A stretch of 64,000 bases of DNA from Nisaea sp. (GTDB taxonomy: Bacteria > Pseudomonadota > Alphaproteobacteria > Thalassobaculales > Thalassobaculaceae): the NCBI RefSeq assembly GCF_039990255.1, contig NZ_JBDXGG010000016.1, positions 94,958-158,957 of the forward strand. The letters run 5' to 3'. The notes under the pieces were generated by a model. It was given only the letters and a program-made list of their open reading frames with translations. It was not told the DNA's origin and did no database searches. Numbering within the stretch: position 1 is the first letter of the stretch; every line of letters begins with the position of its first letter. This document shows positions 1 to 64,000 of this stretch, piece after piece. A program made the translations under genes and the position numbers.

Positions 1-42
1 AACGAAATTTGCTCATATGCGATCCGAGTTCACGGAGTGGTC

Positions 43-705
43 ATGTCGAAAGAACTGCCGGATATGTCGCACGTCGCGCTGGAGCACATCTCGCTCCGGC
101 GCATGCCCAATCAGGAACGCAGCCGCGCGCGCGTCGAGCACATGCTGAACTGCGCTATCACGGTGATCGCCGAGAAGGGCAGCGAGGCGATGACGATGAG
201 CGAGGTGGCGCGGCGCGCGGACGTGTCCATCGGCTCGCTCTACCAGTATTTTCCGGACAAGAGCGCGATCATCCGGGCGCTCGCGGAGCATTACGGCGGG
301 GAATGTCTCAAATGCATCAAGGATGGCTTATCGGGAGCAGACACGCTCAACGCGCTCTGCGACGCGCTGAATGAGCTGATCGACGTCTATTACGCTCTCT
401 TCCTGGCGGAACCGGTCATTCGCGACATCTATTCCGGGATAGGAGCCGACAAGACCCTGAGAGACATGGGGATCGCGGAAAGCCGCAAAAGCGGCGCCGT
501 GCTTTCAGAAGCACTCTGCCGCATCGCCCCGGACCGGGACCCGGCGCGCGCCGCGTCGGACTGTTTCCTGATCATGCATCTCGGCGAAGCAACAATGCGC
601 CTCGCCATTTCCCTGGAGCAATCGGAAGGCAAGGCGCTGGTCGAGACCTACAAACATATGGCCGAGACCGAACTACGCCGCTTGGCGTCTCTCACCCACG
701 GGTGA
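43..705 (+). CDS. TetR/AcrR family transcriptional regulator
   Basis: ORF 37..705. The N-terminal HTH 'MSEVARRADVSIGSLYQYFPDK' is typical of TetR_N. GGAG lies 5 nt upstream of the ATG at 43; GTG at 37 is the alternative start. Confidence 0.85.
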   Translation: MSKELPDMSHVALEHISLRRMPNQERSRARVEHMLNCAITVIAEKGSEAMTMSEVARRADVSIGSLYQYFPDKSAIIRALAEHYGGECLKCIKDGLSGADTLNALCDALNELIDVYYALFLAEPVIRDIYSGIGADKTLRDMGIAESRKSGAVLSEALCRIAPDRDPARAASDCFLIMHLGEATMRLAISLEQSEGKALVETYKHMAETELRRLASLTHG

Positions 706-778
706 CCATTTCGGTCGCTCCGCGTATCGACCTGCACGAGGAATAGCGGCAGATCACCGCCGCCGAAGGAGATTACGA

Positions 779-1399
779 ATGGCAAACATTGCCCGGTTCT
801 GGGACAGACATGCGGCTGGTTACGCCAAGCGGGCGGTCAGCGATCCGGAGGCCTACCAGCATAAGCTGGAATTGACACAGCGGCTTCTGAAACCGGACAT
901 GCGCGTGCTTGAATTCGGCTGCGGAACCGGAACGACGGCGCTCCATCACGCCCCATATGTGAAATCAATTCGGGCCATAGATGTCTCGGCTAAGATGCTG
1001 GAGATCGCGCGGGCAAAGGCAGAAGAGGCCGGCATCGCAAATGTCAGCTTCGAGCAGAGCGACATCGAAGGTCTCTCCGCAGAAGACGGGAGCTACGACC
1101 TCGTCATGGGTCATAGCATCCTGCACCTTCTCGAGGATCGCCACGCTGTCATCGCAAAAGTCTGGCGCCTGCTGAAAGCGGACGGCCTGTTCGTCACGTC
1201 GACCGCTTGTATCGGAGGAACCATGCCGTGGCTCAAGCTTATCCTGCCTGTCGGGAATGCACTGGGGCTCCTGCCGAAAGTCGCGTTCATTCGACCGGAC
1301 GAACTTGTCGGCGAGTTCGAGACTGCCGGGTTCCGGATCGAACAAAGCTGGCAGCCAGGCCCCAGCAAAGGATTGTTCATCATCGCCCGAAAGGCGTGA
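779..1399 (+). CDS. class I SAM-dependent methyltransferase
   Basis: SAM-binding motif I 'VLEFGCGTGTTA'. AAGGAG RBS lies just upstream of the ATG. 206 aa. Confidence 0.85.
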   Translation: MANIARFWDRHAAGYAKRAVSDPEAYQHKLELTQRLLKPDMRVLEFGCGTGTTALHHAPYVKSIRAIDVSAKMLEIARAKAEEAGIANVSFEQSDIEGLSAEDGSYDLVMGHSILHLLEDRHAVIAKVWRLLKADGLFVTSTACIGGTMPWLKLILPVGNALGLLPKVAFIRPDELVGEFETAGFRIEQSWQPGPSKGLFIIARKA

Positions 1400-1409
1400 G
1401 ACGACGTCT

Positions 1410-2069
1410 CTAGAACTTTCCGTATTTCAGGTAGGCCTGCTGGGGATCAGTCCCGCCCAGAATCGCGGTGCGGACCTTGTTCTCGGTTGTGATCGCAGCC
1501 TCGGCCTTCTCAATCACCTCCTCGATGATCGCGGACGGGACACGGATAAGTCCGTCCCGGTCACCCAGCATGTAATCGCCCGGCTCGATCACCACGTCGC
1601 CGATCCGGATATCGACATCGGTCGCCGCCGGCAGCCACCAGCCGACGATATCCCGGGGCGTGAAGCCCCGCGACCAGGATTGAAAACCGATCTCCAGCAG
1701 AAAATTCACATCCCGCACAAACCCATCGGCAACGCAGCCACGCACCCCTTTGTCTTTGAGCGTCTCGGCTGATAGCTCGCCCATATGGGCAACAACCCGA
1801 TCGTTCGGCTGACTGACCCAGACGGAACCCGCCGGCGCCTTCGACAGCAGCCCCGTCCAGGCGAGCAACGTCTCGTGCGCGTCCGCTGTCGGGTCGACCT
1901 TGCCAAGAATGGTAAAGGCGGGGCCTGCCATAGGCTTTTCCGGCATGATCGGGCGCAGTTCCGGCGGCAGAGTGAAGTCCCGGAGGCCCATCCCCCGCAT
2001 CACGTCATGGACGACGCCCGTATAGCATTTCTCCAATCGCTCCGTGATCGACATTGTCTCGACCGACAT
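1410..2069 (-). CDS. RraA family protein (HMG/CHA aldolase-like)
   Basis: 219-aa ORF with the RraA-family pattern '...VWVSQPND..VAHMGELSAETLKDKGVRGCVADGFVRD...'. The stretch 'GDYMLGDRDGLIRVP' lies near the C-terminus. Confidence 0.75.
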   Translation of the reverse strand: MSVETMSITERLEKCYTGVVHDVMRGMGLRDFTLPPELRPIMPEKPMAGPAFTILGKVDPTADAHETLLAWTGLLSKAPAGSVWVSQPNDRVVAHMGELSAETLKDKGVRGCVADGFVRDVNFLLEIGFQSWSRGFTPRDIVGWWLPAATDVDIRIGDVVIEPGDYMLGDRDGLIRVPSAIIEEVIEKAEAAITTENKVRTAILGGTDPQQAYLKYGKF

Positions 2070-2100
2070 GGTTCCCTCCCCCAGTTTTTCGTTTCTTGTT

Positions 2101-3303
2101 TTACTCCGCCGCCGGCAGGCATGCGGGCCCGATCGGCTCGAACGACTTGTATGTCAGGATGAACTCCTGATGGCCCAGATCCTCGGACCGGGTCAGCGCC
2201 CCTCCCGCGACGGTCAGCACCAGGTCGCGGATCTCGACACCGACGTCATCCAGCTCCGCCGTCCCCTCAAGAATGCGCCCCGCATCCACGTCCATGTCGT
2301 CCGCCATGCGCCTATAGGTTTCCGGATTGGCACAGATCTTAATGACAGGAGAAATGACCGAGCCGACGACCGAACCGCGTCCGGTGACGAACAGATTGAT
2401 ATGGGCGCCGCACGCCATCAACTCGGCGATCTCGGCATTGTCGTTGATATTAGGAAATCCGAAACGGACTTCTCCATCGGGCACCACGTCGAGGAGATAG
2501 AGCCCGCCGGTCGGCGGCACGTCGCCAGGCTTCAGAAGTCCGACAATCGGCGAGGCGCCCGACTTGGCATAAGCGCCCATCGATTTCTCCTCAATGGTCG
2601 TCAGCCCGCCCGTGGCATTGCCCGCAGCGAAGGACCCGTAACCGAGGGTCGCGTAATAGCGCGCCGCCTTGGCCACGCTTTCTTCCAGTACGGCGGCGAG
2701 CGCAGGCGTGGCGGCGCGCGCAGCCATGATGTGCTCGCAACCAATCAGCTCACCAGATTCCTCGAAAATGCAGGCCGCACCGTCGCCGATCAGCATATCG
2801 AATGCCCGGCCCGCCGCCGGGTTCCCGGTAATCCCGGATGTACCGTCCGAGCCGCCGCAAATCGTGCCGATCACCAGCTCGTCCACTCCCATCGGAACGC
2901 GTTCCGCACGTTCCAGTGCCGGCAGATGTTCTGCGATGAAAGACATGCCTTCCGCAATCGCCGACCGGGTACCTCCGACTTGCTGGATGGTGATCGCCTT
3001 CACCGGCCGGCCGGTCGCTTCGATCTGCTCGCGCAACAGCCGGTTATTGAAGGACTCGCAACCGAGCGAGACCAGAAGCGCCCCGCCAACATTCGGATGG
3101 GTGCAGAGCGCCTCCATCATCCGCTGCGCATACTCGTTCGGATAACAGCCCGGAAATCCGATAAGATGAACGTCGTGATTTCGGAACTCGAGCGTGATCT
3201 GCCGCGCGACGTGATGGGCGCACTCGACCAGATAGGCCACGACGAAAACATTACGGATGCCCTTGCGCCCGTCGCTCCTGGGATACCCGCCAAAGCCGCT
3301 CAT
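2101..3303 (-). CDS. UxaA family hydrolase / sugar-acid dehydratase, large subunit
   Basis: 400 aa. The N-terminus 'GYPRSDGRKGIRNVFVVAYLVECAHHVA' and the overall pattern resemble the altronate/galactarate dehydratase C-terminal domain. Its start makes a 4-nt overlap with the stop of the upstream small subunit. Confidence 0.8.
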   Translation of the reverse strand: MSGFGGYPRSDGRKGIRNVFVVAYLVECAHHVARQITLEFRNHDVHLIGFPGCYPNEYAQRMMEALCTHPNVGGALLVSLGCESFNNRLLREQIEATGRPVKAITIQQVGGTRSAIAEGMSFIAEHLPALERAERVPMGVDELVIGTICGGSDGTSGITGNPAAGRAFDMLIGDGAACIFEESGELIGCEHIMAARAATPALAAVLEESVAKAARYYATLGYGSFAAGNATGGLTTIEEKSMGAYAKSGASPIVGLLKPGDVPPTGGLYLLDVVPDGEVRFGFPNINDNAEIAELMACGAHINLFVTGRGSVVGSVISPVIKICANPETYRRMADDMDVDAGRILEGTAELDDVGVEIRDLVLTVAGGALTRSEDLGHQEFILTYKSFEPIGPACLPAAE

Positions 3304-3596
3304 CGCGTCTCCTCCGGCAGGCTGTAAGTCGGCGTGTAGTTGCTGCGGACATTATGCACATGGACATGTCCGCCTGCTGCGATCGGCGCGGTAGCAACAC
3401 CGATCACGGCACCGTATTTCAGAATTTCCTCGCCTTCCGAAATAGACCGGCGGGCAAGCTTGTGACCGAGATTGAGACTACGGTCGGTTTTAGCTTCCCC
3501 CGCCCCGATATCGATCCGCTCGCCTGCGGCGATGCCCTTGCGCAGCACCAGAACATTGTCATCTTCATTCAAAAGCAGCAGGCGACGGTCGATCAT
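3300..3596 (-). CDS. UxaA family hydrolase small subunit (SAF domain)
   Basis: 98 aa. The SAF-like pattern 'NVLVLRKGIAAGERI...GHKLARRSISEGEEILKYGAVIG' is typical of a split UxaA N-terminal piece. It is translationally coupled to 2101..3303. Confidence 0.75.
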   Translation of the reverse strand: MIDRRLLLLNEDDNVLVLRKGIAAGERIDIGAGEAKTDRSLNLGHKLARRSISEGEEILKYGAVIGVATAPIAAGGHVHVHNVRSNYTPTYSLPEETR

Positions 3597-3713
3597 CGGT
3601 CAGTCTCAAATTGCGAGACCGAAAGCCTGGGCCCAGCCAGAAGAGCGAGTCAACATCCATACCGGGATTTTCCACGGATGCGCCGAGAAACCCGGCCCGT
3701 CGAGGCGCGGTTT

Positions 3714-4517
3714 TTAGAGCCCGACCGGTGTCCCGCCGCTGATCGGCATAGCGACCCCCGTGATGTATTCGGCGCGCGGACCAGCCAGAAAAGCGACAGC
3801 CTCGGCCACCTCTTCCGGCTCGCCCGCCCGGCGCATCGCCACCGTCTTATAGCGCTCCTGCTTCACATCATCGACCGGACGGCCACTTTCGCGCGCCAGA
3901 CGCTCGTTCGCTGCTGTATGCATGTCCGTTGCGATAAAGCCCGGGCAGACGACGTTGCAGCGGATGCCGTCCACGCCGAATTCCGCCGCGACCGTTTTGG
4001 TCAAGCCAACCAGCCCGTGTTTCATGGCGTTATAGGCGCCAAACCCGGCTTCGGCGCCGAGGCTACCGGTTGAGCCGATATTGACGATGCTGCCACCGCC
4101 CGACTTCCGCATTTCCGGAATCACTGCCTGGGTGAACATGGCCGGACCAAGCAGGTTGACCCGGAAACTTGTCTCCCATTGCTCCGGCACGGTCTCCAGC
4201 AGGTTCGCGGAACCGGCAAGCGATCCGGCATTGTTCACCAGAATATCGATCCGGCCGAAATGCTCTTTAGCCAGACGCACAGCGGTCTCGATATCGGATT
4301 TTCTGGTAACGTCTACTGACACAGCCAATGCCGTTCCCCCGGCCGCCGTAATCTCGGAGACGATATCCGCGAGCCTGCTTGACGCCTCGGGTGTCGCGAT
4401 GTCACTGACGATGACGGACGCACCCTCCGCCGCAAGCCGAAGGGCGACGGCCCGCCCGATACCACGTGTCGCAGAAGCGCCGGTGACAATTGCCACCTTC
4501 CCGTCAAGTTCAGCCAT
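3714..4517 (-). CDS. SDR family oxidoreductase (FabG-like)
   Basis: Rossmann motif 'VAIVTGASATRGIGRA', 'NNAG', and catalytic 'YNAMKHG' (YxxxK). The ORF extends to 4580, but the start at M22 (MAELDGK) fits normal SDR N-termini. Confidence 0.85.
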   Translation of the reverse strand: MAELDGKVAIVTGASATRGIGRAVALRLAAEGASVIVSDIATPEASSRLADIVSEITAAGGTALAVSVDVTRKSDIETAVRLAKEHFGRIDILVNNAGSLAGSANLLETVPEQWETSFRVNLLGPAMFTQAVIPEMRKSGGGSIVNIGSTGSLGAEAGFGAYNAMKHGLVGLTKTVAAEFGVDGIRCNVVCPGFIATDMHTAANERLARESGRPVDDVKQERYKTVAMRRAGEPEEVAEAVAFLAGPRAEYITGVAMPISGGTPVGL

Positions 4518-4592
4518 GATCGTCCCCGATTGATCGTCCCAATAAACAGCAGACGTGGGAGCCACATCGCCGACTGTCAATCGGCGATATGA

Positions 4593-7007
4593 CTATCCCC
4601 GCATCAGGGCGCCATTCGGATCATGCAGCGGGGCGCCGATCCGGTGCGCCTTCAGCATCTTGCCGAGAATCTCGACCTCGAAGCCGTCCGTCTTGTTGGC
4701 GAATTCCTTCGGAACGTAACCGATGGCAATGCTCTTCGCCGTCGTGTGGCCATAGCCGCCGGAGGTCACCCAGCCGATGGCCTTGCCGTCATGGAAGATC
4801 GGCTCGTCGGCGATGGGATCGATATCCTCGACATCGATGGTCAGCGTGATCAGCCGGTAGGACCCGCCAGTCTCTTTCTCCACCACCAGCGCGTCGCGGC
4901 CGATGAAGCTGTTTTTCGACATATCGACGAAGCGGTCCAGCCCGGCCTCGAAAGGCGAATAATCCGGAGTGAACTCCGCCCGGAAGCCACCGAAGCTCTT
5001 TTCCAGACGCAGGGAATTGAGCGCCCGGCCGCCGAAATGCTTCAGCCCGTACTCCGCACCTGCTTCGACCAGCATGTCGTAGAGCGTGATCAGATAATCC
5101 GGTTTCACCCAGATCTCATACCCGCGCTCGCCGGTGAAGGAAACTCGGCCGACCATGGCGTGCAGCATGCCGAGATTCATCTCCCGGAAGGACATGAACG
5201 GCATCGCCTCGGTCGAGACATCTTCGTGCGTCAGCGTGGCCAGCAGATCGGCCGATTTCGGCCCGGCGATGGAAAGCCCGACCATTTCCTGGCAACGGCT
5301 CTGGATCTTGACGCCGGTCTCCGGCAGATGATCCCAGAACCAGCGCAGATGGAACATTTCCGCGATACCGGAGCCGAAGATCATGAACCGGTTTTCCGCC
5401 AGCTTGGCGATGGTGAAATCGCCGATGATCTTGCCCTGGCGATTGAGCATCGGCGTGAGCACCATGCGTCCGGTACGCGGCATCTTGTTCGTCATCAGCT
5501 CCGACAGCCAGGCTTCCGCACCTTCGCCTGTCACCTCGTATTTGGCGAAGCTGGAAATCTCGATCATGCCGACGCCTGTGCGCACGGCCTTGCACTCTTC
5601 GGCCACCGGACGGAAAGCGTTGGAGCGGCCGAAGGTCACATCCTCCACCGGCTCCATGCCCTCGGGTGCGAACCAGAGGGCATGTTCAAGCCCGTAGGAA
5701 GCGCCAAATACAGCGTTCTGCGCCGCAAGCCGGTCATAGATCGCCGTCTTGCGCAGCGGACGGCCCGCGGGCAGCTCCTCGTTCGGGAAGGTAATGGAGA
5801 AGCGGCGGGAATAGTTTTCCTTCACCTTCTCGTAAGCGTACCCCTTGGTCGCGTAGGAGCCGAAGCGGGCGCAGTCCATGGCATAAATATCCATGTCCGG
5901 CTCACCTTCGATCATCCATTGCGCCAGCGCCAGACCAACGCCGCCGCCCTGACTGAACCCGGCCATCACACCGCAGGCGAGATACATGTTCTTGAGGCCC
6001 GGCACCGGGCCGACCAGCGGGTTACCGTCGGGCGCAAAGGTAAACGGCCCGTTGATCATCGACTTCACGCCAGCATTCGCCAGAAACGGGAAGTGCTGAT
6101 AGGCGATATCGAGGGACGGCGCGATCCGGTCGAGGTCCGGTTGCAGCAGCTCGTGTCCGAAATCCCACGGCGTCTGGTGCGGGGACCAGGGCACGCAGGC
6201 CTTCTCGTAAGTGCCAAGCAGAAAACTCTGGCCTTCCTGACGGGTATAGATCTCGGCCTCGAAATCGATCAGGTGCGGCAGCTCGGCATCCAGCGCCTTG
6301 ATCTCGTCCAGCGACTCCGTGATCAGGTAATGGTGCTCCATCGCCAGCACGGGCAACTCCAGCCCGACCATGCGGCCAATCTCGCGGGCCCAGAGGCCGC
6401 CCGCATTCACCACTTTCTCGCAACGGATGGTGCCCTTGTCGGTAACCACCGACCAGGTACCATCCTTCTCCGCCACCAGTTCCTCAACCTTGGTATGGCG
6501 GTAGATCTCCGCCCCGCCCTTGCGGGCCGAGATGGCATAGGCGTTGGTCACGCCGGACGGATCGACATGGCCCTCGTTCGGATCGTAGACGGCGCCGGTG
6601 AAATGGCTGGCATCGACCAGCGGATGCAGGCGTTGCGCTTCATCGAGGGAGATGAAGTCGATGTCGAGGCCCATATATTTGCCCTTGGCGACCATCGTCT
6701 TCAGATAGTCGAGCCGCTCGGGCGTTCCTGCGGCCATGATCCCGCCGGAGAGATGCACGCCGGTCGCCTGGCCGGAAATCTCCTCGATCTCCTTGTAAAG
6801 ATCGATGGTGTATTTCTGCAGTTTGGTGACGTTCGGGTCGCTGTTCAGCGTGTGCATGCCGCCCGCCGCATGCCAGGTGGAGCCCGATGTCAGCTCGCTG
6901 CGCTCCACCAGGACCACGTCTTTCCAGCCCAGTTTGGTCAGGTGATAGAGAACGCTGCAGCCAACGACGCCCCCGCCGATAACAACGACTTGCGCATGCG
7001 ATTTCAT
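4593..7007 (-). CDS. FAD-dependent oxidoreductase fused to a GcvT-type folate-binding domain (dimethylglycine/sarcosine dehydrogenase-like)
   Basis: N-terminal dinucleotide fold 'VVVIGGGVVGCSVLYHL'. The ~800-aa length and the C-terminal half match aminomethyltransferase-like sequence. The ORF opens at 7028; M8 at 7007 is the likely start. Confidence 0.85.
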   Translation of the reverse strand: MKSHAQVVVIGGGVVGCSVLYHLTKLGWKDVVLVERSELTSGSTWHAAGGMHTLNSDPNVTKLQKYTIDLYKEIEEISGQATGVHLSGGIMAAGTPERLDYLKTMVAKGKYMGLDIDFISLDEAQRLHPLVDASHFTGAVYDPNEGHVDPSGVTNAYAISARKGGAEIYRHTKVEELVAEKDGTWSVVTDKGTIRCEKVVNAGGLWAREIGRMVGLELPVLAMEHHYLITESLDEIKALDAELPHLIDFEAEIYTRQEGQSFLLGTYEKACVPWSPHQTPWDFGHELLQPDLDRIAPSLDIAYQHFPFLANAGVKSMINGPFTFAPDGNPLVGPVPGLKNMYLACGVMAGFSQGGGVGLALAQWMIEGEPDMDIYAMDCARFGSYATKGYAYEKVKENYSRRFSITFPNEELPAGRPLRKTAIYDRLAAQNAVFGASYGLEHALWFAPEGMEPVEDVTFGRSNAFRPVAEECKAVRTGVGMIEISSFAKYEVTGEGAEAWLSELMTNKMPRTGRMVLTPMLNRQGKIIGDFTIAKLAENRFMIFGSGIAEMFHLRWFWDHLPETGVKIQSRCQEMVGLSIAGPKSADLLATLTHEDVSTEAMPFMSFREMNLGMLHAMVGRVSFTGERGYEIWVKPDYLITLYDMLVEAGAEYGLKHFGGRALNSLRLEKSFGGFRAEFTPDYSPFEAGLDRFVDMSKNSFIGRDALVVEKETGGSYRLITLTIDVEDIDPIADEPIFHDGKAIGWVTSGGYGHTTAKSIAIGYVPKEFANKTDGFEVEILGKMLKAHRIGAPLHDPNGALMRG

Positions 7008-7285
7008 TGATCTGCCCCCCTTCGCCACCAGCGCACCCGATGGCCTTTAACCCAACACTAGTGCATCAGCCCCGCCGATATGAAGCGCGCCGGGTGGCGA
7101 CATGGAGTCCGGCGGTTTCGTCGGAAATTGAGCATTGGGCCTTTGGGCTTGACGCTTTGGTCATCCGGGTCCCGTCGCCTGCACCCCCAATATCTTTTCC
7201 CGCTGACCTTTCCGCAAATCGATCAGGGACTTTGCCTTATCTTATTCAGGGTTTACCCTGTTTCATCTTGGTTAGAGGGAGGACG

Positions 7286-7705
7286 ATGATGGCGACTGTG
7301 GACATGAGCGTGAAGTTGGCAGCATCGGCTGCGGAAGTCTGGGAAGTCGTCGGCGACTTCCTCAACCTCGATAAATGGCACCCAGCCGTCGAGAAAAGCG
7401 AGACCATTGGCGAAGGCGGCATCCGGCGCCTGACCTCAGGCGGTGGCGGGCCAACCTTCGACGAAGTGCAGCTTGAGCGCGACGAGGACAGCCGAAGGAT
7501 GCGCTATGCCATCCTCGGCAAGCCGTTCCCGCTGGAGAATTATTCATCCTGGCTGTCTGTCGAGGATACAGACGGCGGCTGCGTTGTCCGCTGGCGCTCG
7601 GCCTTTTCTCCGGACCAGGGCAGCGAGACGAAGGCGAACGGCATCGTTCAGTTTATCTACAAGGGCGGCTTCGATGCGCTGGTGGCACGATTCGGCGCCG
7701 CCTAG
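7286..7705 (+). CDS. SRPBCC family protein (polyketide cyclase/dehydrase-like)
   Basis: The 139-aa core 'VKLAASAAEVWEVVGDFLNLDKWHPAV' is typical of SRPBCC. A GAGGGAGG RBS precedes the ATG at 7286. The upstream part of ORF 7007..7705 looks non-coding. Confidence 0.7.
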   Translation: MMATVDMSVKLAASAAEVWEVVGDFLNLDKWHPAVEKSETIGEGGIRRLTSGGGGPTFDEVQLERDEDSRRMRYAILGKPFPLENYSSWLSVEDTDGGCVVRWRSAFSPDQGSETKANGIVQFIYKGGFDALVARFGAA

Positions 7706-8916
7706 CGGTCCCGGTCCACACGCTTGATCCAAAAAACCAGCGCGATCCCCAACAGGCCGAGTCCGATCATCGGCAGATGCCCGTTCGACCAACCCCCGAA
7801 ATAGGTCACCACCGTCGCGAAGATCGGCGCCGCCAGCAGGTTGCCAAGGTTGGAGCCGTGCACCACCACGCCGCTGCAGGTCGCGACCTCGGAAGCGGTG
7901 CGCGCATGCGCAGGCGCACCCGCAAGGCAGGCGGCAGGCAGAACACCGGATATACAGGACATGGCGATCGCGGCGGGCACCCGGAGGCTATCCGGAGCCC
8001 CACCCGCAAAGACGAACCAGGCCGTTCCCATGATTCCAAGAAAGCTGATGGCGATGATGAGCCAGCGCGGCACCTGCCGGTGCATCAGCCAGGCCGCACC
8101 AAGATTTCCAACAATGTTGATCAGCACCACAGCCGCGCCGATCAGAGCGGCGCCTTCGAGGGAATATCCCATCTGCTCGATCAAGAAGGTCGGCATCCAG
8201 GTCATCAGCGCGAAGATCGCGCAGGCATACAGAAAGAACGCCGTTGAGAAAAGATAAGGCCCCGGCAAGCGCAATGTCCCGAGCACTTGCTTGAAACCGC
8301 GCTCCCGGCTGGGCCGAGGCACACCAGGCCAGCGCGACGGCGCCGTCAGAAAAACCAGAACAACGGCGAAGAGAACACAGATGGCTGCATCCACAAGCCA
8401 GAGCCCGCGCCATCCGGCTGCGTTCATCAACACCGGCGCAACCACCATCGCGATGGCGGCGCCAATGGGGAAATAGGCAGACCAGAAACCAAGCGCCAGA
8501 GAGCGATGCATTGGCCTAGCGGCAGCAACGATCAGGGTCGGCGCGGCAATCGAGGTTGCAACAAAGCCAAGACTTTCCAGCGCCCGCCCGGCGAACAAGA
8601 CAAACATGGAGCTGGACGTTGCGCCGAGCGCCGAGCCAACCGCGATGACAAGCATCGCCGCAACCAACAGGCGGGCCGGCCCAATCCGATCCGTGGCCAT
8701 GCTGATCAGAATGGCGAACAGGGCCGCGAAAAGATGCAGCAGCGAGGCGAGCCAGCCGCCATCGACCAAGGAAAGATTCAGATCGGCCCTCAGGGCCGGA
8801 AGGGCGGGCGGGACTTTACCGACCTGAAGAGCTGCGACCACGCCCGCGCCGACGGCGAGAGCGACGATATCCCAACGAGTCCGGTCGTCAACAGCCGCTC
8901 CGCCGCCGTCGCTCAC
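7702..8916 (-). CDS. MFS transporter
   Basis: About 12 hydrophobic helices, polytopic throughout. The ORF opens at 8991 but overlaps rnhA. An in-frame GTG at 8916 forms a GTGA overlap with the rnhA stop. Confidence 0.75.
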
Positions 8917-9344
8917 GGTACGGCCAGACGCGCCAGCTCGTCTGCTCGCTCGTTTTCCGGATGACCGGCATGGCCCTTGACCCAGTGCCATTCGATCTCG
9001 TGCCGCTCGACCGCTGCCTCAAGGCGCTGCCAGAGTTCCATATTCTTCACCGGCTTCTTGTCGGCAGTGCGCCAGCCCCGCTTTTTCCAGCCGTGGATCC
9101 ATTTGGTGATGCCGTCGCGGACGTAGGTGCTGTCTGTATAGAGATCCACATGCATTGGCCGGGTCAGGGTTTCCAGCGATGTGATCGCCGCCATCATTTC
9201 CATGCGGTTGTTGGTGGTCTCTTTGTCGCCGCCGGAGAGTTCTTTCTCAGTATCGCCATAGCGCAGGATCGCGCCCCAGCCGCCGGGGCCGGGATTACCG
9301 CTGCAGGCGCCGTCCGTATAGATCTCAACCCGTTTCTTGGTCAT
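8913..9344 (-). CDS. rnhA: ribonuclease HI
   Basis: '[22 protein letters not shown]', 'TNNRMEMMA' and '[19 protein letters not shown]' match the RNase H catalytic DEDD pattern. 143 aa. Confidence 0.95.
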
Positions 9345-10303
9345 CAGATGCCATAACCCGCACTGGAGGTGACGTTCTGGTGAAAGCTCAGCTTGCGATA
9401 ATATTCCATAGGATCTTTTGGTTTCACAAACGCCCCCTCCGGGTGGTTCAACCAGTCATAAAGACGTGTCAGCAGAAAGCGGGTGGCAGCACCGCGAGCG
9501 AGCACCGGCAGCGCGGCAAGCTCGGCGTCGGAGAGTGCGCGAACGTCCTCATAGGCCGTGATCATCAGCCGGGCCTTGGTAATGTTGAAGCTGCTGTCGC
9601 TCTCGAAACACCAGGCGTTCAGGCAGATGGCAAGGTCGTAGGCCAGCATGTCGGTGCAGGCGAAATAGAAGTCGATGAAGCCGGACAGGACGTCTCCGAG
9701 AAAGAAGACATTATCCTGAAACAAGTCCGCGTGAACCACACCGCGCGGCAGGTCCGCAGGCCAGTTTTCCTCCAGAAAACCGATTTCGGCCTCTAGAAAG
9801 GCATAGAGACCGGGCTTCACGCTATCAGCCTTTGTACCGCAAGATTCAAGCAACGGCCGCCAGGACGCCACCGAGAGGCTGTTCTCCCGGACCATTCCGA
9901 AATCGGCCCCCATCTGATGCATCCGTGCCATTTCAGTACCGAGTGCCCGGCAGTGGACCGGCATGATCTTCCGGTGCCAGATCCCATCAAGGAATGTGAC
10001 GACTGCCGCCGGACGCCCGTTCAGCATGCCCAGCGTCTCGCCGGATTTATCCGGAACCGGGCGCGGACAGGACAGCCCCTTGCCCGCAAGATGGTTCATC
10101 AGATTGAGGAAAAACGGCAGATCGTCCGGGTTCACCCGTTTCTCGTAAAGCGTCAGAATGTAGGTGCCGGTCGTCGTCCGGACCATGAAGTTGGAATTCT
10201 CCACCCCTTCGGCAATGCCGGAGAAGGACAGCGGGTCGCCGATATCATAACCGGAAAGAAAGGACGCGAGGTCCTCATCGGAAATAGACGTGTAAACGGC
10301 CAA
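9344..10303 (-). CDS. thrB: homoserine kinase (ThrB, APH-fold type)
   Basis: Pattern '[38 protein letters not shown]' and '[11 protein letters not shown]'. The ORF opens at 10357 inside ispH. A TTG at 10303 (L-AVYT) lies 5 nt after the ispH stop. Confidence 0.85.
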
Positions 10304-10307
10304 GGAC

Positions 10308-11252
10308 TTAACTCGCCAACTCGCGGGGCAGCTTGAAATGAACATCCTCGCGAGCAACCGTCACCTCTTCAATTGTGACAGTACGATGAGCCCGGCAGGC
10401 CTCGATCACCTCGTCGACAAGAATTTCAGGCGCGGAAGCTCCGGCGGTAATGCCAAGCACCGTGACATCGGCCATCCAGTCCCAGTCGATATCGACGGCA
10501 CGCTGGATCAGCAGCGCCTTGTCGCAGCCGCGCCCCTTGGCGACCTCCACCAGACGCTTGGAGTTGGAGGAGTTCGGCGCACCGATGACGACCATACCGT
10601 CGCAGCGCTCCGCGATCGCCTTGACCGCTTCCTGACGGTTCGTCGTGGCGTAGCAGATGTCTTCCTTGGCTGGCCCGACCATCTTCGGAAACCGGCTCTG
10701 CAGCACCGAAACAATCTCAGCCGTATCGTCCACCGACAGCGTGGTCTGCGTGATGAAGGCGAGATCCGGATCGCCCTCGAAGCTGACCGTCTCGGCATCC
10801 GCGCGGGTTTCCACCAGGGTGATCGCACCGTCCGGCACCTGCCCCATGGTGCCGACCACTTCAGGGTGGCCGGCATGGCCGATCAGGATGATGTGGCTGC
10901 CCTTCTTCAGGTGCCGCTCGGCTTCCAGATGCACTTTGCTGACCAGCGGACAGGTGGCATCAAGATACACCATGTTGCGCCGCTCCGCCTCGGCCGGAAC
11001 GGATTTCGGCACGCCATGCGCGCTGAACACCACCGGCGCGTCTGGCGGCACCTGGTCCAGTTCCTCGACGAAGATCGCGCCCTTTTTTTCCAGACCCTCG
11101 ACCACAAAGCGGTTATGCACGATCTCGTGCCGGACATAGACCGGCGCGCCGTACTTCTCGAGGCTGCGCTCGACGATCTGGATTGCTCGGTCAACGCCCG
11201 CACAGAATCCACGCGGCGTGGCCAGCAGAATGGTGAGATCGGATTTGCTCAT
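10308..11252 (-). CDS. ispH: 4-hydroxy-3-methylbut-2-enyl diphosphate reductase
   Basis: '[15 protein letters not shown]', 'HEIVHN', '[11 protein letters not shown]' and 'SSNSKRL' are IspH/LytB hallmarks. The likely start is M46 (MSKSDL) at 11252. Confidence 0.95.
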
Positions 11253-11375
11253 GCCCGCGATGTAGTCCCTTGGTAAAAACTTGTCCATAGAAGACAGAAG
11301 CGCGCCATGCCCATTTGCGGGTCTGGTATCTAACGAGTAGTGTGTGCGCCGACTGAACCCTAGCAGAGCTGAGCC

Positions 11376-11918
11376 ATGTTTTCTCAATCGCGTTTCCGCT
11401 TTCCGACCCGCGCCTTGCTGCCGCTCGTGCTGCTAGCGTTCGTGGCTGCCTGCTCCAGTGACGAGGGCCCGCCCCCGGGCTGCCCGGTGACCAATTTCGT
11501 GAACGATCTAGATCATGTGACGGTCTTTACCGACAACACTGTTGGCGATCTCACCGACGTCCGATTCGACGCTCAACTGACCAGCCTCAGCGCGACCTGC
11601 AACTTCGAGAGCGATGAGCTGGCGTTGGATATCGCATTCCAGATCATCGCGGCCCGCGGCCCAGCCAAAAAGGATAGTCAAGCGGCGGTGACCTACTTCA
11701 TTGCCATCGCGGACGAGACCGGTGCGGTCATCGCCAAACAGACCTTCGACAACACCCTGCCTTTCAAGGGCAATCTCCGCCGCGTTGCCATCAAGGACGA
11801 ATTCGAGCCGACGATCCCCTATCCAGCGGACAGGAACATTCTGAACGACTACCGAGTGCTGATCGGCTTCCAGCTCACCCCGGAACAGCTCACCTACAAT
11901 CGGTCGCGCCGGCGTTAG
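11376..11918 (+). CDS. hypothetical lipoprotein
   Basis: Signal peptide with a lipobox-like '[10 protein letters not shown]'. 180 aa. I recognise no catalytic motif. Confidence 0.55.
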
Positions 11919-12802
11919 GTTGGCTCTGGTGTGTCCTTCACCTCCGCCATTAACCAGCGGATGAAGTCACGAACCGCCTTGCTGTTGTCCTTATGGGTCT
12001 GGACATAGTATCCGCCCATCGAGACTGGCCTGTATCCTCTAATTGGAACCAGCGTCCCATAACGAAGCTCACGCGCGATCATCGCCGCCGGAGCCAGGGT
12101 CATGCCATATCCGGCCACGGCGCCATGAAGCGCTGCATCGTCAATTTCGAAACCGTCGGCGAGGATGAGTTCGTCGAACCGGAGTCCAACCGCGTTCGAC
12201 CACAACTTCCAGTCCCAGTTGTCAGTGGAGCATTGCAGTGCTGGGATCAAGGCAAGACTGTTCTCTTCCCCGTCAACTGATCGCAGCAGCCCGGGGGAGG
12301 CAACCGGCACACAATCGTCCCGGAGCAGCAGTTCGGCTTCCGGTGTTGGGTCGTCGATCCGATGATAGGTGATCGCCAGATCGATTCCATATTCCAAGCG
12401 AAATCGATTGTGGTGCGATGTCTCAACGCGCACCTGTGTTTCCGGATGGTTCGCCTTGAACCGCTCCAGCGCCGGGATCAGCCAGCGGATGGCAAATGAC
12501 AGCGGCGCCCGAACCACGACCTGCCACGCATCCCGCGTGAGAGCGGCGACCGCGCGGTCGATTTCCTCAATCGCGCCCGCCGCGCCCCGGAAGAGACGCT
12601 CACCCTGCGCCGTCGGCGTGATCGAATTGTTGCCGCGCTCGAACAGCGGCAGACCTATTTCCAGTTCGAGTTTGCGGAGTTGGTGGCTTACCGCGCTCGG
12701 CGTCACATGGAGCTCTTCGGCCGCTCCGGTGATGGCGCGGTGGCGCACGACGGCAGCGAACACTCTGATGGCATTCAAGGAAATCCGGCTCTGATGCTGC
12801 AT
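11915..12802 (-). CDS. LysR family transcriptional regulator
   Basis: N-terminal wHTH 'ITGAAEELHVTPSAVSHQLRKLELEIGLPLFER' followed by a LysR substrate-binding-like C-terminal domain. 295 aa. Confidence 0.9.
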   Translation of the reverse strand: MQHQSRISLNAIRVFAAVVRHRAITGAAEELHVTPSAVSHQLRKLELEIGLPLFERGNNSITPTAQGERLFRGAAGAIEEIDRAVAALTRDAWQVVVRAPLSFAIRWLIPALERFKANHPETQVRVETSHHNRFRLEYGIDLAITYHRIDDPTPEAELLLRDDCVPVASPGLLRSVDGEENSLALIPALQCSTDNWDWKLWSNAVGLRFDELILADGFEIDDAALHGAVAGYGMTLAPAAMIARELRYGTLVPIRGYRPVSMGGYYVQTHKDNSKAVRDFIRWLMAEVKDTPEPT

Positions 12803-12893
12803 GACTTTTCCTCAACCAAAAGACATTTTCATCCTTTGATATCAGATACACTAACTGAGCGGAAATCGGGTGCATCGCAAACAAGACAAGCGA
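12776..12893. repeat. copy A of a ~117-bp diverged duplication (LysR 5' end plus divergent promoter region)
   Basis: Gapless alignment to 14398..14514, about 80% identical by hand count. Example: 'cattttcatc.tttgat.tcagataca' and 'atcgcaaacaagacaagcg' are shared. Confidence 0.8.
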
Positions 12894-12947
12894 CCGGAGT
12901 CCTGGCCACGCGGCAAGGCCCTACCGGAAGCGGAAAGCAGAACGCCG

Positions 12948-14177
12948 CTAGCCGCGCGCGCCCACGATCAAGTCGATCAGCCGGTTGAACTCCCGCCTGC
13001 CGGTGAACCGGTGCTCCTGACAGAATGCGCTGTTCAGACCAGCCTTCGCGTAGCAATCCACCACAATTTTCTCCAGCGCCGCGTTACCGTCCATGCCCTC
13101 CCTCTGGATCGACAGCCACCTTTTCAGGAATTCCGAGGTATCGGACTGGTGGACGATCACGGTTTTCCAGGCGGGAATGACGAACACCGTCTGCTGGCCT
13201 AGCCCCCAGGCGAAGAAGCTTCCCTCGGGCAACCCGGTGTCGCGCGACGGAATCCACCAGAGATAGCCATGCCCGGCGCGCAACCCCTCGATCCCCGTCT
13301 CCGTGTAGTCCGCCGTGATGCGATCAACCCAGGATGCCGGCATGACGGAACGGCCATCCATGACGCCCCGGTCGACAAAGAGCTGCCCAAAACGGGCGAG
13401 ATCACGCGCCGAGAGCCAGAACATGGCCGCCCGGTGCCGGGACAGATCCGGTGCCTCGCTATATGAGGCCGAGTCCAAGGTGAAGTCCTGCATGCCCAGC
13501 GGTTCGGCGATGCCGTCACGAAACGCTTCGGCGACCGAAAGGCCCGTGCGCCGCTCGAAGATCGTCGTCAGGGCGTTGTAGTCCCAGTTGTTATATGCCC
13601 AGATCGTGCCCGGCTGGTTTTCCCCCTTGCCAAGCCGGCGTTCCTTTTCCGCGGTCAAACCGCCTTCCGCAGCGGCGGGGTGATTGATCCCGGACACGCT
13701 CTTCAGAAGATGCAGCACCGTTGCCTGCCGCTGTAGCGGGGTGAGCGGCCCCGGGCCGTCGTCAATGCCGAGTTCCGCGAGCGTCGCATCCAGCGGGATC
13801 TCGTTCGGCCCATCGCCCACATGCTGCCCGACGACGGCACTGAGGATCGCCTTGCGGGCGGAGTGGATGCTGTACGGCACCGTCAGGTCGCCGAGCGACG
13901 CGACGATCTCCCCTTCGGTCACGACGATGAACGAATCGACACTAAGCCGGGTCAGATAGTCGAGGGTCCGGTCCAGCCCCTCCGACGACCAGCCGAGAGC
14001 ACCGGCGCGGTCCGGATCCAACCGGCTGGTCGGAACATCGCGCGGCGCAAAGGGCGACAACGGACGGCCGGACGAAAGCCCACTTTCGCCCGTGGCGACG
14101 AGATATCCGAGGATCACGGCGGGCACCAGTAGCAGGGCTGCGATTATCGAGAGGCGACGGCGGGTCATGCTGCTCAT
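12948..14177 (-). CDS. serine hydrolase (beta-lactamase / PBP4*-like family)
   Basis: N-terminal signal/anchor 'LSIIAALLLVPAVILG'. SxxK motif 'SARK' sits in 'YSIHSARKAILS'. 409 aa. Confidence 0.75.
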   Translation of the reverse strand: MSSMTRRRLSIIAALLLVPAVILGYLVATGESGLSSGRPLSPFAPRDVPTSRLDPDRAGALGWSSEGLDRTLDYLTRLSVDSFIVVTEGEIVASLGDLTVPYSIHSARKAILSAVVGQHVGDGPNEIPLDATLAELGIDDGPGPLTPLQRQATVLHLLKSVSGINHPAAAEGGLTAEKERRLGKGENQPGTIWAYNNWDYNALTTIFERRTGLSVAEAFRDGIAEPLGMQDFTLDSASYSEAPDLSRHRAAMFWLSARDLARFGQLFVDRGVMDGRSVMPASWVDRITADYTETGIEGLRAGHGYLWWIPSRDTGLPEGSFFAWGLGQQTVFVIPAWKTVIVHQSDTSEFLKRWLSIQREGMDGNAALEKIVVDCYAKAGLNSAFCQEHRFTGRREFNRLIDLIVGARG

Positions 14178-14397
14178 CCCAGTAGCTGGAAGAAGACGCT
14201 TTGTCGGATTTCGTCTAATACGGGTGTTGCGCGCCGATCAGGACGCAAAAATGATCACGCAGGAAAGCGAATAACGTCAATTCTGATGTAGCCGGGAGCT
14301 TCATCAGGCATCCCCTAAATATTATGTGGACGCCAGTGCACTTGATCAAGTGACATGTGGATTGTAGCGCATCCCGCGTAGGAGCGGCGACAGCGGC

Positions 14398-14424
14398 CAA
14401 TGAAACGCAGCCCTGACGCTGCAT
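14398..14424 (-). pseudogene. remnant of a LysR-type regulator 5' end (first ~9 codons only)
   Basis: 'ATGCAGCGTCAGGGCTGCGTTTCATTG' versus the intact LysR start 'ATGCAGCATCAGAGCCGGATTTCCTTG' (20/27 nt). Similarity is lost further downstream (ORF 14215..14424). Confidence 0.45.
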
Positions 14425-14514
14425 GAATTTTTCTCAATCAAAATCCATTTTCATCATTTGATGTCAGATACATTTCTTGGGCAAAAACCGGGTGTATCGC
14501 AAACAAGACAAGCG
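14398..14514. repeat. copy B of the ~117-bp diverged duplication
   Basis: See copy A. This copy sits directly upstream of the DMT transporter gene. Confidence 0.8.
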
Positions 14515-14523
14515 CCCAATGCC

Positions 14524-15393
14524 ATGCATTCCCGATCCAATGCCCTCGCAATCGCCGCTATTGCCTGCTCGACAGGAATCTGGGCGTTTATCTTCGCCTC
14601 GGCCAGGTTCGTCGACGGCGCAGCAACCGCACCACAGATCTGTCTCCTGAGATATATCGGCGGCGCGATTACACTCCTGATCATGGCACTATCCTCTCGG
14701 CAGCGGCTGTCAACCTATCGCAGCCCGTCCGTAAAAGGACATCTGGCGCGCGCCCTTTGCGGCTGCTTCGGCGCGCTCGCGATCATCTATGCATCGGCCG
14801 CAATGCCGGTCGTGGACGCAAGCGGAATCGGACTGCTGTATGTCGTGATCATGATCGCGCTCAGCGTTTTCATTTTCGGGGACCGTATCAACGGGTGGCG
14901 AGCCGCTGGCATCGCCCTTTGTTGCGCAGGTGCCTTTGCAATGCTCTGGTCCCGGGGCAGTTTCCGGTCTCTTGATCTCGCTTATATTGGTCCGGCTTCC
15001 ATCGCGCTTCTCGGCGCACTCCTGCTCGCCCTCGAAGGCATCCTGATCAAAGGGCTCTCGCAGAACGACAGCGCTGTGACGGTCATGCTTCATGTGAATG
15101 TCTTCGGTCTGGTGATGATGGCGATCCCGGCGGCGGTCACCTGGCATCCCCTCGGGATCTCTGACATCACCATGCTGCTTTTGCTCGGACCGCTCGCCAT
15201 TCTCGGCCAGTTCCTGACGATACTCGCTTACCGGCACGCCGATCTGTCTCTTGTCGGGCCTTTTGAATACAGCTGGCTAATCTTTGCTGCCCTGATCGGT
15301 TTTGCTTTCGGGGAAATCCCGCCTACCGGAGTGTTTCTCGGCGGCGCCCTGATGATAGCGGGCGGGGTCGTTCTGTCAGGTCGGCGCGCCTGA
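14524..15393 (+). CDS. DMT family transporter (EamA-like)
   Basis: About 10 hydrophobic helices with duplicated EamA-like halves. The ORF opens at 14458; the ATG at 14524 (MHSRSNAL) is a plausible start. Confidence 0.75.
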   Translation: MHSRSNALAIAAIACSTGIWAFIFASARFVDGAATAPQICLLRYIGGAITLLIMALSSRQRLSTYRSPSVKGHLARALCGCFGALAIIYASAAMPVVDASGIGLLYVVIMIALSVFIFGDRINGWRAAGIALCCAGAFAMLWSRGSFRSLDLAYIGPASIALLGALLLALEGILIKGLSQNDSAVTVMLHVNVFGLVMMAIPAAVTWHPLGISDITMLLLLGPLAILGQFLTILAYRHADLSLVGPFEYSWLIFAALIGFAFGEIPPTGVFLGGALMIAGGVVLSGRRA

Positions 15394-15453
15394 TTGCCAA
15401 GGCCCCTTTCCTTTTTCAGCGACGACGACTATTGTCTCGCGACTACCGACGAC

Positions 15454-15632
15454 CCTCAAGGGAGAGACCGGCCACATGGTCGGCGCCGAAGGAGCAACCG
15501 CCCCCGGAAACTCTCAGGCAAAAGGACCTTGAGGCGAGGAACCTCTGGAAAGCAGGCGGGAAACCGCCTCACCCACGGTGAAAGCCCGGCACAGAGTTCG
15601 CCGGGTGAATCTCTCAGGTTAGCGACAGAGGG
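15454..15632 (+). promoter_or_regulatory. tandem glycine riboswitch (two aptamers)
   Basis: Aptamer 1 has P1 cctcaag(15454-60)/cttgagg(15528-34), with 'GGAGAG...CGCCGAAGGAGCAA...CTCTCAGGCAAAAGGAC'. Aptamer 2 has P1 cctctg(15542-47)/cagagg(15626-31), with 'CTCTCAGGTTAGCGACAGAGG'. It lies directly upstream of gcvT. Confidence 0.9.
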
Positions 15633-15683
15633 GGCAGGTTCCGGCGTTTTGCCGGGGTGCCTTTACGCTGACCGGAGAGTGCC

Positions 15684-16781
15684 ATGACGCAACAAACCCT
15701 TCTCAAGACTCCCCTGCACGGACTGCATGTCGAGCTCGGCGCCAAGATGGTGCCGTTCGCCGGCTATGACATGCCTGTTCAGTACCCCGCCGGCGTCAAG
15801 GCAGAGCATCTGCATACCCGCGCCAAGGCCGGGCTGTTCGACGTCTCCCATATGGGGCAGGTTAAACTCTCCGGAGCCGTTGCGGCGCGCGATCTGGAAC
15901 GGCTGGTGCCAGGCGATCTCGATGGGCTCTCGGTCGGCCAGATGCGCTACAGCATGTTCACAAACGATGCTGGTGGTATTCTCGACGACCTGATGGTCTG
16001 CCGGATCGAGGACGGGTTGATGGTCGTCGTCAACGCAGCCTGCAAGGACGCCGATATCGCCCATATGCGGGCGCACCTTTCCTCCGAAATTACCGTTCTT
16101 GAAGACCGGGCTTTGATCGCGCTGCAGGGCCCCGGCGCCGAAATGGCGCTGTCAGCCCTTGCCCCCGCTGCCGCGACGCTTAGCTTCATGACCGGCGCGG
16201 AGATGGATGTGGACGGGGCCGCCTGCTTCGTCACCCGCTCCGGCTATACCGGCGAGGACGGCTACGAGATTTCCGTACCCGGCGATCAGGCCGACGCACT
16301 TGCCCGCAAGTTGTTGGCCCAGAACGACGTGGAAGCCATCGGACTTGGCGCCCGGGATTCCCTGCGCCTCGAAGCAGGCCTTTGCCTGTACGGTCACGAT
16401 ATCGACGAGACGACAACACCAGTCGAGGCTGCGCTTACCTGGTCGATCGGCAAGCGCCGGCGCGAGGAAGGCAGCTTTCCCGGAGCCGACATCATTCTCG
16501 ATCAGATCAAGAACGGCGCCCCGCGCAAGCGGGTCGGCATCCTGCCGGACGGACGGGCACCCGCCCGCGAAGGCACCGAAATCCAGGCGCCCGACGGCAC
16601 CAGCATCGGCACCATAACCAGTGGCGGCTTCGGGCCGAGCCTGGAGGCTCCGCTGGCCATGGGATACGTCACCACCGGGCACGCAGCCGCCGGTAGCGCT
16701 GTAAATGTTGTCGTTCGGGGCAAAGCTCTGCCCGCCGCGACCGCCAAAATGCCATTCGTCCCGAATGGCTACAAACGTTAA
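15684..16781 (+). CDS. gcvT: glycine cleavage system aminomethyltransferase T
   Basis: '[26 protein letters not shown]' and '[11 protein letters not shown]'. 365 aa. GGAGAG RBS. Confidence 0.95.
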
Positions 16782-16806
16782 AACAAAGCACCAGAGGGGA
16801 TCAAAA

Positions 16807-17178
16807 ATGAGCGAACGTCGCTTTACCGAAGACCATGAATGGATCGATCTTGACGGCGAGATCGGCACCGTGGGGATTACCGGATTCGCCCAGGAACAGC
16901 TTGGCGAAGTCGTATTCGTGGAAGTCCCGGATGTCGGCAAGACCGTCTCCAAGGGGGATGAAACCGCCGTCGTCGAATCCGTGAAAGCCGCAAGCGAGCT
17001 TTACGCACCAGTCACAGGCGAAGTGGTCGAGGCCAATGCGGCATTGGCCGACACGCCGGACCTGGTGAACAGCGATCCCGAGGGCGCTGCCTGGTTTTAC
17101 AAGATCAAGATTTCCGACAAGGCCGAGTTCGACGCCCTGATGGACGCCGACGCCTACAAGGCGCACGCGGAGGCCTGA
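16807..17178 (+). CDS. gcvH: glycine cleavage system protein H
   Basis: '[32 protein letters not shown]' and the lipoyl-lysine context '[14 protein letters not shown]'. The start is the ATG at 16807 within ORF 16705..17178. Confidence 0.95.
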
Positions 17179-17182
17179 GGCC

Positions 17183-17215
17183 GGGCGCCAGACCAGCATT
17201 CGGTCTGTGGCGCCC
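17183..17215 (+). promoter_or_regulatory. intercistronic GC-rich hairpin between gcvH and gcvP
   Basis: gggcgccagacc / ggtctg(tg)gcgccc stem with a 7-nt loop. There is no U-tail, so it is more likely a stabiliser or attenuator than a terminator. Confidence 0.35.
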
Positions 17216-17267
17216 CCTCCCACTTAAAGAAAGACGTACGGCCCTCGGGCCGGAAGGAGCAGAAGAG

Positions 17268-20153
17268 ATGATGGACAACAGATTGGCCTTCGCCGAACAG
17301 GAAGAAAGCGAAGAGTTCATTCGTCGTCATATCGGCCCTGGCCCGGAAGATCAGGGAACCATGCTGAAGGCGCTCGGCTATGAGAGTCTCGGCGCCCTGA
17401 TCGATGCCGCCGTTCCGGCAAAGATCCGTGTCCGCGAGCCGCTCGACCTGCCGCCCGCCCAGACCGAAAGTGCGGTGCTGCAGAAGCTCCGGCAATATGC
17501 CAACACCAATACAGTGAACCGCACCCTGATTGGCATGGGCTATTACGGCACCCGCGTACCGGCCGTTATTCAGCGCAACATTCTGGAAAATCCGGCCTGG
17601 TATACGGCCTATACGCCGTACCAGCCGGAGATCAGCCAGGGCCGTCTGGAAATGCTGCTGAACTTCCAAACCATGATCGGCGACCTGACCGGCCTGGAAA
17701 TCGCCAACGCCTCTCTGCTCGATGAGGGTACGGCAGCTGCGGAAGCCATGGCTTTCTGTCACAAGGCGGCGAAGAACAAGGGCAATGTGTTCTTTGTCTC
17801 GCGAAACTGCCACCCGCAGACCATCGACATTCTTCAAACCCGCGCCGCACCGGCCGGGTTGACCGTGATGGTCGGTGACGAGAACGAGCCTCTGCCGGAA
17901 GATGCCTTCGCTGTCCTGCTGCAATATCCAGACACGAACGGCGCCGTGCATGATTACGCCGCCATCGTCGAGAAGGCCCACGCACAGGGTGCGCTTGCAG
18001 TGGTCGCGGCGGACCTGCTGGCCCTGACCCACCTCACCCCTCCGGGCGAGTTCGGTGCGGATGTCGCCATCGGCACCAGCCAGCGCTTCGGCGTGCCGCT
18101 CGGCTTCGGCGGCCCGCACGCCGCCTATTTCGCAACCAAGGACGCATACAAGCGCTCGATCCCGGGCCGGATCGTCGGCGTTTCGGTGGATAAGAATGGC
18201 GACCCTGCCTACCGGCTCGCCCTGCAAACCCGCGAGCAGCATATCCGCCGTGAGAAGGCGACCAGCAACATCTGCACCGCCCAGGTCCTGCTTGCCGTCA
18301 TGGCGGCGGCCTATGCCTGCTATCACGGGCCGGTCGGCCTGATGAAAATCGGCCGCCGGGTGCACCGCCGGACTGCGATCCTGGCGCAGGGCCTGCGCGA
18401 GCTTGGCTACACAATTGCGCACGAGAATTTCTTCGACACCATTATCGTGCAGACCGACGACTGGACCGGCTCCGTCATCGAGGCCGCCCGCATCGAAGGC
18501 GTCAATCTGCGCATTTTCGAGAACAGTGTCGGCATCTCTCTGGACGAGACCTGCACCCGTGAGCTGGTCGAGCGTCTCTGGGCCATGATGGCCTTCGACA
18601 GCATGAAGGAACTGACCTACGAGGCCGTCGCCGAACGCACCCCTGACGCCATTCCGTCGAAGCTGGAACGCAGCTCCGAGTTTCTGACCCACCCCGCCTT
18701 CAACAGCTATCACTCCGAGACCGAAATGCTGCGCTACCTGCGCCGTCTTGCGGACAAGGACGTGGCTCTGGACCGGTCCATGATCCCGCTCGGCTCCTGC
18801 ACCATGAAGCTGAACGCGACCACGGAAATGATCCCGGTTACCTGGGCATCCTTCTCCGATATCCATCCGTTTGCGCCGCGCGATCAGGTCGAAGGCTATC
18901 ACCTGATGATTGCCGAGCTGGAGCGTATGCTGGCGGAAATCACCGGCTACGCCGCCGTCTCCCTGCAACCGAATGCAGGCTCACAGGGTGAATATGCCGG
19001 TCTTCTGGTAATCAGCGCCTATCATGAGAGCCGGGGCGAGGGGCATCGCAATATCTGCCTGATTCCAAGTTCCGCGCACGGCACCAATCCAGCTTCCGCC
19101 GCGATGGCTGGCATGAAAGTCGTGGTCGTGAAATGCGACGATGACGGCAATATCGATATGGGCGACCTGAAAGCCAAGGTAGAGCAGCACAGCGACACTC
19201 TCGCCGCTCTGATGATCACCTATCCCTCAACCCACGGTGTGTTCGAAGAGACCGTGACCGAGATCTGCGATCTGATTCACGAGCATGGTGGTCAGGTCTA
19301 TATGGACGGCGCCAATCTCAATGCCATGGTCGGCATCTGCAAACCGGGCCAGTTCGGCTCCGACGTCAGCCACCTCAACCTGCACAAGACCTTCTGCATT
19401 CCGCATGGCGGCGGCGGCCCCGGCGTCGGCCCGATTGGCGTCGGCGCGCATCTGGCGCCGTTCCTGCCCGGCCACCGGAACATGAACGCCCAGGAAACCG
19501 CCATCGGGCCGGTCAGCGCCGCGCCATATGGCAGTGCCGGAATCCTGCCGATCTCCTGGAGCTATATTGAGCTGATGGGGGCGAACGGACTGAAGCAGGC
19601 AACCGAGGTCGCGATCCTGTCGGCCAACTATCTGGCCCACCGCCTCGAAGACCATTTCCCGGTGCTCTACAAGGGCAAGAACGGCTTGGTGGCGCATGAA
19701 TGCATCATCGACCTGCGCCCGCTGAAGGACGAAACCGGCGTTACCGTCGACGATGTCGCCAAGCGCCTGATGGATTACGGTTTCCACGCACCGACCATGT
19801 CCTTCCCGGTGCCCGGCACGCTGATGATCGAGCCGACCGAAAGCGAGCCGCTGGCCGAGCTGGAACGGTTCTGCGCAGCGATGATCGCCATCCGGCAGGA
19901 GGTACGGGAGATCGAGCAAGGCAAACTAACCCGCGATGAAAGCCCGCTGGCCCATGCCCCGCATACGGCAGGCGATCTCATGGCGGATGACTGGGACCGG
20001 AAATATTCCCGCGCCCAGGGCGCCTTCCCGGTCGACAGCCTGCGGGCCAACAAATACTGGCCACCGGTCGCCCGCATCGATCAGGCCTACGGCGACAAGC
20101 ACCTGATCTGCTCCTGCCCGCCACTGGAGGATTATCAAGAAGCGGCGGAGTAG
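17268..20153 (+). CDS. gcvP: glycine dehydrogenase (decarboxylating), single-chain P protein
   Basis: 961 aa. '[14 protein letters not shown]' is present, and the PLP-lysine context is '[19 protein letters not shown]'. Confidence 0.97.
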
Positions 20154-20620
20154 TGAGCAAGAGCGTCAACCGGGTCAAAGCTGCGGCCGAAGCGGCCGGG
20201 TTGAGCGTCGAGATCCTGCGCATGCCGGACTCGACACGGACCGCCGCCGAAGCCACGGCCGCCTGTGGCTGCGATGTGACACAGATCGTCAAATCGCTGA
20301 TCTTCAAGGGTGGCGAGACAGGCGCGCTGAAACTGCTGCTGGTCTCCGGCGCCAATCAGGTGGATCTGGAAAAGGCGGCCGCGCTGGTTGGCGAGCCGCT
20401 GGAGCGTGCCGACCTGAAGGAGGTTCGCAAGATCACCGGCTTTGCGATCGGCGGTGTCTCGCCGCTCGGGCATCTGACTCCGGTTGAGACATGGATGGAC
20501 GAGAGCTTGCTCAGCTTCGAAACGGTCTGGGCGGCAGCGGGTGCGCCCAACGCGGTCTTTGAGACTACCGGTGACGCACTTAAGAATGCTGCCGGTGCGA
20601 CTGTGGCTGCTCTCAGCTAA
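20153..20620 (+). CDS. YbaK/EbsC-type aminoacyl-tRNA deacylase domain protein
   Basis: 'TAAEATAACGCDVTQIVKSLIF' and 'GFAIGGVSPLGH' match the YbaK fold pattern. The GTG start overlaps the gcvP stop by 1 nt. Confidence 0.75.
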   Translation: MSKSVNRVKAAAEAAGLSVEILRMPDSTRTAAEATAACGCDVTQIVKSLIFKGGETGALKLLLVSGANQVDLEKAAALVGEPLERADLKEVRKITGFAIGGVSPLGHLTPVETWMDESLLSFETVWAAAGAPNAVFETTGDALKNAAGATVAALS

Positions 20621-20653
20621 CGACGAAACCTGCGTCCACCATGCGCTGACAGC

Positions 20654-20938
20654 TCAGAGCTTAAGGCCCTTGGCGTCTCCATCGTCTCCGCCCTGCTTGC
20701 CCGCAGCTCCATTCTTCGGATTGACCCGGCGGATGATGATGTCCCCGTTCGGCAGGACTTCAGGTGCTTCATATTGCGGGATTGAGGAGAAGAAAGCGCG
20801 CAGGCCGTCGAGCACCATCTGCGCCCCGCGTTCAATGGTATCCGCAGGCGGCTCTTCGGCAGCTCTGGCAGGACTTGTGGCAACAGCCAGGGACAAGGAC
20901 AGGCCAAGCAGTGCAGATAAAGGCAGTTTGGTCTTCAT
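20654..20938 (-). CDS. small secreted hypothetical protein
   Basis: 94 aa with a clear signal peptide 'MKTKLPLSALLGLSLSLAVATSPARA'. No motif recognised. Confidence 0.5.
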   Translation of the reverse strand: MKTKLPLSALLGLSLSLAVATSPARAAEEPPADTIERGAQMVLDGLRAFFSSIPQYEAPEVLPNGDIIIRRVNPKNGAAGKQGGDDGDAKGLKL

Positions 20939-21010
20939 GTACGACTCCTTTGTCAGGACGTCCTATCATAGACATGATTTAGCCGACAAAAAGGCGGGCA
21001 CAGGCTCGGC

Positions 21011-21490
21011 TTACCGCCCGGCAACAACCGCGCTGGTCACGCCGTTCACTTCCGTGACCAGCGCGCGAAGCTCCTCCCGTGTCATACCGACGGTATCGAA
21101 CAGGCAAGCAGAGACATCTCTAGACTTTTTACGCAGCGTTCGCCCCGCCTCGGTCAGGGTCACCTGAACCTGCCGCTCGTCATTGGCGGCCCGGCGGCGC
21201 TGCACGAGCCCCGCCTGCTCAAGCCGTTTCAGCAGCGGTGTCAGGGTGTTAGATTCCAGATGCAGAAGCTCTCCGAGCTGACCGACATTCTGATTGTCAT
21301 GCTCCCACAGAGCCATCAGCACGAGATATTGCGGATAGGTTAGCCCGAGTTCTCCCAGCAGCGGTTTGTAGAACCGGTTCATGGCGTGATGCGCCTTGTA
21401 GAGAGCGAAGCACAGGAGCTCGTTCAGCTGCGGTTGGCCGGCAAGTTCGTCTGACACAAATAGTCTCCCATACGACACCGCCCACAACAT
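21011..21490 (-). CDS. ohrR: MarR family regulator, OhrR-type
   Basis: MarR wHTH 'LTYPQYLVLMALWE..NQNVGQLGELLHLESNTLTPLLKRLE'. It has the conserved N-terminal Cys 'LLCFALY' and is divergent from ohr. Confidence 0.85.
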   Translation of the reverse strand: MLWAVSYGRLFVSDELAGQPQLNELLCFALYKAHHAMNRFYKPLLGELGLTYPQYLVLMALWEHDNQNVGQLGELLHLESNTLTPLLKRLEQAGLVQRRRAANDERQVQVTLTEAGRTLRKKSRDVSACLFDTVGMTREELRALVTEVNGVTSAVVAGR

Positions 21491-21504
21491 GCGAGGAAAT
21501 TTAA

Positions 21505-21570
21505 TCGCACGCGATAAAATCGCAAGCCCTTGACAGTTTATTACGGGTGATTACTTATGTCGCACACGAT
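21505..21570. promoter_or_regulatory. ohrR/ohr divergent control region: TTGACA -35 flanked by two TCGCACRCGAT boxes
   Basis: TCGCACGCGAT at 21505-21515 and TCGCACACGAT at 21560-21570. TTGACA lies at 21530-21535, with a weak -10 'TACTTA' about 16 nt downstream. The boxes are candidate OhrR operators. Confidence 0.4.
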
Positions 21571-21607
21571 TTAATCGTCTACATCAAATCAATCAAGGAA
21601 CTATTTT

Positions 21608-22039
21608 ATGTCAGTCAATGTTCTCTACACCATCGGTGCGACCGCAACCGGCGGCCGGGACGGCAGCGCCAAGACCAGCGACGGCGCACTCGACGTCACC
21701 CTCTCGACGCCGAAGGAACTCGGCGGGGCCGGCGGCGCCGGAAACAATCCGGAACAACTTTTCGCGGCGGGCTATGCAGCCTGTTTCCTCGGCGCGATGA
21801 AGTTTGTCGCTTCCCAGGGGGAGTCTTCGGTCGAGATCACCCCGGAAACCACCGTCTCCTCCGAAGTCGGCATCGGCCCACGCTCTGAAGGTGGCTTCGG
21901 TCTTGAGGTGTCGCTCACTGTTTCCGTTCCCGGCGCGGACAAGGACGCTGTGCAGGACCTGATCGAGAAAGCCCACCAGGTCTGCCCGTACTCGAACGCC
22001 ACGCGGAACAATATCGACGTGAAACTGTCGGTCGACTAA
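21608..22039 (+). CDS. ohr: organic hydroperoxide resistance protein Ohr (OsmC/Ohr family)
   Basis: 'NPEQLFAAGYAACF' and 'VCPYSNATRNNI' carry the two catalytic Cys. 143 aa. Confidence 0.95.
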   Translation: MSVNVLYTIGATATGGRDGSAKTSDGALDVTLSTPKELGGAGGAGNNPEQLFAAGYAACFLGAMKFVASQGESSVEITPETTVSSEVGIGPRSEGGFGLEVSLTVSVPGADKDAVQDLIEKAHQVCPYSNATRNNIDVKLSVD

Positions 22040-22065
22040 GGCTAAGCCGGAACATCAACGAAAAC

Positions 22066-22086
22066 GGGCCGCCCAATTGGCGGCCC
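22066..22086. terminator. bidirectional hairpin terminator between ohr and the phzF-like gene
   Basis: GGGCCGCC-CAATT-GGCGGCCC perfect 8-bp GC stem between convergent genes. Confidence 0.6.
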
Positions 22087-22101
22087 GCTGCATTTGAGTT
22101 T

Positions 22102-22947
22102 CTATTCCGCTGCCATGATCCGGGCCTGCCCCGACACTCGGATCGAACTTCCCGGCTCGGACGAAAATTCGGCGTGCAGACGCGAGAGCATACCCATGTC
22201 TTCGCCCTGAATGACCTCAATAGCCCCTGAATGCGGCCAGCCGATATCCCGGAGATAGCCTGCGAAGGCAGCTGTCGCTGCACCCGTGGCCGGGTCTTCA
22301 TAAACACCACCCGAAGCAAACGGGTTCCGTGTGTGAAACAATTGCGGGCTTTCCGGAAAGACCAGCAGGATTGTCACCAGACCGTGCCGCCTCATCAGCG
22401 CCTGACCCTCACCCAGATCATATTTCATATCGGCAAGGGCCTGACGCGAATTGAGCGCCAGCACGAAATGATCTGCCCCGCCATGGATCAGTGCGGGCGG
22501 GATGTCCTTATGCAGATCGTCCGTTGAATAGCCGAACAGATCCATCACCTCGGATAAGAGCGCGGCTGATGCTTTTTCGCTGCGGGTCGGAGGCGACTGC
22601 AATGCGGCCGTCAACGCTCCAGCTTTGTTCGTCCCTTCAACGGTGATGTTCGCATTGTTGAGTGTGAGGCCAAAAACGCCGTCTCCCTCTTTCAGGGCAA
22701 GCGCGGCCCCGAGGGCGATCGTAGCGTGGCCGCAGAACGGAACCTCCGACTCGGGGGAGAAATAACGCACCCGCCAGCTCTCACCTTCAGGCGCGGCAAA
22801 AGCGGTTTCCGAGAAACCCACTTCGGCGGCGATGCGCCGCATGTCTTCCACCGTGGGTAAGCTATCCGCAATCAGGACACCTGCGGGATTGCCACCTGCA
22901 TCCGCATGCGAAAATGCCGCTATTCGTTCCACATTTACTTTATTCAT
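22102..22947 (-). CDS. PhzF family isomerase
   Basis: 'FSHADAGGNPAGVL', 'GFSETAF' and 'RYFSPESEVPFCGHATIA' match the PhzF pattern. 281 aa. Confidence 0.85.
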   Translation of the reverse strand: MNKVNVERIAAFSHADAGGNPAGVLIADSLPTVEDMRRIAAEVGFSETAFAAPEGESWRVRYFSPESEVPFCGHATIALGAALALKEGDGVFGLTLNNANITVEGTNKAGALTAALQSPPTRSEKASAALLSEVMDLFGYSTDDLHKDIPPALIHGGADHFVLALNSRQALADMKYDLGEGQALMRRHGLVTILLVFPESPQLFHTRNPFASGGVYEDPATGAATAAFAGYLRDIGWPHSGAIEVIQGEDMGMLSRLHAEFSSEPGSSIRVSGQARIMAAE

Positions 22948-23205
22948 GTTTTTTCCACATCATTGACGAAAAATCGAAACTAATGTGACTAGAAATGGGC
23001 GCAACAGCGTAGCCTCACAACGGAAGTTTTCAGGCACGGTGGAAATTGATCTGTTCTGAAAGGTCACCAGTATTGCCGGACAATGAAAGCTGCTTCCGGA
23101 CACGTGGGAGCAGCATAACCCACGCGCCAGAGAACACCGGTCACCTTGCAATCTTTATGAGAAGGGACTTGCAGGTTATCCGGCCCCGGCGCCCTTCTCA
23201 CAGCC

Positions 23206-25734
23206 TCATTCGTTCCTGAGCAGCGGAGCGGCTTTCTGTGACAAGGCGCTCCAGGTGCCGATCAGCCCCAGTGTGATGGTGATCATCGTCGAGAAAGCAG
23301 CCGTCAGCACCACCGATGGCGCGTCGAAGGCAAAGTCGCCCCGCATCAGCTGGGTGATGACGACATAGCCGATGATCGTGCCGATAAGGGCGGCGACCAG
23401 CGACGTTGCAAGACCGAGCAGGCCATATTCCAATATATAGGCAGCCAGCACCTTACGCCGGGTTGCTCCCAGTACCTTCAGCACAACCGCATCGTAGATC
23501 CGCCTCTGGTGGCCGGAGATCACCGCCCCGGCCAAAACGAGGACACCCGCGAGCAGCGTCACTGACGCAGTTATCCGGATGGCGATGCCGACCGCGTCCA
23601 TGATGCGCCCGGCATTGTCGAGCGCGTCCTTCACCCGGATGGCGGAGACATTGGCGAACCGGTCCGTGACCGCCCGCTGCACAGCCTCTTCCCCATCCGG
23701 GCTATCAGCATAGACCGTGGAAATAATGCTGTGCGGTGCCGCCTCAAGCGTGCCGGGAGCAAAGACGAAGACGAAATTCATCCCCAGCGACTGCCACTCG
23801 ATGTTCCGCAGATTATGAACTGTCGCGGTGATCTCCCGGCCGAGAACATTCAGGGTGATGGTATCCCCGATGCCGATTCCGTAACCACGCGCGATTTCCG
23901 CATCGAAAGAGAGCAGCGGTGGCCCGCTGTAATCCTCCGGCCACCAGTCGCCTTCAACCAGGTCGGTGCCGGGCGGTGGCGTCGCGGCGTAAGTCAGGCC
24001 GCGATCCCCGTTTATGGTCCATTGCACGTCCGGGTCGACCTTGCGCTCCGACGCAGGCACCCCGGCGATCTTGACGATCCGGCCTCGCACGAGCGGCGTG
24101 CGCTCCATCTTGGTGATACCGGGCACGCTTTCCACAGTCTCAATGAAGCCCTCGACCTGGTGCGGTTGGATATCGATGAAGAAATAGGACGGTGCGATCT
24201 CCGGGATCTGTTCTTTCAGTTGGCGAGACAGGTTGGCCTCGATCAGGGCAATAGCGACCAGCACGGTGAGGCCAAGTCCAAGAGATAGGATCACGCTCGC
24301 CGTCGGCGCGCCGGGCCTGTGCAGATTGGCCACGGCAAGCCGCAGGTCCGGGCGCTTTGGCGTCGGGACCATACGGGCGCCCCGGACAATAAGCTGGGCT
24401 CCACCGCCGAAGAGTAACAGAACACCCACCGCCCCAGCGATGAAGCCGCCCGCCAATTTCGGATCATCCGTCGCGACCACGGCAAGGCCAGCCAGGATCA
24501 GAGCGCTGACCGCACTGGCGATAATGTACTTTCCGGCAGGCCGTCCGGACGGCGGCACGATCAGGGCGCGGAAAAGCTGCGCCGCGCGTACCCCCCCTGC
24601 CCGCCCTAGCGGCCAGAGCGAGAAGGCGATGGTGGTGAGATAGCCGAACGCCCCGGCAGTCAGCAGGGGTTTCCAGTAAAGTCCACCCGGCACCTCGAAA
24701 GGCAGCATGCCGCTGATCAGCGTACCCGCAATCAACGGCGCCAGCGCGCCGATGGCAAGCCCGGCACCGATGCCGACGGTGGCAACCGCCAGGATCTGCA
24801 CAAAATAGGCGGTGAAAACGGTCCCGGTCGTGGCGCCGAGGCATTTCAGAGTTGCGATGGTTGCCATCCGGCGATCAAGGAAAGCCCGTACCGCATTGGC
24901 GATACCAACACCGCCAACCAGGAGTGCCGTCAGCCCAACAAGGGTCAGGAATTGTGTCACCCGGTTGATGAACCGGTCGAAGCCTGGCGCGGCACGATCC
25001 ACCCCGCGCAGCCGCCAACCCGCATCCGGGAATTTCTCATTCGCTTGTTCGATCCAGTCAGCCCCTACGAGACCCTGCTTCAAACCAATCAGGTAATGAA
25101 AGCGGATCATGCTGCCGCGCTGGACCAGACCCGTTTCCGGCAGGGAAGCTGCCGGGATCATCACGCGAGGGCCGAAGGAGGCAAAACTGACGGAGCGATC
25201 CGGCTCTTTCACGATAACATCGCGCACTTCAAAGGTGGCCTCGCCGATCTTCAGCGTGTCTCCCGGCACAAGTTCGAGCCGGGTTGCGAGAGCAGCATCC
25301 ACCACAGCGCCGAAGATGCCGTCGCGCAGTGCCAGTTCGGTCTGAATGTCGTCGCCTTTTTCCAGATCGAGGGAGCCGAACAACGGATAGACATCGCTTA
25401 CCGCTTTCAGTTCGACCAGGGTGCGCCGGTCCGCGTCGGTCTTGCGAGCCATAGCCCGCATCTCGACGGTTTCAGCCACAGTGCCGGACTGTCGGAACCA
25501 ATCCACCTGCTCAGGTGCTGCCTCGCGATGAGTGTAGCGAATCTCGATATCACCGCCGAGGATCTCCCGTGCGTCCCGCTCGACCCCCGCCATCATGGCT
25601 GAAGAAACGGAGCCGACACCGGCCATCGCCGCCACGCCAAGGGCAAGGCAGGCTAAAAACACGCGGAAAGAGGAGACCGCGCCGCGCAGCTCCCGGCGGG
25701 CGATCGTCAGGGCAATGAGAAAATTTTGCATCAA
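23206..25734 (-). CDS. ABC transporter permease with two FtsX-type domains (YbbP-like)
   Basis: 842 aa. Two blocks of 4 TM helices are separated by large periplasmic regions. It makes a 4-nt overlap with the upstream ATPase. Confidence 0.8.
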   Translation of the reverse strand: MMQNFLIALTIARRELRGAVSSFRVFLACLALGVAAMAGVGSVSSAMMAGVERDAREILGGDIEIRYTHREAAPEQVDWFRQSGTVAETVEMRAMARKTDADRRTLVELKAVSDVYPLFGSLDLEKGDDIQTELALRDGIFGAVVDAALATRLELVPGDTLKIGEATFEVRDVIVKEPDRSVSFASFGPRVMIPAASLPETGLVQRGSMIRFHYLIGLKQGLVGADWIEQANEKFPDAGWRLRGVDRAAPGFDRFINRVTQFLTLVGLTALLVGGVGIANAVRAFLDRRMATIATLKCLGATTGTVFTAYFVQILAVATVGIGAGLAIGALAPLIAGTLISGMLPFEVPGGLYWKPLLTAGAFGYLTTIAFSLWPLGRAGGVRAAQLFRALIVPPSGRPAGKYIIASAVSALILAGLAVVATDDPKLAGGFIAGAVGVLLLFGGGAQLIVRGARMVPTPKRPDLRLAVANLHRPGAPTASVILSLGLGLTVLVAIALIEANLSRQLKEQIPEIAPSYFFIDIQPHQVEGFIETVESVPGITKMERTPLVRGRIVKIAGVPASERKVDPDVQWTINGDRGLTYAATPPPGTDLVEGDWWPEDYSGPPLLSFDAEIARGYGIGIGDTITLNVLGREITATVHNLRNIEWQSLGMNFVFVFAPGTLEAAPHSIISTVYADSPDGEEAVQRAVTDRFANVSAIRVKDALDNAGRIMDAVGIAIRITASVTLLAGVLVLAGAVISGHQRRIYDAVVLKVLGATRRKVLAAYILEYGLLGLATSLVAALIGTIIGYVVITQLMRGDFAFDAPSVVLTAAFSTMITITLGLIGTWSALSQKAAPLLRNE

Positions 25735-26468
25735 GCGTGCTGCCGTTCAGCTGCCGCATTATCATCAGGTTCGGCTGGTGCACTCGGTGCCGCGCGCCGG
25801 AGATCACTCACAATCTTGCCGTCAGCCATGGAAATCACCCGGCTGCTATGCTCGGCCAACGCCATGTCATGGGTGATCAGCACTAGGGTAGTGCCGTGCG
25901 TCTCGCTCAACTCGAAAAGCAGTTCCATGATATTGTCGCCGGTAGCACCGTCGAGATTCCCCGTCGGCTCGTCCGCCAGCAACAGTTTCGGCCGGGTGAC
26001 GAAAGCACGGGCAATGGCCACGCGCTGCTGCTCACCACCGGAAAGCTGGTCCGGGTAGTGCGTCACTCGGTGTGCCAGTCCTACCCGTCCTAGGCTCTCC
26101 TCGGCGAGGGCGAAGGCATCGCGTGACCCTGCCAACTCGAGCGGTATGGCCACGTTCTCGAGCGCCGTCATGGTCGGCACCAGACGGAAGGCCTGAAAGA
26201 CGATCCCCACAGTGTCTCGCCGAAATATGGCAAGTGCATCCTCGCTCATAGCAGAGAGGTTGTGATCCGCAACGGAGACACCGCCGGAGCTGGCTTGCTC
26301 CAACCCGCCCATCACCATCATCAGGGTCGACTTGCCGGCGCCGGACGGTCCGACGATGCTGACCGTCTCACCGGCTGTTACTTCAAGATCAATCCCGCGG
26401 AGGATATTGACCTCGCCCGCCCCGCTCCTCAGGTTAAGGTGCAAGTCAGACAACCGGATCAATGCCAT
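25731..26468 (-). CDS. ABC transporter ATP-binding protein (YbbA/LolD-like)
   Basis: Walker A 'GPSGAGKST', signature 'LSGGEQQR' and Walker B 'LLLADEPT'. The start is 'MALIRLSD' at 26468. The long upstream extension of ORF 25731..27002 is spurious. Confidence 0.9.
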   Translation of the reverse strand: MALIRLSDLHLNLRSGAGEVNILRGIDLEVTAGETVSIVGPSGAGKSTLMMVMGGLEQASSGGVSVADHNLSAMSEDALAIFRRDTVGIVFQAFRLVPTMTALENVAIPLELAGSRDAFALAEESLGRVGLAHRVTHYPDQLSGGEQQRVAIARAFVTRPKLLLADEPTGNLDGATGDNIMELLFELSETHGTTLVLITHDMALAEHSSRVISMADGKIVSDLRRAAPSAPAEPDDNAAAERQHA

Positions 26469-27219
26469 GAGTGAGTCTTCCCAGATTAAACAGCGGTGGA
26501 GCCCGGCGACGCCAGACGCCTCGGAATTGTGCGCACCTCCGCCATATAGGGTTACCATAGTGCATTGCAACGCTGTCAGACGTGCTTTCCGTCGTTGTGC
26601 CGCGGTTGTTCTCTCCGCATTATTATTGATTTTCCTCGCGTTCAGCACTTCCGCAGAAGCCGAACTCCGGATTCTCGGCCTCGGAGACAGCCTGATGGCC
26701 GGGTATGGCCTCCCGCCGGGAGATAGCTTTCCTGACCAGCTACAGGAAGTCCTTCGGGCAACAGGGATCGACGCCACCGTGACCAACGCCGGTGTCTCCG
26801 GAGATACCAGCGCCGGCGGGCGGGCCCGGCTGGACTGGGCCCTGGCCTCCGATCCCCACGCGGTGATCCTGGAGCTCGGAGCCAATGACGGGCTGCGCGG
26901 GTTGGAGCCGTCGGAAACGAGGCGCAACCTTGATGCCATCCTGACCGTCCTCGGCGAGAAAGGCCTCCCAGTCCTGCTCGCGGGCATGCTGGCGCCGCCC
27001 AATCTTGGTCAGGAATATGGCGTCGAGTTCGAAGCCGTATATCGCGACCTCGCCGAAAAACACGGTGTGTTGTTCTATCCGTTTTTCCTCGACGGTGTCG
27101 TCGGAGACCCGGCACTCAATCAACAGGACGGAATCCATCCGACAAAAGAGGGCGTCGCCATCATCGTCGAGCGCATTCTGCCGAAGGTGCGGGAACTCAT
27201 CGATCACCAGACCAACTGA
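26467..27219 (+). CDS. SGNH/GDSL arylesterase-thioesterase (TesA-like)
   Basis: Block I 'LGLGDSLMAGYG', block III 'LGANDGL' and block V 'DGIHPT'. Signal-like 'VVLSALLLIFLAFSTSAEA'. The start is uncertain (ATG 26467 or GTG 26560). It is divergent from the ybbA/ybbP-like pair, as in E. coli tesA-ybbA-ybbP. Confidence 0.8.
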   Translation: MSESSQIKQRWSPATPDASELCAPPPYRVTIVHCNAVRRAFRRCAAVVLSALLLIFLAFSTSAEAELRILGLGDSLMAGYGLPPGDSFPDQLQEVLRATGIDATVTNAGVSGDTSAGGRARLDWALASDPHAVILELGANDGLRGLEPSETRRNLDAILTVLGEKGLPVLLAGMLAPPNLGQEYGVEFEAVYRDLAEKHGVLFYPFFLDGVVGDPALNQQDGIHPTKEGVAIIVERILPKVRELIDHQTN

Positions 27220-27295
27220 TCCGCACCTTTCCGCAAACCGGATATCGGACGCGCCTTCACCCGGCATGACGCATCATGCATATCGACATTTTATC

Positions 27296-27324
27296 TTGTT
27301 TTACACTTTTTACGTGTATATATT
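27296..27324 (+). promoter_or_regulatory. candidate sigma70-type promoter in an AT-rich patch upstream of the thaumatin-like gene
   Basis: TTGTTT (27296-301), a 17-nt spacer, then TATATT (27319-324). It is embedded in a locally AT-rich ~70-bp segment that is unusual for this genome. Confidence 0.3.
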
Positions 27325-27377
27325 TTGAATATCATATTACTCAACCCGCTTTGCCGTTCCGGAAAAGGAGATTTGGC

Positions 27378-28433
27378 ATGCTGGACTGGATTTCAGAGAG
27401 AAAACATCCACTCGCCTGCATCATCGGCGGACTCTTTGCAGTAGCAATCTTGTTGATCTCAACCCTCCCTGTACTTGCCCAGGACACCTCTACCCACCCA
27501 CGCCTCAAGATCATCAACGGATGCAGCAAAGCCATCTCCATCAATCACGTCGTCGGCGCCGGCGGGGGGACATTGACCGCCCCGAATCCGGCCATTCTGC
27601 AACCAAGCGGCCAGACCGGGGATTCCGTAACATTCAACATTCCGGACAAGGGTCTTGCCGGTACGCGGTTCTGGCCGAGCATGAAGGTACAATGCGCCGA
27701 CGGCAGCTCGGGCTGCTCTATCGGGGAAAGCGGCGGCCCCGGTCTCGCATGTCCCGGCGGGATCGGCTGCGCGCCTCCGGTCGACTCAAAATTCGAGGGA
27801 ACCTTCGGCTGCTTCGCGGCGGAAGCGGCTAAAGGCAATTGCCAGGTCAACCCGTCCGGAAACGGCGCCCCTCTTCCGGAGACGGATGGCTGGGACACCA
27901 GCATGGTCGATGGATATACGCTGCCCTACAAGGTCGAGATCAAGGGAAGCTGTCCGAACGGCCCGAAGAAAAACAAGATCGATTGCAGCGGCCTCAGCCT
28001 CTCCCAATGCCCTGTGAATGAAGATCTCAGCACCAACGGAGCCTATCCTGCACTCGCCAACGAGGATCTGACCCTCACCTTCCCAACATCGAGCGGCGGC
28101 GCGACCGACACCCAGACAGGCTGCTACTCCCCGTGCTCCAAGCTCACTACCGGGAACTGGCAGAACATCCCGAACCCACCATTCTCCGACGGGCCGACCA
28201 CTTACCAACCCTCCGATCCCCAGGCCGACTATTACTGCTGCGGCGGGTCGGTCGGCGTTGAAGCCTGCCGGAACGGCCCGGTGGTGAAGACCAGCTACGT
28301 GAAGATGATTCACGAGGTCTGCCCGCAGACCTACGCCTACGCCTATGACGACGGAACCGGCAATTTCTCCTGCCCGGCCACCGCCGAGACGATCTACGAA
28401 GTCACGTTCTTCTGCCCGCTGCAAGACAGTTAG
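27378..28433 (+). CDS. secreted thaumatin-family (PR-5/TLP-like) protein
   Basis: AAGGAG RBS 7 nt upstream. Signal peptide 'IIGGLFAVAILLISTLPVLA'. About 18 Cys in the mature part. Thaumatin landmarks: 'LKIINGCSKAISI', 'TRFWPS..C', 'DTSMVDGYTLPYKV', 'YYCC' and the C-terminal 'CPQTYAYAYDDGTGNFSCP...YEVTFFCP'. Confidence 0.8.
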   Translation: MLDWISERKHPLACIIGGLFAVAILLISTLPVLAQDTSTHPRLKIINGCSKAISINHVVGAGGGTLTAPNPAILQPSGQTGDSVTFNIPDKGLAGTRFWPSMKVQCADGSSGCSIGESGGPGLACPGGIGCAPPVDSKFEGTFGCFAAEAAKGNCQVNPSGNGAPLPETDGWDTSMVDGYTLPYKVEIKGSCPNGPKKNKIDCSGLSLSQCPVNEDLSTNGAYPALANEDLTLTFPTSSGGATDTQTGCYSPCSKLTTGNWQNIPNPPFSDGPTTYQPSDPQADYYCCGGSVGVEACRNGPVVKTSYVKMIHEVCPQTYAYAYDDGTGNFSCPATAETIYEVTFFCPLQDS

Positions 28434-28476
28434 ACCGCCCGGACGGGATACCCTGCTCGTCCGATGCTCCCCACTC

Positions 28477-28507
28477 AGGATCAGGCCCCTCTCCGGGTCC
28501 TGATCCT
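28477..28507 (+). terminator. rho-independent terminator after the thaumatin-like gene
   Basis: aggatcaggccc-ctctcc-ggg(t)cctgatcct stem-loop followed by a T-rich 'tctttcc' tail. Confidence 0.6.
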
Positions 28508-28622
28508 TCTTTCCGTTCCTCCCCGTTGATCCCGGACGCGCGCCGCGCTTAAACTCCGCGCCTTCGGGCCTCATGGCTCGAAACCTATCGCCCATCTGCT
28601 AATCAACGGAAGAGAGTTGCCA

Positions 28623-29666
28623 ATGGAATATCGCCCGCTAGGACGAACGGACCTGCGCGTCAGCGTCATCTGCCTCGGAACCATGACCTATGGCGAGCAG
28701 AACAGCGAAGCCGAAGGCCACGAGCAGATGGATTACGCGCTGGAGCGCGGCGTGAACTTCTTCGACACGGCGGAGATGTATTCCGTGCCGCCACGGGCCG
28801 AGACTTACGGTCGTACAGAGGAAGTCATCGGCACCTGGGTCAAGGCTAGCGGCAAGCGGGACAAGGTGATCCTGGCGACCAAGGTGGTCGGCCCGGGAGA
28901 GCGCTTCGCCCATGTCCGCGACGGCAATCCGAAATTCAACCGCGAACACATCACGGCCGCTGTCGATGCCAGCCTGAAGCGGCTGCAGACGGACTATATC
29001 GACCTCTATCAGCTACACTGGCCGGAGCGCTCCACGAACACTTTTGGCAAGCTCAACTATGTGCATGCTGAGGAACAGGACTGGACCCCGCTGGAAGAGA
29101 CCTTCGCCGTGCTGGCCGACCTGATCAAGGAAGGCAAGATCCGGCATGTCGGCCTCTCGAACGAGACGCCGTGGGGCACGATGAAATGCATCGCGCTGTC
29201 CGACGCCATGGGCCTGCCGCGTCCGGTCTCCGTTCAGAACCCGTACAACCTGCTGAACCGGAGCTTCGAGGTCGGTCTGGCCGAAGTGGCAATCCGCGAG
29301 GATTGTGGTCTGCTGGCCTACTCGCCCATCGCCGGCGGCGTGCTCAGCGGCAAGTATCTTGATGGTGCCCAGCCGGAAGGCGCCCGGATGACTCTCTTCC
29401 CGGGCAATTTCTCGCGCTATCTGAAGCCGAACGCCGAGGAAGCCACGATCGCCTATGCAAAGCTCGCCAAGGAGTACGGATTCGCGCCCGCAGACCTCGC
29501 CAACACCTTCGTTAACACCCGCCAGTTCACCACCTCGAACATCATTGGCGCAACGACGATGAAGCAGCTCGAAAGCAATATAGACACTGCCGAAATGGTG
29601 CTTCCGGAAGTCCTTCTGGAAGAGATCGAGAAGGTTAACCAACTGTACTCAAATCCCTGTCCTTGA
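28623..29666 (+). CDS. NADP-dependent aldo/keto reductase (Tas-like)
   Basis: 'MEYRPLGRTDLRVSVICLGTMTYG', 'FFDTAEMY' and 'LYQLHWP' are AKR hallmarks. The ORF opens at a TTG at 28617. Confidence 0.9.
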   Translation: MEYRPLGRTDLRVSVICLGTMTYGEQNSEAEGHEQMDYALERGVNFFDTAEMYSVPPRAETYGRTEEVIGTWVKASGKRDKVILATKVVGPGERFAHVRDGNPKFNREHITAAVDASLKRLQTDYIDLYQLHWPERSTNTFGKLNYVHAEEQDWTPLEETFAVLADLIKEGKIRHVGLSNETPWGTMKCIALSDAMGLPRPVSVQNPYNLLNRSFEVGLAEVAIREDCGLLAYSPIAGGVLSGKYLDGAQPEGARMTLFPGNFSRYLKPNAEEATIAYAKLAKEYGFAPADLANTFVNTRQFTTSNIIGATTMKQLESNIDTAEMVLPEVLLEEIEKVNQLYSNPCP

Positions 29667-29697
29667 CAGCCTGCGCGAGCGTGATAGCCAATTATGT

Positions 29698-30321
29698 ATG
29701 AACAGGTTGTTCGTCGCGCTCGCGCTACCCGACCATGTCCGCGCCGCACTCTCCCGGCTGCGCTGCGGTTTTCCCGGCGCCCGTTGGGTCGCGGAAGAAA
29801 ACTTTCACCTGACATTGAGATTCATCGGCGCCGTCGATAACCGTGCGATGGACGACATCGCCGCGCAGCTTGATCGCGTCCGGGAGCCAGGTTTCGACCT
29901 TGAACTTGACGGTTTTGGATGCTTCGAGACCAAGGGCCGGGCCCGCGCGCTCTGGGCCCGGGTCCTGGCCAGCGAAGAATTGCTCCATCTCCAGCGCAAG
30001 GTCGATACCGCTCTCGATGCCGCCGGCGTTGAGCGGGAAACACGCAGGTTCAAGCCTCATGTCACACTGGCCCGCTTCAAGGATGCGCCACTCGGCCCGG
30101 TGAACGACTTCATCTGCGAAGCAAGCCCTTTCGGCACCGGACTGTTTCCCGTCGGCTCCTTCACGCTTTATCGCAGTTTTCTGCACCGGGACGGACCGAT
30201 ATACCGCCCGGAAGTGGTCTATCCTCTGGATGGCGACGCCTTTTCCGATCCCTATTTTGACGAATTCAGGGACGAGGAGGATTACGAAATCACGGACGGC
30301 GTCACCATTCCGTCGCATTGA
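29698..30321 (+). CDS. thpR: RNA 2',3'-cyclic phosphodiesterase (2H family, ThpR/LigT)
   Basis: Two HxTx motifs, 'FHLTLRFIG' and 'PHVTLARF'. The ~207-aa length includes an acidic C-terminal tail. Confidence 0.85.
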   Translation: MNRLFVALALPDHVRAALSRLRCGFPGARWVAEENFHLTLRFIGAVDNRAMDDIAAQLDRVREPGFDLELDGFGCFETKGRARALWARVLASEELLHLQRKVDTALDAAGVERETRRFKPHVTLARFKDAPLGPVNDFICEASPFGTGLFPVGSFTLYRSFLHRDGPIYRPEVVYPLDGDAFSDPYFDEFRDEEDYEITDGVTIPSH

Positions 30322-30392
30322 GGCGGCATCGACACGGTTTTTTCACAAAGACCTGCAAGGATAGCTGCCCGTCAGGAAGGCTTTGGTGAACC

Positions 30393-31151
30393 ATGCTACG
30401 TCTCGTTTGTTTTATCCTCGTGTTCGTCTGTTCAATTCCGCGCAGCGGTGCGGCCGACATCCCGGTCGATATGGAGCTGGTCCTTGCGATCGACTGTTCC
30501 TCCAGCGTGGATGACGAGGAATTCGCCCTGCAGGTATCCGGCATGGCCAACGCATTCCGCGACCCGATGATCCAGGACGCCATCCAGAACGGTGTTGAGG
30601 GCGCCGTCGGAATCTCCATCATCCAGTGGTCCAGCGAGCGCTTCCAGAATGTGGCTGTCCGCTGGCGCCTGCTGACCGGCCCCGCCGATGCGGACAATCT
30701 GGCGAACGAGATCGAGGCGATGCCGCGCACCATCGGCACCGGCGCAACGTCGATTGCCAATGCCCTGCTTTTCTCCGCGAACAGCTTCAACGGGAACGGC
30801 ATGGAGGGATACCGCCGGGTTATCGACATGTCGGCGGACGGCGAGAACAATCAGGGCCTCGATATTCATATCGCACGGGCGCAGGTTCTGGCTCGCGGCA
30901 TCACCATCAACGGACTGGCAATCCGGAATGAGTTCCCCAATCTCGACATGTATTTCGAGGACCGGGTGATCGGGGGCGAGAGAGCTTTTACCGAAGTGGC
31001 GAAAGATTACGAAGACTACCGAAACGCCATCTTCAGAAAACTTTTCCGCGAATTACGGGACGTCCCGGTTGCAGATGGGTCCGGCCTTGACCCATCATGG
31101 AAAGAGGCACTGCTGATGCAGCAGCCTGAGGAGCGGCTTCAAACGCGGTAA
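30393..31151 (+). CDS. DUF1194 domain protein (vWA-like), paralog 1
   Basis: Signal peptide. 'VDMELVLAIDCSSSVDDEEF' is a MIDAS-like DxSxS. 'RRVIDMSADGENN' and 'GITINGLAI' match the DUF1194 pattern. Confidence 0.8.
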   Translation: MLRLVCFILVFVCSIPRSGAADIPVDMELVLAIDCSSSVDDEEFALQVSGMANAFRDPMIQDAIQNGVEGAVGISIIQWSSERFQNVAVRWRLLTGPADADNLANEIEAMPRTIGTGATSIANALLFSANSFNGNGMEGYRRVIDMSADGENNQGLDIHIARAQVLARGITINGLAIRNEFPNLDMYFEDRVIGGERAFTEVAKDYEDYRNAIFRKLFRELRDVPVADGSGLDPSWKEALLMQQPEERLQTR

Positions 31152-31164
31152 TCAGGGTGATGGT

Positions 31165-31854
31165 TTGAAAATTCTGAAAACGGTTCTGGGCCTGCTCCTG
31201 CTCTGCGTCGGGCCATCTTCCGTTGCCCAGAGTGAATATCCCGTAGATGTCGAACTGGTGCTCGCCATCGATTCTTCCGCCAGCGTCGACCGCGATGAAT
31301 TCGATCTGCAACTGCGCGGCCTCGCTCTCGCTTTCAACGACCCAGAAGTGCAGCAAGCCATCCGGGACGGCGCCTTTCAGGCCATCGCGGTAACCTTGGT
31401 CGAATGGTCAAGCGTCGACCGTCAGGCGGTCAACATTCCTTGGCGCCTGATCAATAGCACCGAAAGCGCAGAAGCCTTCGCTGCGGATGTCGCCGCCTCG
31501 GCCCGCATGGTCGATACCGGCGCCACCTCGATCTCGGCCGCTATCGCCTACAGTGTGCCCATGTTCGCCGTGAACGGTTTCGCCGGCCAGCGCCAGGTGA
31601 TCGATATTTCTGGCGACGGCTTTAACAATTCCGGCCGGTTGATGCAGGAAGGCCGCGAGATCGCAAGCAATGCCCGCGTCACCGTCAACGGGCTGGCTAT
31701 CCAGAATCAGGTGCTGGATCTCGGCGGCTATTTCGAGGAAACCGTCATCACCGGCCCCGGCGCCTTCGTCATCACGGCCGAGGACTACGAGGATTACATC
31801 AAGGCGATCCGGCAGAAATTACTGCGGGAAATCAAGGCGGCGCCGATTTCCTAA
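31165..31854 (+). CDS. DUF1194 domain protein (vWA-like), paralog 2
   Basis: TTG start. Signal peptide. 'VDVELVLAIDSSASVDRDEF', 'RQVIDISGDGFNN' and 'VTVNGLAI' are collinear with paralog 1. Confidence 0.8.
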   Translation: MKILKTVLGLLLLCVGPSSVAQSEYPVDVELVLAIDSSASVDRDEFDLQLRGLALAFNDPEVQQAIRDGAFQAIAVTLVEWSSVDRQAVNIPWRLINSTESAEAFAADVAASARMVDTGATSISAAIAYSVPMFAVNGFAGQRQVIDISGDGFNNSGRLMQEGREIASNARVTVNGLAIQNQVLDLGGYFEETVITGPGAFVITAEDYEDYIKAIRQKLLREIKAAPIS

Positions 31855-31901
31855 CGGCATACGTTGTTATAGACAACGCCTCCGCCCTGCACCAATAGAT
31901 A

Positions 31902-31930
31902 TTGAAATTGCAAGCCTCTCATTCTATTAG
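31902..31930 (+). promoter_or_regulatory. candidate promoter for the islet genes
   Basis: TTGAAA (31902-07), a 17-nt spacer, then TATTAG (31925-30). This is a weak match and is speculative. Confidence 0.25.
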
Positions 31931-31960
31931 TGTATTTTTACCTTAACAAGATTGCCAAAA

Positions 31961-34471
31961 ATGTCCGAAATGACAAAGACGCATTACGACATAATCGTTA
32001 TTATCCCACTAGAAGAGGAACTAGTTTCTTTCTTAGAGGTTTTTCCGTCAATTAGAAATTTAAGCACTGAAATAGAATTTCGACATGAAGTAGATTCTAG
32101 AGAATCTGGACTTCGGATACTTGCAGTGCAGCAATTAGATATGGGCCGAACAAGCGCAATGACAGCAACAATTGGAGCCCTTACTGATTTTACAACTGAT
32201 CTAATAGTAAATATTGGGATCGCCGGCGGAATAACAAATGATTATGTTCTTGGCGATATTTGCTACAGTGGAAACATAATTGACTTATATGATAACTCAA
32301 AAATATCTGATACTGATACTGGCGAACAAGTCACAGAATATTCCCCAAACAATTTTGAGACCCCACAATGCATAACATCCGCGCTTAATTTTTCTAGGGT
32401 TCAGCCAGATTTCTTGGCTAAATATAAAGAATGGCAATCTGAGAGAGAAGTTTTTGTAAAATCGTTAGTAAGTACGAAAATTACAAATAGAGATGGCGAC
32501 GATATTGAAATTGGGAAACCCACTACGAAAAACGGTAAAATAACATGCGGCATCGTCAGCAAGAGCGACTTCTACAATAATAAAATCAAAGGAATTGATA
32601 GGCGCTCGCTCGCAATTGACACTGAATCTGGCGGAATATTTGAAATTGCAAAAAAATATAAAGTATCATGCCTAGCTATAAGAGGAATTTCTGACTACGC
32701 AGATAAATCAAAAAACAAACTGGAAAAAGCAACGGGTGGACAAATTCGTCGTATTGCGGCAACGAATGCCGCGTCGTTTTTCCGACTTCAGTTAATTAAT
32801 CCATATTTTTTAAATGCCATTCATATCGTCCACACACAGAATCACCCAGAACACTCTCTTAATTCATATGAACAAAAAAATGACCCGCTCATCAATCTAA
32901 TCGCGTCGTCGAGCCAAGAAATTAAGAACCACCTGGAAAGAACATGCCCCGAGTATAGGTTACATGAAAAAGGGTACAGCCTACCTGTACCGCGCGTCAT
33001 TCCAATGAACTTAAAAACGAAGGAAGAAAAAAGCAGCTCTCCTATCGAATTAAAGAAAACATTACAAACAAACGATCGTGTAATTATTAAAATACCTCAT
33101 ACATTTCCAGAAAAAAGCTTACCCTGGATTATAGCTGATTCACTAATTTCGAGCGAAATTGACGAACGACAAACCGTTCCCATCATCATTAATGCAGACA
33201 ACATTAGAGGAGCCTCTGATACCATTGAGAAACTCTCATCAAAAGAAGCTATTGAATTAGCGGAAAGTAAAAAAATAACTTTAGTCGTTGTTTTGTACGA
33301 CTTTAATCCAAAAACAAAACACAGAGCCAATCTTGTTATCGATCAAATTAATAAATTTTCAAATATAAAATTTATTATAATATCAAGTGGGGAAGGCGAT
33401 ATTTATACTGAATCAAATTTTGAAGATTTAATCAATGCTAAACCATTCAAAATGTGTGGAATTTCCTTCAATGAAGTGACATTTTTTGTCGAAAAGCATT
33501 TCGATATGTCGATCAACGAGGCAGAAGTTGTAGCACTTCGACTTCGAGATACATTTAGAAAATATGCACTTGATGCTCATCCAACATATTTCGCGGGCAT
33601 TTCTCGAGAAACACTTGCAACATTATTACAAGCAAACCGTCGTTCTGAACTTATCGAGCTCGCCGTTGCTGGATATCTATCTTTTGTTGTTGCTGGAGAC
33701 AAAGAAAGCATACGATTAAGTCGCACGACTCGCGCTCGTTTTTTGACAAATCTGCTGATTAAAATGAAAGTAAACGGGGAGACGTTCACACACTCTGAGC
33801 TAGTAAAATTTGCAGAAGATTTCGCTGTGGAAAGTGACTTCAACATAAATCCACTTCAATTCATAAAATCATTTGAAGATTTCGGCATATTACACTTTAA
33901 TGGAAATGGAGTACAGATATCACTTCCATTTATTGAATCATATTTATTAGCAAATGCCCTTAGTAAAGATAGCACTCTTTCTGCCAGATATATAAAATTT
34001 GATAATAGCTTCGTTGATTACGCGACACTTGATATATACTCAGAAATAGGACCTTCAACAGAGATAATAGAAAAACTGGTTACAGCAGTTGATGGATGTA
34101 TTAGTAAGCTTACAACGAACACTCCGGATAACGATTACTTATTGAGTGACGAAGCAACCGCAGCAGGATTAAAACACCCCAAGCGTCTAGAGGCACTGCA
34201 AAACAACCTAGAGGCGGCCTCTAAGTCTGTCCTAAGTGGTGCTAGAAACGCCGAAGAAAAACAGAAAATACTTGATGCTCAAGATTTCGTACGCCGCTCC
34301 GTATCTCATTCATCTCACGAAAAACAAGATAATTATGATGATGACGGGTTCGAAGCAGAAGCCGCTGAATTTGTCGAATGTGTCACAATTTGGGGAATTT
34401 CAGTAGTTGTACTAGGTGCTGGGGCCGAACACCTAAAAGCACCGATTAAAAGAAAATTAGGAAAAAAATAA
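31961..34471 (+). CDS. PNP_UDP (MTA/SAH-nucleosidase-like) domain protein fused to a degenerate P-loop NTPase-like module and a helical C-terminal region; candidate defence protein
   Basis: ORF 31952..34471, with possible starts at TTG 31952, ATG 31961 or ATG 31970. The N-terminus is collinear with MTAN: 'IIVIIPLEEE', 'DLIVNIGIAGG', 'AIDTESGG' and 'LAIRGISDYAD'. The centre has 'RVIIKIPHTFPEKSL' (Walker-A position), 'ITLVVVLYDF' (Walker-B position) and 'FIIISSGE'. Codon usage is AT-rich. Confidence 0.8.
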   Translation: MSEMTKTHYDIIVIIPLEEELVSFLEVFPSIRNLSTEIEFRHEVDSRESGLRILAVQQLDMGRTSAMTATIGALTDFTTDLIVNIGIAGGITNDYVLGDICYSGNIIDLYDNSKISDTDTGEQVTEYSPNNFETPQCITSALNFSRVQPDFLAKYKEWQSEREVFVKSLVSTKITNRDGDDIEIGKPTTKNGKITCGIVSKSDFYNNKIKGIDRRSLAIDTESGGIFEIAKKYKVSCLAIRGISDYADKSKNKLEKATGGQIRRIAATNAASFFRLQLINPYFLNAIHIVHTQNHPEHSLNSYEQKNDPLINLIASSSQEIKNHLERTCPEYRLHEKGYSLPVPRVIPMNLKTKEEKSSSPIELKKTLQTNDRVIIKIPHTFPEKSLPWIIADSLISSEIDERQTVPIIINADNIRGASDTIEKLSSKEAIELAESKKITLVVVLYDFNPKTKHRANLVIDQINKFSNIKFIIISSGEGDIYTESNFEDLINAKPFKMCGISFNEVTFFVEKHFDMSINEAEVVALRLRDTFRKYALDAHPTYFAGISRETLATLLQANRRSELIELAVAGYLSFVVAGDKESIRLSRTTRARFLTNLLIKMKVNGETFTHSELVKFAEDFAVESDFNINPLQFIKSFEDFGILHFNGNGVQISLPFIESYLLANALSKDSTLSARYIKFDNSFVDYATLDIYSEIGPSTEIIEKLVTAVDGCISKLTTNTPDNDYLLSDEATAAGLKHPKRLEALQNNLEAASKSVLSGARNAEEKQKILDAQDFVRRSVSHSSHEKQDNYDDDGFEAEAAEFVECVTIWGISVVVLGAGAEHLKAPIKRKLGKK

Positions 34472-34515
34472 TAGAACTTTCCGCACGCATAATAGATAAA
34501 TGGACCTCATATTCT

Positions 34516-35028
34516 TTGAGAATAAATTTCGACCGTTTTAGGGAAGAATTTTCAGACGAGGCTTTTCTACAGAAACTCCCCGGAGATGAAAGCATTGAGC
34601 AAAAGAGAAAATTCACGCTAAATTTGGTTGACCTTATGGAGATCGAGTCAAAGTCCTATCCGTTTAAAAAAATCTTAGGCTATGTATGTGAGCAGGCTCG
34701 ACAAAATGTCCTAGCCGAGAGCCTTAGAAAAATTGACGTCTCCGGCAAAGTCGAAAAAATTATTCACGGGTCTTGGCTTACTGATATTGAAGCAGATCAA
34801 GGAAAACACTTACTAAAAGATGCGATAAAAAATCTCCCACATGCAGCCCTTCTTCGAATGACTTTATGTTCTCTTTATCTACATCGTATCTATTGGTCGC
34901 ATTGGAAAAAAGACCATAAAATAACATTACTTGAAGCAGCAAACGATGCGATTCGACCGCTCGGGCGAGAAATTAGTGCTTCAGAAATGAAAAAATTGAT
35001 TAAAAGCGAACCTTCAGAAGATGATTAA
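34516..35028 (+). CDS. hypothetical protein: either the partner of the nucleosidase-domain protein or its frameshifted C-terminal continuation
   Basis: 170-aa ORF from a TTG at 34516, with the same AT-rich composition. Its frame is open back to 34450 and overlaps the end of the upstream ORF across an A7 run. The first ATG comes only at the 'MEIESK' codon. Confidence 0.5.
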   Translation: MRINFDRFREEFSDEAFLQKLPGDESIEQKRKFTLNLVDLMEIESKSYPFKKILGYVCEQARQNVLAESLRKIDVSGKVEKIIHGSWLTDIEADQGKHLLKDAIKNLPHAALLRMTLCSLYLHRIYWSHWKKDHKITLLEAANDAIRPLGREISASEMKKLIKSEPSEDD

Positions 35029-35077
35029 CTTCTATAATTCCACATGCAGAAAACGTTTAACTCTCTGATCCCATACT

Positions 35078-36127
35078 TCAACCGCGCACGCCTTCGAACC
35101 CATCCAGAAATGCCGCCAGATTATCCCCGAGCTGATCGGAGATATAACCGCCCTCCTGCACCAGCAGGCTCGGATACCCGGCCTCCGAGATCGTACGGCC
35201 CATGCGGCGGAAGCCTTCCGTGGTGATCTTGCAGAAAGCCAACGGGTCTGCCTCTGAAGCGTCGAGGCCGAGGGCGACGACCAGCACGTCCGGCTTGAAG
35301 GCGGCCACGCTTTCCAGCGCGTCGGCGAGAATTTCGATATAGGCATCGTCGCCGGTGCCCTGGGGCAGTGGGTAATTCACGTTGCACCCGGCCCCCTCGC
35401 CTTCGCCCGTCTCGTGGCCGAAGCCGGTGAAGAAAGGATAATAGGTTGCCGGATCGCCATGCAGGGAGACGGTCTGCACGTCGCCGCGCTCATAGAAGAT
35501 GCCTTGCGTGCCGTTGCCGTGATGCACATCCACATCGAGGATCGCGACCTTTGCCGCTCCCTTGTCCCGCAAGCGCTGGGCCGCGATGGCGGAATTGTTC
35601 AGGAAGCAGAAGCCGCCGGCCTGGTCCGCATAGGCATGGTGCCCCGGAGGACGGCAAAGAGCGTAGAGATAGGCTCCCCTGTTCCCACCGTCGATATCCT
35701 GCACCAAAATGTCAGCAGCGGTTACCGCGACATCTGACGAGGCCAGAGCGCCTTTCCAGGTCCCCTCTCCGATCGGGCAAGCCGTGTCCGCCTGATAATG
35801 GCCTGACTGGGCGACGATATGCTGAGGCGGCTGCGCCATGTTGCGGCCGGAATGCACGTTCGGGATAATCTCGTCCGCATGGTCCGGCAGCGCGCACCAG
35901 CGCTCCCAGGCATTCTCCAGAAAGTCGAGATAACCCGCATCGTGAATCCGGGCCACCGGGCTGGCGCCGTGCGTGCTGGCCGGGGTCAGATCATGGCCGG
36001 CATCCGTCGCCGCCTTGAAGAGGATCTCCGCCCGTTCCGGACGCTCCGGACTCTGCACGATGGCGCCCCGCGTTATGAAGCGTTTCGGGGCATGCACCAC
36101 ATGCCCGTCTGTATAAATCACTCGCAT
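35078..36127 (-). CDS. histone deacetylase family protein (acetylpolyamine/acetoin-type amidohydrolase)
   Basis: 'CRPPGHHA' and 'ILDVDVHHGNGTQ' are zinc-deacetylase motifs. 349 aa. Confidence 0.85.
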   Translation of the reverse strand: MRVIYTDGHVVHAPKRFITRGAIVQSPERPERAEILFKAATDAGHDLTPASTHGASPVARIHDAGYLDFLENAWERWCALPDHADEIIPNVHSGRNMAQPPQHIVAQSGHYQADTACPIGEGTWKGALASSDVAVTAADILVQDIDGGNRGAYLYALCRPPGHHAYADQAGGFCFLNNSAIAAQRLRDKGAAKVAILDVDVHHGNGTQGIFYERGDVQTVSLHGDPATYYPFFTGFGHETGEGEGAGCNVNYPLPQGTGDDAYIEILADALESVAAFKPDVLVVALGLDASEADPLAFCKITTEGFRRMGRTISEAGYPSLLVQEGGYISDQLGDNLAAFLDGFEGVRG

Positions 36128-36154
36128 CTTGTCTACTGCCGCCAGAAAGGAACG

Positions 36155-37687
36155 TTAGAGAGGGATGTTGTCGTGCTTCTTCCAGGGATTTTCGAGCTGC
36201 TTGTTCTTCAGCATCGAGAGCCCCCGGCAAATCCGCCGACGCGTGTTATGCGGCAGGATCACGTCGTCGATATATCCGCGCGCACCGGCAACGAAAGGAT
36301 TGGCGAATTTTTGCCGGTATTCCTCAGTCCGCTCAGCGATTTTCTCCTCATCCCCGAGATCTGCCCGAAAGATGATCTCAACCGCGCCCTTTGGCCCCAT
36401 TACGGCAATTTCCGCCGTCGGCCAGGCGAAGTTCAGGTCGCCCCGCAGATGCTTGGAGCTCATTACGTCATAGGCGCCGCCATAGGCCTTGCGGGTGATC
36501 ACCGTGATCTTCGGCACCGTGGCTTCCGCATAGGCATAGAGCAACTTGGCACCATGCTTGATGATGCCGTTGTACTCCTGCGAGGTTCCCGGCAGGAAGC
36601 CAGGCACGTCGACGAAAGTGACGATCGGAATATTGAAGCAGTCACAGAATCGCACGAAACGCGCCGCCTTCTTCGAGCTTTCGATATCGAGGCACCCAGC
36701 CAGCACCATCGGCTGGTTGGCGACAATGCCCACCGTCGAGCCCATCATGCGCGCGAAACCAACGATGATATTGCCCGCATAATTCGGCTGGATCTCGAAG
36801 AAATCGCCCTCGTCGACGACCTTCTCGATCAGCTCTTTCATATCGTAAGGCTTGTTCGGGTTGGCCGGGATCAGTGTATCGAGGGAAATCTCCGGACGGT
36901 CCATCGTGTCGGCGGTTGGCCGTACCGGCGGTTTTTCACGATTGTTCAACGGCAGAAAATCAATGAAGCGGCGGAGCTGCAGCAGCGCCTCGACATCGTT
37001 TTCGAACGCCATGTCGGCGACGCCAGACTTGGTGGAATGCGTGATTGCGCCACCCAGTTCTTCCTGGGTGACCGTCTCATGCGTCACGGTCTTGACCACG
37101 TCCGGGCCGGTGACGAACATGTAGGAGCTGTCCTTCACCATAAAGATGAAGTCTGTCATGGCCGGAGAATAAACGGCGCCGCCGGCGCACGGGCCCATGA
37201 TCATGGAAATCTGCGGTACCACGCCCGACGCCAGCACGTTGCGCTGGAAAACTTCGGCATAACCGCCGAGGGAAGCGACGCCTTCCTGGATGCGGGCGCC
37301 GCCACTGTCATTCAGCCCAATGACCGGCGCGCCGACCTTCATGGCCTGATCCATCAGCTTGCAGATCTTTTCCGCGTGGGCTTCCGAAAGAGAGCCGCCG
37401 AAAACGGTAAAGTCCTGGCTGAAGACGAAAATCATGCGGCCGTTAACGGTGCCGTATCCGGTCACTACGCCATCGCCCGGCACCTTGTTCTCGGCCATGC
37501 CGAAATCGGTGCAGCGATGCTCGACGAACATGTCCCATTCCTCGAACGAGCCTTCGTCGAGCAACAGTTCTATCCGTTCCCGCGCTGTCAACTTGCCTTT
37601 GGCATGCTGCGCCGCGACCCGCTTCTCTCCACCGCCCGCACGCGCGCCGTCGCGCATTTCACCGAGCCGCTGAATGATTTCCTGCAT
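36155..37687 (-). CDS. pccB: acyl-CoA carboxylase carboxyltransferase subunit (propionyl-CoA carboxylase beta)
   Basis: '[26 protein letters not shown]' and '[11 protein letters not shown]'. 510 aa from 'MQEIIQRL' (the ORF opens at 37714). Confidence 0.9.
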
Positions 37688-37738
37688 TCGTCTAATCTCC
37701 CTGAACCGCGCCACGATAGGCGCAGCCCGCGCGGCGCG

Positions 37739-38434
37739 TCAAACCCGGCAGAAAGTAATGAAACGGGCGGCGTTCGTCATGTCCGCCGCCATGCCTTTAC
37801 GGCGGGCCAGCGCTTCACTGTCTTCGCCCCAGCGCTCAGCCTGGAACAACTCGTCAAGCAACGCGTATTCAATGCCTTTTTCGACCTCAATACGGCCTTC
37901 CAGAACCGCTAGCGCGATCACCAGAGAGCCGAATCCGGTTGTCAGCTGGTAGAGCCCGGACAGAACCAGATCATTGTGTTCAGCGATCCCAACACGCAGC
38001 GCGGCAAGCGATTCCTGGCTCTGGGTCAAGGGCATGATTCCGGCGGTGACGGCAAGTTCTGCGCCGAATCGCTCCCGGCACCAATCCAGCAGCGGCTGCC
38101 AGGATTTGGCCTGCCGGATCACCAGATCGTCCGGATCTTCTGCCCGGTAGCACAACAGATCTGAGCCACCGTAAGCGACGATCTGGTCGATCACGTCATC
38201 TCGCTGCGGCGTTACCCGGTCGATCCCGGTAGCAGACAGCGACATGAAGGGCATTGAGTCCGGGAGGATTTTCTCTCCCTGAGCATTCCATTCGGCGGCG
38301 ATTTTCGCCGCCAGCTCTTCAACCGGCAACAGCAGCGGCGCTTTCGCCGGAGTGCGGACGGGACGATCATCGAGTAAAACCTGATAGCCGCCGTCCGCCT
38401 TCTCAACCGAAGCCGCCTCATAGAACCGTTTCAC
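37739..38434 (-). CDS. ATP12 family F1-ATPase assembly chaperone
   Basis: 'MKRFYEAASVEKADGGYQVLLDDRPVRTPAKAPLLLP...AAEWNAQ' is the typical ATP12 N-terminus. 231 aa. Confidence 0.8.
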   Translation of the reverse strand: MKRFYEAASVEKADGGYQVLLDDRPVRTPAKAPLLLPVEELAAKIAAEWNAQGEKILPDSMPFMSLSATGIDRVTPQRDDVIDQIVAYGGSDLLCYRAEDPDDLVIRQAKSWQPLLDWCRERFGAELAVTAGIMPLTQSQESLAALRVGIAEHNDLVLSGLYQLTTGFGSLVIALAVLEGRIEVEKGIEYALLDELFQAERWGEDSEALARRKGMAADMTNAARFITFCRV

Positions 38435-38438
38435 ACAC

Positions 38439-41400
38439 TCACTCCAAGACTTTCTTGATCCCGCCGAACAGACCGTCCACCGCTTTACCCGGCAACTTCA
38501 GAACATCCTTGCCGGTCTCGATGGCGCCGTCGGTCTTGCTGGAGTTCTTATTCGCTGCCTGCCCTATTTCGGCCGCTTCTTCAGGGCTTTTGCCTTCTGC
38601 CAGTGCGAGCGCCGCCGGGCAAGGATCTTCCGTCTCTCCGGCAGAAACCAGCGGCAAAACGAGCGCTAGCGGGTTGATGGCTGTCAAGGCAACGGCACCG
38701 GCGCCAATCACCGCCGTCTTCGCCGCCCCCGCTGCATCAGGAAGGATAGAGGGATCGGATAGCGGGCCCGAAATTCTGATCGGCGTTGCCAAGCTGACAA
38801 AGCTGAAATCCTTGGGCTTCGGATGCAGCAAAAAATCCACCTGCTCGTCCCTCAGGTCCACTGTGCCGGCACCGCCAACTGTTACCCGTGCACTGTCGAC
38901 AAGAAACACCGTGGAGTTCGCCATGCCGTCAGCGATATCGAACCGGGTCGCCATGCAGTTCAGACGTGCTTCCTCTTCGGCTGTCTTGCCGATGGACGGT
39001 AACAGGCTGCTGACAAGATCAGCCGCGATCAACTCCCAATAAGTATTCGAGACCATACCGTCTTTCAGATAGAGCGCGGCATGGCCATTGACCGTGTCCA
39101 TCGCCTCGCGAGGGGTGCGGCCGCTGGCGGTCAACTTGACCGACGAGCTGCCATATCCACTGAATACATCAGTCTGGAAATACTCTCGAAGAACGAGACC
39201 GAAATGAGCGTCGGTCCAGGTGCCGTCGATTGCGAAATCGGAAAGCGGGGCTTTACGACCATCAATCTTGGCCTTCAACTTAACCAAACCTTCGTTGAAG
39301 ACTCCCTCGGAAGGAAGGACGGAGAGGACCCGGTCCTGCAAGGTCGCATTCAGATGCATGTCATCAACGGCGAGACCCGGCAGACGAAGTGCGGCAACCG
39401 TGAGTTTGATCGAGCCATCGGCACGGTCCAGCACGTCCACCGGAAAGGGCTTGTCTAGCGCCTCTTCCGACGGAGCATCCGCCTTCACCTTCTCTGCCGG
39501 CTTGTCCGTGGAAACCCCGTTCCCATCATCGAGATAAGGCTCTAGATCAAGAAGCGTACTAACCAGATCAATTGACGCATTCGGCCGATCGCCTTCCAGA
39601 CCGAGCCTAACGGAACCGGTCAGATCCGAGCGCCCGATATGAGCATCGAGGCCTGTGAGCATGACGCTGGTGAACCGGTCACCCACCTGAACCAATGTCA
39701 GAGCGCCCTTGATCGCAACTGTCTCACCGACCGCTGTCCCACTAAAATCGAAGGGCAGAGCTTGACCTTGTTCAACCAGAGCCTTGATCGATGGAAACCG
39801 GCCCACAATGTCGAGGCCGCGTTCGCCGAGACGCCCGACGATGCGACCTTCGAACGGCTCTGCCATGGACACGGCTTTCAGGGAAAGCGTGTCGATTTCT
39901 ACCCGCTCGTCATGACCGGAAGAGGCCGAAGTGTAACGGACATTATCTAGTTTGATGCCGAAAGTGCCATCGACCGAAGACAGCATGGAGGCAAGGGTCC
40001 GCCCCTCGCCGACCAGGTCAACGTCTATATCCGCCCGTCCGGATGCATCACCGTCAATACCGAAACGTTCCGCAGCAACTCCGACATCAATGTCATTCCA
40101 GGCCAGCCGGGAGGAAATCTTGGTCTGAGCGCCAAGTGCCTCGACCCGAGCCGAGGCAGAAAGTTTTGCCTTTGCCAGCATCATTTCCGGGACGGAGAGC
40201 GACAGCACCTCGTCCTGCAGGCTCAGCGCAATATCTAGATCCTTTACCTTGTCCTGTGCCGTTGTCACTTCGGCGGCCCGAATGTGGGCCTCACCGGAAA
40301 TGCCCTTAAGAACAAGTCTCTTCAACGGCGTATCGAGACGGATACCGGCAACATTCTCGACCAGTTCCAAGACGGCTTCCGGGTCGGTGCCGCTAGCATC
40401 AAGCTGGATGTCGAGTTTCGAGACGGAGAAATCCCGCCCCGCGGCCGAGCCAGCCGGGGCGTTGTAACGTACCAGCGGCAACGCCGCCTTCGCATTAACG
40501 GTGGCGCCTGCCATCAGCTCGCCGATAGTCTTGCCTGCTGTCTTTACGGAAACGCTCAGATTACCTCCAGCCTCAAGCCCCGTCGTTTCGACGGCTATCC
40601 CGGCAAGTCTGTCGAAATCCGCGCCTTTAATGGAAAGGTCAGCTGCAACCAAAAGGGCGCGGCCGTCTTTCTCTACTTCCGCCTGCAATTTGATCGGCGA
40701 ACCTGCATAGACTGCCCAGAACGGAGAGACCGACAGCTTGCCGTTCTTCATCGAGAGGGTCAGCGCGATGTCTGAGGCCTCGGTGGCGCTTGACTTGAGG
40801 GCCTTCACGTTCAGCGATAGATCCACATCGGCCTGCTCCAGCCAATCCGTGGAGATACGCACGTCTAGAATGTCACGGACATCGCCCGCCCGAGAATTGC
40901 TGCCTTTACTCTTCGAGGAACCGACGGCGCTCGTCAGCGCCTCAATCTGGCGCAAATCCATGAGCTGGGATTTGAGAGTACCGGAAAGACTGGGAACGCG
41001 GCCGGCTGTATCGAGTTTCAGATCGCCCGCTATATCGGAGGAAAACAACCGGGCCTCCAGCCCCTGAACGGCAACATTGGCGGGAACGCCATCCTCATAA
41101 GCGAAGAGTAATTTGCCCGCGACGCGGAACGGCTGCCCCAAGGCCTCGCCACTGATATCGAAGGGCTGCGGCGCGCTGGCATCGCCGAGCGCCACGGCGG
41201 GCGGCAACGTACCGGCGATGTCGATGCGCTTGCCGTTAATGGACATTTTAACGATCGCCTCGACCGGATTTTCGAAATCCGGCGCGTCCAGATCGATGGA
41301 GTCGATTTCGACGAGGTGTTGCTGCCCCTCAACCTCGTCGCTGTAAACCACATCGACGTTGATCAGGGTGACGCTTTCGATGATCGGGAAAATGCTGCTG

Positions 41401-41840
41401 TGGGACGGCCCGGATTCATCGCCCTTTTCCTCATCCGTCTTACCGGAATCAAACAGCCAGTTCGCTCGGCCGTCGGCTTCCCGGTGCAGGTTCAGCCTGG
41501 CATGTTCGATGAACAGATTCTCGACAACCAGAATGCCGTCGAACACCCGGTTGAGATCAAGTTTCAGCTCCAGTGCCCCGAGCGAGACCATGTCCTCATC
41601 GCCTGCCCAGATCGCGTTCTGGAAACGGACATCCTCGACCCGGACCCTCGGATTCCAGGACAGCTCATAGGTCAGCGGCCCAGCGATGGTCAGGGTGCGG
41701 CCTGTGGCTTTCTGGACCTGTTCAGCGATGATCTGCTTCACATCCTCCTCATCGAGGGAGGCCAGATAGACCGAAAGGCCAACCCCAAGGACAACGAGCA
41801 GTCCAAGGAGTGACAACAGGGAAATCTTCAGAATGCGCAT
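38439..41840 (-). CDS. AsmA family protein (large envelope protein)
   Basis: About 1130 aa. N-terminal anchor 'MRILKISLLSLLGLLVVLGVGLSVYL', then long beta-rich repetitive sequence as in AsmA/TamB-like proteins. The ORF opens at 41894. Confidence 0.6.
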   Translation of the reverse strand: MRILKISLLSLLGLLVVLGVGLSVYLASLDEEDVKQIIAEQVQKATGRTLTIAGPLTYELSWNPRVRVEDVRFQNAIWAGDEDMVSLGALELKLDLNRVFDGILVVENLFIEHARLNLHREADGRANWLFDSGKTDEEKGDESGPSHSSIFPIIESVTLINVDVVYSDEVEGQQHLVEIDSIDLDAPDFENPVEAIVKMSINGKRIDIAGTLPPAVALGDASAPQPFDISGEALGQPFRVAGKLLFAYEDGVPANVAVQGLEARLFSSDIAGDLKLDTAGRVPSLSGTLKSQLMDLRQIEALTSAVGSSKSKGSNSRAGDVRDILDVRISTDWLEQADVDLSLNVKALKSSATEASDIALTLSMKNGKLSVSPFWAVYAGSPIKLQAEVEKDGRALLVAADLSIKGADFDRLAGIAVETTGLEAGGNLSVSVKTAGKTIGELMAGATVNAKAALPLVRYNAPAGSAAGRDFSVSKLDIQLDASGTDPEAVLELVENVAGIRLDTPLKRLVLKGISGEAHIRAAEVTTAQDKVKDLDIALSLQDEVLSLSVPEMMLAKAKLSASARVEALGAQTKISSRLAWNDIDVGVAAERFGIDGDASGRADIDVDLVGEGRTLASMLSSVDGTFGIKLDNVRYTSASSGHDERVEIDTLSLKAVSMAEPFEGRIVGRLGERGLDIVGRFPSIKALVEQGQALPFDFSGTAVGETVAIKGALTLVQVGDRFTSVMLTGLDAHIGRSDLTGSVRLGLEGDRPNASIDLVSTLLDLEPYLDDGNGVSTDKPAEKVKADAPSEEALDKPFPVDVLDRADGSIKLTVAALRLPGLAVDDMHLNATLQDRVLSVLPSEGVFNEGLVKLKAKIDGRKAPLSDFAIDGTWTDAHFGLVLREYFQTDVFSGYGSSSVKLTASGRTPREAMDTVNGHAALYLKDGMVSNTYWELIAADLVSSLLPSIGKTAEEEARLNCMATRFDIADGMANSTVFLVDSARVTVGGAGTVDLRDEQVDFLLHPKPKDFSFVSLATPIRISGPLSDPSILPDAAGAAKTAVIGAGAVALTAINPLALVLPLVSAGETEDPCPAALALAEGKSPEEAAEIGQAANKNSSKTDGAIETGKDVLKLPGKAVDGLFGGIKKVLE

Positions 41841-41853
41841 AATGCCGCTCCTA

Positions 41854-42534
41854 TCAGGATGCGAGAAGCCGCGCGACCTCCACATCCAGATCATCGAAAT
41901 GATCGATCACCGCACCGGGACCGAAATTCTCAAGGTCCGCACGCTCGTGATAGCCCCAAGTTACCACGACCGATGCCACCGAGGCGTTCCGAGCTGTTTC
42001 CAGATCATACACCGTATCGCCGACCATGATTGTGGCAGATGCCTCAACTCCGGCTTCATTCATCGCCTGAATAATCATCCCGGGATGTGGCTTTCCCGGC
42101 GCTGTGTCAGATGTCTGGATACTGACGAAGCGATCAATCAGCCCATGCACTTCCAAAGCATGTCTTGCGCCCCGGCTTCCTTTTCCAGTCGCCAGCGCGA
42201 TCAAATATCCCGCCGCGTCCAGCCGCTCCACCACTTCCCGCGCGCCGGGCATCAAGGGTTCGTGCCGCTCTCCGCGATCCTGGGTGGCACGGACATCTTC
42301 GCGATAATCCTGTGCCAGCTGCACGCAGCGCTCCGGTAAAAGGTCCGGCAACAGCGATGCGATAATGACTTCCAGCGGCAAACCGACCCCGGCCCGCACG
42401 GATGCCGGGTCAGGAGCGGCAAACCCGTTTCTCTCAAAAGACCGGGTCATTGAGGCGACAATAAGGTGCTGGCTGTCGATCAGCGTTCCGTCCATGTCGA
42501 AAACGACCAGCTTCAATGGATCGGATGACGGCAT
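41854..42534 (-). CDS. HAD family hydrolase (phosphoglycolate phosphatase-like)
   Basis: Motif I 'VVFDMDGTLIDS', motif II 'ALATGK' and motif IV 'VGDTVYD'. The start at M21 (42534) abuts the rluC-like stop. Confidence 0.85.
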   Translation of the reverse strand: MPSSDPLKLVVFDMDGTLIDSQHLIVASMTRSFERNGFAAPDPASVRAGVGLPLEVIIASLLPDLLPERCVQLAQDYREDVRATQDRGERHEPLMPGAREVVERLDAAGYLIALATGKGSRGARHALEVHGLIDRFVSIQTSDTAPGKPHPGMIIQAMNEAGVEASATIMVGDTVYDLETARNASVASVVVTWGYHERADLENFGPGAVIDHFDDLDVEVARLLAS

Positions 42535-43532
42535 CAGACGTCCTCTCGCAACGCGTCCGCACCACCTTCCGGATCGAAGCCGAAGAAATCCCAAGCCTTC
42601 AGCATATGCTCCGGCAAGGGCGCTGTGACTTTCAAAAACTTGCCGTTCGGCCGCTTCACCTCGATCTCGCGGGCGTGCAGATGCAGTTTGCGGGACAGGC
42701 CTTCGGCCACCAGGAAGGCTTCCTGGCCGCCATACTTTCCGTCGCCAAGGATCGGCGCCCGCCGTTCCATCATGTGAACGCGGAGCTGGTGAGTCCGGCC
42801 CGTGATCGGGCTGAGCGCAACCCAGGCGACGCGTTTGCCGAGCTGCTCGACCACCTCGTAGTCCGTCTGGGCCTTTTGACCCGTTTCGTAATCAACCGCC
42901 ATCTTCTCGCCAGCCTTGCCGGGCAACTTGGAGATGGGAATGTCGATCCGGGCCACCCTGGGCTTCACCTCGCCGAGCACCAGCGCCCAGTAGATCTTGC
43001 GCGTGGTCTTTTCCCGAAACGCCGCTGTCAGCCAGCGGGCCGCCGGGGTCGAGCGGGCGATCAGCAGAATGCCGGAAGTATCCTTATCGAGCCGGTGCAC
43101 CAGCTTCGGCCGTTCGGAACGGCCAAAGCGGAAACCGTCCAGCATACCGTCGACATGTACCTTCTGACCGGTTCCGCCTTGGGTGGCGATGCCGGCCGGC
43201 TTGTCCAGCACGATCACATCGTCATCCATGAACAGGATCCGCTCGCGCATTTCCTCCAGAAGGGCCTCGTCGATCCGGGATTCCTTGCCGGGCCGGCTCT
43301 CGGCTGTCGGCGGACTGGTTTCCTTCTCGCCGAGCGGCGGCAGGCGCAGATACTGGCCTGCTTCAAGGCGCTGGTTCGCCTTCACCCGCTTGCCGTCGAC
43401 CCGGACCTGACCGGTCCGCAGCAGCTTTTCCAACCGGCCATGGCCGAGGCCCGGATAATGTTTCTTGAACCAGCGGTCGACGCGGATATCCGCATCGTCG
43501 CTCTTTACCTGAATTGTCTGAACGCCGCTCAT
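42534..43532 (-). CDS. RluA family pseudouridine synthase (RluC/D-like, S4 domain)
   Basis: S4-like N-terminus 'RVDRWFKKHYPGLGHGRLEKLLRTGQVRVDG' and catalytic 'HRLDKDTSGILLIA'. Confidence 0.9.
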   Translation of the reverse strand: MSGVQTIQVKSDDADIRVDRWFKKHYPGLGHGRLEKLLRTGQVRVDGKRVKANQRLEAGQYLRLPPLGEKETSPPTAESRPGKESRIDEALLEEMRERILFMDDDVIVLDKPAGIATQGGTGQKVHVDGMLDGFRFGRSERPKLVHRLDKDTSGILLIARSTPAARWLTAAFREKTTRKIYWALVLGEVKPRVARIDIPISKLPGKAGEKMAVDYETGQKAQTDYEVVEQLGKRVAWVALSPITGRTHQLRVHMMERRAPILGDGKYGGQEAFLVAEGLSRKLHLHAREIEVKRPNGKFLKVTAPLPEHMLKAWDFFGFDPEGGADALREDV

Positions 43533-43909
43533 GCGAAGAGTCCTCTCATCACGGCGAGACCGCCGAACATAGCAAGAATGGCACCGGCTACCGACAGTGC
43601 GACATAGAAGCCCGCGAGCATCAGATTGCCGCGTTCCGTCAGAGTCGCAAAATCAAGCGCAAATGTGGAGAAAGTGGTGAAAGCGCCGCAAAAACCAACC
43701 ATCAGAAAGGCACGCGCTTCCAGCGGTAAACTGAACCTGAAGGCCAACCCGCCAGCCAGCAGGCCGAGCAGGAAAGAGCCCACAATATTCACCGCGATTG
43801 TGCCGTAAGGAAACCCGGTGCCAAACAGATGCATGGCAACGGAACCGACTTTATGGCGGGCGAGCGCGCCGAGCGCGCCACCGCACGCAATGGCAAGGAG
43901 CAGTTTCAT
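43529..43909 (-). CDS. crcB: fluoride efflux channel CrcB/FluC
   Basis: 126 aa with four TM helices. 'GGALGALAR' and 'FPYGTIAVNIVGSFLLG' match the CrcB pattern. It makes an ATGA overlap with the downstream rluC-like gene. Confidence 0.9.
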   Translation of the reverse strand: MKLLLAIACGGALGALARHKVGSVAMHLFGTGFPYGTIAVNIVGSFLLGLLAGGLAFRFSLPLEARAFLMVGFCGAFTTFSTFALDFATLTERGNLMLAGFYVALSVAGAILAMFGGLAVMRGLFA

Positions 43910-43923
43910 CAGCGCTTGCTAGC

Positions 43924-44805
43924 CTAAGCCGCGCCGAATATCCAGCCCTCCTTGGAGGCACCAGCCCTGCGTGCCTGTTTCCAGAGCGCGGCTTCGGCCT
44001 GCAACTCCCGTAATGCAGCCGCCGATATCAGGGCGTCAGCCTCATCTTCTGCGCGGATTTCAGGAATCTCGCCAAGGGTGACACCGAAGTGACGACAGAC
44101 AGAACCAAGATTCCCTTGATCCCCCCAGGCCCGGGGATCTCCACCGGCTAGCTTGTAGTAAAACCTGGGAAAGATCTCGACGACAGTGAGTGCCCCGCCC
44201 GGCTCCGGATCGAACGGCCAGATCCGGATATCCTGATCCAGCCCGCGCAGCCTGTGCAGCAAACGCATACCGGCAAGCGAGCCAGTGCCGACATTGGCCG
44301 CGCCGATGCATTTGAAGACCGGGTGCGGCGTGGTCACGGAAGCGGCCGCCTGTTCCACCAACCTCTGCCGGTATCGGTACTTCTCCCCGCGCCAGCCCGG
44401 CGCCATGAAATAATCCCTGTAGGGCAAGTCCGCGCGCTTGTAGAGGGCGGCGCCGTATAAATCGGGATCATCCTGAGCCGTCTGCTCAACAAGCGCCCAG
44501 ACAGCCTCCGGAGAGGATGGAGCGTCCGGCAGGCCCGGGAAATAGGCTGCTTCGTCCTCGAAGGCGTAGCAAAAGGCAAAGTCAAAGCCTGCCAGCACAC
44601 GGCAGCCTTCATCGACTTTGGCGACCAGAAAAGACAGCACGTCCGGCCGAGACCAAATGCCATGCTCTCGATAGGGATTGGCGATCAGAAGGGGCAGCGC
44701 CCCACCCGGCCGGGTGGCAGCAACCTGAATGCCTCTAGTGCGCGCGCCCTTTGCCCCGGACCAGTCGATGCCGAGGAAAAGATCGAAGCCGGGATCAGCT
44801 GTCAC
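43924..44805 (-). CDS. conserved hypothetical protein (possibly a DUF429-like RNase H fold)
   Basis: 'FLGIDWSGAKG' near the N-terminus and 'EDEADALISAAAL' near the C-terminus resemble DUF429. The ORF opens at 44979 inside rarA. The GTG at 44805 is the likely start. Confidence 0.4.
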   Translation of the reverse strand: MTADPGFDLFLGIDWSGAKGARTRGIQVAATRPGGALPLLIANPYREHGIWSRPDVLSFLVAKVDEGCRVLAGFDFAFCYAFEDEAAYFPGLPDAPSSPEAVWALVEQTAQDDPDLYGAALYKRADLPYRDYFMAPGWRGEKYRYRQRLVEQAAASVTTPHPVFKCIGAANVGTGSLAGMRLLHRLRGLDQDIRIWPFDPEPGGALTVVEIFPRFYYKLAGGDPRAWGDQGNLGSVCRHFGVTLGEIPEIRAEDEADALISAAALRELQAEAALWKQARRAGASKEGWIFGAA

Positions 44806-46105
44806 CGTCCGGACCGCCTGTCGCGCGCTGCCGGCGCAGCTTGTCCCAATAAGCGAGACGCTTCTGGATATCCCGCTCGAAACCACGCTCGACCGGCTGA
44901 TAGAATTGCTCCCGGCGCATGTCTTCGGGGAAATAATCGGCTCCGCTGAAGCCGTCCGGCGCGTCGTGATCGTAGGCATAGCCCTTGCCGTAACCGAGAT
45001 CCTTCATCAGGTTCGTCGGCGCATTCAGGATATGCGCGGGCGGGGCCAGCGAGCCGGTCGTCTTGGCGGCACGCGCAGCCGCCTTACTGGCCTTGTAGGC
45101 GGCGTTCGATTTCGGCGCTGTGGCGAGATAGATGACGCATTGCGCCAACATCAGATCGCCCTCGGGAGAGCCAATGCGCTCATAAGCATCCCAGCAAGCC
45201 AAAGCCTGCGGAAGTGCGGCCGGATCGGCCAAGCCGATATCCTCCGCCGCGAACCGGGTCAGGCGGCGCATGATGTAGCCGGCATCCTCCCCGCCGACCA
45301 ACATCCGCGAAAGCCAATAGAGTGCGGCATCCGCGTCCGAGCCCCGCAGGGACTTATGCAAGGCACTGATCAGATTGTAATGCTCTTCCCGGTTCTTGTC
45401 GTAGACCGGCGCCCGATGCTGCACCGTCTTGGCCAGTCCGGCACCGTCCAGCAACGGCTCCGATGGCAGCAGGAAAATCTCCTCGGTCAGATTGAGCAGA
45501 TAGCGCCCATCCCCGTCCGCCATCGCTTTCAGCGCTTCGCGGCCGTCCGGCGTCAATGGCAGGGCACGGCCCTCGATTTCCTCCGCGCGGGTCAGCAACA
45601 GATCCAGCGCTGTATCGTCCAGCCGCCGCAGCACCAGCACCTGACACCGGGAGAGCAACGCCGCGTTCAGCTCGAATGACGGGTTCTCCGTCGTCGCGCC
45701 GACCAGCACGACCGTGCCGTCCTCCACATAGGGCAGAAAGCCGTCCTGCTGGGCCCGGTTGAAACGGTGGATCTCGTCGATGAACAGCAGCGTGCCGCAC
45801 CCCATCTGCCGCCGTTCCTTGGCCTTCTCGAAGACCTTGCGCAGGTCGGCAACACCTGAGAACACCGCAGACAGCGGCTCGAACTCCATGTCCGTGCCGT
45901 CCGCCAGCAGTCGGGCGATAGTGGTCTTGCCGCAGCCCGGCGGTCCCCAGAGCAGGATCGAAGCAACCCGCTGACGCGCCAGCATCCGGCCTAGCGGCGC
46001 TTCCGGTCCGAGCAGATGATCCTGCCCGACCACTTCGGAGAGGGTTTTCGGGCGCAGACGGTCTGCCAGCGGCCTCGGTGCGTCGGCTTCAAACAGACTT
46101 GCCAC
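44795..46105 (-). CDS. rarA: replication-associated recombination protein A (AAA+ ATPase)
   Basis: Walker A 'LWGPPGCGKTT', Walker B 'LFIDEIHRFN' and the MgsA C-terminal 'HDAPDGFSGADYFP'. Confidence 0.95.
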   Translation of the reverse strand: MASLFEADAPRPLADRLRPKTLSEVVGQDHLLGPEAPLGRMLARQRVASILLWGPPGCGKTTIARLLADGTDMEFEPLSAVFSGVADLRKVFEKAKERRQMGCGTLLFIDEIHRFNRAQQDGFLPYVEDGTVVLVGATTENPSFELNAALLSRCQVLVLRRLDDTALDLLLTRAEEIEGRALPLTPDGREALKAMADGDGRYLLNLTEEIFLLPSEPLLDGAGLAKTVQHRAPVYDKNREEHYNLISALHKSLRGSDADAALYWLSRMLVGGEDAGYIMRRLTRFAAEDIGLADPAALPQALACWDAYERIGSPEGDLMLAQCVIYLATAPKSNAAYKASKAAARAAKTTGSLAPPAHILNAPTNLMKDLGYGKGYAYDHDAPDGFSGADYFPEDMRREQFYQPVERGFERDIQKRLAYWDKLRRQRATGGPDGDS

Positions 46106-46108
46106 CGT

Positions 46109-47584
46109 TCAGCCCTTGATTTCCGTGGTCAGTACCTGGCCTTCGCGGCGGATTGAAATGCGCCAGGCATTCTTCGCTGACATCAGCGCAGGCTCGAGCT
46201 TTGAGACCATATCGATCGTGTCATCATTGATCTTCAGCACAACATCGCCCGGCCTGAGTCCCACACGGGCAGCAGGGGATCGCCGCGCAACCTTGAGCAC
46301 TACGACTCCCCGCGACATATCGTCGAGCCCGTGCTCAAGGGCGAAAGCCGGCGACAGGTTTGCAACCTGGGCTCCCAACATCGGGTGCTGGCCGCGCATA
46401 TCCGTCAGATCAGGTTCCGGCTGGGTAAGAGGGGCTCGCATAGGGACATCTATCGTTTGATGCGTTCCTCCCCGCAGAATCTCGATCTGCGCCTCACTAC
46501 CGAGCGGACGCGTAGCCACACGGTATCGCAGAGCCTGCTCGTCCACGATCTCCCTGTCGCTGACCTTCAGGATAACATCGCCAATCCGTATCCCTGCATT
46601 GGCTGCCGGCCCATCAGGATAGACATCCGTCACAGCAACACCGACCGGCCGAGGCAAGCCGAACTGCTCCGCCAAATCAGGTGTCATGGTCTGACCGGAC
46701 ACACCGATCCAGGGCCGCACCACATTGCCCTTCTCCACTCCATCAAGAATGGTGCTGACCATATTTGACGGTACGGCAAAGCCGATTCCGACTGACCCGC
46801 CGCTGCCTTTCTGGTTGCTGTAGATCGCTGTATTCACGCCCACCAGTCGACCATCCATGGAAATCAGCGCACCGCCCGAATTCCCCGGGTTGATGGCCGC
46901 GTCGGTCTGGATAAAAAAACTGTAATCGGTGATGCCGAGGGCGGTTCGGGCGAGAGCAGAGACAATCCCGCTGGTCACCGTCTGGCCGACCCCGAACGGA
47001 TTGCCGATGGCCAGAACGAGATCGCCAACCTCCAGCTCGTCGCTGTCGCGGATCGCAAGATATGGAAGGTTCTCTCCTTCCGTTTCGATTTTCAGTACGG
47101 CAAGGTCGGTGCGCTCCTCCTCGAGCAGGATCTTCGCATCGAACTCACGTCGGTCTGACAATACAACGGTGATCTCATCCGCGCCCTTGATGACGTGATA
47201 ATTGGTCACGACCAACCCGTCCTCACGCATGATGACCCCGGAGCCGAGAGACTGAGCCGTACGCTTGCGCGCTTCCCCCGGAAACACATCACCGAAGAAC
47301 CGGCGGAAGAAGGGATCGTCGAACAATGGCGATGCCCGGCGCTCGGTGACTTCTGCCCGGGCATAAATATTCACCACGGCAGGACCGACTTTCCGCACCA
47401 GAGGAGCGAAGGAATACTGGATCTCTGCCCGCGACCCAGGCACCTCTTTCACGGCTTGCGCTGTCGCCGACCCCGCCACAGCAAACACCAGCAGAAACCC
47501 GCCAAGACACCCCATCACCACCATATGGCGAATCGTGTCAGCGACTGGCAGAGAGAAAAACCGAGAAGAATCAGGGCGCCGCAT
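46109..47584 (-). CDS. DegP/DegQ (HtrA) family periplasmic serine endoprotease
   Basis: Signal peptide, catalytic 'TDAAINPGNSGGAL' and two PDZ-like C-terminal repeats. 491 aa. Confidence 0.9.
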   Translation of the reverse strand: MRRPDSSRFFSLPVADTIRHMVVMGCLGGFLLVFAVAGSATAQAVKEVPGSRAEIQYSFAPLVRKVGPAVVNIYARAEVTERRASPLFDDPFFRRFFGDVFPGEARKRTAQSLGSGVIMREDGLVVTNYHVIKGADEITVVLSDRREFDAKILLEEERTDLAVLKIETEGENLPYLAIRDSDELEVGDLVLAIGNPFGVGQTVTSGIVSALARTALGITDYSFFIQTDAAINPGNSGGALISMDGRLVGVNTAIYSNQKGSGGSVGIGFAVPSNMVSTILDGVEKGNVVRPWIGVSGQTMTPDLAEQFGLPRPVGVAVTDVYPDGPAANAGIRIGDVILKVSDREIVDEQALRYRVATRPLGSEAQIEILRGGTHQTIDVPMRAPLTQPEPDLTDMRGQHPMLGAQVANLSPAFALEHGLDDMSRGVVVLKVARRSPAARVGLRPGDVVLKINDDTIDMVSKLEPALMSAKNAWRISIRREGQVLTTEIKG

Positions 47585-47638
47585 CGGTTGCTTTTCCGTT
47601 TGTTGTCACAAAATTAAGTCGAAGGTAGGCTATCCTAT

Positions 47639-48826
47639 ATGGGTTGGCGGTGCATGGGGCAAAAGGGACGCACCAACAACACCGGACCGGAAATGGAGGG
47701 GTCAATGCCAGGCGCCCAGAACACCGGGAAAGCCACGATTTCCAGAGCCGGGGAGTTGGCCGATACGATCAGCTCACTCGGCGACAGCGACGGCGAGATC
47801 AAACGTGCCCGCGCCTGCTACGATTCCCTCTACACGCTCGCCAGCACCCATGCCAACTCCGCAGACATACGAGATCGCTTGATATGCGGTGCCCTCAGGC
47901 TCGCTGCCTGCCATGCCCGGCGCAGCGAGCTGAATGCGATCCATGACGTGCGCACCCATCTGGAGCGCTATGCTCTGGGCCATCCGGAGGATCCCGGCAT
48001 GCGGCGAGGCTATTGCGAATTATCGGTTACTCTTTGCCTGGAATATTCCCGTCAGGGAAAGAGTGCCGAGGCTGACGCCACCTTCGAGGAAATCCAGGCC
48101 ATAGCCACCCGTCACCCGACGGACCGCCTGTTGCGCTCCACCCTAGCCAAAGCCATTGCGAACAGGATCGCCACCCATTGCGACGCGGGCCGAACCCGCG
48201 AGGCCCATCATCTGCACCGTTCGCTCTGCGCCTTGGCCGAGGTATCGAACAGCCAGCCGGATACGATGCAGCATAGAGCGAATGGCAGCTTCAATCTGGC
48301 GACACATCTGGCCCAGACCGGTGCATCCCAAAAGGCCATCGACCTCTATTTCAGTCTGGCGATCTTCGTGGATAGCAGAAGCCAGACTGCAGGCCTTCTT
48401 GATGCGCTGGCCGATGCGGGTTTCGGTCTCATTACCGTGTTCGGCGACAAGGGCAAGTTGGCCGAAGCCGAAACCATCTATGTCGATTTAAACCGGCGCG
48501 CAGCAATTGACGAAGAGATGCGCGAGAAGGCCATGCTTGCAGCCTTTAACCTGATGACCGACTTCTGCCGCGACGGTGCTATCGGAAAAGCTCGTCACAT
48601 TTATGACGACATTCTTGCCCTTTCAGCCGCGCGTCCGGAAAGCAGGACAGCAGCGTTGCTCCATGCCAAGGCTTGCACCAATCTTCTACTGACAGCCGAG
48701 GCCTTGGAAGACGCGGCACATGCGGACTTGCTAAGTCAGGAACTCGACCAACTCGTCGCCGCCTGGCCTGATGACGAGCAAATCTGGAGTATTGCCGCAA
48801 GTTTGATGCCGCTTGGTTCCGATTGA
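47639..48826 (+). CDS. hypothetical alpha-helical repeat protein
   Basis: 395-aa ORF made of recurring ~35-40-aa helical units, for example '...GKSAEADATFEEIQAIA...', '...GRTREAHHLHRSLCALA...', '...GKLAEAETIYVDLNRRA...' and '...GAIGKARHIYDDILALS...'. The start is uncertain. Confidence 0.45.
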   Translation: MGWRCMGQKGRTNNTGPEMEGSMPGAQNTGKATISRAGELADTISSLGDSDGEIKRARACYDSLYTLASTHANSADIRDRLICGALRLAACHARRSELNAIHDVRTHLERYALGHPEDPGMRRGYCELSVTLCLEYSRQGKSAEADATFEEIQAIATRHPTDRLLRSTLAKAIANRIATHCDAGRTREAHHLHRSLCALAEVSNSQPDTMQHRANGSFNLATHLAQTGASQKAIDLYFSLAIFVDSRSQTAGLLDALADAGFGLITVFGDKGKLAEAETIYVDLNRRAAIDEEMREKAMLAAFNLMTDFCRDGAIGKARHIYDDILALSAARPESRTAALLHAKACTNLLLTAEALEDAAHADLLSQELDQLVAAWPDDEQIWSIAASLMPLGSD

Positions 48827-48916
48827 TATCATGCGCTGCTCAAAGCGGTTTCGGGTCCCGAAATTCGCGGAGATCGCTCAGCTTGACCACGGGCTTTTTG
48901 AATGTATTGTCGAAAC

Positions 48917-49108
48917 TGATGGTTTTCCTTAGGCGAGCGCCAAAGGAAATGAAAAGAGAACATGGTGCGGTGTACCCATTAGGGGCCAAATCCATGGCTG
49001 CCCCCGCAACTGTAGGCGGATAGCGGACGTCGACGACACCACTGACTGGAAACAGTCGGGAAGGTAGACGAACTGCTGATATCCGTGAGCCAGGAGACCT
49101 GCCATCGC
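48917..49108 (+). promoter_or_regulatory. cobalamin (B12) riboswitch
   Basis: P1 gatgg(48919-23)/ccatc(49102-06). Core 'AAAAGAGAACATGGTG...CCCCCGCAACTGTA', 'CCACTGACTGGAAACAGTCGGGAAGG', and the B12 box 'GAGCCAGGAGACCTGCC' (49087-49103). Confidence 0.9.
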
Positions 49109-49231
49109 AAGAACTTGCAACCGGACGGGGTGCTTCGGGCGACGCAATGAAAGACATCACAGTTTTTCATTACGAAAGCGGTGGCGGAAATACGCCACGC
49201 TGTCCCAGCGCCTCGGCAGTGGAGATGGGAC

Positions 49232-50068
49232 ATGGACGTGCGTCTGCCGGACGAGTTGGCCGCAACTCCAGAGAAGCTTATCGTTGAAGCCAATGGCCTC
49301 AGCTATTCCGGTGACAACGGACAGGCAATTCTGAGTGGGGTATCGCTGACGATTCGCTCCGGCGAGACGGTTGCCATAGCAGGACCCAATGGTGCCGGAA
49401 AATCCACACTTGCCCGAATCCTCGCAGGCATTGAGCAGCCGTCTTCCGGTGAAATTCGCCTCGGTGCAGTCCCGATCTCCGGAATTTCCTCTTCAGAACG
49501 CTCGCGACGGATCGCATATGTCGGGCAACTCTCCGAGCCGGACAGGCGGCTCAGTGTCCGAGACTATGTCGGTCTCGGACGCATTCCACATGCAGGGCTC
49601 TCCAGTGCGGCTAAAGACATCGCCGTGGTCGCGGAGGTTTTAGAGCGCACCGGGCTCCAACGGCTCGCGGATGGGCCGTTGAAGTGGCTCTCGGGGGGCG
49701 AGCTTCAGAGAGCTTCGATAGCGCGCGCTCTCGCGCAGGAAGCGGAGCTTCTAATCCTCGACGAGCCGACCAATCATCTCGATGCACGGGCGAAAGGCGA
49801 AGTACTCTCTCTTGTCGCTTCTCTTGGAGTTGCCTGCCTCTGCGTGCTCCACGAATTGACCCTCATTCCACAATTCGCCGATCGGACGCTTCTTCTCAAA
49901 GAAGGTCGATCCGCTGCCTTCGGACCGACAGCGGTCGCTCTAAGCAAAGAGATCGTTAGCGATGTCTTCGGAGTCGACTTGTTGATCCTTCAGCATCCGA
50001 CCGAAAACCGAGACCTGTCGGTACTCGACATTCCATTCCCAAAATTCTTACCCACGACGGGAACTTAA
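49232..50068 (+). CDS. ABC transporter ATP-binding protein (FecE/BtuD-like)
   Basis: Walker A 'GPNGAGKST', signature 'LSGGELQR' and Walker B 'LLILDEPT'. GGAG RBS lies 7 nt before the ATG at 49232 (the ORF opens at a GTG at 49181). Confidence 0.9.
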   Translation: MDVRLPDELAATPEKLIVEANGLSYSGDNGQAILSGVSLTIRSGETVAIAGPNGAGKSTLARILAGIEQPSSGEIRLGAVPISGISSSERSRRIAYVGQLSEPDRRLSVRDYVGLGRIPHAGLSSAAKDIAVVAEVLERTGLQRLADGPLKWLSGGELQRASIARALAQEAELLILDEPTNHLDARAKGEVLSLVASLGVACLCVLHELTLIPQFADRTLLLKEGRSAAFGPTAVALSKEIVSDVFGVDLLILQHPTENRDLSVLDIPFPKFLPTTGT

Positions 50069-50072
50069 AATC

Positions 50073-51020
50073 ATGAAGCGATTTATCATCGCGGTATCCG
50101 CTCTTCTTTTTGCGACTCCCGCCGCCGCGTTTCCGGTTACCGTCGAGAGTTGCGGCGTCCCCGTGACATTTGAGCGCCCCCCCGAACGCTTGGTCGTTCA
50201 TGACATCAATATGGTCGAGATGGCCTTATCCCTTGGACTTCAAGACCGGATGATTGGCGTTACTGGAATCACGGGCTGGTACAAGACCAGCAAAGCTTTC
50301 AATGCAAAGCTGGGGGACATCCCAGAACTCGCGCCGAAGTACCCAAGCCTCGAGGTCCTGGTCTCGGCAGCACCGGACCTTTTCTTCGCCGGATGGTATT
50401 ATGGAATGAAGCCAGGCGGCGAAGTGACCCCGGAGAGCCTCACAGCGCATGGCGTAAAAACGCTCGTACTATCAGAGAGCTGTTCACATCTACATAAGAA
50501 CAGCAAACCGGCATCCATGGACTTGCTCTTCGACGACGTCCTGCGTCTCGGCAAGGTTTTTGCCAGGGAGACGGCCGCTGAGACACTTGTTGATGGCTGG
50601 ACGAAAGAACTCGACACAATCCGGCAAATGGTCGGAAACCGCGCGGGCACCAGGGTGTTTCTCTACGATTCTGGTCAGGAAAAACCCTTCACTGCCGGAC
50701 GCAAGGCAATTGCCAACGCAATGATCGAAGCCGCAGGCGGTATCAATGTTATGAATGACATGGATGTAAGCTGGGGCCGAACATCCTGGGAAACCGTCGC
50801 TCTACGCGATCCCGAATTCCTCATTCTGCTTGATTACAGCAACGGCGGCGGCGCCACGGATCTTCTCGAATTCCTCAGGACCCACCCCGCCATGAAGGAG
50901 ACCCAAGCGGTCCGGAACGAACGCTTCGTCCCGCTGCGCTACGAAGAGCTGACACCCGGGCCCGCCAACATTGCCGCCATCGCCAAAATCACCAAAGCGA
51001 TGTTCCCGGGCGACTCGTAA
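50073..51020 (+). CDS. ABC transporter periplasmic substrate-binding protein (BtuF/FhuD-type cluster A)
   Basis: Signal peptide 'MKRFIIAVSALLFATPAAA'. The size and bilobal pattern match siderophore/cobalamin binding proteins. Confidence 0.8.
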   Translation: MKRFIIAVSALLFATPAAAFPVTVESCGVPVTFERPPERLVVHDINMVEMALSLGLQDRMIGVTGITGWYKTSKAFNAKLGDIPELAPKYPSLEVLVSAAPDLFFAGWYYGMKPGGEVTPESLTAHGVKTLVLSESCSHLHKNSKPASMDLLFDDVLRLGKVFARETAAETLVDGWTKELDTIRQMVGNRAGTRVFLYDSGQEKPFTAGRKAIANAMIEAAGGINVMNDMDVSWGRTSWETVALRDPEFLILLDYSNGGGATDLLEFLRTHPAMKETQAVRNERFVPLRYEELTPGPANIAAIAKITKAMFPGDS

Positions 51021-51044
51021 GTTAACGCCACTCGAAATTAATAC

Positions 51045-52046
51045 ATGAAACTCGCTCCCGCCCTATTCCTCGGCGCCGCAGTTACTGCGGCGCTGGCATT
51101 TCTTTCGGTGCTATTCGGCACCACGCCTATTTCACCGGTCGACGTCTTCACCGCAATCGGAGATGCCATGTCTTCGGACGACCGGCCATCGAGCCCCCTG
51201 GAGCGCGTCGTCGTCGATCTGCGTTTGCCGCGGGTTGTGGTCGCCGTTTGTGCGGGTGCTGGTCTCGGCATGGTCGGCGCGATGCTGCAAACCGTCACGC
51301 GCAACGATTTGGCGGACCCGTTCCTGTTCGGGCTATCTTCCGGCGCCGCCGCCGGCGCTGTATTGGTAATCACCACCACAGGTGATCGACTCGGGTTCTG
51401 GACCCTGCCGCTCGCGGCCTTCGCAGGTGGCATTTTGGCTGCCCTTATCGTCGTTACGCTCCTGCGTCAGCTCGGCACACATGCACCCGAGAAACTGATC
51501 CTCGCCGGCCTCGCCGTTTCGTTCGTGTTTTCCGCCATTACGAACTACTTGATCTTCGCGGGTGACCAGCGAGCGGCGCATTCAATCCTCTTCTGGAGCT
51601 TGGGCGGACTCGGCTTGTCGCGATGGGAAACAGTCCCGTTAACTGTTCTGGGCCTGATGAGCCTGATCGCCTTCGCATTTGCCCGCCATCGCCATCTCGA
51701 CGCGCTTCTTGGCGGAAACGACACTGCGCGCAGTCTCGGCATTGAGATCGAAAGCCTGCACCTCCGAATTATCCTCGTCTGTTCCTTTGCAACCGCGATC
51801 TTCGTCTCGGTAACAGGGGTAATAGGGTTTCTGGGGCTGGTCGTCCCCCATATCGCGAGGGCAATCGGCGGGCCGCTTCACCTACCTTGCCTTTCACTCT
51901 CCGCAGTCACTGGCGCCGCCATGCTACTCGCCAGCGACGTTCTCGCACGGGTTCTTCTCGCCCCCCAAGAGCTTCCTGTCGGTATCGTCACAACCGCCAT
52001 TGGCGCGGCATTCGTCGCACTATTACTGCTCAAAGCCCGGCGCTGA
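51045..52046 (+). CDS. FecCD/BtuC family ABC transporter permease
   Basis: About 9-10 TM helices. 'RLPRVVVAVCAGAGLGMVGAMLQ' and 'NDLADPFLFGLSSGA' are FecCD hallmarks. Confidence 0.9.
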   Translation: MKLAPALFLGAAVTAALAFLSVLFGTTPISPVDVFTAIGDAMSSDDRPSSPLERVVVDLRLPRVVVAVCAGAGLGMVGAMLQTVTRNDLADPFLFGLSSGAAAGAVLVITTTGDRLGFWTLPLAAFAGGILAALIVVTLLRQLGTHAPEKLILAGLAVSFVFSAITNYLIFAGDQRAAHSILFWSLGGLGLSRWETVPLTVLGLMSLIAFAFARHRHLDALLGGNDTARSLGIEIESLHLRIILVCSFATAIFVSVTGVIGFLGLVVPHIARAIGGPLHLPCLSLSAVTGAAMLLASDVLARVLLAPQELPVGIVTTAIGAAFVALLLLKARR

Positions 52047-52060
52047 GCATTGCAAAAAAG

Positions 52061-52086
52061 AAAAGGCGGCCCGGAGGCCGCCTTTT
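52061..52086. terminator. bidirectional rho-independent terminator
   Basis: aaaa-GGCGGCC-cgga-GGCCGCC-tttt between the convergent permease and rplQ genes. Confidence 0.75.
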
Positions 52087-52115
52087 CTTAATACGTCGGA
52101 TAACGAGTGGCGCGA

Positions 52116-52556
52116 TCAGATCGCGGCCGGCATCGCCCCTTCGAGAGCTTCTTCTTCCTCGACCTGAACCGGACCGGAATTCTGGCCGCGGGCCTCTTCA
52201 TCACGATCAACAAGCTCAATCACTGCCATCGGCGCGGAGTCGCCATAGCGGAAACCGGCTTTGAGGACGCGGGTATAACCACCCTGACGTTCCTTGTAGC
52301 GCTCGGCCAGGACGTCAAACAACTTGCGAACCATGATCGGGTCCTGCAACGCCGACGTCGCCTGACGACGGGAATGCAGGTCCTGGCGTTTGCCGAGGGT
52401 GATCAGCTTCTCAACAACACTGCGAAGGTCTTTCGCCTTCGGCAGGGTCGTAATGATCTGCTCATGTTTGATCAACGCATTGGCCATGTTTTTGAACATG
52501 GCTTTGCGGTGGCTGGACGACCGGTTGAACCGACGGCCCTTAAAACGATGTCGCAT
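52116..52556 (-). CDS. rplQ: 50S ribosomal protein L17
   Basis: '[42 protein letters not shown]'. Confidence 0.97.
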
Positions 52557-52625
52557 CGCGAAAACTCCAGTTTCGTATTCGTCAGCGCCTCACGGCACAA
52601 ACAGTATTCAATTGCGCTCAGCCGA

Positions 52626-53642
52626 TCAGAACGGCTCTTCGAGCCGCTTGGCGAGCTCTTCAATATTGTCCGGCGGCCAGTTCTGAATATCCATGCCCAG
52701 CGCCAGCCCCATCTGACCAAGAACTTCCTTGATCTCGTTGAGGCTCTTCCGGCCGAAGTTCGGCGTGCGGAGCATTTCCGGCTCTGTCTTCTGAACGAGA
52801 TCACCGATATAGACGATGTTGTCGTTCTTCAAGCAGTTCGCCGAACGGACGGAGAGTTCCAGCTCATCAACCTTGCGGAGCAGGTTCTTGTTGAACGGCA
52901 GCTCGGTCTTCTCTTCGGTCTCAACGACCTGCTGCGGCTCTTCGAAGTTGATGAAGAGCTGAAGCTGATCCTGAAGGATGCGAGAGGCATAAGCCACGGC
53001 ATCTTCCGGAGTAAGAGAGCCATCGGTTTCAACAAGCACGGAGAGCTTGTCGTAATCTGTGACCTGGCCAACGCGGGTGTTATCCACCTTGTAGGTGACC
53101 TGCCGTACCGGGCTGAAGATCGCGTCAACCGGGATCAGGCCGATCGGGGCGTCTTCCGGACGGTTTGCACTGGCCGGGACATATCCCTTGCCGGTCTCCA
53201 CCGTGAATTCCATGGACAGGCTTGCACCGTTATCGAGGGTGCAGATCACCAGATCGGGGTTCATCACCTCGATATCGGATCCAGCTTCGATCATGCCGGC
53301 CTTGACTTCGCCTGGACCCTCAGCCTTAAGCCGCATCTTGCGCGGGCCTTCGCTGTGAGCCCGCAGCGCGATCGCCTTGATGTTGAGGACCATGTCGGTC
53401 ACGTCCTCACGGACGCCGGCGACGGAGGAGAATTCATGCAGCACGCCGTCGATCTGTACAGCCGTCACCGCCGCGCCCTGAAGGGACGACAGCAGGATAC
53501 GGCGCAGCGCGTTGCCTAGGGTCAGACCGAATCCACGTTCCAGCGGCTCGGCCACGATCGTTGCCTTGCGGGCGGGATCCGAGCCCAGTTGCACATCGAG
53601 CTTGTTCGGCTTGATAAGAGCCTGCCAGTTGTTCTGAATCAC
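52626..53642 (-). CDS. rpoA: DNA-directed RNA polymerase alpha subunit
   Basis: '[16 protein letters not shown]' and the C-terminal domain '[22 protein letters not shown]'. Confidence 0.97.
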
Positions 53643-53693
53643 GGGGGTGACCTCATCGCTAACGAGACCCGCGGGCCTCTAACTTATGCTTTC

Positions 53694-53720
53694 GGCCCCA
53701 AAACCGTTCGTTTCGGGGCC
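53694..53720 (-). promoter_or_regulatory. hairpin in the rpsK-rpoA spacer
   Basis: ggccccaaaac / gtttcggggcc stem with one mismatch. It is a possible processing or attenuation element. Function unknown. Confidence 0.25.
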
Positions 53721-53761
53721 ACGGGCTGTACCGGTCGGACGGCCTAAGCCGCCCTAGCAGC

Positions 53762-54157
53762 TTAAACCCGACGCCGCTTCGGCGGACGGCAACCGTTGTG
53801 CGGGATCGGCGTGACATCGCGAATGGAAGTCACGGCAAAACCGACAGCCTGCAGTGCGCGCAGAGCGGATTCACGTCCCGAACCCGGGCCGCTGATTTGG
53901 ATTTCGAGAGTCTTCATGCCATGCTCGGCAGCTTTCTTGCCTGCATCCTCAGCCGCGACCTGAGCCGCGTACGGGGTGGACTTACGGGACCCCTTGAAGC
54001 CCATCGTACCGGCGGAGGACCAGGAAATCGCATTGCCCTGGGCGTCGGTGATGGTGATCATGGTGTTGTTGAAGGATGCGTTCACATGCGCGACACCGGA
54101 AGTGATGTTCTTCCGTTCGCGGCGCTTCACGCGTCCCTGGGTCGGTTGTTTTGCCAT
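53762..54157 (-). CDS. rpsK: 30S ribosomal protein S11
   Basis: '[20 protein letters not shown]' and '[20 protein letters not shown]'. Confidence 0.97.
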
Positions 54158-54193
54158 TAAATTGCCGCTCCGGCTTGTCGGGTCAGACCCGAA

Positions 54194-54562
54194 TTATTTC
54201 TTCTTACCCGCGATAGCCTTCGCCGGGCCCTTGCGGGTCCGCGCGTTGGTATGAGTCCGCTGTCCGCGCACCGGCAGGCCTTTACGATGGCGCAGGCCAC
54301 GGTAGCAACCCAGGTCCATCAGACGTTTGATATCCATCGCGATCTTGCGGCGAAGATCACCCTCAACCACCTGATCGCGGTCAATGACCTCACGCAGCCG
54401 CGCGACTTCGTCTTCGGTCAATTCATGCACACGGCGTTCGCGCGGGATACCGACGTTCTCACAGATCTTCGTGGAAGTGGTCCGGCCGATACCATGTATA
54501 TAAGTCAAAGCAATCTCGACACGCTTTTGCGTCGGGATATTCACGCCTGCGATGCGCGCCAC
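54194..54562 (-). CDS. rpsM: 30S ribosomal protein S13
   Basis: '[25 protein letters not shown]'. GTG start at 54562 with a GAGGAG RBS. The ORF extension to 54670 is spurious. Confidence 0.95.
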
Positions 54563-54745
54563 GGGCAAACTCCTCAGTACAACGCTTGTCAGCGTCCAAC
54601 AAAAATACGGGTCATTCGACCCAGGCACCGAACTCGGAAAATCCGCACGAGCAAGTGCGCACGGTTTCACTGAAACCGAGGGCGCGGATTATACGCAACC
54701 GGATTGCCGAGTCAACCGGTTTACCCACACCTTTAAACAGCTCGA

Positions 54746-55321
54746 TCAGGCCGCCACAATCGCGTCGATCTGACCACTTACTTCAGTAATGGACGCCATG
54801 CCGTCCACACTCTTCAACGCACCGCGATCCGCATAATACGGAATGATCGGTGCGGTCTGTTCCTTGAACACCTGAAGGCGCGTACGGAGCGTCTCTTCGG
54901 TATCGTCACTGCGTCGATCGGCTTCCGGGGTCTCCGCAATACGGGACCGGATCCGGTCGAACAGAATGCTTTCATCGACCTTCAGCTCGATCACATGATC
55001 GATCTTCAGCCCCTTCTCGCTTAACATGACGTCCAGCGCTTCCGCCTGAGCCACCGTGCGCGGAAAACCATCGAGAATAAAACCGTTCTTGCAGTCATCC
55101 TGATCGACGCGCTCGGAAATCATCTGAACCATTATATCGTCGGAAACCAATCCGCCGGAATCGATAATGCTCTTTGCCTTGAGGCCCACGTCACTGCCGG
55201 AAGAGATCGCAGCCCGCAGCATGTCGCCTGTAGAGAGCTGGATAATCTTGAATTGTTCTTCCAGACGTTTAGCCTGGGTACCCTTTCCAGCGCCCGGAGG
55301 GCCGAGCAGTATCAAATTCAT
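54746..55321 (-). CDS. adk: adenylate kinase
   Basis: P-loop 'LLGPPGAGKGTQA' and 'GFILDGFPRT'. Confidence 0.97.
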   Translation of the reverse strand: MNLILLGPPGAGKGTQAKRLEEQFKIIQLSTGDMLRAAISSGSDVGLKAKSIIDSGGLVSDDIMVQMISERVDQDDCKNGFILDGFPRTVAQAEALDVMLSEKGLKIDHVIELKVDESILFDRIRSRIAETPEADRRSDDTEETLRTRLQVFKEQTAPIIPYYADRGALKSVDGMASITEVSGQIDAIVAA

Positions 55322-56661
55322 CGACGTTTCCCCCTCAGTTTCGATTTCTTAATTAACCCCTCATACTGATGCGCCAGCAAATGCGACTGAATCTGGCTCA
55401 CGGTGTCCATTGTCACCGTCACCACAATGAGCAGGCTCGTTCCCCCGAAATAGAATGGCACCTGGTACTGACTGATCAAAATCTCCGGCAAAATACAAAT
55501 CGCCGCGAGATAGGCAGCCCCCACCACGGTCAGCCTCGTCAGGACAAAGTCCAGATAGTCGGCCGTGTTCTTGCCTGGACGTATACCAGGCACGAAACCG
55601 CCATACTTACGGAGATTGTCTGCCGTATCAGCCGGATTGAAGACGATCGCTGTGTAAAAGAAAGCGAAGAACACAATCAGGCTGACAAAAATCGCTAGGT
55701 AGAGCGGCTGACCGCGACCAACCATCGCTGTGAAGGTGCTCAGCCACTCCGGGCCGCCACCGCTCGCCGCTGTCATCTGCGCGACCGTTACCGGCATAAG
55801 CAGCAGAGAGCTGGCGAAAATCGGAGGGATAACACCTGCAACGTTGATCTTCAGCGGTAGGTGCGAGCTCTCTCCACCGAACATCCGATTGCCCTGCTGG
55901 CGCTTCGGATACTGGACCGTTATCCGACGCTGGGAGCGCTCAATGAACACAATGCCGGCGATGACTGCAACGGCCATGATCATGATCAGTACGATCACCA
56001 CAGCGGAAAGCGCGCCGGTGCGGCCAAGCTCAAGCATCCCGACCAACGCGGTAGGCAACTGCGCCACAATGCCGGCAAAGATGATCAGCGAGATACCGTT
56101 ACCAACGCCGCGCGCAGTAATCTGCTCGCCAAGCCACATCAGGAAGACTGTGCCGCCGACCAGCGTGATTACCGCAGTCGCCCGGAAGAAGTATCCAGGA
56201 TTACCGACAGCGGTCCCGTCCGCCATAGATTCCAGGCCGGAGGCGATGCCGTAGGCTTGTACTGCCGCCAGCAGAACCGTCAGGTAGCGCGTATACTGGT
56301 TGATCTTCTTCCGTCCGGCCTCGCCTTCCTTCTTCAGGGTCTCGAGGCTCGGGGAAACCGCGGTCATCAGCTGCATGATGATGGCCGCAGAGATGTAGGG
56401 CATGATGTTCAGCGCAAAGATCGTCATCCGCCCGAGGGCACCGCCCGCGAACATGTCGAACATGCCGAGGATGCCGCCTGAGTTCTGCTGAAAGATCTGC
56501 TCCAGCACCGCAGGATCGATTCCCGGGATCGGGATATAGGTCCCGAGGCGATAAATGATCAACGCACCCAGTGTGAACCAGATGCGTTTCTTGAGTTCCG
56601 TCGCTTTCGCGAAGGCCCCAAAATTGATCGATGACGCGTATTGCTCGGCGCTGGAAGCCAT
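55318..56661 (-). CDS. secY: preprotein translocase subunit SecY
   Basis: 447 aa with 10 TM helices. 'LGALIIYRLGTYIPIPGID' and 'GGTSLLIVV'. Confidence 0.97.
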   Translation of the reverse strand: MASSAEQYASSINFGAFAKATELKKRIWFTLGALIIYRLGTYIPIPGIDPAVLEQIFQQNSGGILGMFDMFAGGALGRMTIFALNIMPYISAAIIMQLMTAVSPSLETLKKEGEAGRKKINQYTRYLTVLLAAVQAYGIASGLESMADGTAVGNPGYFFRATAVITLVGGTVFLMWLGEQITARGVGNGISLIIFAGIVAQLPTALVGMLELGRTGALSAVVIVLIMIMAVAVIAGIVFIERSQRRITVQYPKRQQGNRMFGGESSHLPLKINVAGVIPPIFASSLLLMPVTVAQMTAASGGGPEWLSTFTAMVGRGQPLYLAIFVSLIVFFAFFYTAIVFNPADTADNLRKYGGFVPGIRPGKNTADYLDFVLTRLTVVGAAYLAAICILPEILISQYQVPFYFGGTSLLIVVTVTMDTVSQIQSHLLAHQYEGLIKKSKLRGKRR

Positions 56662-56675
56662 TTCACTGAACCCAA

Positions 56676-57179
56676 TCAGTCGGTGGAGGAGTCGCCCGCC
56701 TCTTTAGCCGGCTTCGCAGCAGAAACTGCAACCGTCACGGAGCCGCCGGCCTTTTCAACAGCTGCAATCGCAGCAGCAGACGCACCGGAGACTTCCACCT
56801 TTACTTTGGCTTTCAGCTCACCCGTTGCAAGCAGACGCACACCATCGCGCACCCGACCGACAAGACCGGCAGCCGACAGAGCAGCCGCATCGATCGTCTT
56901 CTTGCCATCGAGCTTGCCGGCATCAATCGCCGCCTGGATCGAGCCAATATTGACCGGTGCGAATTCCTTGCGGAACGGGTTCTTGAAGCCACGCTTCGGC
57001 AGACGCCGGTGGATCGGCATCTGGCCACCTTCGAAGCCATTAATGGCCACGCCGGAGCGCGCGCTCTGACCCTTGTGACCTTTACCGGCAGTTTTGCCAA
57101 GGCCGGAACCGGCGCCACGACCCACCCGTTTGGCGGGCTTGTGCGCGCCCGGATTGTCGCGAAGTTCGTTGAGTTTCAT
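56676..57179 (-). CDS. rplO: 50S ribosomal protein L15
   Basis: '[35 protein letters not shown]'. Confidence 0.97.
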
Positions 57180-57235
57180 CGTTCTTGCCCTCGTTCCGGC
57201 ATCGACCGGATCGCTTAATGTTCTGCCCGATTGCC

Positions 57236-57445
57236 TTAGGACGCGTCTACGACGCGCACCAGATGAGCAACCTTGCCGATCATGCCGCGAACCGCCGGGG
57301 TGTCTTCCAGCGTACGCGTGCGGTGCATTTTGTTAAGGCCCAGGCCGACAAGAGTCTGCTCCTGGTCCTTGGTACGGCCGATCGGGCTGCCGGTCTGGGT
57401 GACCGTAACCGTCGTCTTGGCCGCTTTCTTCTTCGTTGCCGCCAT
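57236..57445 (-). CDS. rpmD: 50S ribosomal protein L30
   Basis: '[44 protein letters not shown]'. Confidence 0.95.
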
Positions 57446-57460
57446 GGCTCTTCTCCGTCC

Positions 57461-58015
57461 TTAGGCCTGAGCCGCTTCGGCTTCGCCAGGAGCCCGGCCG
57501 AAGATCTCAGCGACCTTCTTGCCACGCTTGGCTGCAACCGCGCGCGGAGACCTGACGTTCTTCAGCGCTTCAAAAGTGGCCTTGATCATGTTGTGCGGGT
57601 TGGACGTACCGGTGGATTTCGCCACCACGTCCTGCATACCCAGAGCCTCGAAGATGGCGCGCATTGGGCCACCTGCGATGATACCGGTACCCGCAGGAGC
57701 CGACCGCAGGATCACGCGGCCAGCACCGAAACGCCCGCCGATATCGTGGTGCAGTGTACGACCTTCGCGCAGCGGAACGCGGACCATTCCACGCTTCGCC
57801 TGCTCGGTTGCCTTGCGGATTGCTTCCGGCACTTCACGGGCTTTACCCGCGCCGTAACCGACGCGACCGCGACCGTCACCGACGATCACGATGGCGGCGA
57901 AGCCGAACCGGCGGCCACCCTTCACAACCTTCGCGACGCGGTTGATGCCGACTAGCTTTTCAACCAGTTCCGGATCTTCGCGTTGGTCGCGATCTCTTCT
58001 TTCGCCTCGTGCCAT
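57461..58015 (-). CDS. rpsE: 30S ribosomal protein S5
   Basis: '[24 protein letters not shown]' and '[14 protein letters not shown]'. Confidence 0.97.
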
Positions 58016-58028
58016 GTTTCGGCCCCTT

Positions 58029-58391
58029 CTAGAACTTCAGTCCGGCTTCACGAGCAGCGTCGGCAAGTGCCTTGACGCGTCCGTGATACCGGTAGCCGCC
58101 ACGGTCGAACACGACGTCGGTAACGCCTTTGCTCACCGCACGCTCGCCGATCAGCTTGCCGATCTCCGCAGCCGCGGACTTGTCCGCGCCCGTCTTGAGC
58201 TGCTCGCGCTGTGCCTTCTCGAGAGAAGACGCGCTCGCCAGGGTCTCGCCCTTCAGATCGTCGATGATCTGAGCATAGATGTTCTTGGAAGACCGGAACA
58301 CGGAGAGCCGGGCCTTGCCGTTTGTCTTGGCGCGCAGCGCGGCACGGGTCCGCTGGCGGCGACGCTGGAAAAGTTGTTTTGATGTCAGCAT
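58029..58391 (-). CDS. rplR: 50S ribosomal protein L18
   Basis: '[18 protein letters not shown]' and '[28 protein letters not shown]'. Confidence 0.97.
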
Positions 58392-58402
58392 GCCACGAAT
58401 CC

Positions 58403-58936
58403 TTACTTCTTCTTGCCTTCCTTGCGGAGGATGGTCTCGGTCTCGTACTTAACACCCTTGCCCTTGAAGGGCTCCGGCGGACGATACCCGCGGATCTCAG
58501 CCGCGATCTGACCAACCTTCTGCTTGTCGGCACCATGGATCGAAATCGCCGTCGGACGCTCACACTTCATGGTGATGCCTTCCGGGATCGGGTAGTTCAC
58601 CGGGTGACTGAAACCGAGGGCAAGAACCAGGTTCTTGCCTTCGACAGCAGCACGATAACCGACGCCGTTGATTTCCAGGTTGATCGTGAAACCGTCCGAC
58701 ACACCCGTTACAGCGTTCTGGACGCGAGCACGCATGGTGCCCCACATCGCCCGGGAACGCTTGGAGGCATTCTTCGGCTTCACGGTGACCAGGTTGTCCT
58801 CGATCACGATGTCTACAGCATCGCTGAGCGGAACAGAAAGCTGGCCGAGTTTGCCCTTCGCGGAGAAGACGTCAGCGCCGATTTCGGCGGTAACGCCGCT
58901 CGGAAGAGCGACTGGGTTTTTACCAATACGTGACAT
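58403..58936 (-). CDS. rplF: 50S ribosomal protein L6
   Basis: '[15 protein letters not shown]' and '[14 protein letters not shown]'. Confidence 0.97.
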
Positions 58937-58950
58937 TCGCCCGGCTCCGA

Positions 58951-59349
58951 TCAGAATACCTTGCAGAGGACTTCGCCGCCAACATTGGCAACGCGGGCCT
59001 CATTGTCGGAAAGAATGCCGCGCGGCGTCGACAGGATCTGAATACCCAGACCGTTGTAGCACCTCGGCAGGTCCTTGATCTTTGAGTACACCCGGCGGCC
59101 GGGACGGGAAACGCGATGAATCTCGCGAATGACCGGCTCACCGTCATGGTACTTCAATTCGATCTGCAGCTCGCCAATGCCCTTGCGCACTTCAGCGCTG
59201 GAATAGCCGCGAATGAAACCTTCGCGCATCAGCACTTCGAGCACATTGCTCCGCATTTTCGATGCCGGGCTAACCACAACGCTTTTACCAGCGGTCTGGC
59301 CGTTCCGGATTCGGGTCAGCATGTCCCCGAGAGGATCACTCATCGTCAT
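58951..59349 (-). CDS. rpsH: 30S ribosomal protein S8
   Basis: '[14 protein letters not shown]' and 'GGEVLCKVF'. Confidence 0.97.
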
Positions 59350-59364
59350 TGTAAGACTCCTCTC

Positions 59365-59670
59365 TTACCAGCTTGACTTAACCATGCCCGGGATCTGGCC
59401 AATAGAACCAAGATCACGCAGGGCAATACGGGACATCTTCAGCTTGCGATAATAACCGCGCGGGCGGCCACTGACCTCGCAGCGGTTACGAAGACGGATC
59501 TTCGCACCATCGCGCGGCAGCTCGTTCAGCTTCAGACGGGCTTTAAACTGCTCTTCCAACGGGAGGTCCTTATCGCAGGCAATCGCCTTCAGACGCGCCC
59601 GCTTTCCGGCATCCCGCTGGACAATCTTCCCGCGGCTCTTGTTCTTTTCAATCGCGCTTTTCTTCGCCAT
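59365..59670 (-). CDS. rpsN: 30S ribosomal protein S14 (long form)
   Basis: '[13 protein letters not shown]' and '[20 protein letters not shown]...PGMVKSSW'. Confidence 0.97.
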
Positions 59671-59688
59671 GACTCTTCTCCAGCCCGA

Positions 59689-60228
59689 TCAGTTTACGAA
59701 CGGGAAGTTAAAGCGACGCAGCAGTTCGCGCGCCTCATCATCGGTTTTGGCCGTCGTCACCACGACGATTTCCATGCCCCGGATATGATCGACTTGATCG
59801 TAGTCGATTTCCGGAAACACGATCTGCTCTTTCAGGCCCATCGAATAATTGCCGCGTCCGTCAAAGCTCTTCGGGCTAAGACCACGGAAGTCACGCACGC
59901 GCGGCAGGGCGATGTTCACCAGACGATCCAGGAACTCGAACATCCGTTCGCTGCGGAGGGTGACTTTACAGCCAATCGGCATACCCTCGCGGAGTTTGAA
60001 GCCTGCAATAGACTTCTTCGCGCGGGTCACAATCGGACGCTGACCGGTGATGATGGCAAGCTCTTCCGCAGCGGCTTTAACCCGCTTGGAATCCTGCACC
60101 GCCTCACCGACGCCGATATTGACGACAACTTTCTCGATCGAAGGGCACATCATCGGGTTCGCGTACTTGAACTCCGACAGCATTCCCGGTTTGATCTCGG
60201 CTTCGTAAACTTCTTTTAATCGCGACAT
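59689..60228 (-). CDS. rplE: 50S ribosomal protein L5
   Basis: 'SRLKEVYE' and '[12 protein letters not shown]'. 179 aa. Confidence 0.97.
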
Positions 60229-60251
60229 GTCTAGCCTCGTTTCGAGCGCGC

Positions 60252-60578
60252 TTAAGCGTCGAGCACTTCGCCGGACCGTTTCGCGAAGCGGACCTTGCGG
60301 CCATCCTCGAGAATACGGATCCCGACGCGCGTCGGCTCGTTGGATTTCGGGTCGATATGCGCAACGTTCGAAACATGAACGGGCGCTTCTTTCTCAATAA
60401 TACCGCCGGCGCTGGTCTGGGTAGCGCGAGTGTGGCGCTTAACCATGTTCACACCCTGGACCAGGACACGGTTCTCATCCGTGATGACGCGCAGAATTTC
60501 GCCCGTCTTTCCCTTGTCCCTGCCGGTGGTGACGACAACTTTATCGCCCTTTTTCACCTTAAACTTCGTTGCCATCAC
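60252..60578 (-). CDS. rplX: 50S ribosomal protein L24
   Basis: '[22 protein letters not shown]'. It makes an ATGA overlap with the rplN stop. Confidence 0.96.
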
Positions 60579-60943
60579 AGCACCTCCGGTGCAAGCGAGA
60601 CGATCTTCATGAACTTCTTGGCACGAAGTTCACGGGTCACCGGACCAAAAATACGCGTCCCGATCGGCTCGTTCTGCTTGTTGATGAGCACCGCAGCGTT
60701 GTTATCGAACCGGATCGTAGAGCCGTCATTCCGACGGATCTCCTTGGCGGTCCGGACAATAACGGCCCGAAGCACTTCACCCTTTTTAACGCGGCCCCGC
60801 GGAATTGCTTCCTTGACGGAGACCACAATCACGTCACCAACGGCAGCGACTTTGCGCTTGGAGCCGCCGAGAACCTTAATGCACTGAACACGGCGCGCGC
60901 CGGAATTGTCTGCGACATCAAGGTTGGACTGCATCTGGATCAT
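60575..60943 (-). CDS. rplN: 50S ribosomal protein L14
   Basis: '[28 protein letters not shown]'. Confidence 0.97.
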
Positions 60944-60961
60944 GTCGTCGCTCCCTGCCGC

Positions 60962-61210
60962 TTAGGCGTTGCTACCAGCATCATCGGTGACAACGGTCCA
61001 GTTCTTGCGCTTCGAAATCGGAGCACATTCCTGGATCCGCACAATGTCACCGACCTTGTACTGGTTTTGCTCGTCATGTGCCGCGAATTTCTTCGAGCGC
61101 TTGATGAACTTCTTGTAGATCGGATGCATGACGCGGCGTTCGACGCGAACGACGATTGATTTCTCGCCCTTATCGCTTACCACGGTGCCCTGCAAAATTC
61201 GCCTCGGCAT
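60962..61210 (-). CDS. rpsQ: 30S ribosomal protein S17
   Basis: '[31 protein letters not shown]'. Confidence 0.97.
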
Positions 61211-61236
61211 TTCTCGTCTCCTAAATCCAACGCTGC

Positions 61237-61440
61237 TTAAGCGCTGGCCTGCCCGTGCAGGATCGTCTTGATGCGCGCGATCTCACGGCGCACCTGCCGC
61301 ATCCGCGCAGTGTTCTCCAGCTGACCGTTGGCACGCTGAAAACGAAGGTTGAAAGCCTCCTTCTTCAGGTCCACCAGGCTGGTTTTCAGCTCATCGCCCG
61401 TCTTGGCACGAAGATCTGTTGCTGCGTTGTTTGCCATCAT
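61237..61440 (-). CDS. rpmC: 50S ribosomal protein L29
   Basis: '[26 protein letters not shown]'. The start is the MM pair just after the rplP stop (the ORF opens at 61464). Confidence 0.93.
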
Positions 61441-61453
61441 TCTCTCCCGCGGC

Positions 61454-61867
61454 CTATTCGCCAAGCCGGGCTATGAAGCGCGTATCAAGCGGAAGCTTGG
61501 CTGCGGCAAGCGTAAACGCTTCCTCTGCCAGATCCCGCGGAACGCCTTCGAGCTCGAACATGATCCGACCGGGCTTGACACGGGCGACCCAGAATTCCGG
61601 GGTGCCCTTACCTTTACCCATACGTACTTCCGCCGGCTTCGACGACACCGGAACATCCGGGAAAATCCGGATCCACACCCGGCCTGAACGGCGGATGTGA
61701 CGGGTGATCGCACGACGTGCGGCCTCAATCTGACGGGCAGTAACACGCGCGGGTGTCAGTGCCTTCAGACCGAAAGAACCGAAATTCAACGTCGTACCGC
61801 CTTTTGCATTTCCGTGGATCCGGCCTTTGTGGGCCTTACGGAATTTTGTGCGCTTCGGACTAAGCAT
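61454..61867 (-). CDS. rplP: 50S ribosomal protein L16
   Basis: '[16 protein letters not shown]' and 'RMGKGKG.PE.WVA'. Confidence 0.97.
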
Positions 61868-61895
61868 CTATCTAACCTCTATCCTATCCGCCGGC

Positions 61896-62576
61896 TCAGC
61901 GCTGATGACCAGGCTGGTCGGTCAGCCGCTTTTCGTGGGCGAGCGGATCGTGTTCAAGAATCTCGCCCTTGAAGACCCAGACCTTGACGCCGCAGGCGCC
62001 ATATGTGGTCTGCGCGGTGGACTCGCCATAATCGATATCCGCACGCAGCGTGTGCAGCGGAACGCGGCCTTCGCGGTACCATTCGGTCCGAGCGATTTCC
62101 GCGCCGCCAAGACGGCCGGCACAGTTGATCCGGATGCCCTGGGCGCCAAGACGCATTGCCGACTGAACGGCCCGCTTCATGGCACGACGGAATGCAACCC
62201 GGCGCTCCAGCTGCTGCGCGATATTATCCGCGACCAGCTTGGCGTCGATTTCCGGCTTCCGGATCTCGAGGATGTTCAGGCTCACTTCGGTGCCGACCAT
62301 CTTGGAGAGATCCTGGCGGAGCTTCTCGATATCCTGGCCCTTCTTGCCGATCACAACGCCCGGACGAGCGGTGTAGATAGCAACGCGGCAACGCTTCGCC
62401 GGACGTTCGATGACGACACGGGAAACACCGGCCTGCGCCAGGCGCTTGTGCAAATAGCGACGGAGACGAATGTCTTCGTGCAGCAGGTCGCCATAATCCT
62501 TGGCAGCGAACCAACGGGAATCCCAGGTCCGGTTGATGCCGAGGCGAAGCCCGATCGGATTAACTTTATGACCCAT
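61896..62576 (-). CDS. rpsC: 30S ribosomal protein S3
   Basis: '[24 protein letters not shown]' and the KH domain 'VVIERPAK'. Confidence 0.97.
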
Positions 62577-62956
62577 TATTCGGTCTCCCCGCGCTCACGC
62601 ACAACAACGGTCAGGTGCGAAAACGGCTTCATGATTTTGCCGACACGCCCCCGCGCCCGCGGACGGAAGCGCTTCATGACGATGCTCTTGCCGACCGAAG
62701 CTTCCTTAATGAAAAGCCGGTCAACATCAAGCTGATGATTGTTCTCAGCATTCGCGATTGCGGACTGCAGGAGCTTCTTCACATCGTCGGAGATGCGACG
62801 GCGGGAGAAGGTCAGGGCCGCGAGGGCCTTGTCCACATCCATACCGCGGATCATCTGCGCGACGACATTAAGCTTCTGCGGGCTCACGCGCACATTGCGG
62901 AGCACCGCTTTCGCCTCGGTATCGTCCAGTCGACGTTCGACCGCACTCTTGCCCAT
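62576..62956 (-). CDS. rplV: 50S ribosomal protein L22
   Basis: '[22 protein letters not shown]' and '[22 protein letters not shown]'. Confidence 0.97.
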
Positions 62957-62972
62957 GGTCTCTGCTCCAGTC

Positions 62973-63248
62973 CTAGCGCCGCGACTTCTTATCGGCCGTA
63001 TGGCCGTAATAAGTCCGGGTCGGCGCGAATTCGCCGAGTTTGTGTCCGACCATGTTCTCGGTCACGAGGACCGGAATGAACTTCTGGCCATTATGAACCC
63101 CAAAGGTCAGTCCGACGAACTGCGGCAGAACGGTCGACCGGCGTGACCAGGTCTTAATGACCTCGTTACGACCAGACGCGCGCGACGCATCGGACTTCTT
63201 CAGGAGATACCCGTCTACAAACGGGCCTTTCCAAACAGAACGTGACAA
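62973..63248 (-). CDS. rpsS: 30S ribosomal protein S19
   Basis: '[11 protein letters not shown]' and '[26 protein letters not shown]'. Confidence 0.97.
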
Positions 63249-63261
63249 CGTCTATCTCCTC

Positions 63262-64000
63262 TTACTTCCGGCGCCGACGCACAATAAGGCGATCGGTTTT
63301 CTTGTTGCTGCGCGTACGCTTACCTTTGGTCGGCTTACCCCATGGTGTCACCGGATGGCGACCACCAGAGGTCCGGCCTTCACCACCACCATGTGGGTGG
63401 TCGACCGGGTTCATAACGACACCACGAACATGCGGGCGTTTACCGAGCCAGCGGGAGCGGCCCGCCTTGCCAAGCTTGACGTTCTGCTGGTCCGGATTGG
63501 ATACCGCACCGACAGTTGCCATACATTCACCGCGGACCATCCGGACTTCACCCGACGTCAGACGAAGCAGGGCATAACCCTGGTCGCGACCGACGATCTG
63601 AACATAAGCACCGGCGGAGCGCGCGATCTGACCGCCCTTGCCTGCCTTGAACTCCACGTTATGGACGATCGTGCCCACCGGGATGCTCTTCAGCGGCATA
63701 GCATTGCCTGGCTTGATGTCAGCGCGCTCACCGGCGATGACCTTGTCACCAGCCTTGAGACGCTGCGGCGCCAGAATGTAGGCCAGTTCACCATCGTCAT
63801 ATTTGATCAGCGCAATGAAGGCGGTCCGGTTCGGATCGTATTCGAGCCGCTCGACCGTTCCCGCCACGTCGAATTTGCGGCGCTTGAAGTCGATGATGCG
63901 GTATTTACGCTTATGTCCGCCGCCGCGCCAGAAAGACGTGGTGCGGCCCGTATTATTCCGTCCGCCGGACTTGGTCAGACCACGGGTCAATGCTTTGACC
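63262..64000 (-). CDS. rplB: 50S ribosomal protein L2 (5' end lies beyond the window)
   Basis: 'GGRNN.GR.T...RGGGHKR.YR.IDFKR' and '[13 protein letters not shown]'. The reading frame is still open at 64000. Confidence 0.95.

Follow-up and report, generated by a model that had tools for sequence, protein, structure and literature searches.

The window, a 64-kb stretch of the genome of a marine Nisaea sp., contains a single AT-rich segment at 32.0-35.0 kb, where the GC content is 0.31-0.41, against 0.55-0.65 (~60%) everywhere else. The segment's only credible genes are two ORFs on the + strand, 31952..34471 (839 aa) and 34516..35028 (170 aa), as an earlier note on this DNA had stated; the minus-strand ORFs within the island are all 89 aa or shorter, and none is supported. 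The features of the locus are as follows.

31855..35077, no strand: inserted AT-rich island of 3,223 bp, flanked by the stop codons of the convergent housekeeping genes for a DUF1194 protein and an HDAC-like deacetylase
31862..31878, +: perfect 6-bp hairpin CGTTGT-TATAG-ACAACG at the left insert edge, read from the sequence
31961..34471, +: upstream part of the interrupted gene, 836 aa with ATG 31961 as start, closed by TAA 34469-34471 immediately behind the A7 run
31979..32842, +: PNP/MTAN-fold nucleosidase effector domain, residues 10-297 (Pfam, PADLOC, Foldseek, alignment)
32012-32020, 32624-32626 and 32690-32695, +: catalytic residues E21-E23, E225 and S247-D248, respectively (alignment to MTAN chains)
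33077..33502, +: NOD-like alpha/beta (nucleotide-binding-domain-like) domain, residues 376-517 (AF2 models, Foldseek)
33095..33118, +: Walker-A-position loop PHTFPEKS, residues 382-389, between strand 376-381 and helix 390-399 of the model
33512..33919, +: helical domain (521-607) and winged-helix domain (614-656), completing the NOD module (model secondary structure)
33926..34468, +: in-frame beginning of the helical C-terminal region, a presumed sensor, residues 659-839 (models all-helical)
34462..34468, +: A7 homopolymer and frame break, GGA AAA AAA TAA (three-frame translation and reconstruction)
34468..35028, +: out-of-frame tail of 186 codons plus stop, the end of the helical C-terminal region (BLASTP); the 170-aa ORF (TTG 34516) is its distal part

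Window positions 28001-31853 and 35082-38963 aligned to the related Nisaea sp. GCA_034670185 (L007) at 89% and 87% identity, respectively. L007 represents the empty site: the two flanks end there at adjacent positions (6003 and 6005), and the stop codons of the two convergent genes overlap in CCTAGCC. The insert sits exactly between the two genes: mapped onto the empty site, its left and right borders coincide at a single nucleotide. Neither a target-site duplication nor an integrase, transposase or tRNA was found at the insert. The empty site and the GC step relative to the flanks support the foreign origin proposed earlier for the island, and we conclude that the gene was horizontally acquired and precisely inserted into a conserved Nisaea site. 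The hairpin at the left edge is possibly a terminator for the DUF1194 gene; it was missed by the terminator scan because it lacks a T-run.

The 170-aa ORF had been viewed as either a partner of the large protein or its frameshifted tail, and only the latter view held. In BLASTP searches it aligned to the 1,027-aa homologue P0004 over residues 862-1024 (E 9e-45) and matched the C-terminus of P0002 (E 3e-46), covering the last ~165 residues of the relatives, and the two frames join at the A7 run. A -1 shift, or one extra A, at 34462-34468 restores a 1,025-aa protein that aligns without a gap across the junction. We conclude that the locus is one gene of an NLR-like (STAND-fold) family, coding for ~1,025 aa that comprise a nucleosidase domain, a NOD module and a helical C-terminus. 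TTG 31952 opens the maximal ORF, and homologues begin at residues equivalent to M4-M7. Translation probably starts not at this TTG but at ATG 31961 (836 aa, as in the public annotation) or ATG 31970.

The tail matches 6 of the 6 family columns that are conserved at ≥90% and 10 of the 10 conserved at ≥80%, and, judged by its identity to the family, it has decayed no further than the sensor body that is still in frame. The break in the Nisaea gene is recent or tolerated. The 836-aa product is recorded on 5 contigs, and the frameshift allele recurs on 5-6; it is also present in L010 (100% identity over 8,592 bp) and in a 3,337-bp NCBI contig. The expectation of an intact, self-contained system was not borne out, since the gene is interrupted in this Nisaea genome and its product therefore lacks the last 186 residues unless frameshifting rescues it. 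With its 1-nt deletion (A8 to A7) the allele was most likely inactivated recently, and the protein is probably switched off in this genome.

Alternatively, expression across the A-run could be regulated, with programmed -1 ribosomal frameshifting or transcriptional slippage yielding a low, tolerable level of full-length protein, or phase-variable, with reversible switching between A7 (off) and A8 (on); both routes would keep a toxic effector from becoming too costly. The heptamer A_AAA_AAA does lie in the phase of the upstream frame, with a stop codon directly behind it, the allele is fixed in 5-6 assemblies (with one strain differing by one amino acid), and the tail has kept all highly conserved residues and a similarity to the family equal to that of the in-frame sensor body. 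Furthermore, in a second, unrelated member, from the complete sequence of an Acetobacter plasmid, the frame is lost at an A9 run within the linker of PNP and NOD, and one added A or a -1 shift corrects it in the same way. However, the homologues have no slippery run at this position, with only L003 carrying an in-frame A7 nearby, and no stimulatory RNA structure was detected downstream of the A7 run (MFE -10 kcal/mol, z = +0.9). A-runs are not enriched relative to synonymous-codon shuffles (5 observed, 3.9 ± 1.0 expected, p = 0.29), runs of at least 8 are rare in intact relatives, and the A8 "on" allele of the Nisaea gene is absent from database records. Relatives are often broken, and the IS insertions and deletions that destroyed some of the other copies point to general decay. 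Hence, we regard regulated expression as unlikely. Slippage by -1 on A_AAA_AAA could at best yield the full-length protein as a small fraction of the product.

A genuine two-gene system, in which an 839-aa protein would act with a 170-aa partner (a split sensor or a regulator), is very improbable. The public annotation does contain two CDSs (836 aa and 170 aa), and the 170-aa ORF is open and co-oriented, but the ~100 full-length relatives are single polypeptides of 1,000-1,060 aa and among 34 loci from genomes or viruses none is divided here. In addition, the gap-free alignment through the junction includes the 15 residues upstream of TTG 34516, and the 170-aa ORF has no ATG and, by eye, no Shine-Dalgarno sequence before that TTG.

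The nucleosidase assigned earlier to the N-terminus was confirmed. Pfam PNP_UDP_1 (PF01048) matches residues 14-276 above the gathering score (E 1.5e-12), and Foldseek aligned the domain with MTAN and futalosine hydrolase (E ~1e-11, TM-score 0.8 on the target). In the alignment to the MTAN chains 6if8 and 4wkb, E225 falls on the glutamate of the EME motif and S247-D248 on the SD motif. Among 101 family sequences E23 is conserved in 99, and E225, D248 and R244 are each invariant, in agreement with the earlier choice of D248 as the catalytic Asp. The PADLOC model of the CBASS "PN-superfamily" effector matches all 15 relatives searched (E down to 9e-13), and PDC-M60C matches the PNP domain in 14 of the 15. 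Scores for the domain are similar across three models, at 35 bits for the CBASS PNP effector, 40 bits for PDC-M60C and 39 bits for MtnN. The nearest PNP domains outside the family belong mostly to stand-alone "nucleosidases" of ~300 aa, and a few to effector-type fusions.

The NCBI name of the relatives, [quoted passage not shown], would suggest a housekeeping enzyme of nucleoside salvage. In line with this name, MTANs are the closest solved structures, and the domain has the fold of MtnN along with its catalytic Glu, Glu and Asp. MtnN, however, is a stand-alone enzyme of ~230 aa, whereas the Nisaea domain carries insertions (residues 114-190), is fused to a regulatory region of ~730 residues (NOD module and helical region), and reaches 39 bits where the cut-off of the MtnN equivalog model is 169. 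Moreover, the gene is missing from the close relative L007 at a perfectly syntenic site, and the family combines a sporadic distribution and foreign GC content with prophage, plasmid and defence-island sites and frequent pseudogenes. A salvage role is thus highly improbable.

AF2 models of residues 376-517 showed five beta-alpha units with a pLDDT of mostly 75-90. By Foldseek, this domain matched NOD2 (5irm, 7e-7), the NLRP3 NACHT domain (1e-4 to 8e-6) and Avs4 (8dgf, 1.9e-4), as well as PAB2304 and SSO1545 (6-9e-4); in BFVD, a siphovirus "NLR family" protein was matched (1.9e-6). The NOD assignment is based on predicted structures, and its global TM-scores are low (0.22-0.29) because several domains were superposed at once. 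The NTPase-like character claimed for the middle of the protein thus held for the fold, in which the beta-alpha domain is followed by a helical domain and a winged helix, but not for the motif. There is no GxxxxGK[ST] at the Walker-A position; the glycine-rich loop is replaced family-wide by the consensus P-[RK]-x-Y-P-[DE]-x-[SGA] (P in 77, R/K in 68, Y in 94, P in 97, D/E in 92 and S in 60 of 101 sequences). K388, once taken for the functional Walker-A lysine, lies at a variable position, with Lys at the "GK" position in only 19 of the 101 members.

The winged-helix motif FSLPFIESYLLA extends to 33952. In the window protein, Pfam nSTAND_NTPase4 (PF24406, 58 positions) reaches 21.6 bits over residues 611-665, below the gathering score of 27, and it matches the winged-helix region in 13 of 14 relatives, several above threshold (best E 4.3e-10). 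PADLOC PDC-S60 (1,027 positions) is weakly collinear with the NOD and winged-helix domains (P0008 residues 440-671, E 1.8e-5). No Pfam NACHT, NB-ARC or AAA model and no PADLOC Avs or bNACHT model matches the family. The C-terminus is less conserved, with an identity to the family of 0.28-0.33, compared with 0.37-0.42 for the PNP and NOD parts (for residues 659-839 the mean is 0.28, next to 0.37-0.38 for PNP and NOD), and residues 659-839 have no Pfam match and no PDB sequence match. Taken together, the order of effector, NOD-like switch and helical sensor read from the sequence by the earlier note was upheld.

The family comprises 372 clusters at 50% identity, 259 of them with E ≤1e-30. In nearly all full-length members the NOD-sensor module begins at residue ~290-315; the outliers still carry PNP_UDP_1, and no effector other than PNP was seen on this module among the family clusters. 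The family was found only in Alphaproteobacteria, to which all 33 reference-genome loci belong, although they are scattered within the class. The GC content of the gene is lower than that of its flanks in 31 of 34 loci, and likewise in L001-L005. One relative is a cargo gene of a P2-like prophage, adjoining gpD, and another lies in a siphovirus-type prophage fragment. Others were found in an island with M78-UvrD-PDDEXK, Multi_ubiq/ThiF/BubE and caspase-helicase genes, beside GmrSD-HNH, M78 and Beta_protein genes, next to a large serine recombinase, and on a plasmid among toxin-antitoxin genes, a type I R-M system and IS elements. From the prophage, defence-island and recombinase sites of these relatives we infer a defence-type role, as had been suspected. 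To call the system undescribed was too strong, because PF24406 is found on 13 of 14 relatives and N-terminal PNP domains of Avs/NLR-like proteins have already been reported (10.1101/2023.01.24.525353). No phenotype or enzyme activity has been reported for any family member in the literature searched.

We give almost no credence to an artefact, i.e., chimeric assembly or binning of low-GC DNA with a homopolymer sequencing error as the frameshift: the GC step is sharp at both borders and the 3,337-bp contig with the gene was binned in a Balneola MAG (deposited as "Balneola sp."), but this contig includes an 85-aa fragment of the Nisaea HDAC-like gene and therefore shows this junction in a different assembly, 5-6 contigs of up to 161 kb carry the gene pair (L010 being 100% identical over 8.6 kb), both borders hit the identical nucleotide of the empty site, and four other A7 runs of the same gene are read in frame.

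Our main reading, to which we assign a probability of roughly 70%, is that the locus carries a recent frameshift allele of a gene for an abortive-infection protein of the Avs/NLR-like type, whose effector is predicted to be an ATP nucleosidase. If the protein works like Avs/bNACHT proteins, Cap17 and DtcC, its helical C-terminus would keep it inactive until a phage-derived trigger binds. The NOD module would then drive oligomerisation, through which the PNP domains would meet; enzymes of the PNP/MTAN fold are obligate oligomers whose active sites lie at the interfaces of subunits. Since the P-loop is non-canonical, the switch is probably independent of canonical ATP binding or hydrolysis. The activated nucleosidase may cleave an adenine nucleotide, most likely ATP or dATP as suggested by Cap17 and DtcC, so that the infected cell would no longer support phage growth.

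An N-terminal PNP domain is found in bacterial Avs/NLR-like proteins as well as in fungal NLRs, such as NLRN of Hyaloscypha variabilis with its PNP_UDP domain, and ATP nucleosidase activity was demonstrated for Cap17, DtcC and the PNP domain of a fungal NLR (Rousset et al. 2023, bioRxiv 10.1101/2023.01.24.525353). With Cap17 (CBASS) and DtcC (Detocs) the Nisaea protein shares the PNP_UDP_1 fold and a conserved catalytic Asp, its own being D248; in DtcC the D353A substitution abolishes function (10.1101/2023.01.24.525353). These two effectors are, however, activated via a SAVED cyclic-nucleotide sensor or a phospho-relay rather than a fused NOD-sensor module, and ATP is a predicted substrate in the Nisaea case. 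The fungal and animal PNP_UDP NLRs follow the same effector-NOD-sensor logic, and the fungal PNP effector releases adenine from ATP; they differ from the family in having canonical NACHT or NB-ARC P-loops and TPR, ANK or WD repeats, and no direct sequence relationship to the family was found beyond the shared folds. The matches to PDC-S60 and PDC-M60C, which are candidate entries of PADLOC, are weak or limited to one domain of the family proteins.

As in the Avs/NLR-like proteins with a PNP effector, a single polypeptide combines an N-terminal PNP-family effector, a NOD-type module (Foldseek Avs4 8dgf) and a C-terminal helical region, and the family is horizontally mobile and present in prophages and defence islands. 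Unlike Avs, it nowhere has a canonical Walker A, its C-terminus is not recognisable as TPR or another repeat, and its effector is always PNP, whereas Avs families usually swap effectors. Degenerate Walker A/B motifs have been described in KpAvs8 (Nature 2026, PMC13581612), whose effector and sensor differ from those of the present family. In Avs8 the degeneration affects one homologue, and EcAvs8 keeps the motifs, whereas the present family carries a conserved, family-wide replacement loop.

The AT-rich insert of the Nisaea sp. window contains two plus-strand ORFs; the remaining ORFs within it lie on the minus strand, and all code for at most 89 aa. The GC content falls from ~0.60 to 0.31-0.41 across 32.0-35.0 kb, which at 1-kb resolution is the sole such dip of the 64-kb window. 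The coordinates and strand given for both ORFs in the earlier note were borne out by the ORF list, as was their AT-rich setting by the GC profile:

31952-34471, plus strand, ORF of 839 aa with a TTG start
34516-35028, plus strand, ORF of 170 aa with a TTG start, in the same orientation as the first

Searching the database with the 839-aa product brought up 14 full-length relatives (P0002-P0015; 36-44% identity, 99-100% query coverage), all of them single proteins of 1,022-1,095 aa. The 170-aa product aligned with residues 862-1024 of the relative P0004 (1,027 aa; 40% identity, E 9e-45), and with the tail of P0002 (46% identity, E 3e-46). As revealed by three-frame translation, the homologous sequence resumes in the -1 frame directly at a run of seven A residues (A7, 34462-34468), in the context GGA AAA AAA TAA. 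Addition of one A, or a one-base slip back, yields ...KRKLGKKIIELSARIIDKWTSYSLRINFDRF... and a protein of 1,025 aa that aligns with its relatives free of gaps at the junction. From these alignments we conclude that the two ORFs are one frameshifted gene.

Most likely the break arose recently, by slippage from A8 to A7 that inactivated the gene, a reading to which we assign a probability of about 75-80%. That the full-length protein is still produced, through regulated or phase-variable expression at the A7 run, is a live minority reading that we consider distinctly unlikely. The run constitutes a slippery heptamer, A_AAA_AAA (X_XXY_YYZ), in phase with the upstream frame and with a stop codon immediately after it, but the downstream segment (34469-34560) has no stimulatory structure: its fold, with z = +0.9, is equalled or bettered by 164 of 200 shuffles. 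The A7 allele is fixed across several assemblies; no A8 allele, however, is on record. The tail matches 6/6 of the columns conserved at ≥90% and 10/10 of those at ≥80%, and its family similarity is 0.283 vs 0.282 for the in-frame sensor body. A member carried on an Acetobacter plasmid is broken in the same direction at a longer A-run (A9), whereas the remaining broken family copies are plainly dead, and an A-run at the position of the Nisaea break was not found in homologues. Nor are A-runs enriched as contingency tracts (5 observed vs 3.9 ± 1.0 in synonymous shuffles, p = 0.29).

The exact 836-aa product (from the ATG at 31961) is on record in 5 contigs and the 170-aa product in 6, the longest of them 161 kb, and over 8,592 bp the locus in the assembly GCA_039964065.1 (L010) shows 100% identity with the window. 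A 3,337-bp NCBI contig from a 'Balneola sp.' MAG (MEP1150930.1), equivalent to about 32000-35330 of the window, codes for the truncated protein, in which a single Y is replaced by S. This contig also bears an 85-aa fragment of the Nisaea HDAC-like gene and hence is the Nisaea locus; it is evidently a binning error in a public low-GC Bacteroidota-type MAG, presumably due to the low GC of the island (37%). With these records, and with four further A7 runs of the Nisaea gene that are read in frame, it is very unlikely that the break stems from misreading of the homopolymer in sequencing or from chimeric assembly. From the homologue alignments we reject the two-gene model, in which the 170-aa product is a partner: the earlier note had left the choice between a partner and a frameshifted tail, and the tail homology and the gap-free alignment over the junction decide for the latter. 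The tail stretch upstream of 34516 has no ATG, and its earliest possible start is the TTG at 34516, before which no Shine-Dalgarno motif was seen by eye.

The reconstructed 1,025-aa protein has the following parts:

residues ~10-297, nucleosidase (PNP) domain, Pfam PNP_UDP_1 (PF01048), E 1.5e-12
residues ~376-656, NOD-like module in the AlphaFold2 models (five-stranded beta-alpha part 376-517, helical part 521-607, winged helix 614-656)
winged-helix motif FSLPFIESYLLA, covered by the 58-position model nSTAND_NTPase4 (PF24406), the sole Pfam family matching the NOD module
residues ~659-1025, helical region, all-helical in the models

The nucleosidase-fold N-terminus read in the earlier note is upheld by the PF01048 match, by alignments with MTA/SAH nucleosidases (MTAN) and by the retention of catalytic residues. 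Among solved sequences and structures, those of MTA/SAH nucleosidases and of futalosine hydrolase come nearest, and the full-length model gave only MTAN-type matches in Foldseek, with the PNP domain dominating. T224-E225 aligns with the MTAN 'EME' ribose-binding glutamate, and S247-D248 with the 'SD' catalytic aspartate, so that the PNP_UDP_1 fold is found with both residues in place. E225, D248, R244 and G89 are invariant in 101/101 family sequences, and E23 is present in 99/101. Given this invariance of the catalytic residues, the PNP effector is, by the alignment, under strong purifying selection, and it is very probably an active N-glycosidase on an adenine compound. The CBASS PN-effector model matched 15/15 relatives (best 9e-13). 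The PNP domain scores about alike against this model, PDC-M60C and the MtnN model, and in a profile search it was not firmly placed in the Cap17 immune clade; the closest PNP domains from outside the family are mostly stand-alone proteins of ~300 aa, with a few AAA_16, CHAT, TIR or PF19960 fusions. A housekeeping nucleosidase, the outcome that the earlier note had held against a defence role, is very unlikely in the form of MtnN: the scores lie below the equivalog cut-offs (39.2 bits vs 169 for NF004079; 22.5 vs 73.8 for TIGR01704), and MtnN is a stand-alone protein of ~230 aa, whereas the Nisaea protein is a multidomain one of 1,025 aa.

AlphaFold2 modelled the full-length protein with a pLDDT of 81.6 and a pTM of 0.70; because its Foldseek search was swamped by the PNP domain, the C-terminal 730 residues were modelled again alone (pLDDT 81.6, pTM 0.79). 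Against the PDB, this post-PNP model matched NOD2 (7e-7), NLRP3 (8e-6 to 1e-4), Avs4 with phage portal (1.9e-4) and the archaeal STAND-like ATPases PAB2304 and SSO1545 (both <1e-3), and against BFVD it matched a siphovirus 'NLR family' protein (1.9e-6). The models and Foldseek thus confirm both the order of a NOD (alpha/beta NBD, helical domain, winged helix) and the likeness to known NODs in the region that had been read as a STAND/NACHT-type NTPase. By sequence, the post-PNP module had no meaningful match among PDB chains (best E 0.45). PF24406 matched 13/14 relatives (best E 4.3e-10), and its gathering threshold of 27 bits is passed by P0034, P0112, P0098, P0047, P0038 and P0022; on these profile scores it fits the family, with the window copy (20.5-21.6 bits) below threshold. 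PADLOC AVAST/bNACHT models and Pfam NACHT, NB-ARC and AAA models, including AAA_16, had no match at E≤1 in 14-15 relatives.

In every P-loop NTPase, Walker A occupies the loop that connects strand 1 to helix 1. This loop reads PHTFPEKS in the window copy and P(77)-[RK](68)-x-Y(94)-P(97)-[DE](92)-x-[S60/G18/A14] in the family (n=101), and a Walker A GxxxxGK[ST] or glycine-rich loop is absent both from the window copy and from the 101-sequence alignment. K388, singled out in the earlier note, does occupy the structural place of the Walker A lysine; as a conserved functional residue it is ruled out, since a Lys is present at the 'GK' position in only 19/101 sequences. At the Walker-B position 61/101 sequences have D/E (Y449, then D450, in the window copy), and at the sensor-1 position 71/101 have R/K (S479 in the window copy); as far as the alignment goes, these residues are vestigial, short of invariant. 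The family has the NOD fold, judged from the models, but lacks the sequence feature by which a STAND NTPase is defined. Because Walker A was tested for and is absent, we do not class the family as a bona fide STAND NTPase or a member of Avs; we regard it as a variant of the STAND/Avs kind, which most likely functions in the same way. KpAvs8 is a defence STAND with degenerate Walker motifs (PMC13581612), as here, but in the Nisaea family the replacement loop is itself conserved family-wide. The PADLOC single-gene candidate PDC-S60 has a model of 1,027 positions, equal to the family in length. It matched the NOD-WHD region (residues 440-671) of the relative P0008, from locus L003, weakly and collinearly (E 1.8e-5), and 10/15 relatives at E≤1, and it could represent a sister family that had earlier been picked out as a defence candidate.

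The helical region had no sequence match to anything known. It is the least conserved part of the protein (mean family identity 0.28-0.33 vs 0.37-0.42 in the PNP and NOD parts), a variability that would be expected of a sensor.

A profile of the post-PNP module recovered 372 clusters at 50% identity, 259 of them at E≤1e-30, among 1.84 billion representatives. Since the module begins at residue ~290-315 in nearly all full-length members, and since the length outliers, which are mis-called starts or truncations, still carry PNP_UDP_1, the PNP effector appears to be fixed, in contrast to the effector swapping typical of Avs families. No other effector was found on the NOD-sensor module among the best 150 representatives. 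In species-representative genomes, 33/33 loci are alphaproteobacterial (Sphingomonadales, Hyphomicrobiales/Rhizobiales, Acetobacteraceae and others), with a scattered spread and no clade-wide presence. The GC of the gene is below that of its flanks in 31/34 loci (e.g., 0.42 vs 0.71 and 0.45 vs 0.71). The copies were found in these contexts:

L001 (2462-13084), Novosphingobium, GCA_977007765.1: intact homologue as cargo of a P2-like prophage, between the regulatory module and gpD
Methylobrevis: lone insert with an MscS channel gene on one side and uvrB on the other
an island with M78-UvrD-PDDEXK, Multi_ubiq/ThiF/BubE and caspase-helicase genes
a copy adjoining eCIS genes
a copy adjoining GmrSD-HNH, M78 and Beta_protein genes
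an IMG/VR copy: siphovirus-type prophage fragment
a copy beside a large serine recombinase
Acetobacter: mobilisable plasmid, among toxin-antitoxin genes, a type I R-M system and IS elements

In this qualitative sample of ~10 contexts the pattern is that of a mobile defence gene: defence or mobile-element neighbours and a sporadic spread are found together with foreign GC and an empty site in a sister genome. The Novosphingobium prophage carries integrase, Ogr/Delta and GapR-like genes, then gpD, gpU, tape measure, tube and sheath, and the cargo looks like it sits in a variable position. This prophage adjoins a 2'-5' RNA ligase-family gene, and the Nisaea island lies two genes from LigT; the shared proximity is probably a coincidence.

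Many copies of the family are decayed:

L006 (8751-8759), Acetobacter oryzifermentans plasmid NZ_CP011122.1: A9-run frameshift in the PNP-NOD linker, CTC AAA AAA AAA CTC TAG
L049 (6001-8389), Bradyrhizobium sp., GCA_054822585.1: truncated by an IS630-family element
L011: 5' deletion, no PNP domain
L013: 5' deletion, first 200 residues absent
L035 and L045: kilobase insertions
L040: internal deletion
L037, L047, L048 and L015: frame changes, some of them in MFD metagenome bins, where base-calling errors are possible

The Acetobacter plasmid gene is annotated as two 'hypothetical proteins', and +1A or a -1 slip restores its full frame, as in Nisaea. Many PNP-only ORFs of 250-480 aa were also found on long contigs. 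The pseudogenisation rate apparent from these sequences is high, and such frequent loss fits a costly or toxic gene.

The island is set in a Nisaea chromosomal context, the flanking proteins clustering at ≥90% identity with proteins of Nisaea spp.:

left of the island: genes for aldo-keto reductase, LigT and two DUF1194/vWA paralogues
30393-31151 and 31165-31854, plus strand, the tandem DUF1194/vWA paralogues, directly left of the island
31862-31878, perfect 6-bp hairpin at the left edge of the island
right of the island: genes for HDAC-like deacetylase (minus strand), propionyl-CoA carboxylase beta, ATP12 and AsmA

The DUF1194/vWA pair is kept in other Nisaea genomes, and the island begins exactly at the stop codon of the second paralogue. 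Synteny of these genes is shared by Nisaea sp. GCA_034670185 (L007), in which the DUF1194 and HDAC-like genes converge with their stop codons overlapping in CCTAGCC. By BLASTN, window segments 28001-31853 and 35082-38963 map to adjacent positions in this genome; because the flanks abut there, the insert is 31855-35077 (3,223 bp). No target-site duplication, flanking repeat, integrase, transposase or nearby tRNA was found at the island. A promoter and terminator scan of the island gave sites no commoner than in shuffles, and no plus-strand promoter match upstream of the gene; TTGAAA-17-TATTAG at ~31903-31931 is a weak promoter candidate picked out by eye. The island DNA had no match in phage records, and a protein search of these records gave a weak PNP match in a Staphylococcus phage and nothing else.

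Avs/NLR-like proteins of bacteria and NLRs of fungi have been described that carry PNP effectors, and the PNP domains of a fungal NLR, of Cap17 and of DtcC were shown to have ATP-nucleosidase activity (10.1101/2023.01.24.525353). The general kind is therefore already known, as is a small Pfam model touching the family; what is distinctive, as far as the sequences go, is the conserved, family-wide replacement of the P-loop, the fixed effector and the restriction to Alphaproteobacteria. In the literature searched we found no experimental report on the family, phage protection included, and no paper with its name, accessions or Pfam name.

Around the observed domain composition, catalytic site, NOD fold, non-canonical loop, variable C-terminus, mobility and frameshift, a mechanism may be proposed by analogy. 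As in Avs/bNACHT, the C-terminal helices would bind a phage-derived trigger, and the NOD module would then oligomerise. In the PNP/MTAN fold, active sites are formed at subunit interfaces. Assembly of the PNP domains would, as with Cap17, DtcC and the fungal NLR, deplete ATP/dATP or a related adenine nucleotide and abort the infection. Since Walker A is absent, activation would probably be independent of canonical ATP binding. The fuller proposal, in which a NOD that works without ATP is linked to an effector that destroys it, with on/off control by the A-tract as a possible addition, is tentative and rather unlikely. It would take the family-wide P-R-x-Y-P-D-x-S loop as the mark of a NOD that serves as an oligomerisation switch without ATP. 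An ATP-free switch would suit an ATP-destroying effector, because an ATP-dependent one would self-extinguish as ATP falls. Slippage at A-tracts (A7 here, A9 in the Acetobacter plasmid) might provide reversible or leaky control of a toxic gene.

If these proposals hold, the family would be a compact single-gene NLR-like immune receptor that has lost the canonical ATP-binding loop and kept the NOD fold, with a metabolite-depleting, probably ATP-cleaving, effector. It would bear on how far NLR activation needs nucleotide exchange, and would add to the catalogue an Alphaproteobacteria-specific, prophage-borne defence gene. The window copy is broken, and its immediate value is accordingly lower. 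Cloning 31855-35077 unchanged, as the earlier note suggested, would test a truncated allele; because the native locus is one broken gene, repair of A7 to A8 is called for first. The Balneola binning is misleading, as is the public annotation of an 'MTA/SAH nucleosidase family protein' and a 'hypothetical protein'.

Elsewhere in the window, a 697-aa ORF (35819-37912, plus strand) is antisense to propionyl-CoA carboxylase beta (36155-37714, minus strand) and to a portion of the HDAC-like gene; it is no gene but a shadow ORF of the type usual in high-GC DNA. ARAGORN called a 92-nt 'tRNA-Asp' at 58426-58517 (minus strand) with the unusual anticodon ATC, where Rfam gave no tRNA at gathering score; the call is probably either spurious or an odd, intron-like one. 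Two glycine riboswitch aptamers in tandem (RF00504) are located at 15449-15539 and 15540-15638 (plus strand; 73.6 and 37.7 bits) with an ORF downstream at 15684, and a cobalamin riboswitch (RF00174; 111.9 bits) lies at 48903-49120 (plus strand), just upstream of ORFs starting at 49181.

Follow-up and report, generated by a model that had tools for sequence, protein, structure and literature searches.

The window, by which we mean the whole stretch of 64,000 nt that was analysed and to which all coordinates refer, carries a low-GC island of ~34–43% GC in a genome of ~60% GC. A DUF1194 gene ending at 31854 is the left neighbour of the island, and a Hist_deacetyl gene on the minus strand (35078–36127) follows on its right side. 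The only gene inside is split by a frameshift into parts of 839 and 170 aa, and the following features are found at the locus:

31860–35075, no strand: low-GC island defined by composition, with only this gene inside
31952–34471, plus strand: upstream ORF of the split gene, with 839 aa when read from the TTG at 31952
34462–34468, plus strand: A7 homopolymer and site of the −1 frameshift, with GGA AAA AAA TAA closing the ORF
34480–35028, plus strand: detached 3' part of the gene, containing ORF 34516–35028 of 170 aa, a separate protein in public assemblies

At the edges of the island neither flanking direct repeats nor a tRNA gene nor an integrase were found, and scans for promoters and terminators at this locus gave matches no more numerous than in shuffled sequence. 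In the public annotation the upstream ORF starts at the ATG at 31961, resulting in 836 aa. ORF 31952–34471 aligns with residues 8–840 of the 1,027-aa homologue P0004, and a tblastn search against the window showed that the homologue runs on in another frame past the A7 site, with ORF 34516–35028 representing its residues 848–1024 (39% identity over 177 aa). The addition of one A to the A7 run regains a single ORF of 1,025 aa. The window copy thus carries a lineage-specific deletion of 1 nt, from an A8 to an A7 run, its protein ends at residue 839, and the last ~186 residues, which are present in every intact homologue, are cut off. The frameshift at 34462–34468 had been missed in the first-pass annotation of this DNA.

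A single-base break in a run of seven A is a classic place for homopolymer errors, and the family also has broken ORFs at several MAG loci of long-read style, so that the split might be an assembly or sequencing artefact and the organism might carry an intact A8 allele. We regard this as quite unlikely, as at least four contigs, GCA_039964065.1 among them, carry the identical 836 + 170 aa split, as does a separately binned 3.3-kb contig, and as the four other A7 runs within the gene are all read in frame. It is very improbable that the frameshift is functional, with ribosomal or transcriptional slippage giving little full-length protein and so limiting the amount of a toxic effector. The A_AAA_AAA run does match the register of a −1 slippery heptamer exactly, with the TAA stop immediately after it, and the −1 product ...GKKIIELSARIIDKW equals the repaired ORF and is homologous to the intact relatives; but a downstream stimulatory structure was not found (z = 0.63), a slippery site is not conserved here among 30 homologous genes, all of them single ORFs, and A-runs are frequent throughout this AT-rich gene. 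With neither a downstream structure nor site conservation, a programmed frameshift was rejected. As the same break is present in several assemblies, the deletion is real in our preferred reading and the window copy is probably defective. The truncation at residue 839, with ~186 residues left as a separate ORF, makes a recently inactivated or altered allele most likely, which may be without any function. As the frameshift removes these last residues, a use as effector in this genome is doubtful, and the practical meaning for this genome is smaller than for the family.

Within the upstream ORF an N-terminal nucleosidase domain was assigned with the following features:

31991–32806, plus strand: PNP_UDP_1/MTAN-fold nucleosidase domain, aa 14–285, from Pfam, Foldseek and PADLOC
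32012–32020, plus strand: E21-E22-E23 of PLEEE, with E23 equivalent to MTAN Glu12 in the hhalign register and present in 99/99 ungapped relatives
32216–32227, plus strand: G89-I90-A91-G92, equivalent to MTAN G75-S76-A-G78 in the hhalign register
32405–32467, plus strand: extra α-helix, aa 152–172, from the model and a 20-residue hhalign gap
32618–32629, plus strand: D223-T224-E225-S226, equivalent to MTAN E172-M173-E174-A; an acidic residue at 223 and E225 each in 101/101
32681–32695, plus strand: R244-G-I-S247-D248, equivalent to MTAN R193-A-I-S196-D197; R244 and D248 both in 101/101

The first-pass annotation had proposed a domain of the MTA/SAH nucleosidase type that is collinear with E. 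coli MTAN, and had suggested a profile search and a structural superposition as checks. Both agree with the proposal. PF01048 matches aa 14–276 with E=1.5e-12 and 47.8 bits against a curated cut-off of 25.1, and the AlphaFold model of the domain (pLDDT 87, pTM 0.88) superposes on MTAN crystal structures with Foldseek E values of ~1e-17 (best 8e-18), the 50 best PDB matches listed being MTAN or futalosine hydrolase only (TM 0.81–0.83 normalised to target). A family profile finds the MTANs of the PDB with E=1.7e-12. In an hhalign comparison with the sequence of E. coli MTAN, the two are collinear from 14–252 to 3–201 with a probability of 96%. All five motifs that had been named for the correspondence are present, namely IIVIIPLEEE (aa 14–23, nt 31991–32020), DMGRTSAMTA (aa 63–72), LIVNIGIAGG (aa 84–93, nt 32201–32230), AIDTES (aa 221–226, nt 32612–32629) and LAIRGISDYAD (aa 241–251, nt 32672–32704). 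What had been described as a ~90-aa insert was overstated, as the net excess over MTAN is ~40 residues (239 vs 199) spread over four gaps of ~7, 20, 10 and 5. Its largest piece is the extra helix, in which W161 is near-invariant (100/101 relatives) and which can also be aligned in P0179, an immune-type PNP outside the family.

Residue conservation was counted over 101 representatives that are 27–50% identical to the window protein in the PNP domain, and the register of the catalytic residues was taken from hhalign and phmmer. The acidic residues at the catalytic positions have not been lost, with E23, D or E at 223, E225 and D248 kept and R244 basic as well, and D248 is predicted to be the general acid. 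A difference that had not been flagged before concerns Ser76 of MTAN (GSAGG), which is Ile90 (GIAGG) in 100/101 relatives, so the water-activating network should differ from that of MTAN. Furthermore, the basic residues K117, R217, K254 and R266 are invariant in the family and suggest a phosphorylated ligand of some kind. The domain shares its fold (TM ~0.8) with E. coli MtnN/Pfs and futalosine hydrolase, and equivalents of Glu12, Glu172, Glu174, Arg193, Ser196 and Asp197 of MtnN are all present in it, whereas the identity to MtnN is only ~15% and a conserved C-terminal motif of K254, E258 and R266 has been added. In contrast to MtnN the family protein is neither a stand-alone enzyme of 230 aa nor vertically inherited.

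PNP effectors have been described in CBASS, Detocs, Avs/NLR-like proteins, pAgo and DRT8 (Rousset et al. 2023, bioRxiv 10.1101/2023.01.24.525353), and the PNP domains of the Cap17 clade, of which 1,038 genes are counted in that work (its Table S4 gives IMG identifiers only), are ATP/dATP nucleosidases that are also located N-terminally in Avs/NLR-like proteins (section 6). No solved immune PNP (Cap17 or DtcC) was found in the PDB by sequence or among the Foldseek top matches. With bit scores as a proxy, the family PNP profile gave 98, 92, 87 and 76 bits for PNP-SAVED and other non-housekeeping PNPs, with the 98 bits belonging to the PNP-SAVED protein P0177, compared to ≤50 bits for the MTANs of the PDB (50 for the best). 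The gene of P0177 adjoins a DncV-like CD-NTase and hence belongs to a CBASS operon. The motifs GIAG and SDYAD..K..LE....R..AA.NAA.F are common to the family, P0177 and P0179 and are missing from MTAN, and the PADLOC models for the CBASS PN-superfamily effector and PDC-M60C match 15/15 family members. By bit scores and shared motifs, the domain probably groups with immune PNP effectors and not with housekeeping enzymes.

The public labels 'MTA/SAH nucleosidase family protein' and 'nucleoside phosphorylase' would fit an MTA/SAH or purine nucleosidase, housekeeping or under metabolic control, that is fused to a regulatory domain, as would the weak match to the NCBIfam MTAN model. Such an enzyme without an immune role is extremely improbable, as the housekeeping MtnN equivalogs NF004079 (cut-off 169 bits) and TIGR01704 (cut-off 73.8 bits) reach only 39.2 and 22.5 bits, respectively, as CBASS effectors score closer than MTANs, and as no more than 33 of 185,579 species representatives carry the gene, which has a GC content foreign to its hosts, occurs in prophage and defence-island settings and is fused to an NLR-like module. 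The labels are misleading for the proteins of this family. A competent N-glycosidase that acts on a substrate other than ATP or dATP, such as NAD+, some other nucleotide or a nucleic-acid base, and arrests the cell by another route, is a more serious alternative, although we still consider it unlikely. The choice of ATP and dATP is in our case predicted from sequence, the nearest solved relatives use MTA, SAH and futalosine, and both the exchange of Ser76 against Ile and the invariant basic residues leave room for other ligands. On the other hand, adenine nucleotides were the compounds cleaved by those PNPs of the Cap17 clade that were assayed in bioRxiv 10.1101/2023.01.24.525353, namely Cap17, DtcC and PNP domains of eukaryotes, and the nearest relatives of the domain outside the family are PNP effectors of CBASS, so cleavage of ATP and dATP is the activity that we prefer.

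C-terminal to the nucleosidase we find a module that we call NLR-like, a label that describes its probable way of working and not a family assignment:

32987–33466, plus strand: P-loop-NTPase-like α/β domain, aa ~346–505, from the strand/helix order of the model and Foldseek
33095–33127, plus strand: degenerate P-loop position, aa 382–392, PHTFPEKSLPW, between the first core strand and the next helix of the model
33281–33301, plus strand: Walker-B-like strand, aa 444–450, LVVVLYD, acidic position not conserved
33467–33967, plus strand: helical domain, aa 506–610, and winged-helix domain, aa 611–672, from PF24406 and conservation
33968–34468, plus strand: beginning of the C-terminal region, all-helical and variable, aa 673–839, from the model and lowest conservation

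Foldseek searches with aa 299–839 matched NOD2, NAIP5, NLRP3/7, Avs4, Cdc6/Orc1, RuvB and RFC with E values of 4e-7 to 1e-4 and a probability of ~1.0, the global TM being low (0.3–0.47) and the confidence of the model moderate (pLDDT 78). In the winged helix (aa 611–665) PF24406 (nSTAND_NTPase4) matches the window protein with E=2e-4 and 21.6 bits, which is under the gathering cut-off of 27, and it matches 13/14 family members with a best E of 4e-10. The order of secondary structures, Foldseek and PF24406 show that the tripartite module of NBD, helical and winged-helix domain is present, and from a model of moderate confidence and a Pfam match spanning only 58 residues we classify aa ~346–672 as probably STAND-like. 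A profile search revealed no similarity to solved STAND proteins at the sequence level, and a profile of the C-terminal 540–730 aa found nothing among solved structures (best E=0.44). In the C-terminal helical region, which is presumably the sensor, no Pfam match and no TPR, LRR or WD40 repeats were detected.

At the P-loop position the motif G....GK[ST] is absent in 164 relatives and in 34 proteins translated from related loci. Instead, the family shows the consensus P-R-[TSN]-Y-P-D-x-[SGA]-L-[PA]-W without a conserved Lys, and canonical NTP binding is probably absent with the Walker A loop being replaced by this conserved PRTYPDxSLPW. The family (101 sequences) also does not follow the Walker B pattern hhhhD[DE], as the acidic column 449 contains D46/E15/N9/S5/A5/Y4 and the window protein has a Tyr there. 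The helical domain, however, is the most conserved part of the protein (conservation 0.50 vs 0.27–0.36 elsewhere). The nucleotide switch of the NOD therefore seems to be lost, yet the helical and winged-helix core is what the family conserves best.

The full-length proteins of the family consist of ~1,025 aa encoded by a single gene, with the PNP domain followed by a linker helix, the STAND/NLR-like module and the helical C-terminal domain. All of the 100 full-length representatives carry the PNP domain, and no other N-terminal effector on the same scaffold was found among the best 150 of 370 hits with a C-terminal profile (HMMER) or among the best 120 of 235 hits of a word-indexed search, where only PNP-bearing proteins or fragments appeared. 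The few hundred known sequences belong only to Alphaproteobacteria. In 32 of 34 loci the GC content of the gene is below that of its flanks, e.g. 0.42 vs 0.73. An all-against-all BLAST of 429 neighbouring ORFs revealed no conserved partner gene, as no family occurs in more than 4 of 40 loci, and the list of the 25 most frequent neighbour families contains neither MoxR nor vWA families. The DUF1194/VWA genes adjoining the window copy are not kept at other loci, and a common neighbour of the window and three further loci (L016, L030 and L034) was only apparent and failed a direct test. One locus is a defence island with M78-UvrD-PDDEXK, ubiquitin-like Bub genes and a caspase-helicase, and the neighbours at others include type I RM, HamB and Hachiman, CBASS phospholipase, DUF4062, GT4-conflict, transposases and integrases. 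Such defence or prophage settings are found at some loci only, and the others are plain chromosomal insertions. The gene spreads horizontally as a single-gene cassette among Alphaproteobacteria, and the position of the PNP domain at the N-terminus of a mobile, partnerless NLR-like protein would fit the role of an effector.

The family has features in common with several known systems. As in Cap17 and DtcC, the PF01048 fold and the catalytic Asp are kept, and GIAG and SDYAD..K..LE are shared with the PNP-SAVED proteins of CBASS operons; as in PNP-Avs proteins, the PNP domain is N-terminal to the sensor module. In contrast to the Cap17 and DtcC systems, it is located on a P-loop-less NOD and not on a SAVED, SLOG or receiver domain or a canonical STAND ATPase, a signalling partner gene is missing, and activity on ATP is a prediction from sequence comparison. 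The protein also resembles Avs and bacterial NLR-like STAND proteins as a single polypeptide with an N-terminal enzymatic effector, an NBD-helical-winged-helix centre and a variable C-terminus, it is a mobile single-gene cassette like Avs, and the best structural matches of the module include Avs4 (PDB 8dgf) and animal NLRs. Unlike Avs it has no Walker A and a degenerate Walker B, and its C-terminal region is a helical domain of ~350 aa instead of detectable TPR, LRR or WD repeats. Inactive STAND modules have been described as iSTAND and iSTAND2 in the MoxR-vWA ternary conflict systems (Kaur et al., eLife 2021, PMC8195603). They too are STAND-derived modules without NTPase motifs and predicted invader sensors of a conflict system, but they are parts of three-gene systems, whereas the inactive module of our family is fused straight to its effector in one gene, lacks a conserved MoxR or vWA partner and shows no Pfam-level match to those families.

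Taken together, we think that the nucleosidase region serves, with better than even probability, as N-terminal effector domain in a ~1,025-aa NLR-like immune protein that is made as one polypeptide and acts by nucleosidase-driven abortive infection. In the mechanism we propose, an invader-derived ligand would be recognised by the C-terminal and NOD region, and the protein would oligomerise without a requirement for ATP, thereby juxtaposing the PNP domains. Bringing them together would matter because oligomer formation is obligatory for enzymes of the PNP/MTAN fold, whose active sites lie at the subunit interfaces. The activated nucleosidase would then cut adenine nucleotides at the N-glycosidic bond, with ATP and dATP as the most likely substrates; D248 would act as the general acid, water and ribose would be positioned by E23, E225 and R244, and the collapse of the energy and dNTP pools of the cell would abort the infection. 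A NOD without P-loop may not assemble in the way Avs and NLR proteins do. Only tentatively, and with clearly less confidence than in the effector role, we suggest that the family uses an NLR-like sensor without nucleotide binding, in which PRTYPDxSLPW has taken the place of the P-loop as the 'ATP-blind' switch of an ATP-depleting suicide enzyme. If true, sensing and oligomerisation would be independent of the ATP pool that is destroyed by the protein's own PNP effector, and the family would be a one-protein counterpart of inactive-STAND receptors, of which only multi-gene examples have been known to date.

Nucleosidases of the PNP type, which occur from bacteria to fungi and sponges, have only lately been recognised as a class of immune effectors, and our literature search found no account of how they are activated inside NLR-like proteins. 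With one gene, a few hundred sequences and a restriction to a single bacterial class the family is a compact model for this question, and it could show how an enzyme that by its fold depends on a partner subunit is switched on by oligomerisation. As its switch appears lost and its helical/winged-helix core conserved, it could also show whether NLR-type assembly works without ATP.

In a P2-like prophage of Novosphingobium the gene is located between gpD and ogr. The P2 'old/tin' hotspot, validated between gpA and gpQ (PMC9122126), was considered as its site and rejected because of this position, and we therefore describe the gene as prophage cargo only.

The N-terminal domain of the window protein is an MTAN-type nucleosidase fold. 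The first-pass annotation had likened it to the MTA/SAH nucleosidase (MTAN) of E. coli by five motifs, each of which we found at exactly the residues and nucleotides stated, and Pfam PF01048 (PNP_UDP_1) matches aa 14–276 (E = 1.5e-12; 47.8 bits, cut-off 25.1). Using phmmer and the family profile, only MTA/SAH nucleosidases, futalosine hydrolases and DeoD-type phosphorylases were matched in the PDB, with E values down to 1.7e-12. An AlphaFold2 model of aa 1–298, calculated with 17 sequences as input (pLDDT 87, pTM 0.88), led to the same fold, as MTAN and futalosine hydrolase structures make up all of its 50 best PDB matches in Foldseek (E 8e-18, TM 0.81–0.83 normalised to the target). In a profile–profile alignment with what we take to be the E. 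coli MTAN sequence, giving a residue register that serves as a lead, the domain is collinear (14–252 vs 3–201, probability 96%), and aligning it to MTANs of the PDB by HMMER gave a concordant register. The insert of ~90 aa proposed before was overstated: the net excess over MTAN is ~40 (239 vs 199 residues), divided among four gaps of ~7, ~20, ~10 and ~5 residues, and its largest piece is a confidently modelled extra helix (aa 152–172).

To follow the catalytic positions, we ran an exhaustive HMMER search and built an alignment of 100 full-length representatives taken from it together with the window protein in repaired form (n = 101). The PNP domains of these representatives are 27–50% identical to that of the window protein.

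Residues of the window protein, E. coli MTAN counterparts and conservation in the alignment
E23, Glu12: 99/99 (ungapped)
I90, Ser76: 100/101
D223, Glu172: acidic in 101/101
T224, Met173
E225, Glu174: 101/101
R244, Arg193: 101/101
S247, Ser196
D248, Asp197: 101/101
G89, D97, R217 and K254: invariant

Thus, the acidic residues at the MTAN catalytic positions, whose loss would have spoken against a nucleosidase, are retained across the alignment, and the family consistently has another residue in place of MTAN Ser76.

The NCBIfam MtnN equivalog models score the domain far under their cut-offs (39 vs 169 bits and 22.5 vs 73.8). We searched 5.8 billion clusters with the profile of the family PNP domain (A5) and scored the PDB MTANs, of which the best reached 50 bits, with the same profile. 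The best match outside the family was P0177, a PNP + SAVED protein (98 bits), followed by the PNP-only proteins P0178 (92 bits) and P0179 (87 bits) and by further PNP + SAVED proteins with 76, 75 and 64 bits (P0180, P0181 and P0184). P0177 directly adjoins a DncV-like CD-NTase with an AGS_C domain and its locus is therefore a CBASS operon. The GIAG motif of the family is common to P0177 and P0179, the latter also showing the extended SDYAD..K..LE....R..AA.NAA.F after the catalytic Asp, and E. coli MTAN has GSAGG and SDVADQQ at the same places. In PADLOC, 15 of 15 members are matched both by the CBASS ‘PN-superfamily’ effector model and by that of the candidate PDC-M60C. Taking bit scores and motifs as a stand-in for a tree, the A5 scores, the common motifs, the PADLOC matches and the weak MtnN scores suggest by proxy that the PNP domain belongs to the Cap17-type immune subfamily. 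PNP domains of the Cap17 clade are ATP/dATP nucleosidases and occur N-terminally in Avs/NLR-like proteins (Rousset et al., bioRxiv 10.1101/2023.01.24.525353). As PNP–NLR fusions have already been published, the PNP domain itself is no surprise.

The new element is the NOD lacking a P-loop that is fused directly to this effector. The model of aa 299–839 (pLDDT 78) begins with a linker helix, continues with an alpha/beta domain and a helical bundle, and ends in a winged helix followed by further helices. Foldseek matched NOD2, NAIP5, NLRP7, NLRP3, Avs4, archaeal AAA+ proteins, Cdc6/Orc1, RuvB and clamp loaders in the PDB (E 4e-7 to 1e-4, probability ~1.0), with a TM of only 0.3–0.47 as expected for multi-domain matches. 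The sequence profile from aa 299 onward gave no match in the PDB, and PF24406 (nSTAND_NTPase4) matches the winged helix (aa 611–665) in 13 of 14 members (best E 4e-10), the window protein being under the cut-off. STAND and AAA+ proteins carry GxxxxGK[ST] in the loop that leads from the first core strand to the next helix. The window protein has PHTFPEKSLPW in this loop, and the family as a whole follows the consensus P-R-[TSN]-Y-P-D-x-[SGA]-L-[PA]-W with an unconserved Lys position; no Walker A was found there in 164 relatives or in 34 proteins obtained by translating related loci. At the acidic position of Walker B the residue varies as well (D46/E15/N9/S5/A5/Y4, Tyr in the window protein). 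The module is therefore NOD-like in fold but lacks the motifs by which an active STAND NTPase is defined, and we do not file it as a STAND ATPase. Known inactive STAND modules belong to three-gene MoxR–vWA systems (PMC8195603), whereas no such partners were found among the neighbour families listed. Homologues are 1,020–1,095 aa long, and mean pairwise identity is highest in the helical domain aa 506–610 (0.50), lower in the NTPase-like domain (0.28) and lowest in the C-terminal helical region (0.27), a pattern consistent with a variable C-terminal sensor and with an NTPase-like domain that is no longer under enzymatic constraint.

The gene is present in 33 of 185,579 GTDB species representatives, all of them Alphaproteobacteria (including Sphingomonadales, Hyphomicrobiales, Acetobacteraceae and Inquilinus), and on one IMG/VR contig. 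The exhaustive search gave 370 representatives at E ≤ 1e-3, and among the matches listed, the best 150 of these, 100 of 100 full-length representatives carry the PNP domain. Its G+C content is below that of the flanks in 32 of 34 loci (e.g. 0.42 vs 0.73 and 0.45 vs 0.70), and no neighbour family occurs in more than 4 of 40 loci. In Novosphingobium (locus L001, 2462–22606) it is cargo of a P2-like prophage, located between the tail gene gpD and an ogr-type activator; this prophage also holds five unannotated small ORFs, and elsewhere in the locus lies a gene for DUF4238, a domain with published anti-phage activity. The homologue P0012 lies beside a defence island (L004, 1–7519) with an M78–UvrD–PDDEXK protein, a ubiquitin-like Bub cassette (Multi_ubiq/ThiF/BubE) and a caspase–helicase fusion, the last being 1,034 aa long with caspase (Peptidase_C14) and DEAD helicase domains. 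Neighbours within 3.5 kb (111 ORFs, 38 loci) include type I restriction enzymes, HamB, a CBASS phospholipase, DUF4062, GT4-conflict, transposases, resolvases and integrases. Other loci, the window included, are bare single-gene insertions among housekeeping genes.

Of the possible readings, an NLR-like abortive-infection system made of a single protein is the best supported. The sensor, made up of the C-terminal region and the degenerate NOD, would assemble upon an invader cue and bring together the PNP domains, which require a partner subunit for activity as is established for dimeric MTAN and for trimeric and hexameric PNPs, and the cleavage of adenine nucleotides would then kill or arrest the cell. 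In this picture fold, conserved residues, architecture, the missing P-loop, mobility and the frameshift are results of the analysis, and activity, substrate, trigger, oligomerisation and a role in defence are inferred. The earlier proposal of a nucleosidase used as toxic effector is supported in part: its MTAN fold and its conserved residues at the catalytic positions are confirmed, the size of its insert is not, and it made no mention of the frameshift that splits the window copy.

Features of the window copy
31952–34471, + strand: long ORF, 839 aa from a TTG start, the only long + strand ORF of the island
34462–34468, + strand: run of seven A breaking the gene, directly 5' of the TAA stop
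34516–35028, + strand: second ORF, 170 aa, 3' of the long ORF

Starting at the ATG at 31961, the long ORF gives the 836-aa product of the public annotation. Using tblastn with the homologue P0004 (1,027 aa), residues 8–840 align in one frame up to 34459 and residues 848–1024 in a different frame from 34480, with GGA AAA AAA TAA in between. Adding one A restores an ORF of 1,025 aa with the junction GKKIIELSARIIDKW, in agreement with the homologues. The heptamer A_AAA_AAA has the register required for -1 slippage and the stop codon comes immediately after it, but no structure lies downstream (z = 0.63) and the site is not conserved in 30 homologous genes, making programmed recoding unlikely. The 836-aa product is found on five and the 170-aa product on six public contigs. 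Four contigs with the former were examined, and one of them, in GCA_039964065.1, shares 9,147 identical bases with the window and stops where the window goes on. A partial product with the same GKK stop is encoded on a contig of 3.3 kb that was assigned to a ‘Balneola sp.’ bin (MEP1150930.1, P0001). As the same split recurs on other contigs, we think that the frameshift is a real allele and not a random error, and the window copy is probably a recent pseudogene; a systematic homopolymer error that recurs between assemblies of related data is an unlikely but conceivable alternative. DNA identical to the ‘Balneola sp.’ contig sits in a ~60% GC chromosome of alphaproteobacterial type, and the binning of this low-GC contig is probably a composition-driven error.

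The island (31,860–35,075) has 34–43% G+C compared to ~60% for the window, and no RNA family was found in it with Rfam. Inside the long ORF the minus strand has only two ORFs of 60 aa or more (77 and 89 aa), and nothing suggests that they are genes. Directly upstream of the island lie two tandem paralogous DUF1194/vWA-like genes (30393–31151 and 31165–31854, 45% identical), whose adjacency is not conserved at other loci. Further away, the ORF 27276–28433 has a counterpart on an identical public contig with a thaumatin-family domain (PF00314), unusual for a bacterial chromosome. On the minus strand at 58426–58517, ARAGORN reports a 92-nt ‘tRNA-Asp’ (anticodon atc), probably a false positive since Rfam gives no tRNA there at gathering threshold. 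The window also carries tandem glycine riboswitch aptamers (15449–15638, RF00504, 73.6 and 37.7 bits) and a cobalamin riboswitch (48903–49120, Rfam RF00174, 111.9 bits).

Follow-up and report, generated by a model that had tools for sequence, protein, structure and literature searches.

The open reading frame considered here lies in a stretch of DNA of 64,000 nucleotides, all of which was analysed (the window), and it raises the question of what to make of a protein module that is laid out like a STAND/NACHT NTPase but has a Walker A motif devoid of glycines. The preliminary description of this DNA offered two readings, a degenerate, nucleotide-independent scaffold or an atypical P-loop. We consider it likely that the flagged region is the P-loop-less pseudo-NTPase core of a NACHT-like STAND module, belonging to a family of alphaproteobacterial proteins of about 1,025 amino acids that join a nucleosidase effector, a STAND module and a helical sensor. 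The best reading of such a protein is a single-chain defence protein, in which the pseudo-NTPase STAND part would serve as a scaffold between effector and sensor. The features of the locus are the following:

31952 to 34471, plus strand: ORF1, 839 aa, with the TTG at 31952 as codon 1 and a premature end at the TAA 34469-34471; it comprises the nucleosidase effector, the probable pseudo-NTPase STAND module and the start of the helical C-terminal region
31991 to 32779, plus strand: PNP_UDP_1 (MTAN-like nucleosidase) effector domain, N-terminal, aa 14-276 (Pfam, PADLOC, MTAN mapping, MTAN fold)
32972 to 32995, plus strand: conserved G-Y-x-L-P-x-P-R motif, aa 341-348, some 35 aa before the ex-P-loop
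32993 to 33454, plus strand: nucleotide-binding-domain-like alpha/beta core, aa 348-501 (AF2 secondary structure, Foldseek)
33092 to 33127, plus strand: ex-Walker-A loop (I-P-H-T-F-P-E-K-S-L-P-W), aa 381-392 (family alignment)
33275 to 33301, plus strand: strand beta3 at the Walker-B position, aa 442-450 (AF2 and family alignment)
33368 to 33388, plus strand: strand beta4 at the sensor-1 position, aa 473-479 (AF2 and family alignment)
33464 to 33715, plus strand: helical (lid/ARC1-like) domain, aa 505-588 (alignment and AF2)
33716 to 33967, plus strand: winged-helix domain, aa 589-672, containing the nSTAND_NTPase4 match at aa 611-665
33968 to 34468, plus strand: beginning of the all-helical C-terminal region, aa 673-839, with a variable acidic linker in it
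34462 to 34468, plus strand: A7 homopolymer, the frameshift site (1-nt deletion relative to the intact A8 allele), followed by the stop at 34469-34471
34450 to 35028, plus strand: rest of the C-terminal region, -1 frame, given in the list of ORFs as 34516-35028 (170 aa)

In the intact form, effector, NOD and sensor are thus placed on one polypeptide, with the PNP domain at aa 14-276, the STAND-like module at aa ~340-672 and the helical C-terminus reaching to ~1,025 aa. The effector matches PNP_UDP_1 of Pfam (1.5e-12, 47.8 bits with a cutoff of 25.1) as well as the PADLOC models of a PN-superfamily effector (1.4e-9) and PDC-M60C, and Foldseek returned MTAN folds for the N-terminal domain. The catalytic residues E23, E225, D248 and R244, which correspond to E12, E174, D197 and R193 of the E. 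coli MTAN, are invariant in 101 of 101 members. The fold and this Glu/Glu/Asp/Arg set are shared with the immune ATP nucleosidases Cap17 and DtcC and with the housekeeping MTAN alike; the domain is about equally weakly similar to both, and its clade and its substrate, ATP or another nucleoside or nucleotide, are putative. The Avs and NLR models of PADLOC did not match the central or C-terminal parts. The all-helical C-terminal region consists of long helices, among which no TPR-type match was seen, and is presumably the sensor.

The assignment of the central module starts from the predicted structures. AF2 models were built from a 31-sequence alignment, for aa 300-839 of the window protein (pLDDT 77.8, mostly 85-92 in the core; pTM 0.68) and for the homologue P0002 (pLDDT 80.8), and the two agree in a beta-alpha-beta core, behind which come a helical and a winged-helix domain. 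The core runs beta0, beta1, alpha1, beta2, alpha2, beta3, alpha3, beta4, alpha4, beta5, and is directly followed by four helices and then by three helices and a beta-hairpin. The top matches of Foldseek in the PDB are NOD2 5irm (E 7.5e-6 and 1e-6), NLRC4 4kxf, RPP1 7crc and NLRP3 9hg4, together with NLRP7, NAIP5, the archaeal ATPases 2qen/2fna, MalT 8bob and Avs4 8dgf, and plant NLRs are among the best structural matches of both models. Among viral proteins, the best match (E 2.6e-8, TM 0.45) comes from a phage and bears the name of an NLR-family protein. Foldseek probabilities are ~1 to NLR, STAND and AAA+ structures, and the alignments to NOD2 and NLRC4 span 462-929 columns; the TM-scores are low (0.2-0.45) because the domain orientations differ. 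A non-P-loop fold, which would have spoken against the preliminary description, was therefore not what the structure searches returned, and the STAND/NACHT-like layout that it proposed, a P-loop-type NTPase fold with helical and winged-helix domains behind it, is borne out by the models.

STAND proteins, in a definition said to go back to Leipe et al. 2004, reportedly have an ASCE/AAA+-type core in which the beta1-alpha1 loop carries Walker A, Walker B lies on beta3, and beta4 bears sensor 1. The motifs of the superfamily are GxxxxGK[ST] for Walker A, hhhhD[D/E] for Walker B and a sensor-1 Arg in hhh[TS]R at the end of beta4; the ARC1/HD1 helical and ARC2/WHD winged-helix domains follow directly on the core, and the winged helix carries a nucleotide-contacting His (MHD-type). 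As predicted by AF2, the window protein has an alpha/beta core of this ASCE/AAA+ type. The four motif strings flagged previously were found exactly at the positions given, with numbering from the TTG at 31952: RVIIKIPHTFPEKSL at aa 376-390 (nt 33077-33121), ITLVVVLYDF at aa 442-451 (33275-33304), KFIIISSGEG at aa 473-482 (33368-33397) and FKMCGISFNEVTFFVEKHF at aa 499-517 (33446-33502). The model places aa 376-399 on beta1, loop and alpha1, aa 442-449 on beta3, aa 473-478 on beta4, and aa 497-517 on beta5 and the first helix of the helical domain. In an ASCE/AAA+-type NTPase one would expect Walker A, Walker B, sensor 1 and the lid helix to follow each other in just this way, so that, going by the models, the four motifs do not appear to be chance look-alikes. 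The sensor-1 strand and the post-core helix were accordingly well placed in the preliminary description, the latter also having the conserved pattern S-F..E....F..K.F. Of the spacings, that from Walker B to sensor 1 (29 aa, with ~30 expected) holds, whereas Walker A and B are 61 aa apart instead of ~55. The G-Y-x-L-P-x-P-R motif, in which P345, P347 and R348 are invariant or nearly so, may be the equivalent of the pre-P-loop motif of STAND proteins.

On the level of sequence, the link to STAND proteins comes from the winged helix. PF24406 nSTAND_NTPase4, a model of 58 positions that covers these residues only and excludes the NTPase core, matches the winged helix in 25 of 32 and in 20 of 20 members (best 1.2e-8), that is in essentially every family member examined, and many members carry it as precomputed annotation. 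In the window protein the match (aa 611-665, E 2.3e-4) reaches 21.6 bits, below the gathering threshold of 27 bits. A paper defining nSTAND4 was not found in the literature. Among 20 diverse modules, PF24406 was the only match, with none to Pfam NACHT (PF05729), NB-ARC or AAA at E <= 10. When the PDB was searched by sequence and by profile, using the whole protein as well as the family profile, only PNP/MTAN proteins came up, so the STAND link is beyond the reach of such searches, and hhalign of the family module against the single sequence of E. coli MalT gave no signal. HMMER, run exhaustively over 1.84 billion representatives, found no relatives outside the family (the 255 matches being the family itself), and word-indexed profile searches with the whole module or the winged helix alone likewise gave no outside match. 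The family comprises ~255 clusters at 50 % identity and is so far seen in Alphaproteobacteria only. Since neither profile nor sequence links the core to any NTPase family, the STAND call rests on the predicted structures and the weak winged-helix match.

Because no outside relatives were met, whether relatives keep a P-loop is answered within the family alone, and there the answer is consistent. Conservation was counted in 135 representatives, with ~130 to 135 sequences per column. GxxxxGK[ST] was found in none of ~130, so that the glycine-less Walker A of the preliminary description turns out to be a property of the family. The loop has instead the consensus P-[RK]-[TNS]-Y-P-D-x-[SGA]-L-[PAS]-W, with Y in 119/129, P in 124/130, D in 106 and E in 13 (119/130 acidic), L in 111 and W in 118; the glycine-rich loop and a conserved lysine are both absent. 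The motif positions are therefore far from unconserved among homologues, the former P-loop being strongly kept as Y-P-D-x-S-L-x-W. Its residue-level equivalence to a P-loop is taken from the order of predicted secondary structures. The K-S pair, described as kept, is a feature of the window sequence only, because K388 is without conservation in the family (K 20/130, Q 21, R 16, L 11, N 11 and others); the S389 column is moderately conserved (S 80, G 21, A 16).

The other motifs are more variable. The window protein has the hydrophobic strand at the Walker-B position, as had been proposed, but the register was one residue off: the acidic column of the family (D 62 and E 24, 86/135 or 64 %) aligns with Y449, and D450 of the window protein lies one column later. 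Just after beta3 follows a conserved S-[KR]-[TS]-[RK] motif (aa 455-458). At the sensor-1 position the family has [TS]-[RK] at 478-479 (R 71 and K 26 of 131, 74 %), while the window copy has S478-S479 and 35 representatives are without R/K. Both the Walker-B acid and the sensor-1 Arg/Lys have been lost repeatedly, the window copy having neither, and are eroding in the family. The helical domain, in contrast, is its best-conserved part, with S-F..E....F..K.F, EAEVVALRLRDTF, AHP[ST]YFAGIP and ANRRxELIxLAV.G, and with G549 and P544 invariant. The strand-helix junction of the winged helix reads, by eye, S-L-P-F-[IVM]-E without a His (L658, P659 and F660 at at least 90 %); according to the alignment, L-P-F would presumably take the position of the nucleotide-contacting His of NLRs.

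Of the two readings given at the outset, the degenerate scaffold fits better than the atypical P-loop, because one residue of the loop is acidic, the Walker-B acid and the sensor-1 base were lost repeatedly and no lysine is kept. A pocket that still binds a nucleotide or a nucleotide-derived small molecule through Y-P-D-x-S-L-x-W, S-[KR]-[TS]-[RK], the residual sensor-1 Arg and A-G-I-P, and that acts as a ligand-gated switch, is rather unlikely. It would explain a degree of conservation of the loop that few other parts of the core reach and that decay alone would not bring about, and it agrees with the frequent basic residue at sensor 1, the basic pair after beta3 and the invariant G549 and P544. 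However, there is no glycine to form the phosphate-binding anion hole, the Walker-B acid and sensor-1 base disappeared independently in many sublineages, and the window copy does without both. The idea that D387 is a phosphate mimic paired with R479 of sensor 1 was dropped, as the two positions do not covary (p = 0.29). The strong conservation of the loop, and that of A-G-I-P in the helical domain, could point to a ligand that is still bound. It is conceivable, though we would not expect it, that the pocket was rebuilt from Y385, P386, D387, L390 and W392 with S455-[KR]-[TS]-[RK]458, either as a plug that fills itself as a pseudo-ligand or as a receptor for a non-canonical small molecule. The plug would make the protein a natural NLR oligomerising without any nucleotide; the receptor might bind, for instance, a product or substrate of its own nucleosidase and so provide feedback control. 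That the domain is a generic AAA+ domain, similar to ORC/Cdc6 or clamp loaders, and not a STAND/NLR module appears very improbable. Cdc6/ORC1, RFC, RuvB, MgsA and FtsH are indeed matched by Foldseek with a probability of ~1 and E-values of 1e-5 to 1e-3, but over ~300-380 columns, whereas the longest and best alignments are those to NLRs, the sole sequence-level match is the winged helix of a STAND family, and an effector-NOD-sensor layout with a death-type effector is that of Avs proteins and NLRs. The [TS]-R ending beta4, which we take to be the sensor-1 signature of STAND proteins, points in the same direction.

In the window copy itself, the loss of one nucleotide compared with the intact allele, from A8 to A7, has shifted the frame and split the gene, which the preliminary description had missed. 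The intact A8 allele was found in an algal metagenome and is only 19 substitutions away (9 non-synonymous, 10 synonymous), so the frameshift must be very recent. The remainder in the -1 frame is collinear with the C-termini of full-length homologues (LCEQAR..VLA.S, WL.DI....G, RVYW.HW). As the frameshift detaches the last ~186 residues, the window copy is probably switched off. Full-length protein might nevertheless arise on A AAA AAA U through -1 ribosomal frameshifting or slippage in transcription, or the split gene might function in two pieces, with the A-run as a phase-variation switch. A_AAA_AAA stands in the X_XXY_YYZ register directly before the stop codon, a -1 slip yields exactly ...GKKIIELSARIIDKW in register with the homologues, and both alleles are natural, the A7 form occurring in four runs and on at least 5 contigs. 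On the other hand, a stimulatory RNA structure was not found downstream (z = +1.0), the other members examined need no frameshift, most being single ORFs, and homopolymer indels are the commonest route by which such genes are lost. Moreover, reads of the locus were absent from four runs that bear the same species label, three of RNA and one of DNA. On balance, we regard expression of this kind as improbable. It is hardly credible, finally, that the missing glycines merely reflect decay of a dead gene, even though the window gene is frameshifted and without Walker-B acid and sensor-1 Arg. The glycine-less loop is common to all ~130 representatives, which are mostly intact ORFs of ~1,020 aa (in 35 of 43 genomes), the window copy deviates at 8 of 104 conserved columns and is therefore average (family mean 6.3 +/- 4.3 %), and its frameshift is very recent.

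The genomic context is that of a single, horizontally mobile gene. ORF1 is the only gene in an island of 36 % GC within a genome of ~60 % GC, and the family genes are usually lower in GC than their flanks. No att-type direct repeats or tRNA were found to bound the island, and no conserved partner or neighbour gene exists in 43 genomes. The neighbours in some of the genomes include 8 resolvases, 3 integrases, a type I R-M system, AbiEii, DUF4062, a type IV REase and GT4-conflict; many others are housekeeping genes, as in the window. An iSTAND-type ternary system together with the two upstream DUF1194/vWA genes was considered and rejected, as these genes are not conserved beside the family; they are host genes with ~90 % identity to the X5 strain.

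PNP domains that stand N-terminally in Avs/NLR-like proteins have been described as effectors with ATP nucleosidase activity (Rousset et al. 2023, bioRxiv 10.1101/2023.01.24.525353), inactive STAND modules have been reported before (PMC8195603), and KpAvs8 is activated by its phage target despite degenerate Walker motifs (PMC13581612). In MoxR-vWA ternary systems, iSTAND and iSTAND2 form the third component and were proposed to be sensors (Kaur, Burroughs, Iyer, Aravind; PMC7159879, PMC8195603). Inactive STAND modules are thus known already, as are PNP-NLR proteins. With iSTAND/iSTAND2, the inactive nSTAND2 partner and KpAvs8, to which it is likened by description, the present family shares a predicted STAND fold with eroded NTP-binding motifs that is under selection in a conflict or defence context. 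It differs from iSTAND and iSTAND2 in that the presumably inactive module is the central NOD of a self-contained protein; a MoxR AAA+ ATPase with a vWA-effector gene was not found beside the family in 43 genomes. With the Avs/bNACHT receptors it has in common the three-part layout of N-terminal effector, central NOD (NBD, helical domain and winged helix) and C-terminal helical sensor, the occurrence as a single, horizontally mobile gene, often near recombinases and other defence genes, a PNP-type effector with intact catalytic residues, and a fold for which NLRs and Avs4 are the best matches. In contrast to these receptors, Walker A is replaced by YPDxSLxW and Walker B and sensor 1 are eroding; typical Avs proteins bind ATP (SeAvs7 needs nucleotide). 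The NACHT domains of the animal proteins NOD2, NLRC4 and NLRP3 are the best structural matches over NBD, HD1, WHD and beyond, although the Pfam NACHT model does not match the family, which has no GxxxxGK[ST]. The hhhhD-G/N-h-P after beta3, the hhh[TS]R at beta4 and the G/D-I-S-F..E....F..K.F helix of the family resemble NACHT signatures.

NLR/STAND receptors are generally thought to switch by ADP/ATP exchange. We infer that the proteins of the present family act as anti-phage receptors of the Avs/bNACHT type without it. A phage-derived trigger would bind the C-terminal region and release autoinhibition, whereupon the STAND module would oligomerise as a purely conformational scaffold, with neither exchange nor hydrolysis of nucleotide. 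The PNP domains, once clustered, would then be active as a nucleosidase and deplete ATP/dATP or a related nucleotide, and the infection would be aborted.

For annotation, the practical value of these results is modest and lies in a better description of alphaproteobacterial genes now called hypothetical protein or nucleoside phosphorylase. They also call for caution, since the detection of STAND proteins by motifs misses families such as this one. With the family, the known bacterial pattern-recognition receptors would gain a branch that is armed with PNP and has a pseudo-NTPase. The family is kept under purifying selection with a catalytically intact death effector, although every member examined is P-loop-less, and nature may thereby have provided a test of whether activation of the NLR type can do without nucleotide binding.

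The 839-aa ORF that contains the region under study is numbered here from a TTG start codon; the public annotation starts at the ATG three codons later and gives a protein of 836 aa. Together with the ORF that follows it, the gene forms a 3.1-kb island with a G+C content of 36 %, compared to 57-63 % in the rest of the window.

30393-31151 and 31165-31854: tandem pair of DUF1194/vWA paralogues, directly upstream of the island
31952-34471, + strand: ORF with the region under study, 839 aa from the TTG
34516-35028: second ORF, following the 839-aa ORF, 170 aa

Residues 14-276 of the protein match PNP_UDP_1, an MTAN-like nucleosidase domain (Pfam E = 1.5e-12, 47.8 bits, cutoff 25.1), and two PADLOC models, 'PN-superfamily effector' and PDC-M60C, match this domain as well. 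In an alignment with 101 PNP domains of the family, the residues E12, E174, D197 and R193 of the E. coli MTAN correspond to E23, E225, D248 and R244 of the window protein, and every one of the 101 members keeps all four. Judged by its sequence, the nucleosidase domain of the family looks fully competent. Besides the PNP-domain models, the sole family-level match of the window protein is a weak one to Pfam PF24406 'Novel STAND NTPase 4' (residues 611-665, 21.6 bits vs a gathering score of 27).

An AlphaFold2 model of residues 300-839, based on an alignment of 31 sequences, has a pLDDT of 77.8 (mostly 85-92 in the region of interest) and a pTM of 0.68.

Elements of the AlphaFold2 model (residues)
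348-352: beta strand, followed by a helix
376-380: beta1
381-389: loop
390-399: alpha1
406-414: beta2, followed by helices
442-449: beta3
456-467: alpha3
473-478: beta4, followed by helices
497-501: beta5
506-581: four-helix domain after the core
591-656: three helices and a beta-hairpin, then more helices

The best Foldseek match of this model in the PDB is rabbit NOD2, with 462 aligned columns and E = 7.5e-6. Behind it come the archaeal Walker-type ATPases 2qen/2fna, a wheat NLR resistosome and NLRP7, and further by Cdc6/ORC1, MalT, clamp loaders and Avs4, all with a probability of approximately 1. An independent model of P0002, a homologue of 933 aa (pLDDT 80.8), matches NOD2, NLRC4, RPP1, NLRP3, NAIP5 and Avs4 with its centre and MTA/SAH nucleosidases with its N-terminus. 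In a viral structure library, a phage protein that bears the name NLR-family ranks first, and its TM-score of 0.45 exceeds all others; the TM-scores are otherwise low, since the compared proteins are multi-domain and differ in conformation. The topology of the predicted fold suggests that the loop of residues 381-389 is equivalent to a P-loop. The STAND/NACHT-like layout proposed in the preliminary description is supported by these matches to NOD2 and other NLRs and by PF24406, which 25 of 32 homologues match (best E = 1.2e-8), as do 20 of 20 members chosen for their diversity. All four peptides quoted there lie at the residues and nucleotides assigned to them, and in the model the proposed Walker A falls in the beta1-alpha1 loop, the proposed sensor 1 on beta4 and the proposed helix after the core on beta5 and the first lid helix.

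The lack of glycines in Walker A is a feature of the whole family: among the aligned family representatives (135; the denominators vary by column), no member has a glycine-rich loop at this position. Instead, the consensus reads P(98)-[R68/K18]-[T/N/S]-Y(119/129)-P(124/130)-D(106)/E(13)-x-S(80)/G(21)/A(16)-L(111)-[P/A/S]-W(118), after which A395 follows (115 representatives). The K-S pair, which had been regarded as retained, turned out to be incidental, with K at position 388 in 20 of 130 representatives, next to Q (21), R (16), L (11), N (11), D (10) and H (8). The loop is under strong selection, for a motif other than a P-loop. The proposed Walker B does sit on beta3, but the acidic column of the family (D 62, E 24, N 11 and Y 8 of 135) is occupied by Y449 in the window copy, and D450 sits in the next column; further on, S(112)-[K/R]-[T/S]-[R/K] is conserved. 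Beta4 ends with [T/S]-[R 71/K 26 of 131] in the family, in agreement with what we take to be the STAND sensor-1 signature, and with S-S in the window copy. The basic residue is absent in 35 representatives, and these losses are scattered. It shows no covariation with D387 (p = 0.29), and its association with the Walker-B acid is weak (odds ratio 2.9, p = 0.013, phylogeny uncorrected). This pattern, with drifting hydrolysis residues and a new loop that is fixed, is the one expected of a pseudo-NTPase. The preliminary observation is confirmed and its interpretation supported, a degenerate scaffold fitting better than an atypical P-loop, with the corrections concerning K-S and Walker B.

The core is very probably a pseudo-NTPase STAND module. 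It is unlikely that its pocket still binds some ligand, and quite improbable that it is a generic AAA+ domain and not a STAND module. An explanation of the missing glycines by the decay of a dead copy conflicts with the family alignment and is scarcely credible. The window copy is no more decayed than is usual in the family: of 104 highly conserved columns it deviates at 8, mostly by conservative exchanges (family mean 6.3 +/- 4.3 %). The helical and winged-helix region (residues 505-700) is the best-conserved part of the whole protein.

The gene itself is split, a feature that the preliminary description had missed. Homologues extend approximately 190 residues past the C-terminal ...KRKLGKK* and the continuation is found in the downstream ORF, in another frame (remainder in 34450-35028). 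The break site is a run of seven A (34462-34468), where the insertion of one A yields a continuous ORF of 1,025 aa, exactly in register with its relatives. Contigs from four sequencing runs of one study have A7, as do five or more database contigs; an algal-metagenome contig carries the intact A8 form. This contig differs from the island (31860-35075) by 19 substitutions in 3.2 kb (9 non-synonymous, 10 synonymous; 99.4 % identity) and by about 177, or about 10 %, in the approximately 1.8 kb of flanks examined (31000-31860 and 35075-36000). Since island identity is 99.4 % and that of the flanks only about 90 %, either the island is much younger than the site at which it is inserted, or two related genomes have recently exchanged it at this locus; the A8 to A7 frameshift is very recent. 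Expression of the split gene as a full-length protein would be favored by A_AAA_AAA_U (34461-34471), a textbook -1 slippery heptamer in the X_XXY_YYZ register directly before the UAA stop, where a -1 slip would yield exactly this product. However, no downstream RNA structure for programmed frameshifting was found (z = +1.0). Such expression is unlikely, and the run is probably a simple lesion of the homopolymer or else a site of phase variation.

A first search had returned 36 homologues with 35-47 % identity. When 1.84 billion representative proteins were searched exhaustively with a HMMER profile, only 255 matched at E <= 1e-3, 184 of them at E <= 1e-30, most with a length of 1,015-1,060 aa and the module at about residues 330-715; the family is compact and sharply bounded. 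Reference genomes from 43 species contain it, almost all of them labelled Alphaproteobacteria (Sphingomonadales, Hyphomicrobiales/Rhizobiales, Rhodobacterales, Acetobacteraceae), with an intact ORF of approximately 1,020 aa in about 35 of the 43. The family gene usually has a lower G+C content than its flanks in other Alphaproteobacteria (e.g. 0.42 vs 0.71), which indicates repeated horizontal acquisition. No conserved neighbour gene was found among these loci; the only recurrent neighbours are serine recombinases and, at disrupted copies, fragments of the family gene itself. The 126 adjacent ORFs include eight resolvases, three integrases, type I restriction subunits, AbiEii, DUF4062, type IV restriction enzymes, a GT4-conflict protein and many housekeeping genes. 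Approximately one copy in six is disrupted, by an IS1595 insertion at locus L017 and by splitting or truncation at L025, L026, L033, L042, L046 and L047, consistent with a costly, frequently inactivated gene. At two Erythrobacteraceae loci (L009 and L012), a DUF4062 protein is encoded directly downstream (about 8070-9176); a recent preprint reports DUF4062 as a defence NADase, 'NIR' (bioRxiv 10.64898/2026.09.04.749371).

In the window, the single-gene island (31900-35050) lies within a genome of approximately 60 % G+C and between ordinary genes; those on its downstream side, a histone-deacetylase-family gene and a carboxyltransferase, are encoded on the opposite strand. The upstream DUF1194 (vWA-fold) pair has N-terminal hydrophobic segments, host-like G+C and no association with the family elsewhere, and is probably unrelated to the island. 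At the island borders, att repeats, an integrase and a tRNA were looked for and not found. A 92-nt 'tRNA-Asp' with the anticodon ATC reported by ARAGORN (58426-58517, - strand) is unusual in length and anticodon, and is likely spurious or else a degenerate tRNA-like element. A 100 % identical partial protein, P0001, comes from a 3.3-kb contig of a MAG deposited as 'Balneola sp.' (Bacteroidota-type). Since all other members found are alphaproteobacterial and the window has 60 % G+C, this low-GC island was probably mis-binned. Reads of the locus occur in small runs under one organism label and in an algal metagenome (X1-X24). The same label also comprises 40-60-Gb PacBio and oligo-dT RNA-seq runs; no reads of the locus were found in its other runs. 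The bacterium probably lives in association with a eukaryotic (possibly algal) host and is not the labelled organism itself.

In CBASS (Cap17) and Detocs (DtcC), PNP domains of this type serve as ATP/dATP nucleosidase effectors, and in bacteria, fungi and corals they are found N-terminally in Avs/NLR-like proteins (bioRxiv 10.1101/2023.01.24.525353). Inactive STAND modules (iSTAND, iSTAND2 and an inactive nSTAND2 partner) have been described and proposed to be receptors (PMC8195603), and KpAvs8 has degenerate Walker motifs, yet responds to its phage target (PMC13581612). We found no description of nSTAND4 in the literature. The analysis directly shows the predicted fold, the loss of the P-loop throughout the family, an effector that is intact, and a single gene in a mobile context. 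The family protein could be an Avs/bNACHT-type receptor, in which a phage-derived trigger would bind the C-terminal helical region, the NLR-like module would shift its conformation and oligomerise without nucleotide exchange or hydrolysis, and the clustered PNP domains would degrade ATP/dATP or a related nucleotide, so that infection is halted. This defence mechanism is, by a small measure, the one we favor, and the reading as a whole, a pseudo-NTPase STAND module with a receptor mechanism of the Avs/bNACHT type, is probable. Effector-NOD-sensor proteins with a PNP effector and inactive STAND modules are already known, and part of the family is tagged as STAND in Pfam. The distinctive point is that, throughout an entire family, the central NOD of a proposed self-contained receptor carries a conserved Y-P-D-x-S-L-x-W in place of its P-loop.
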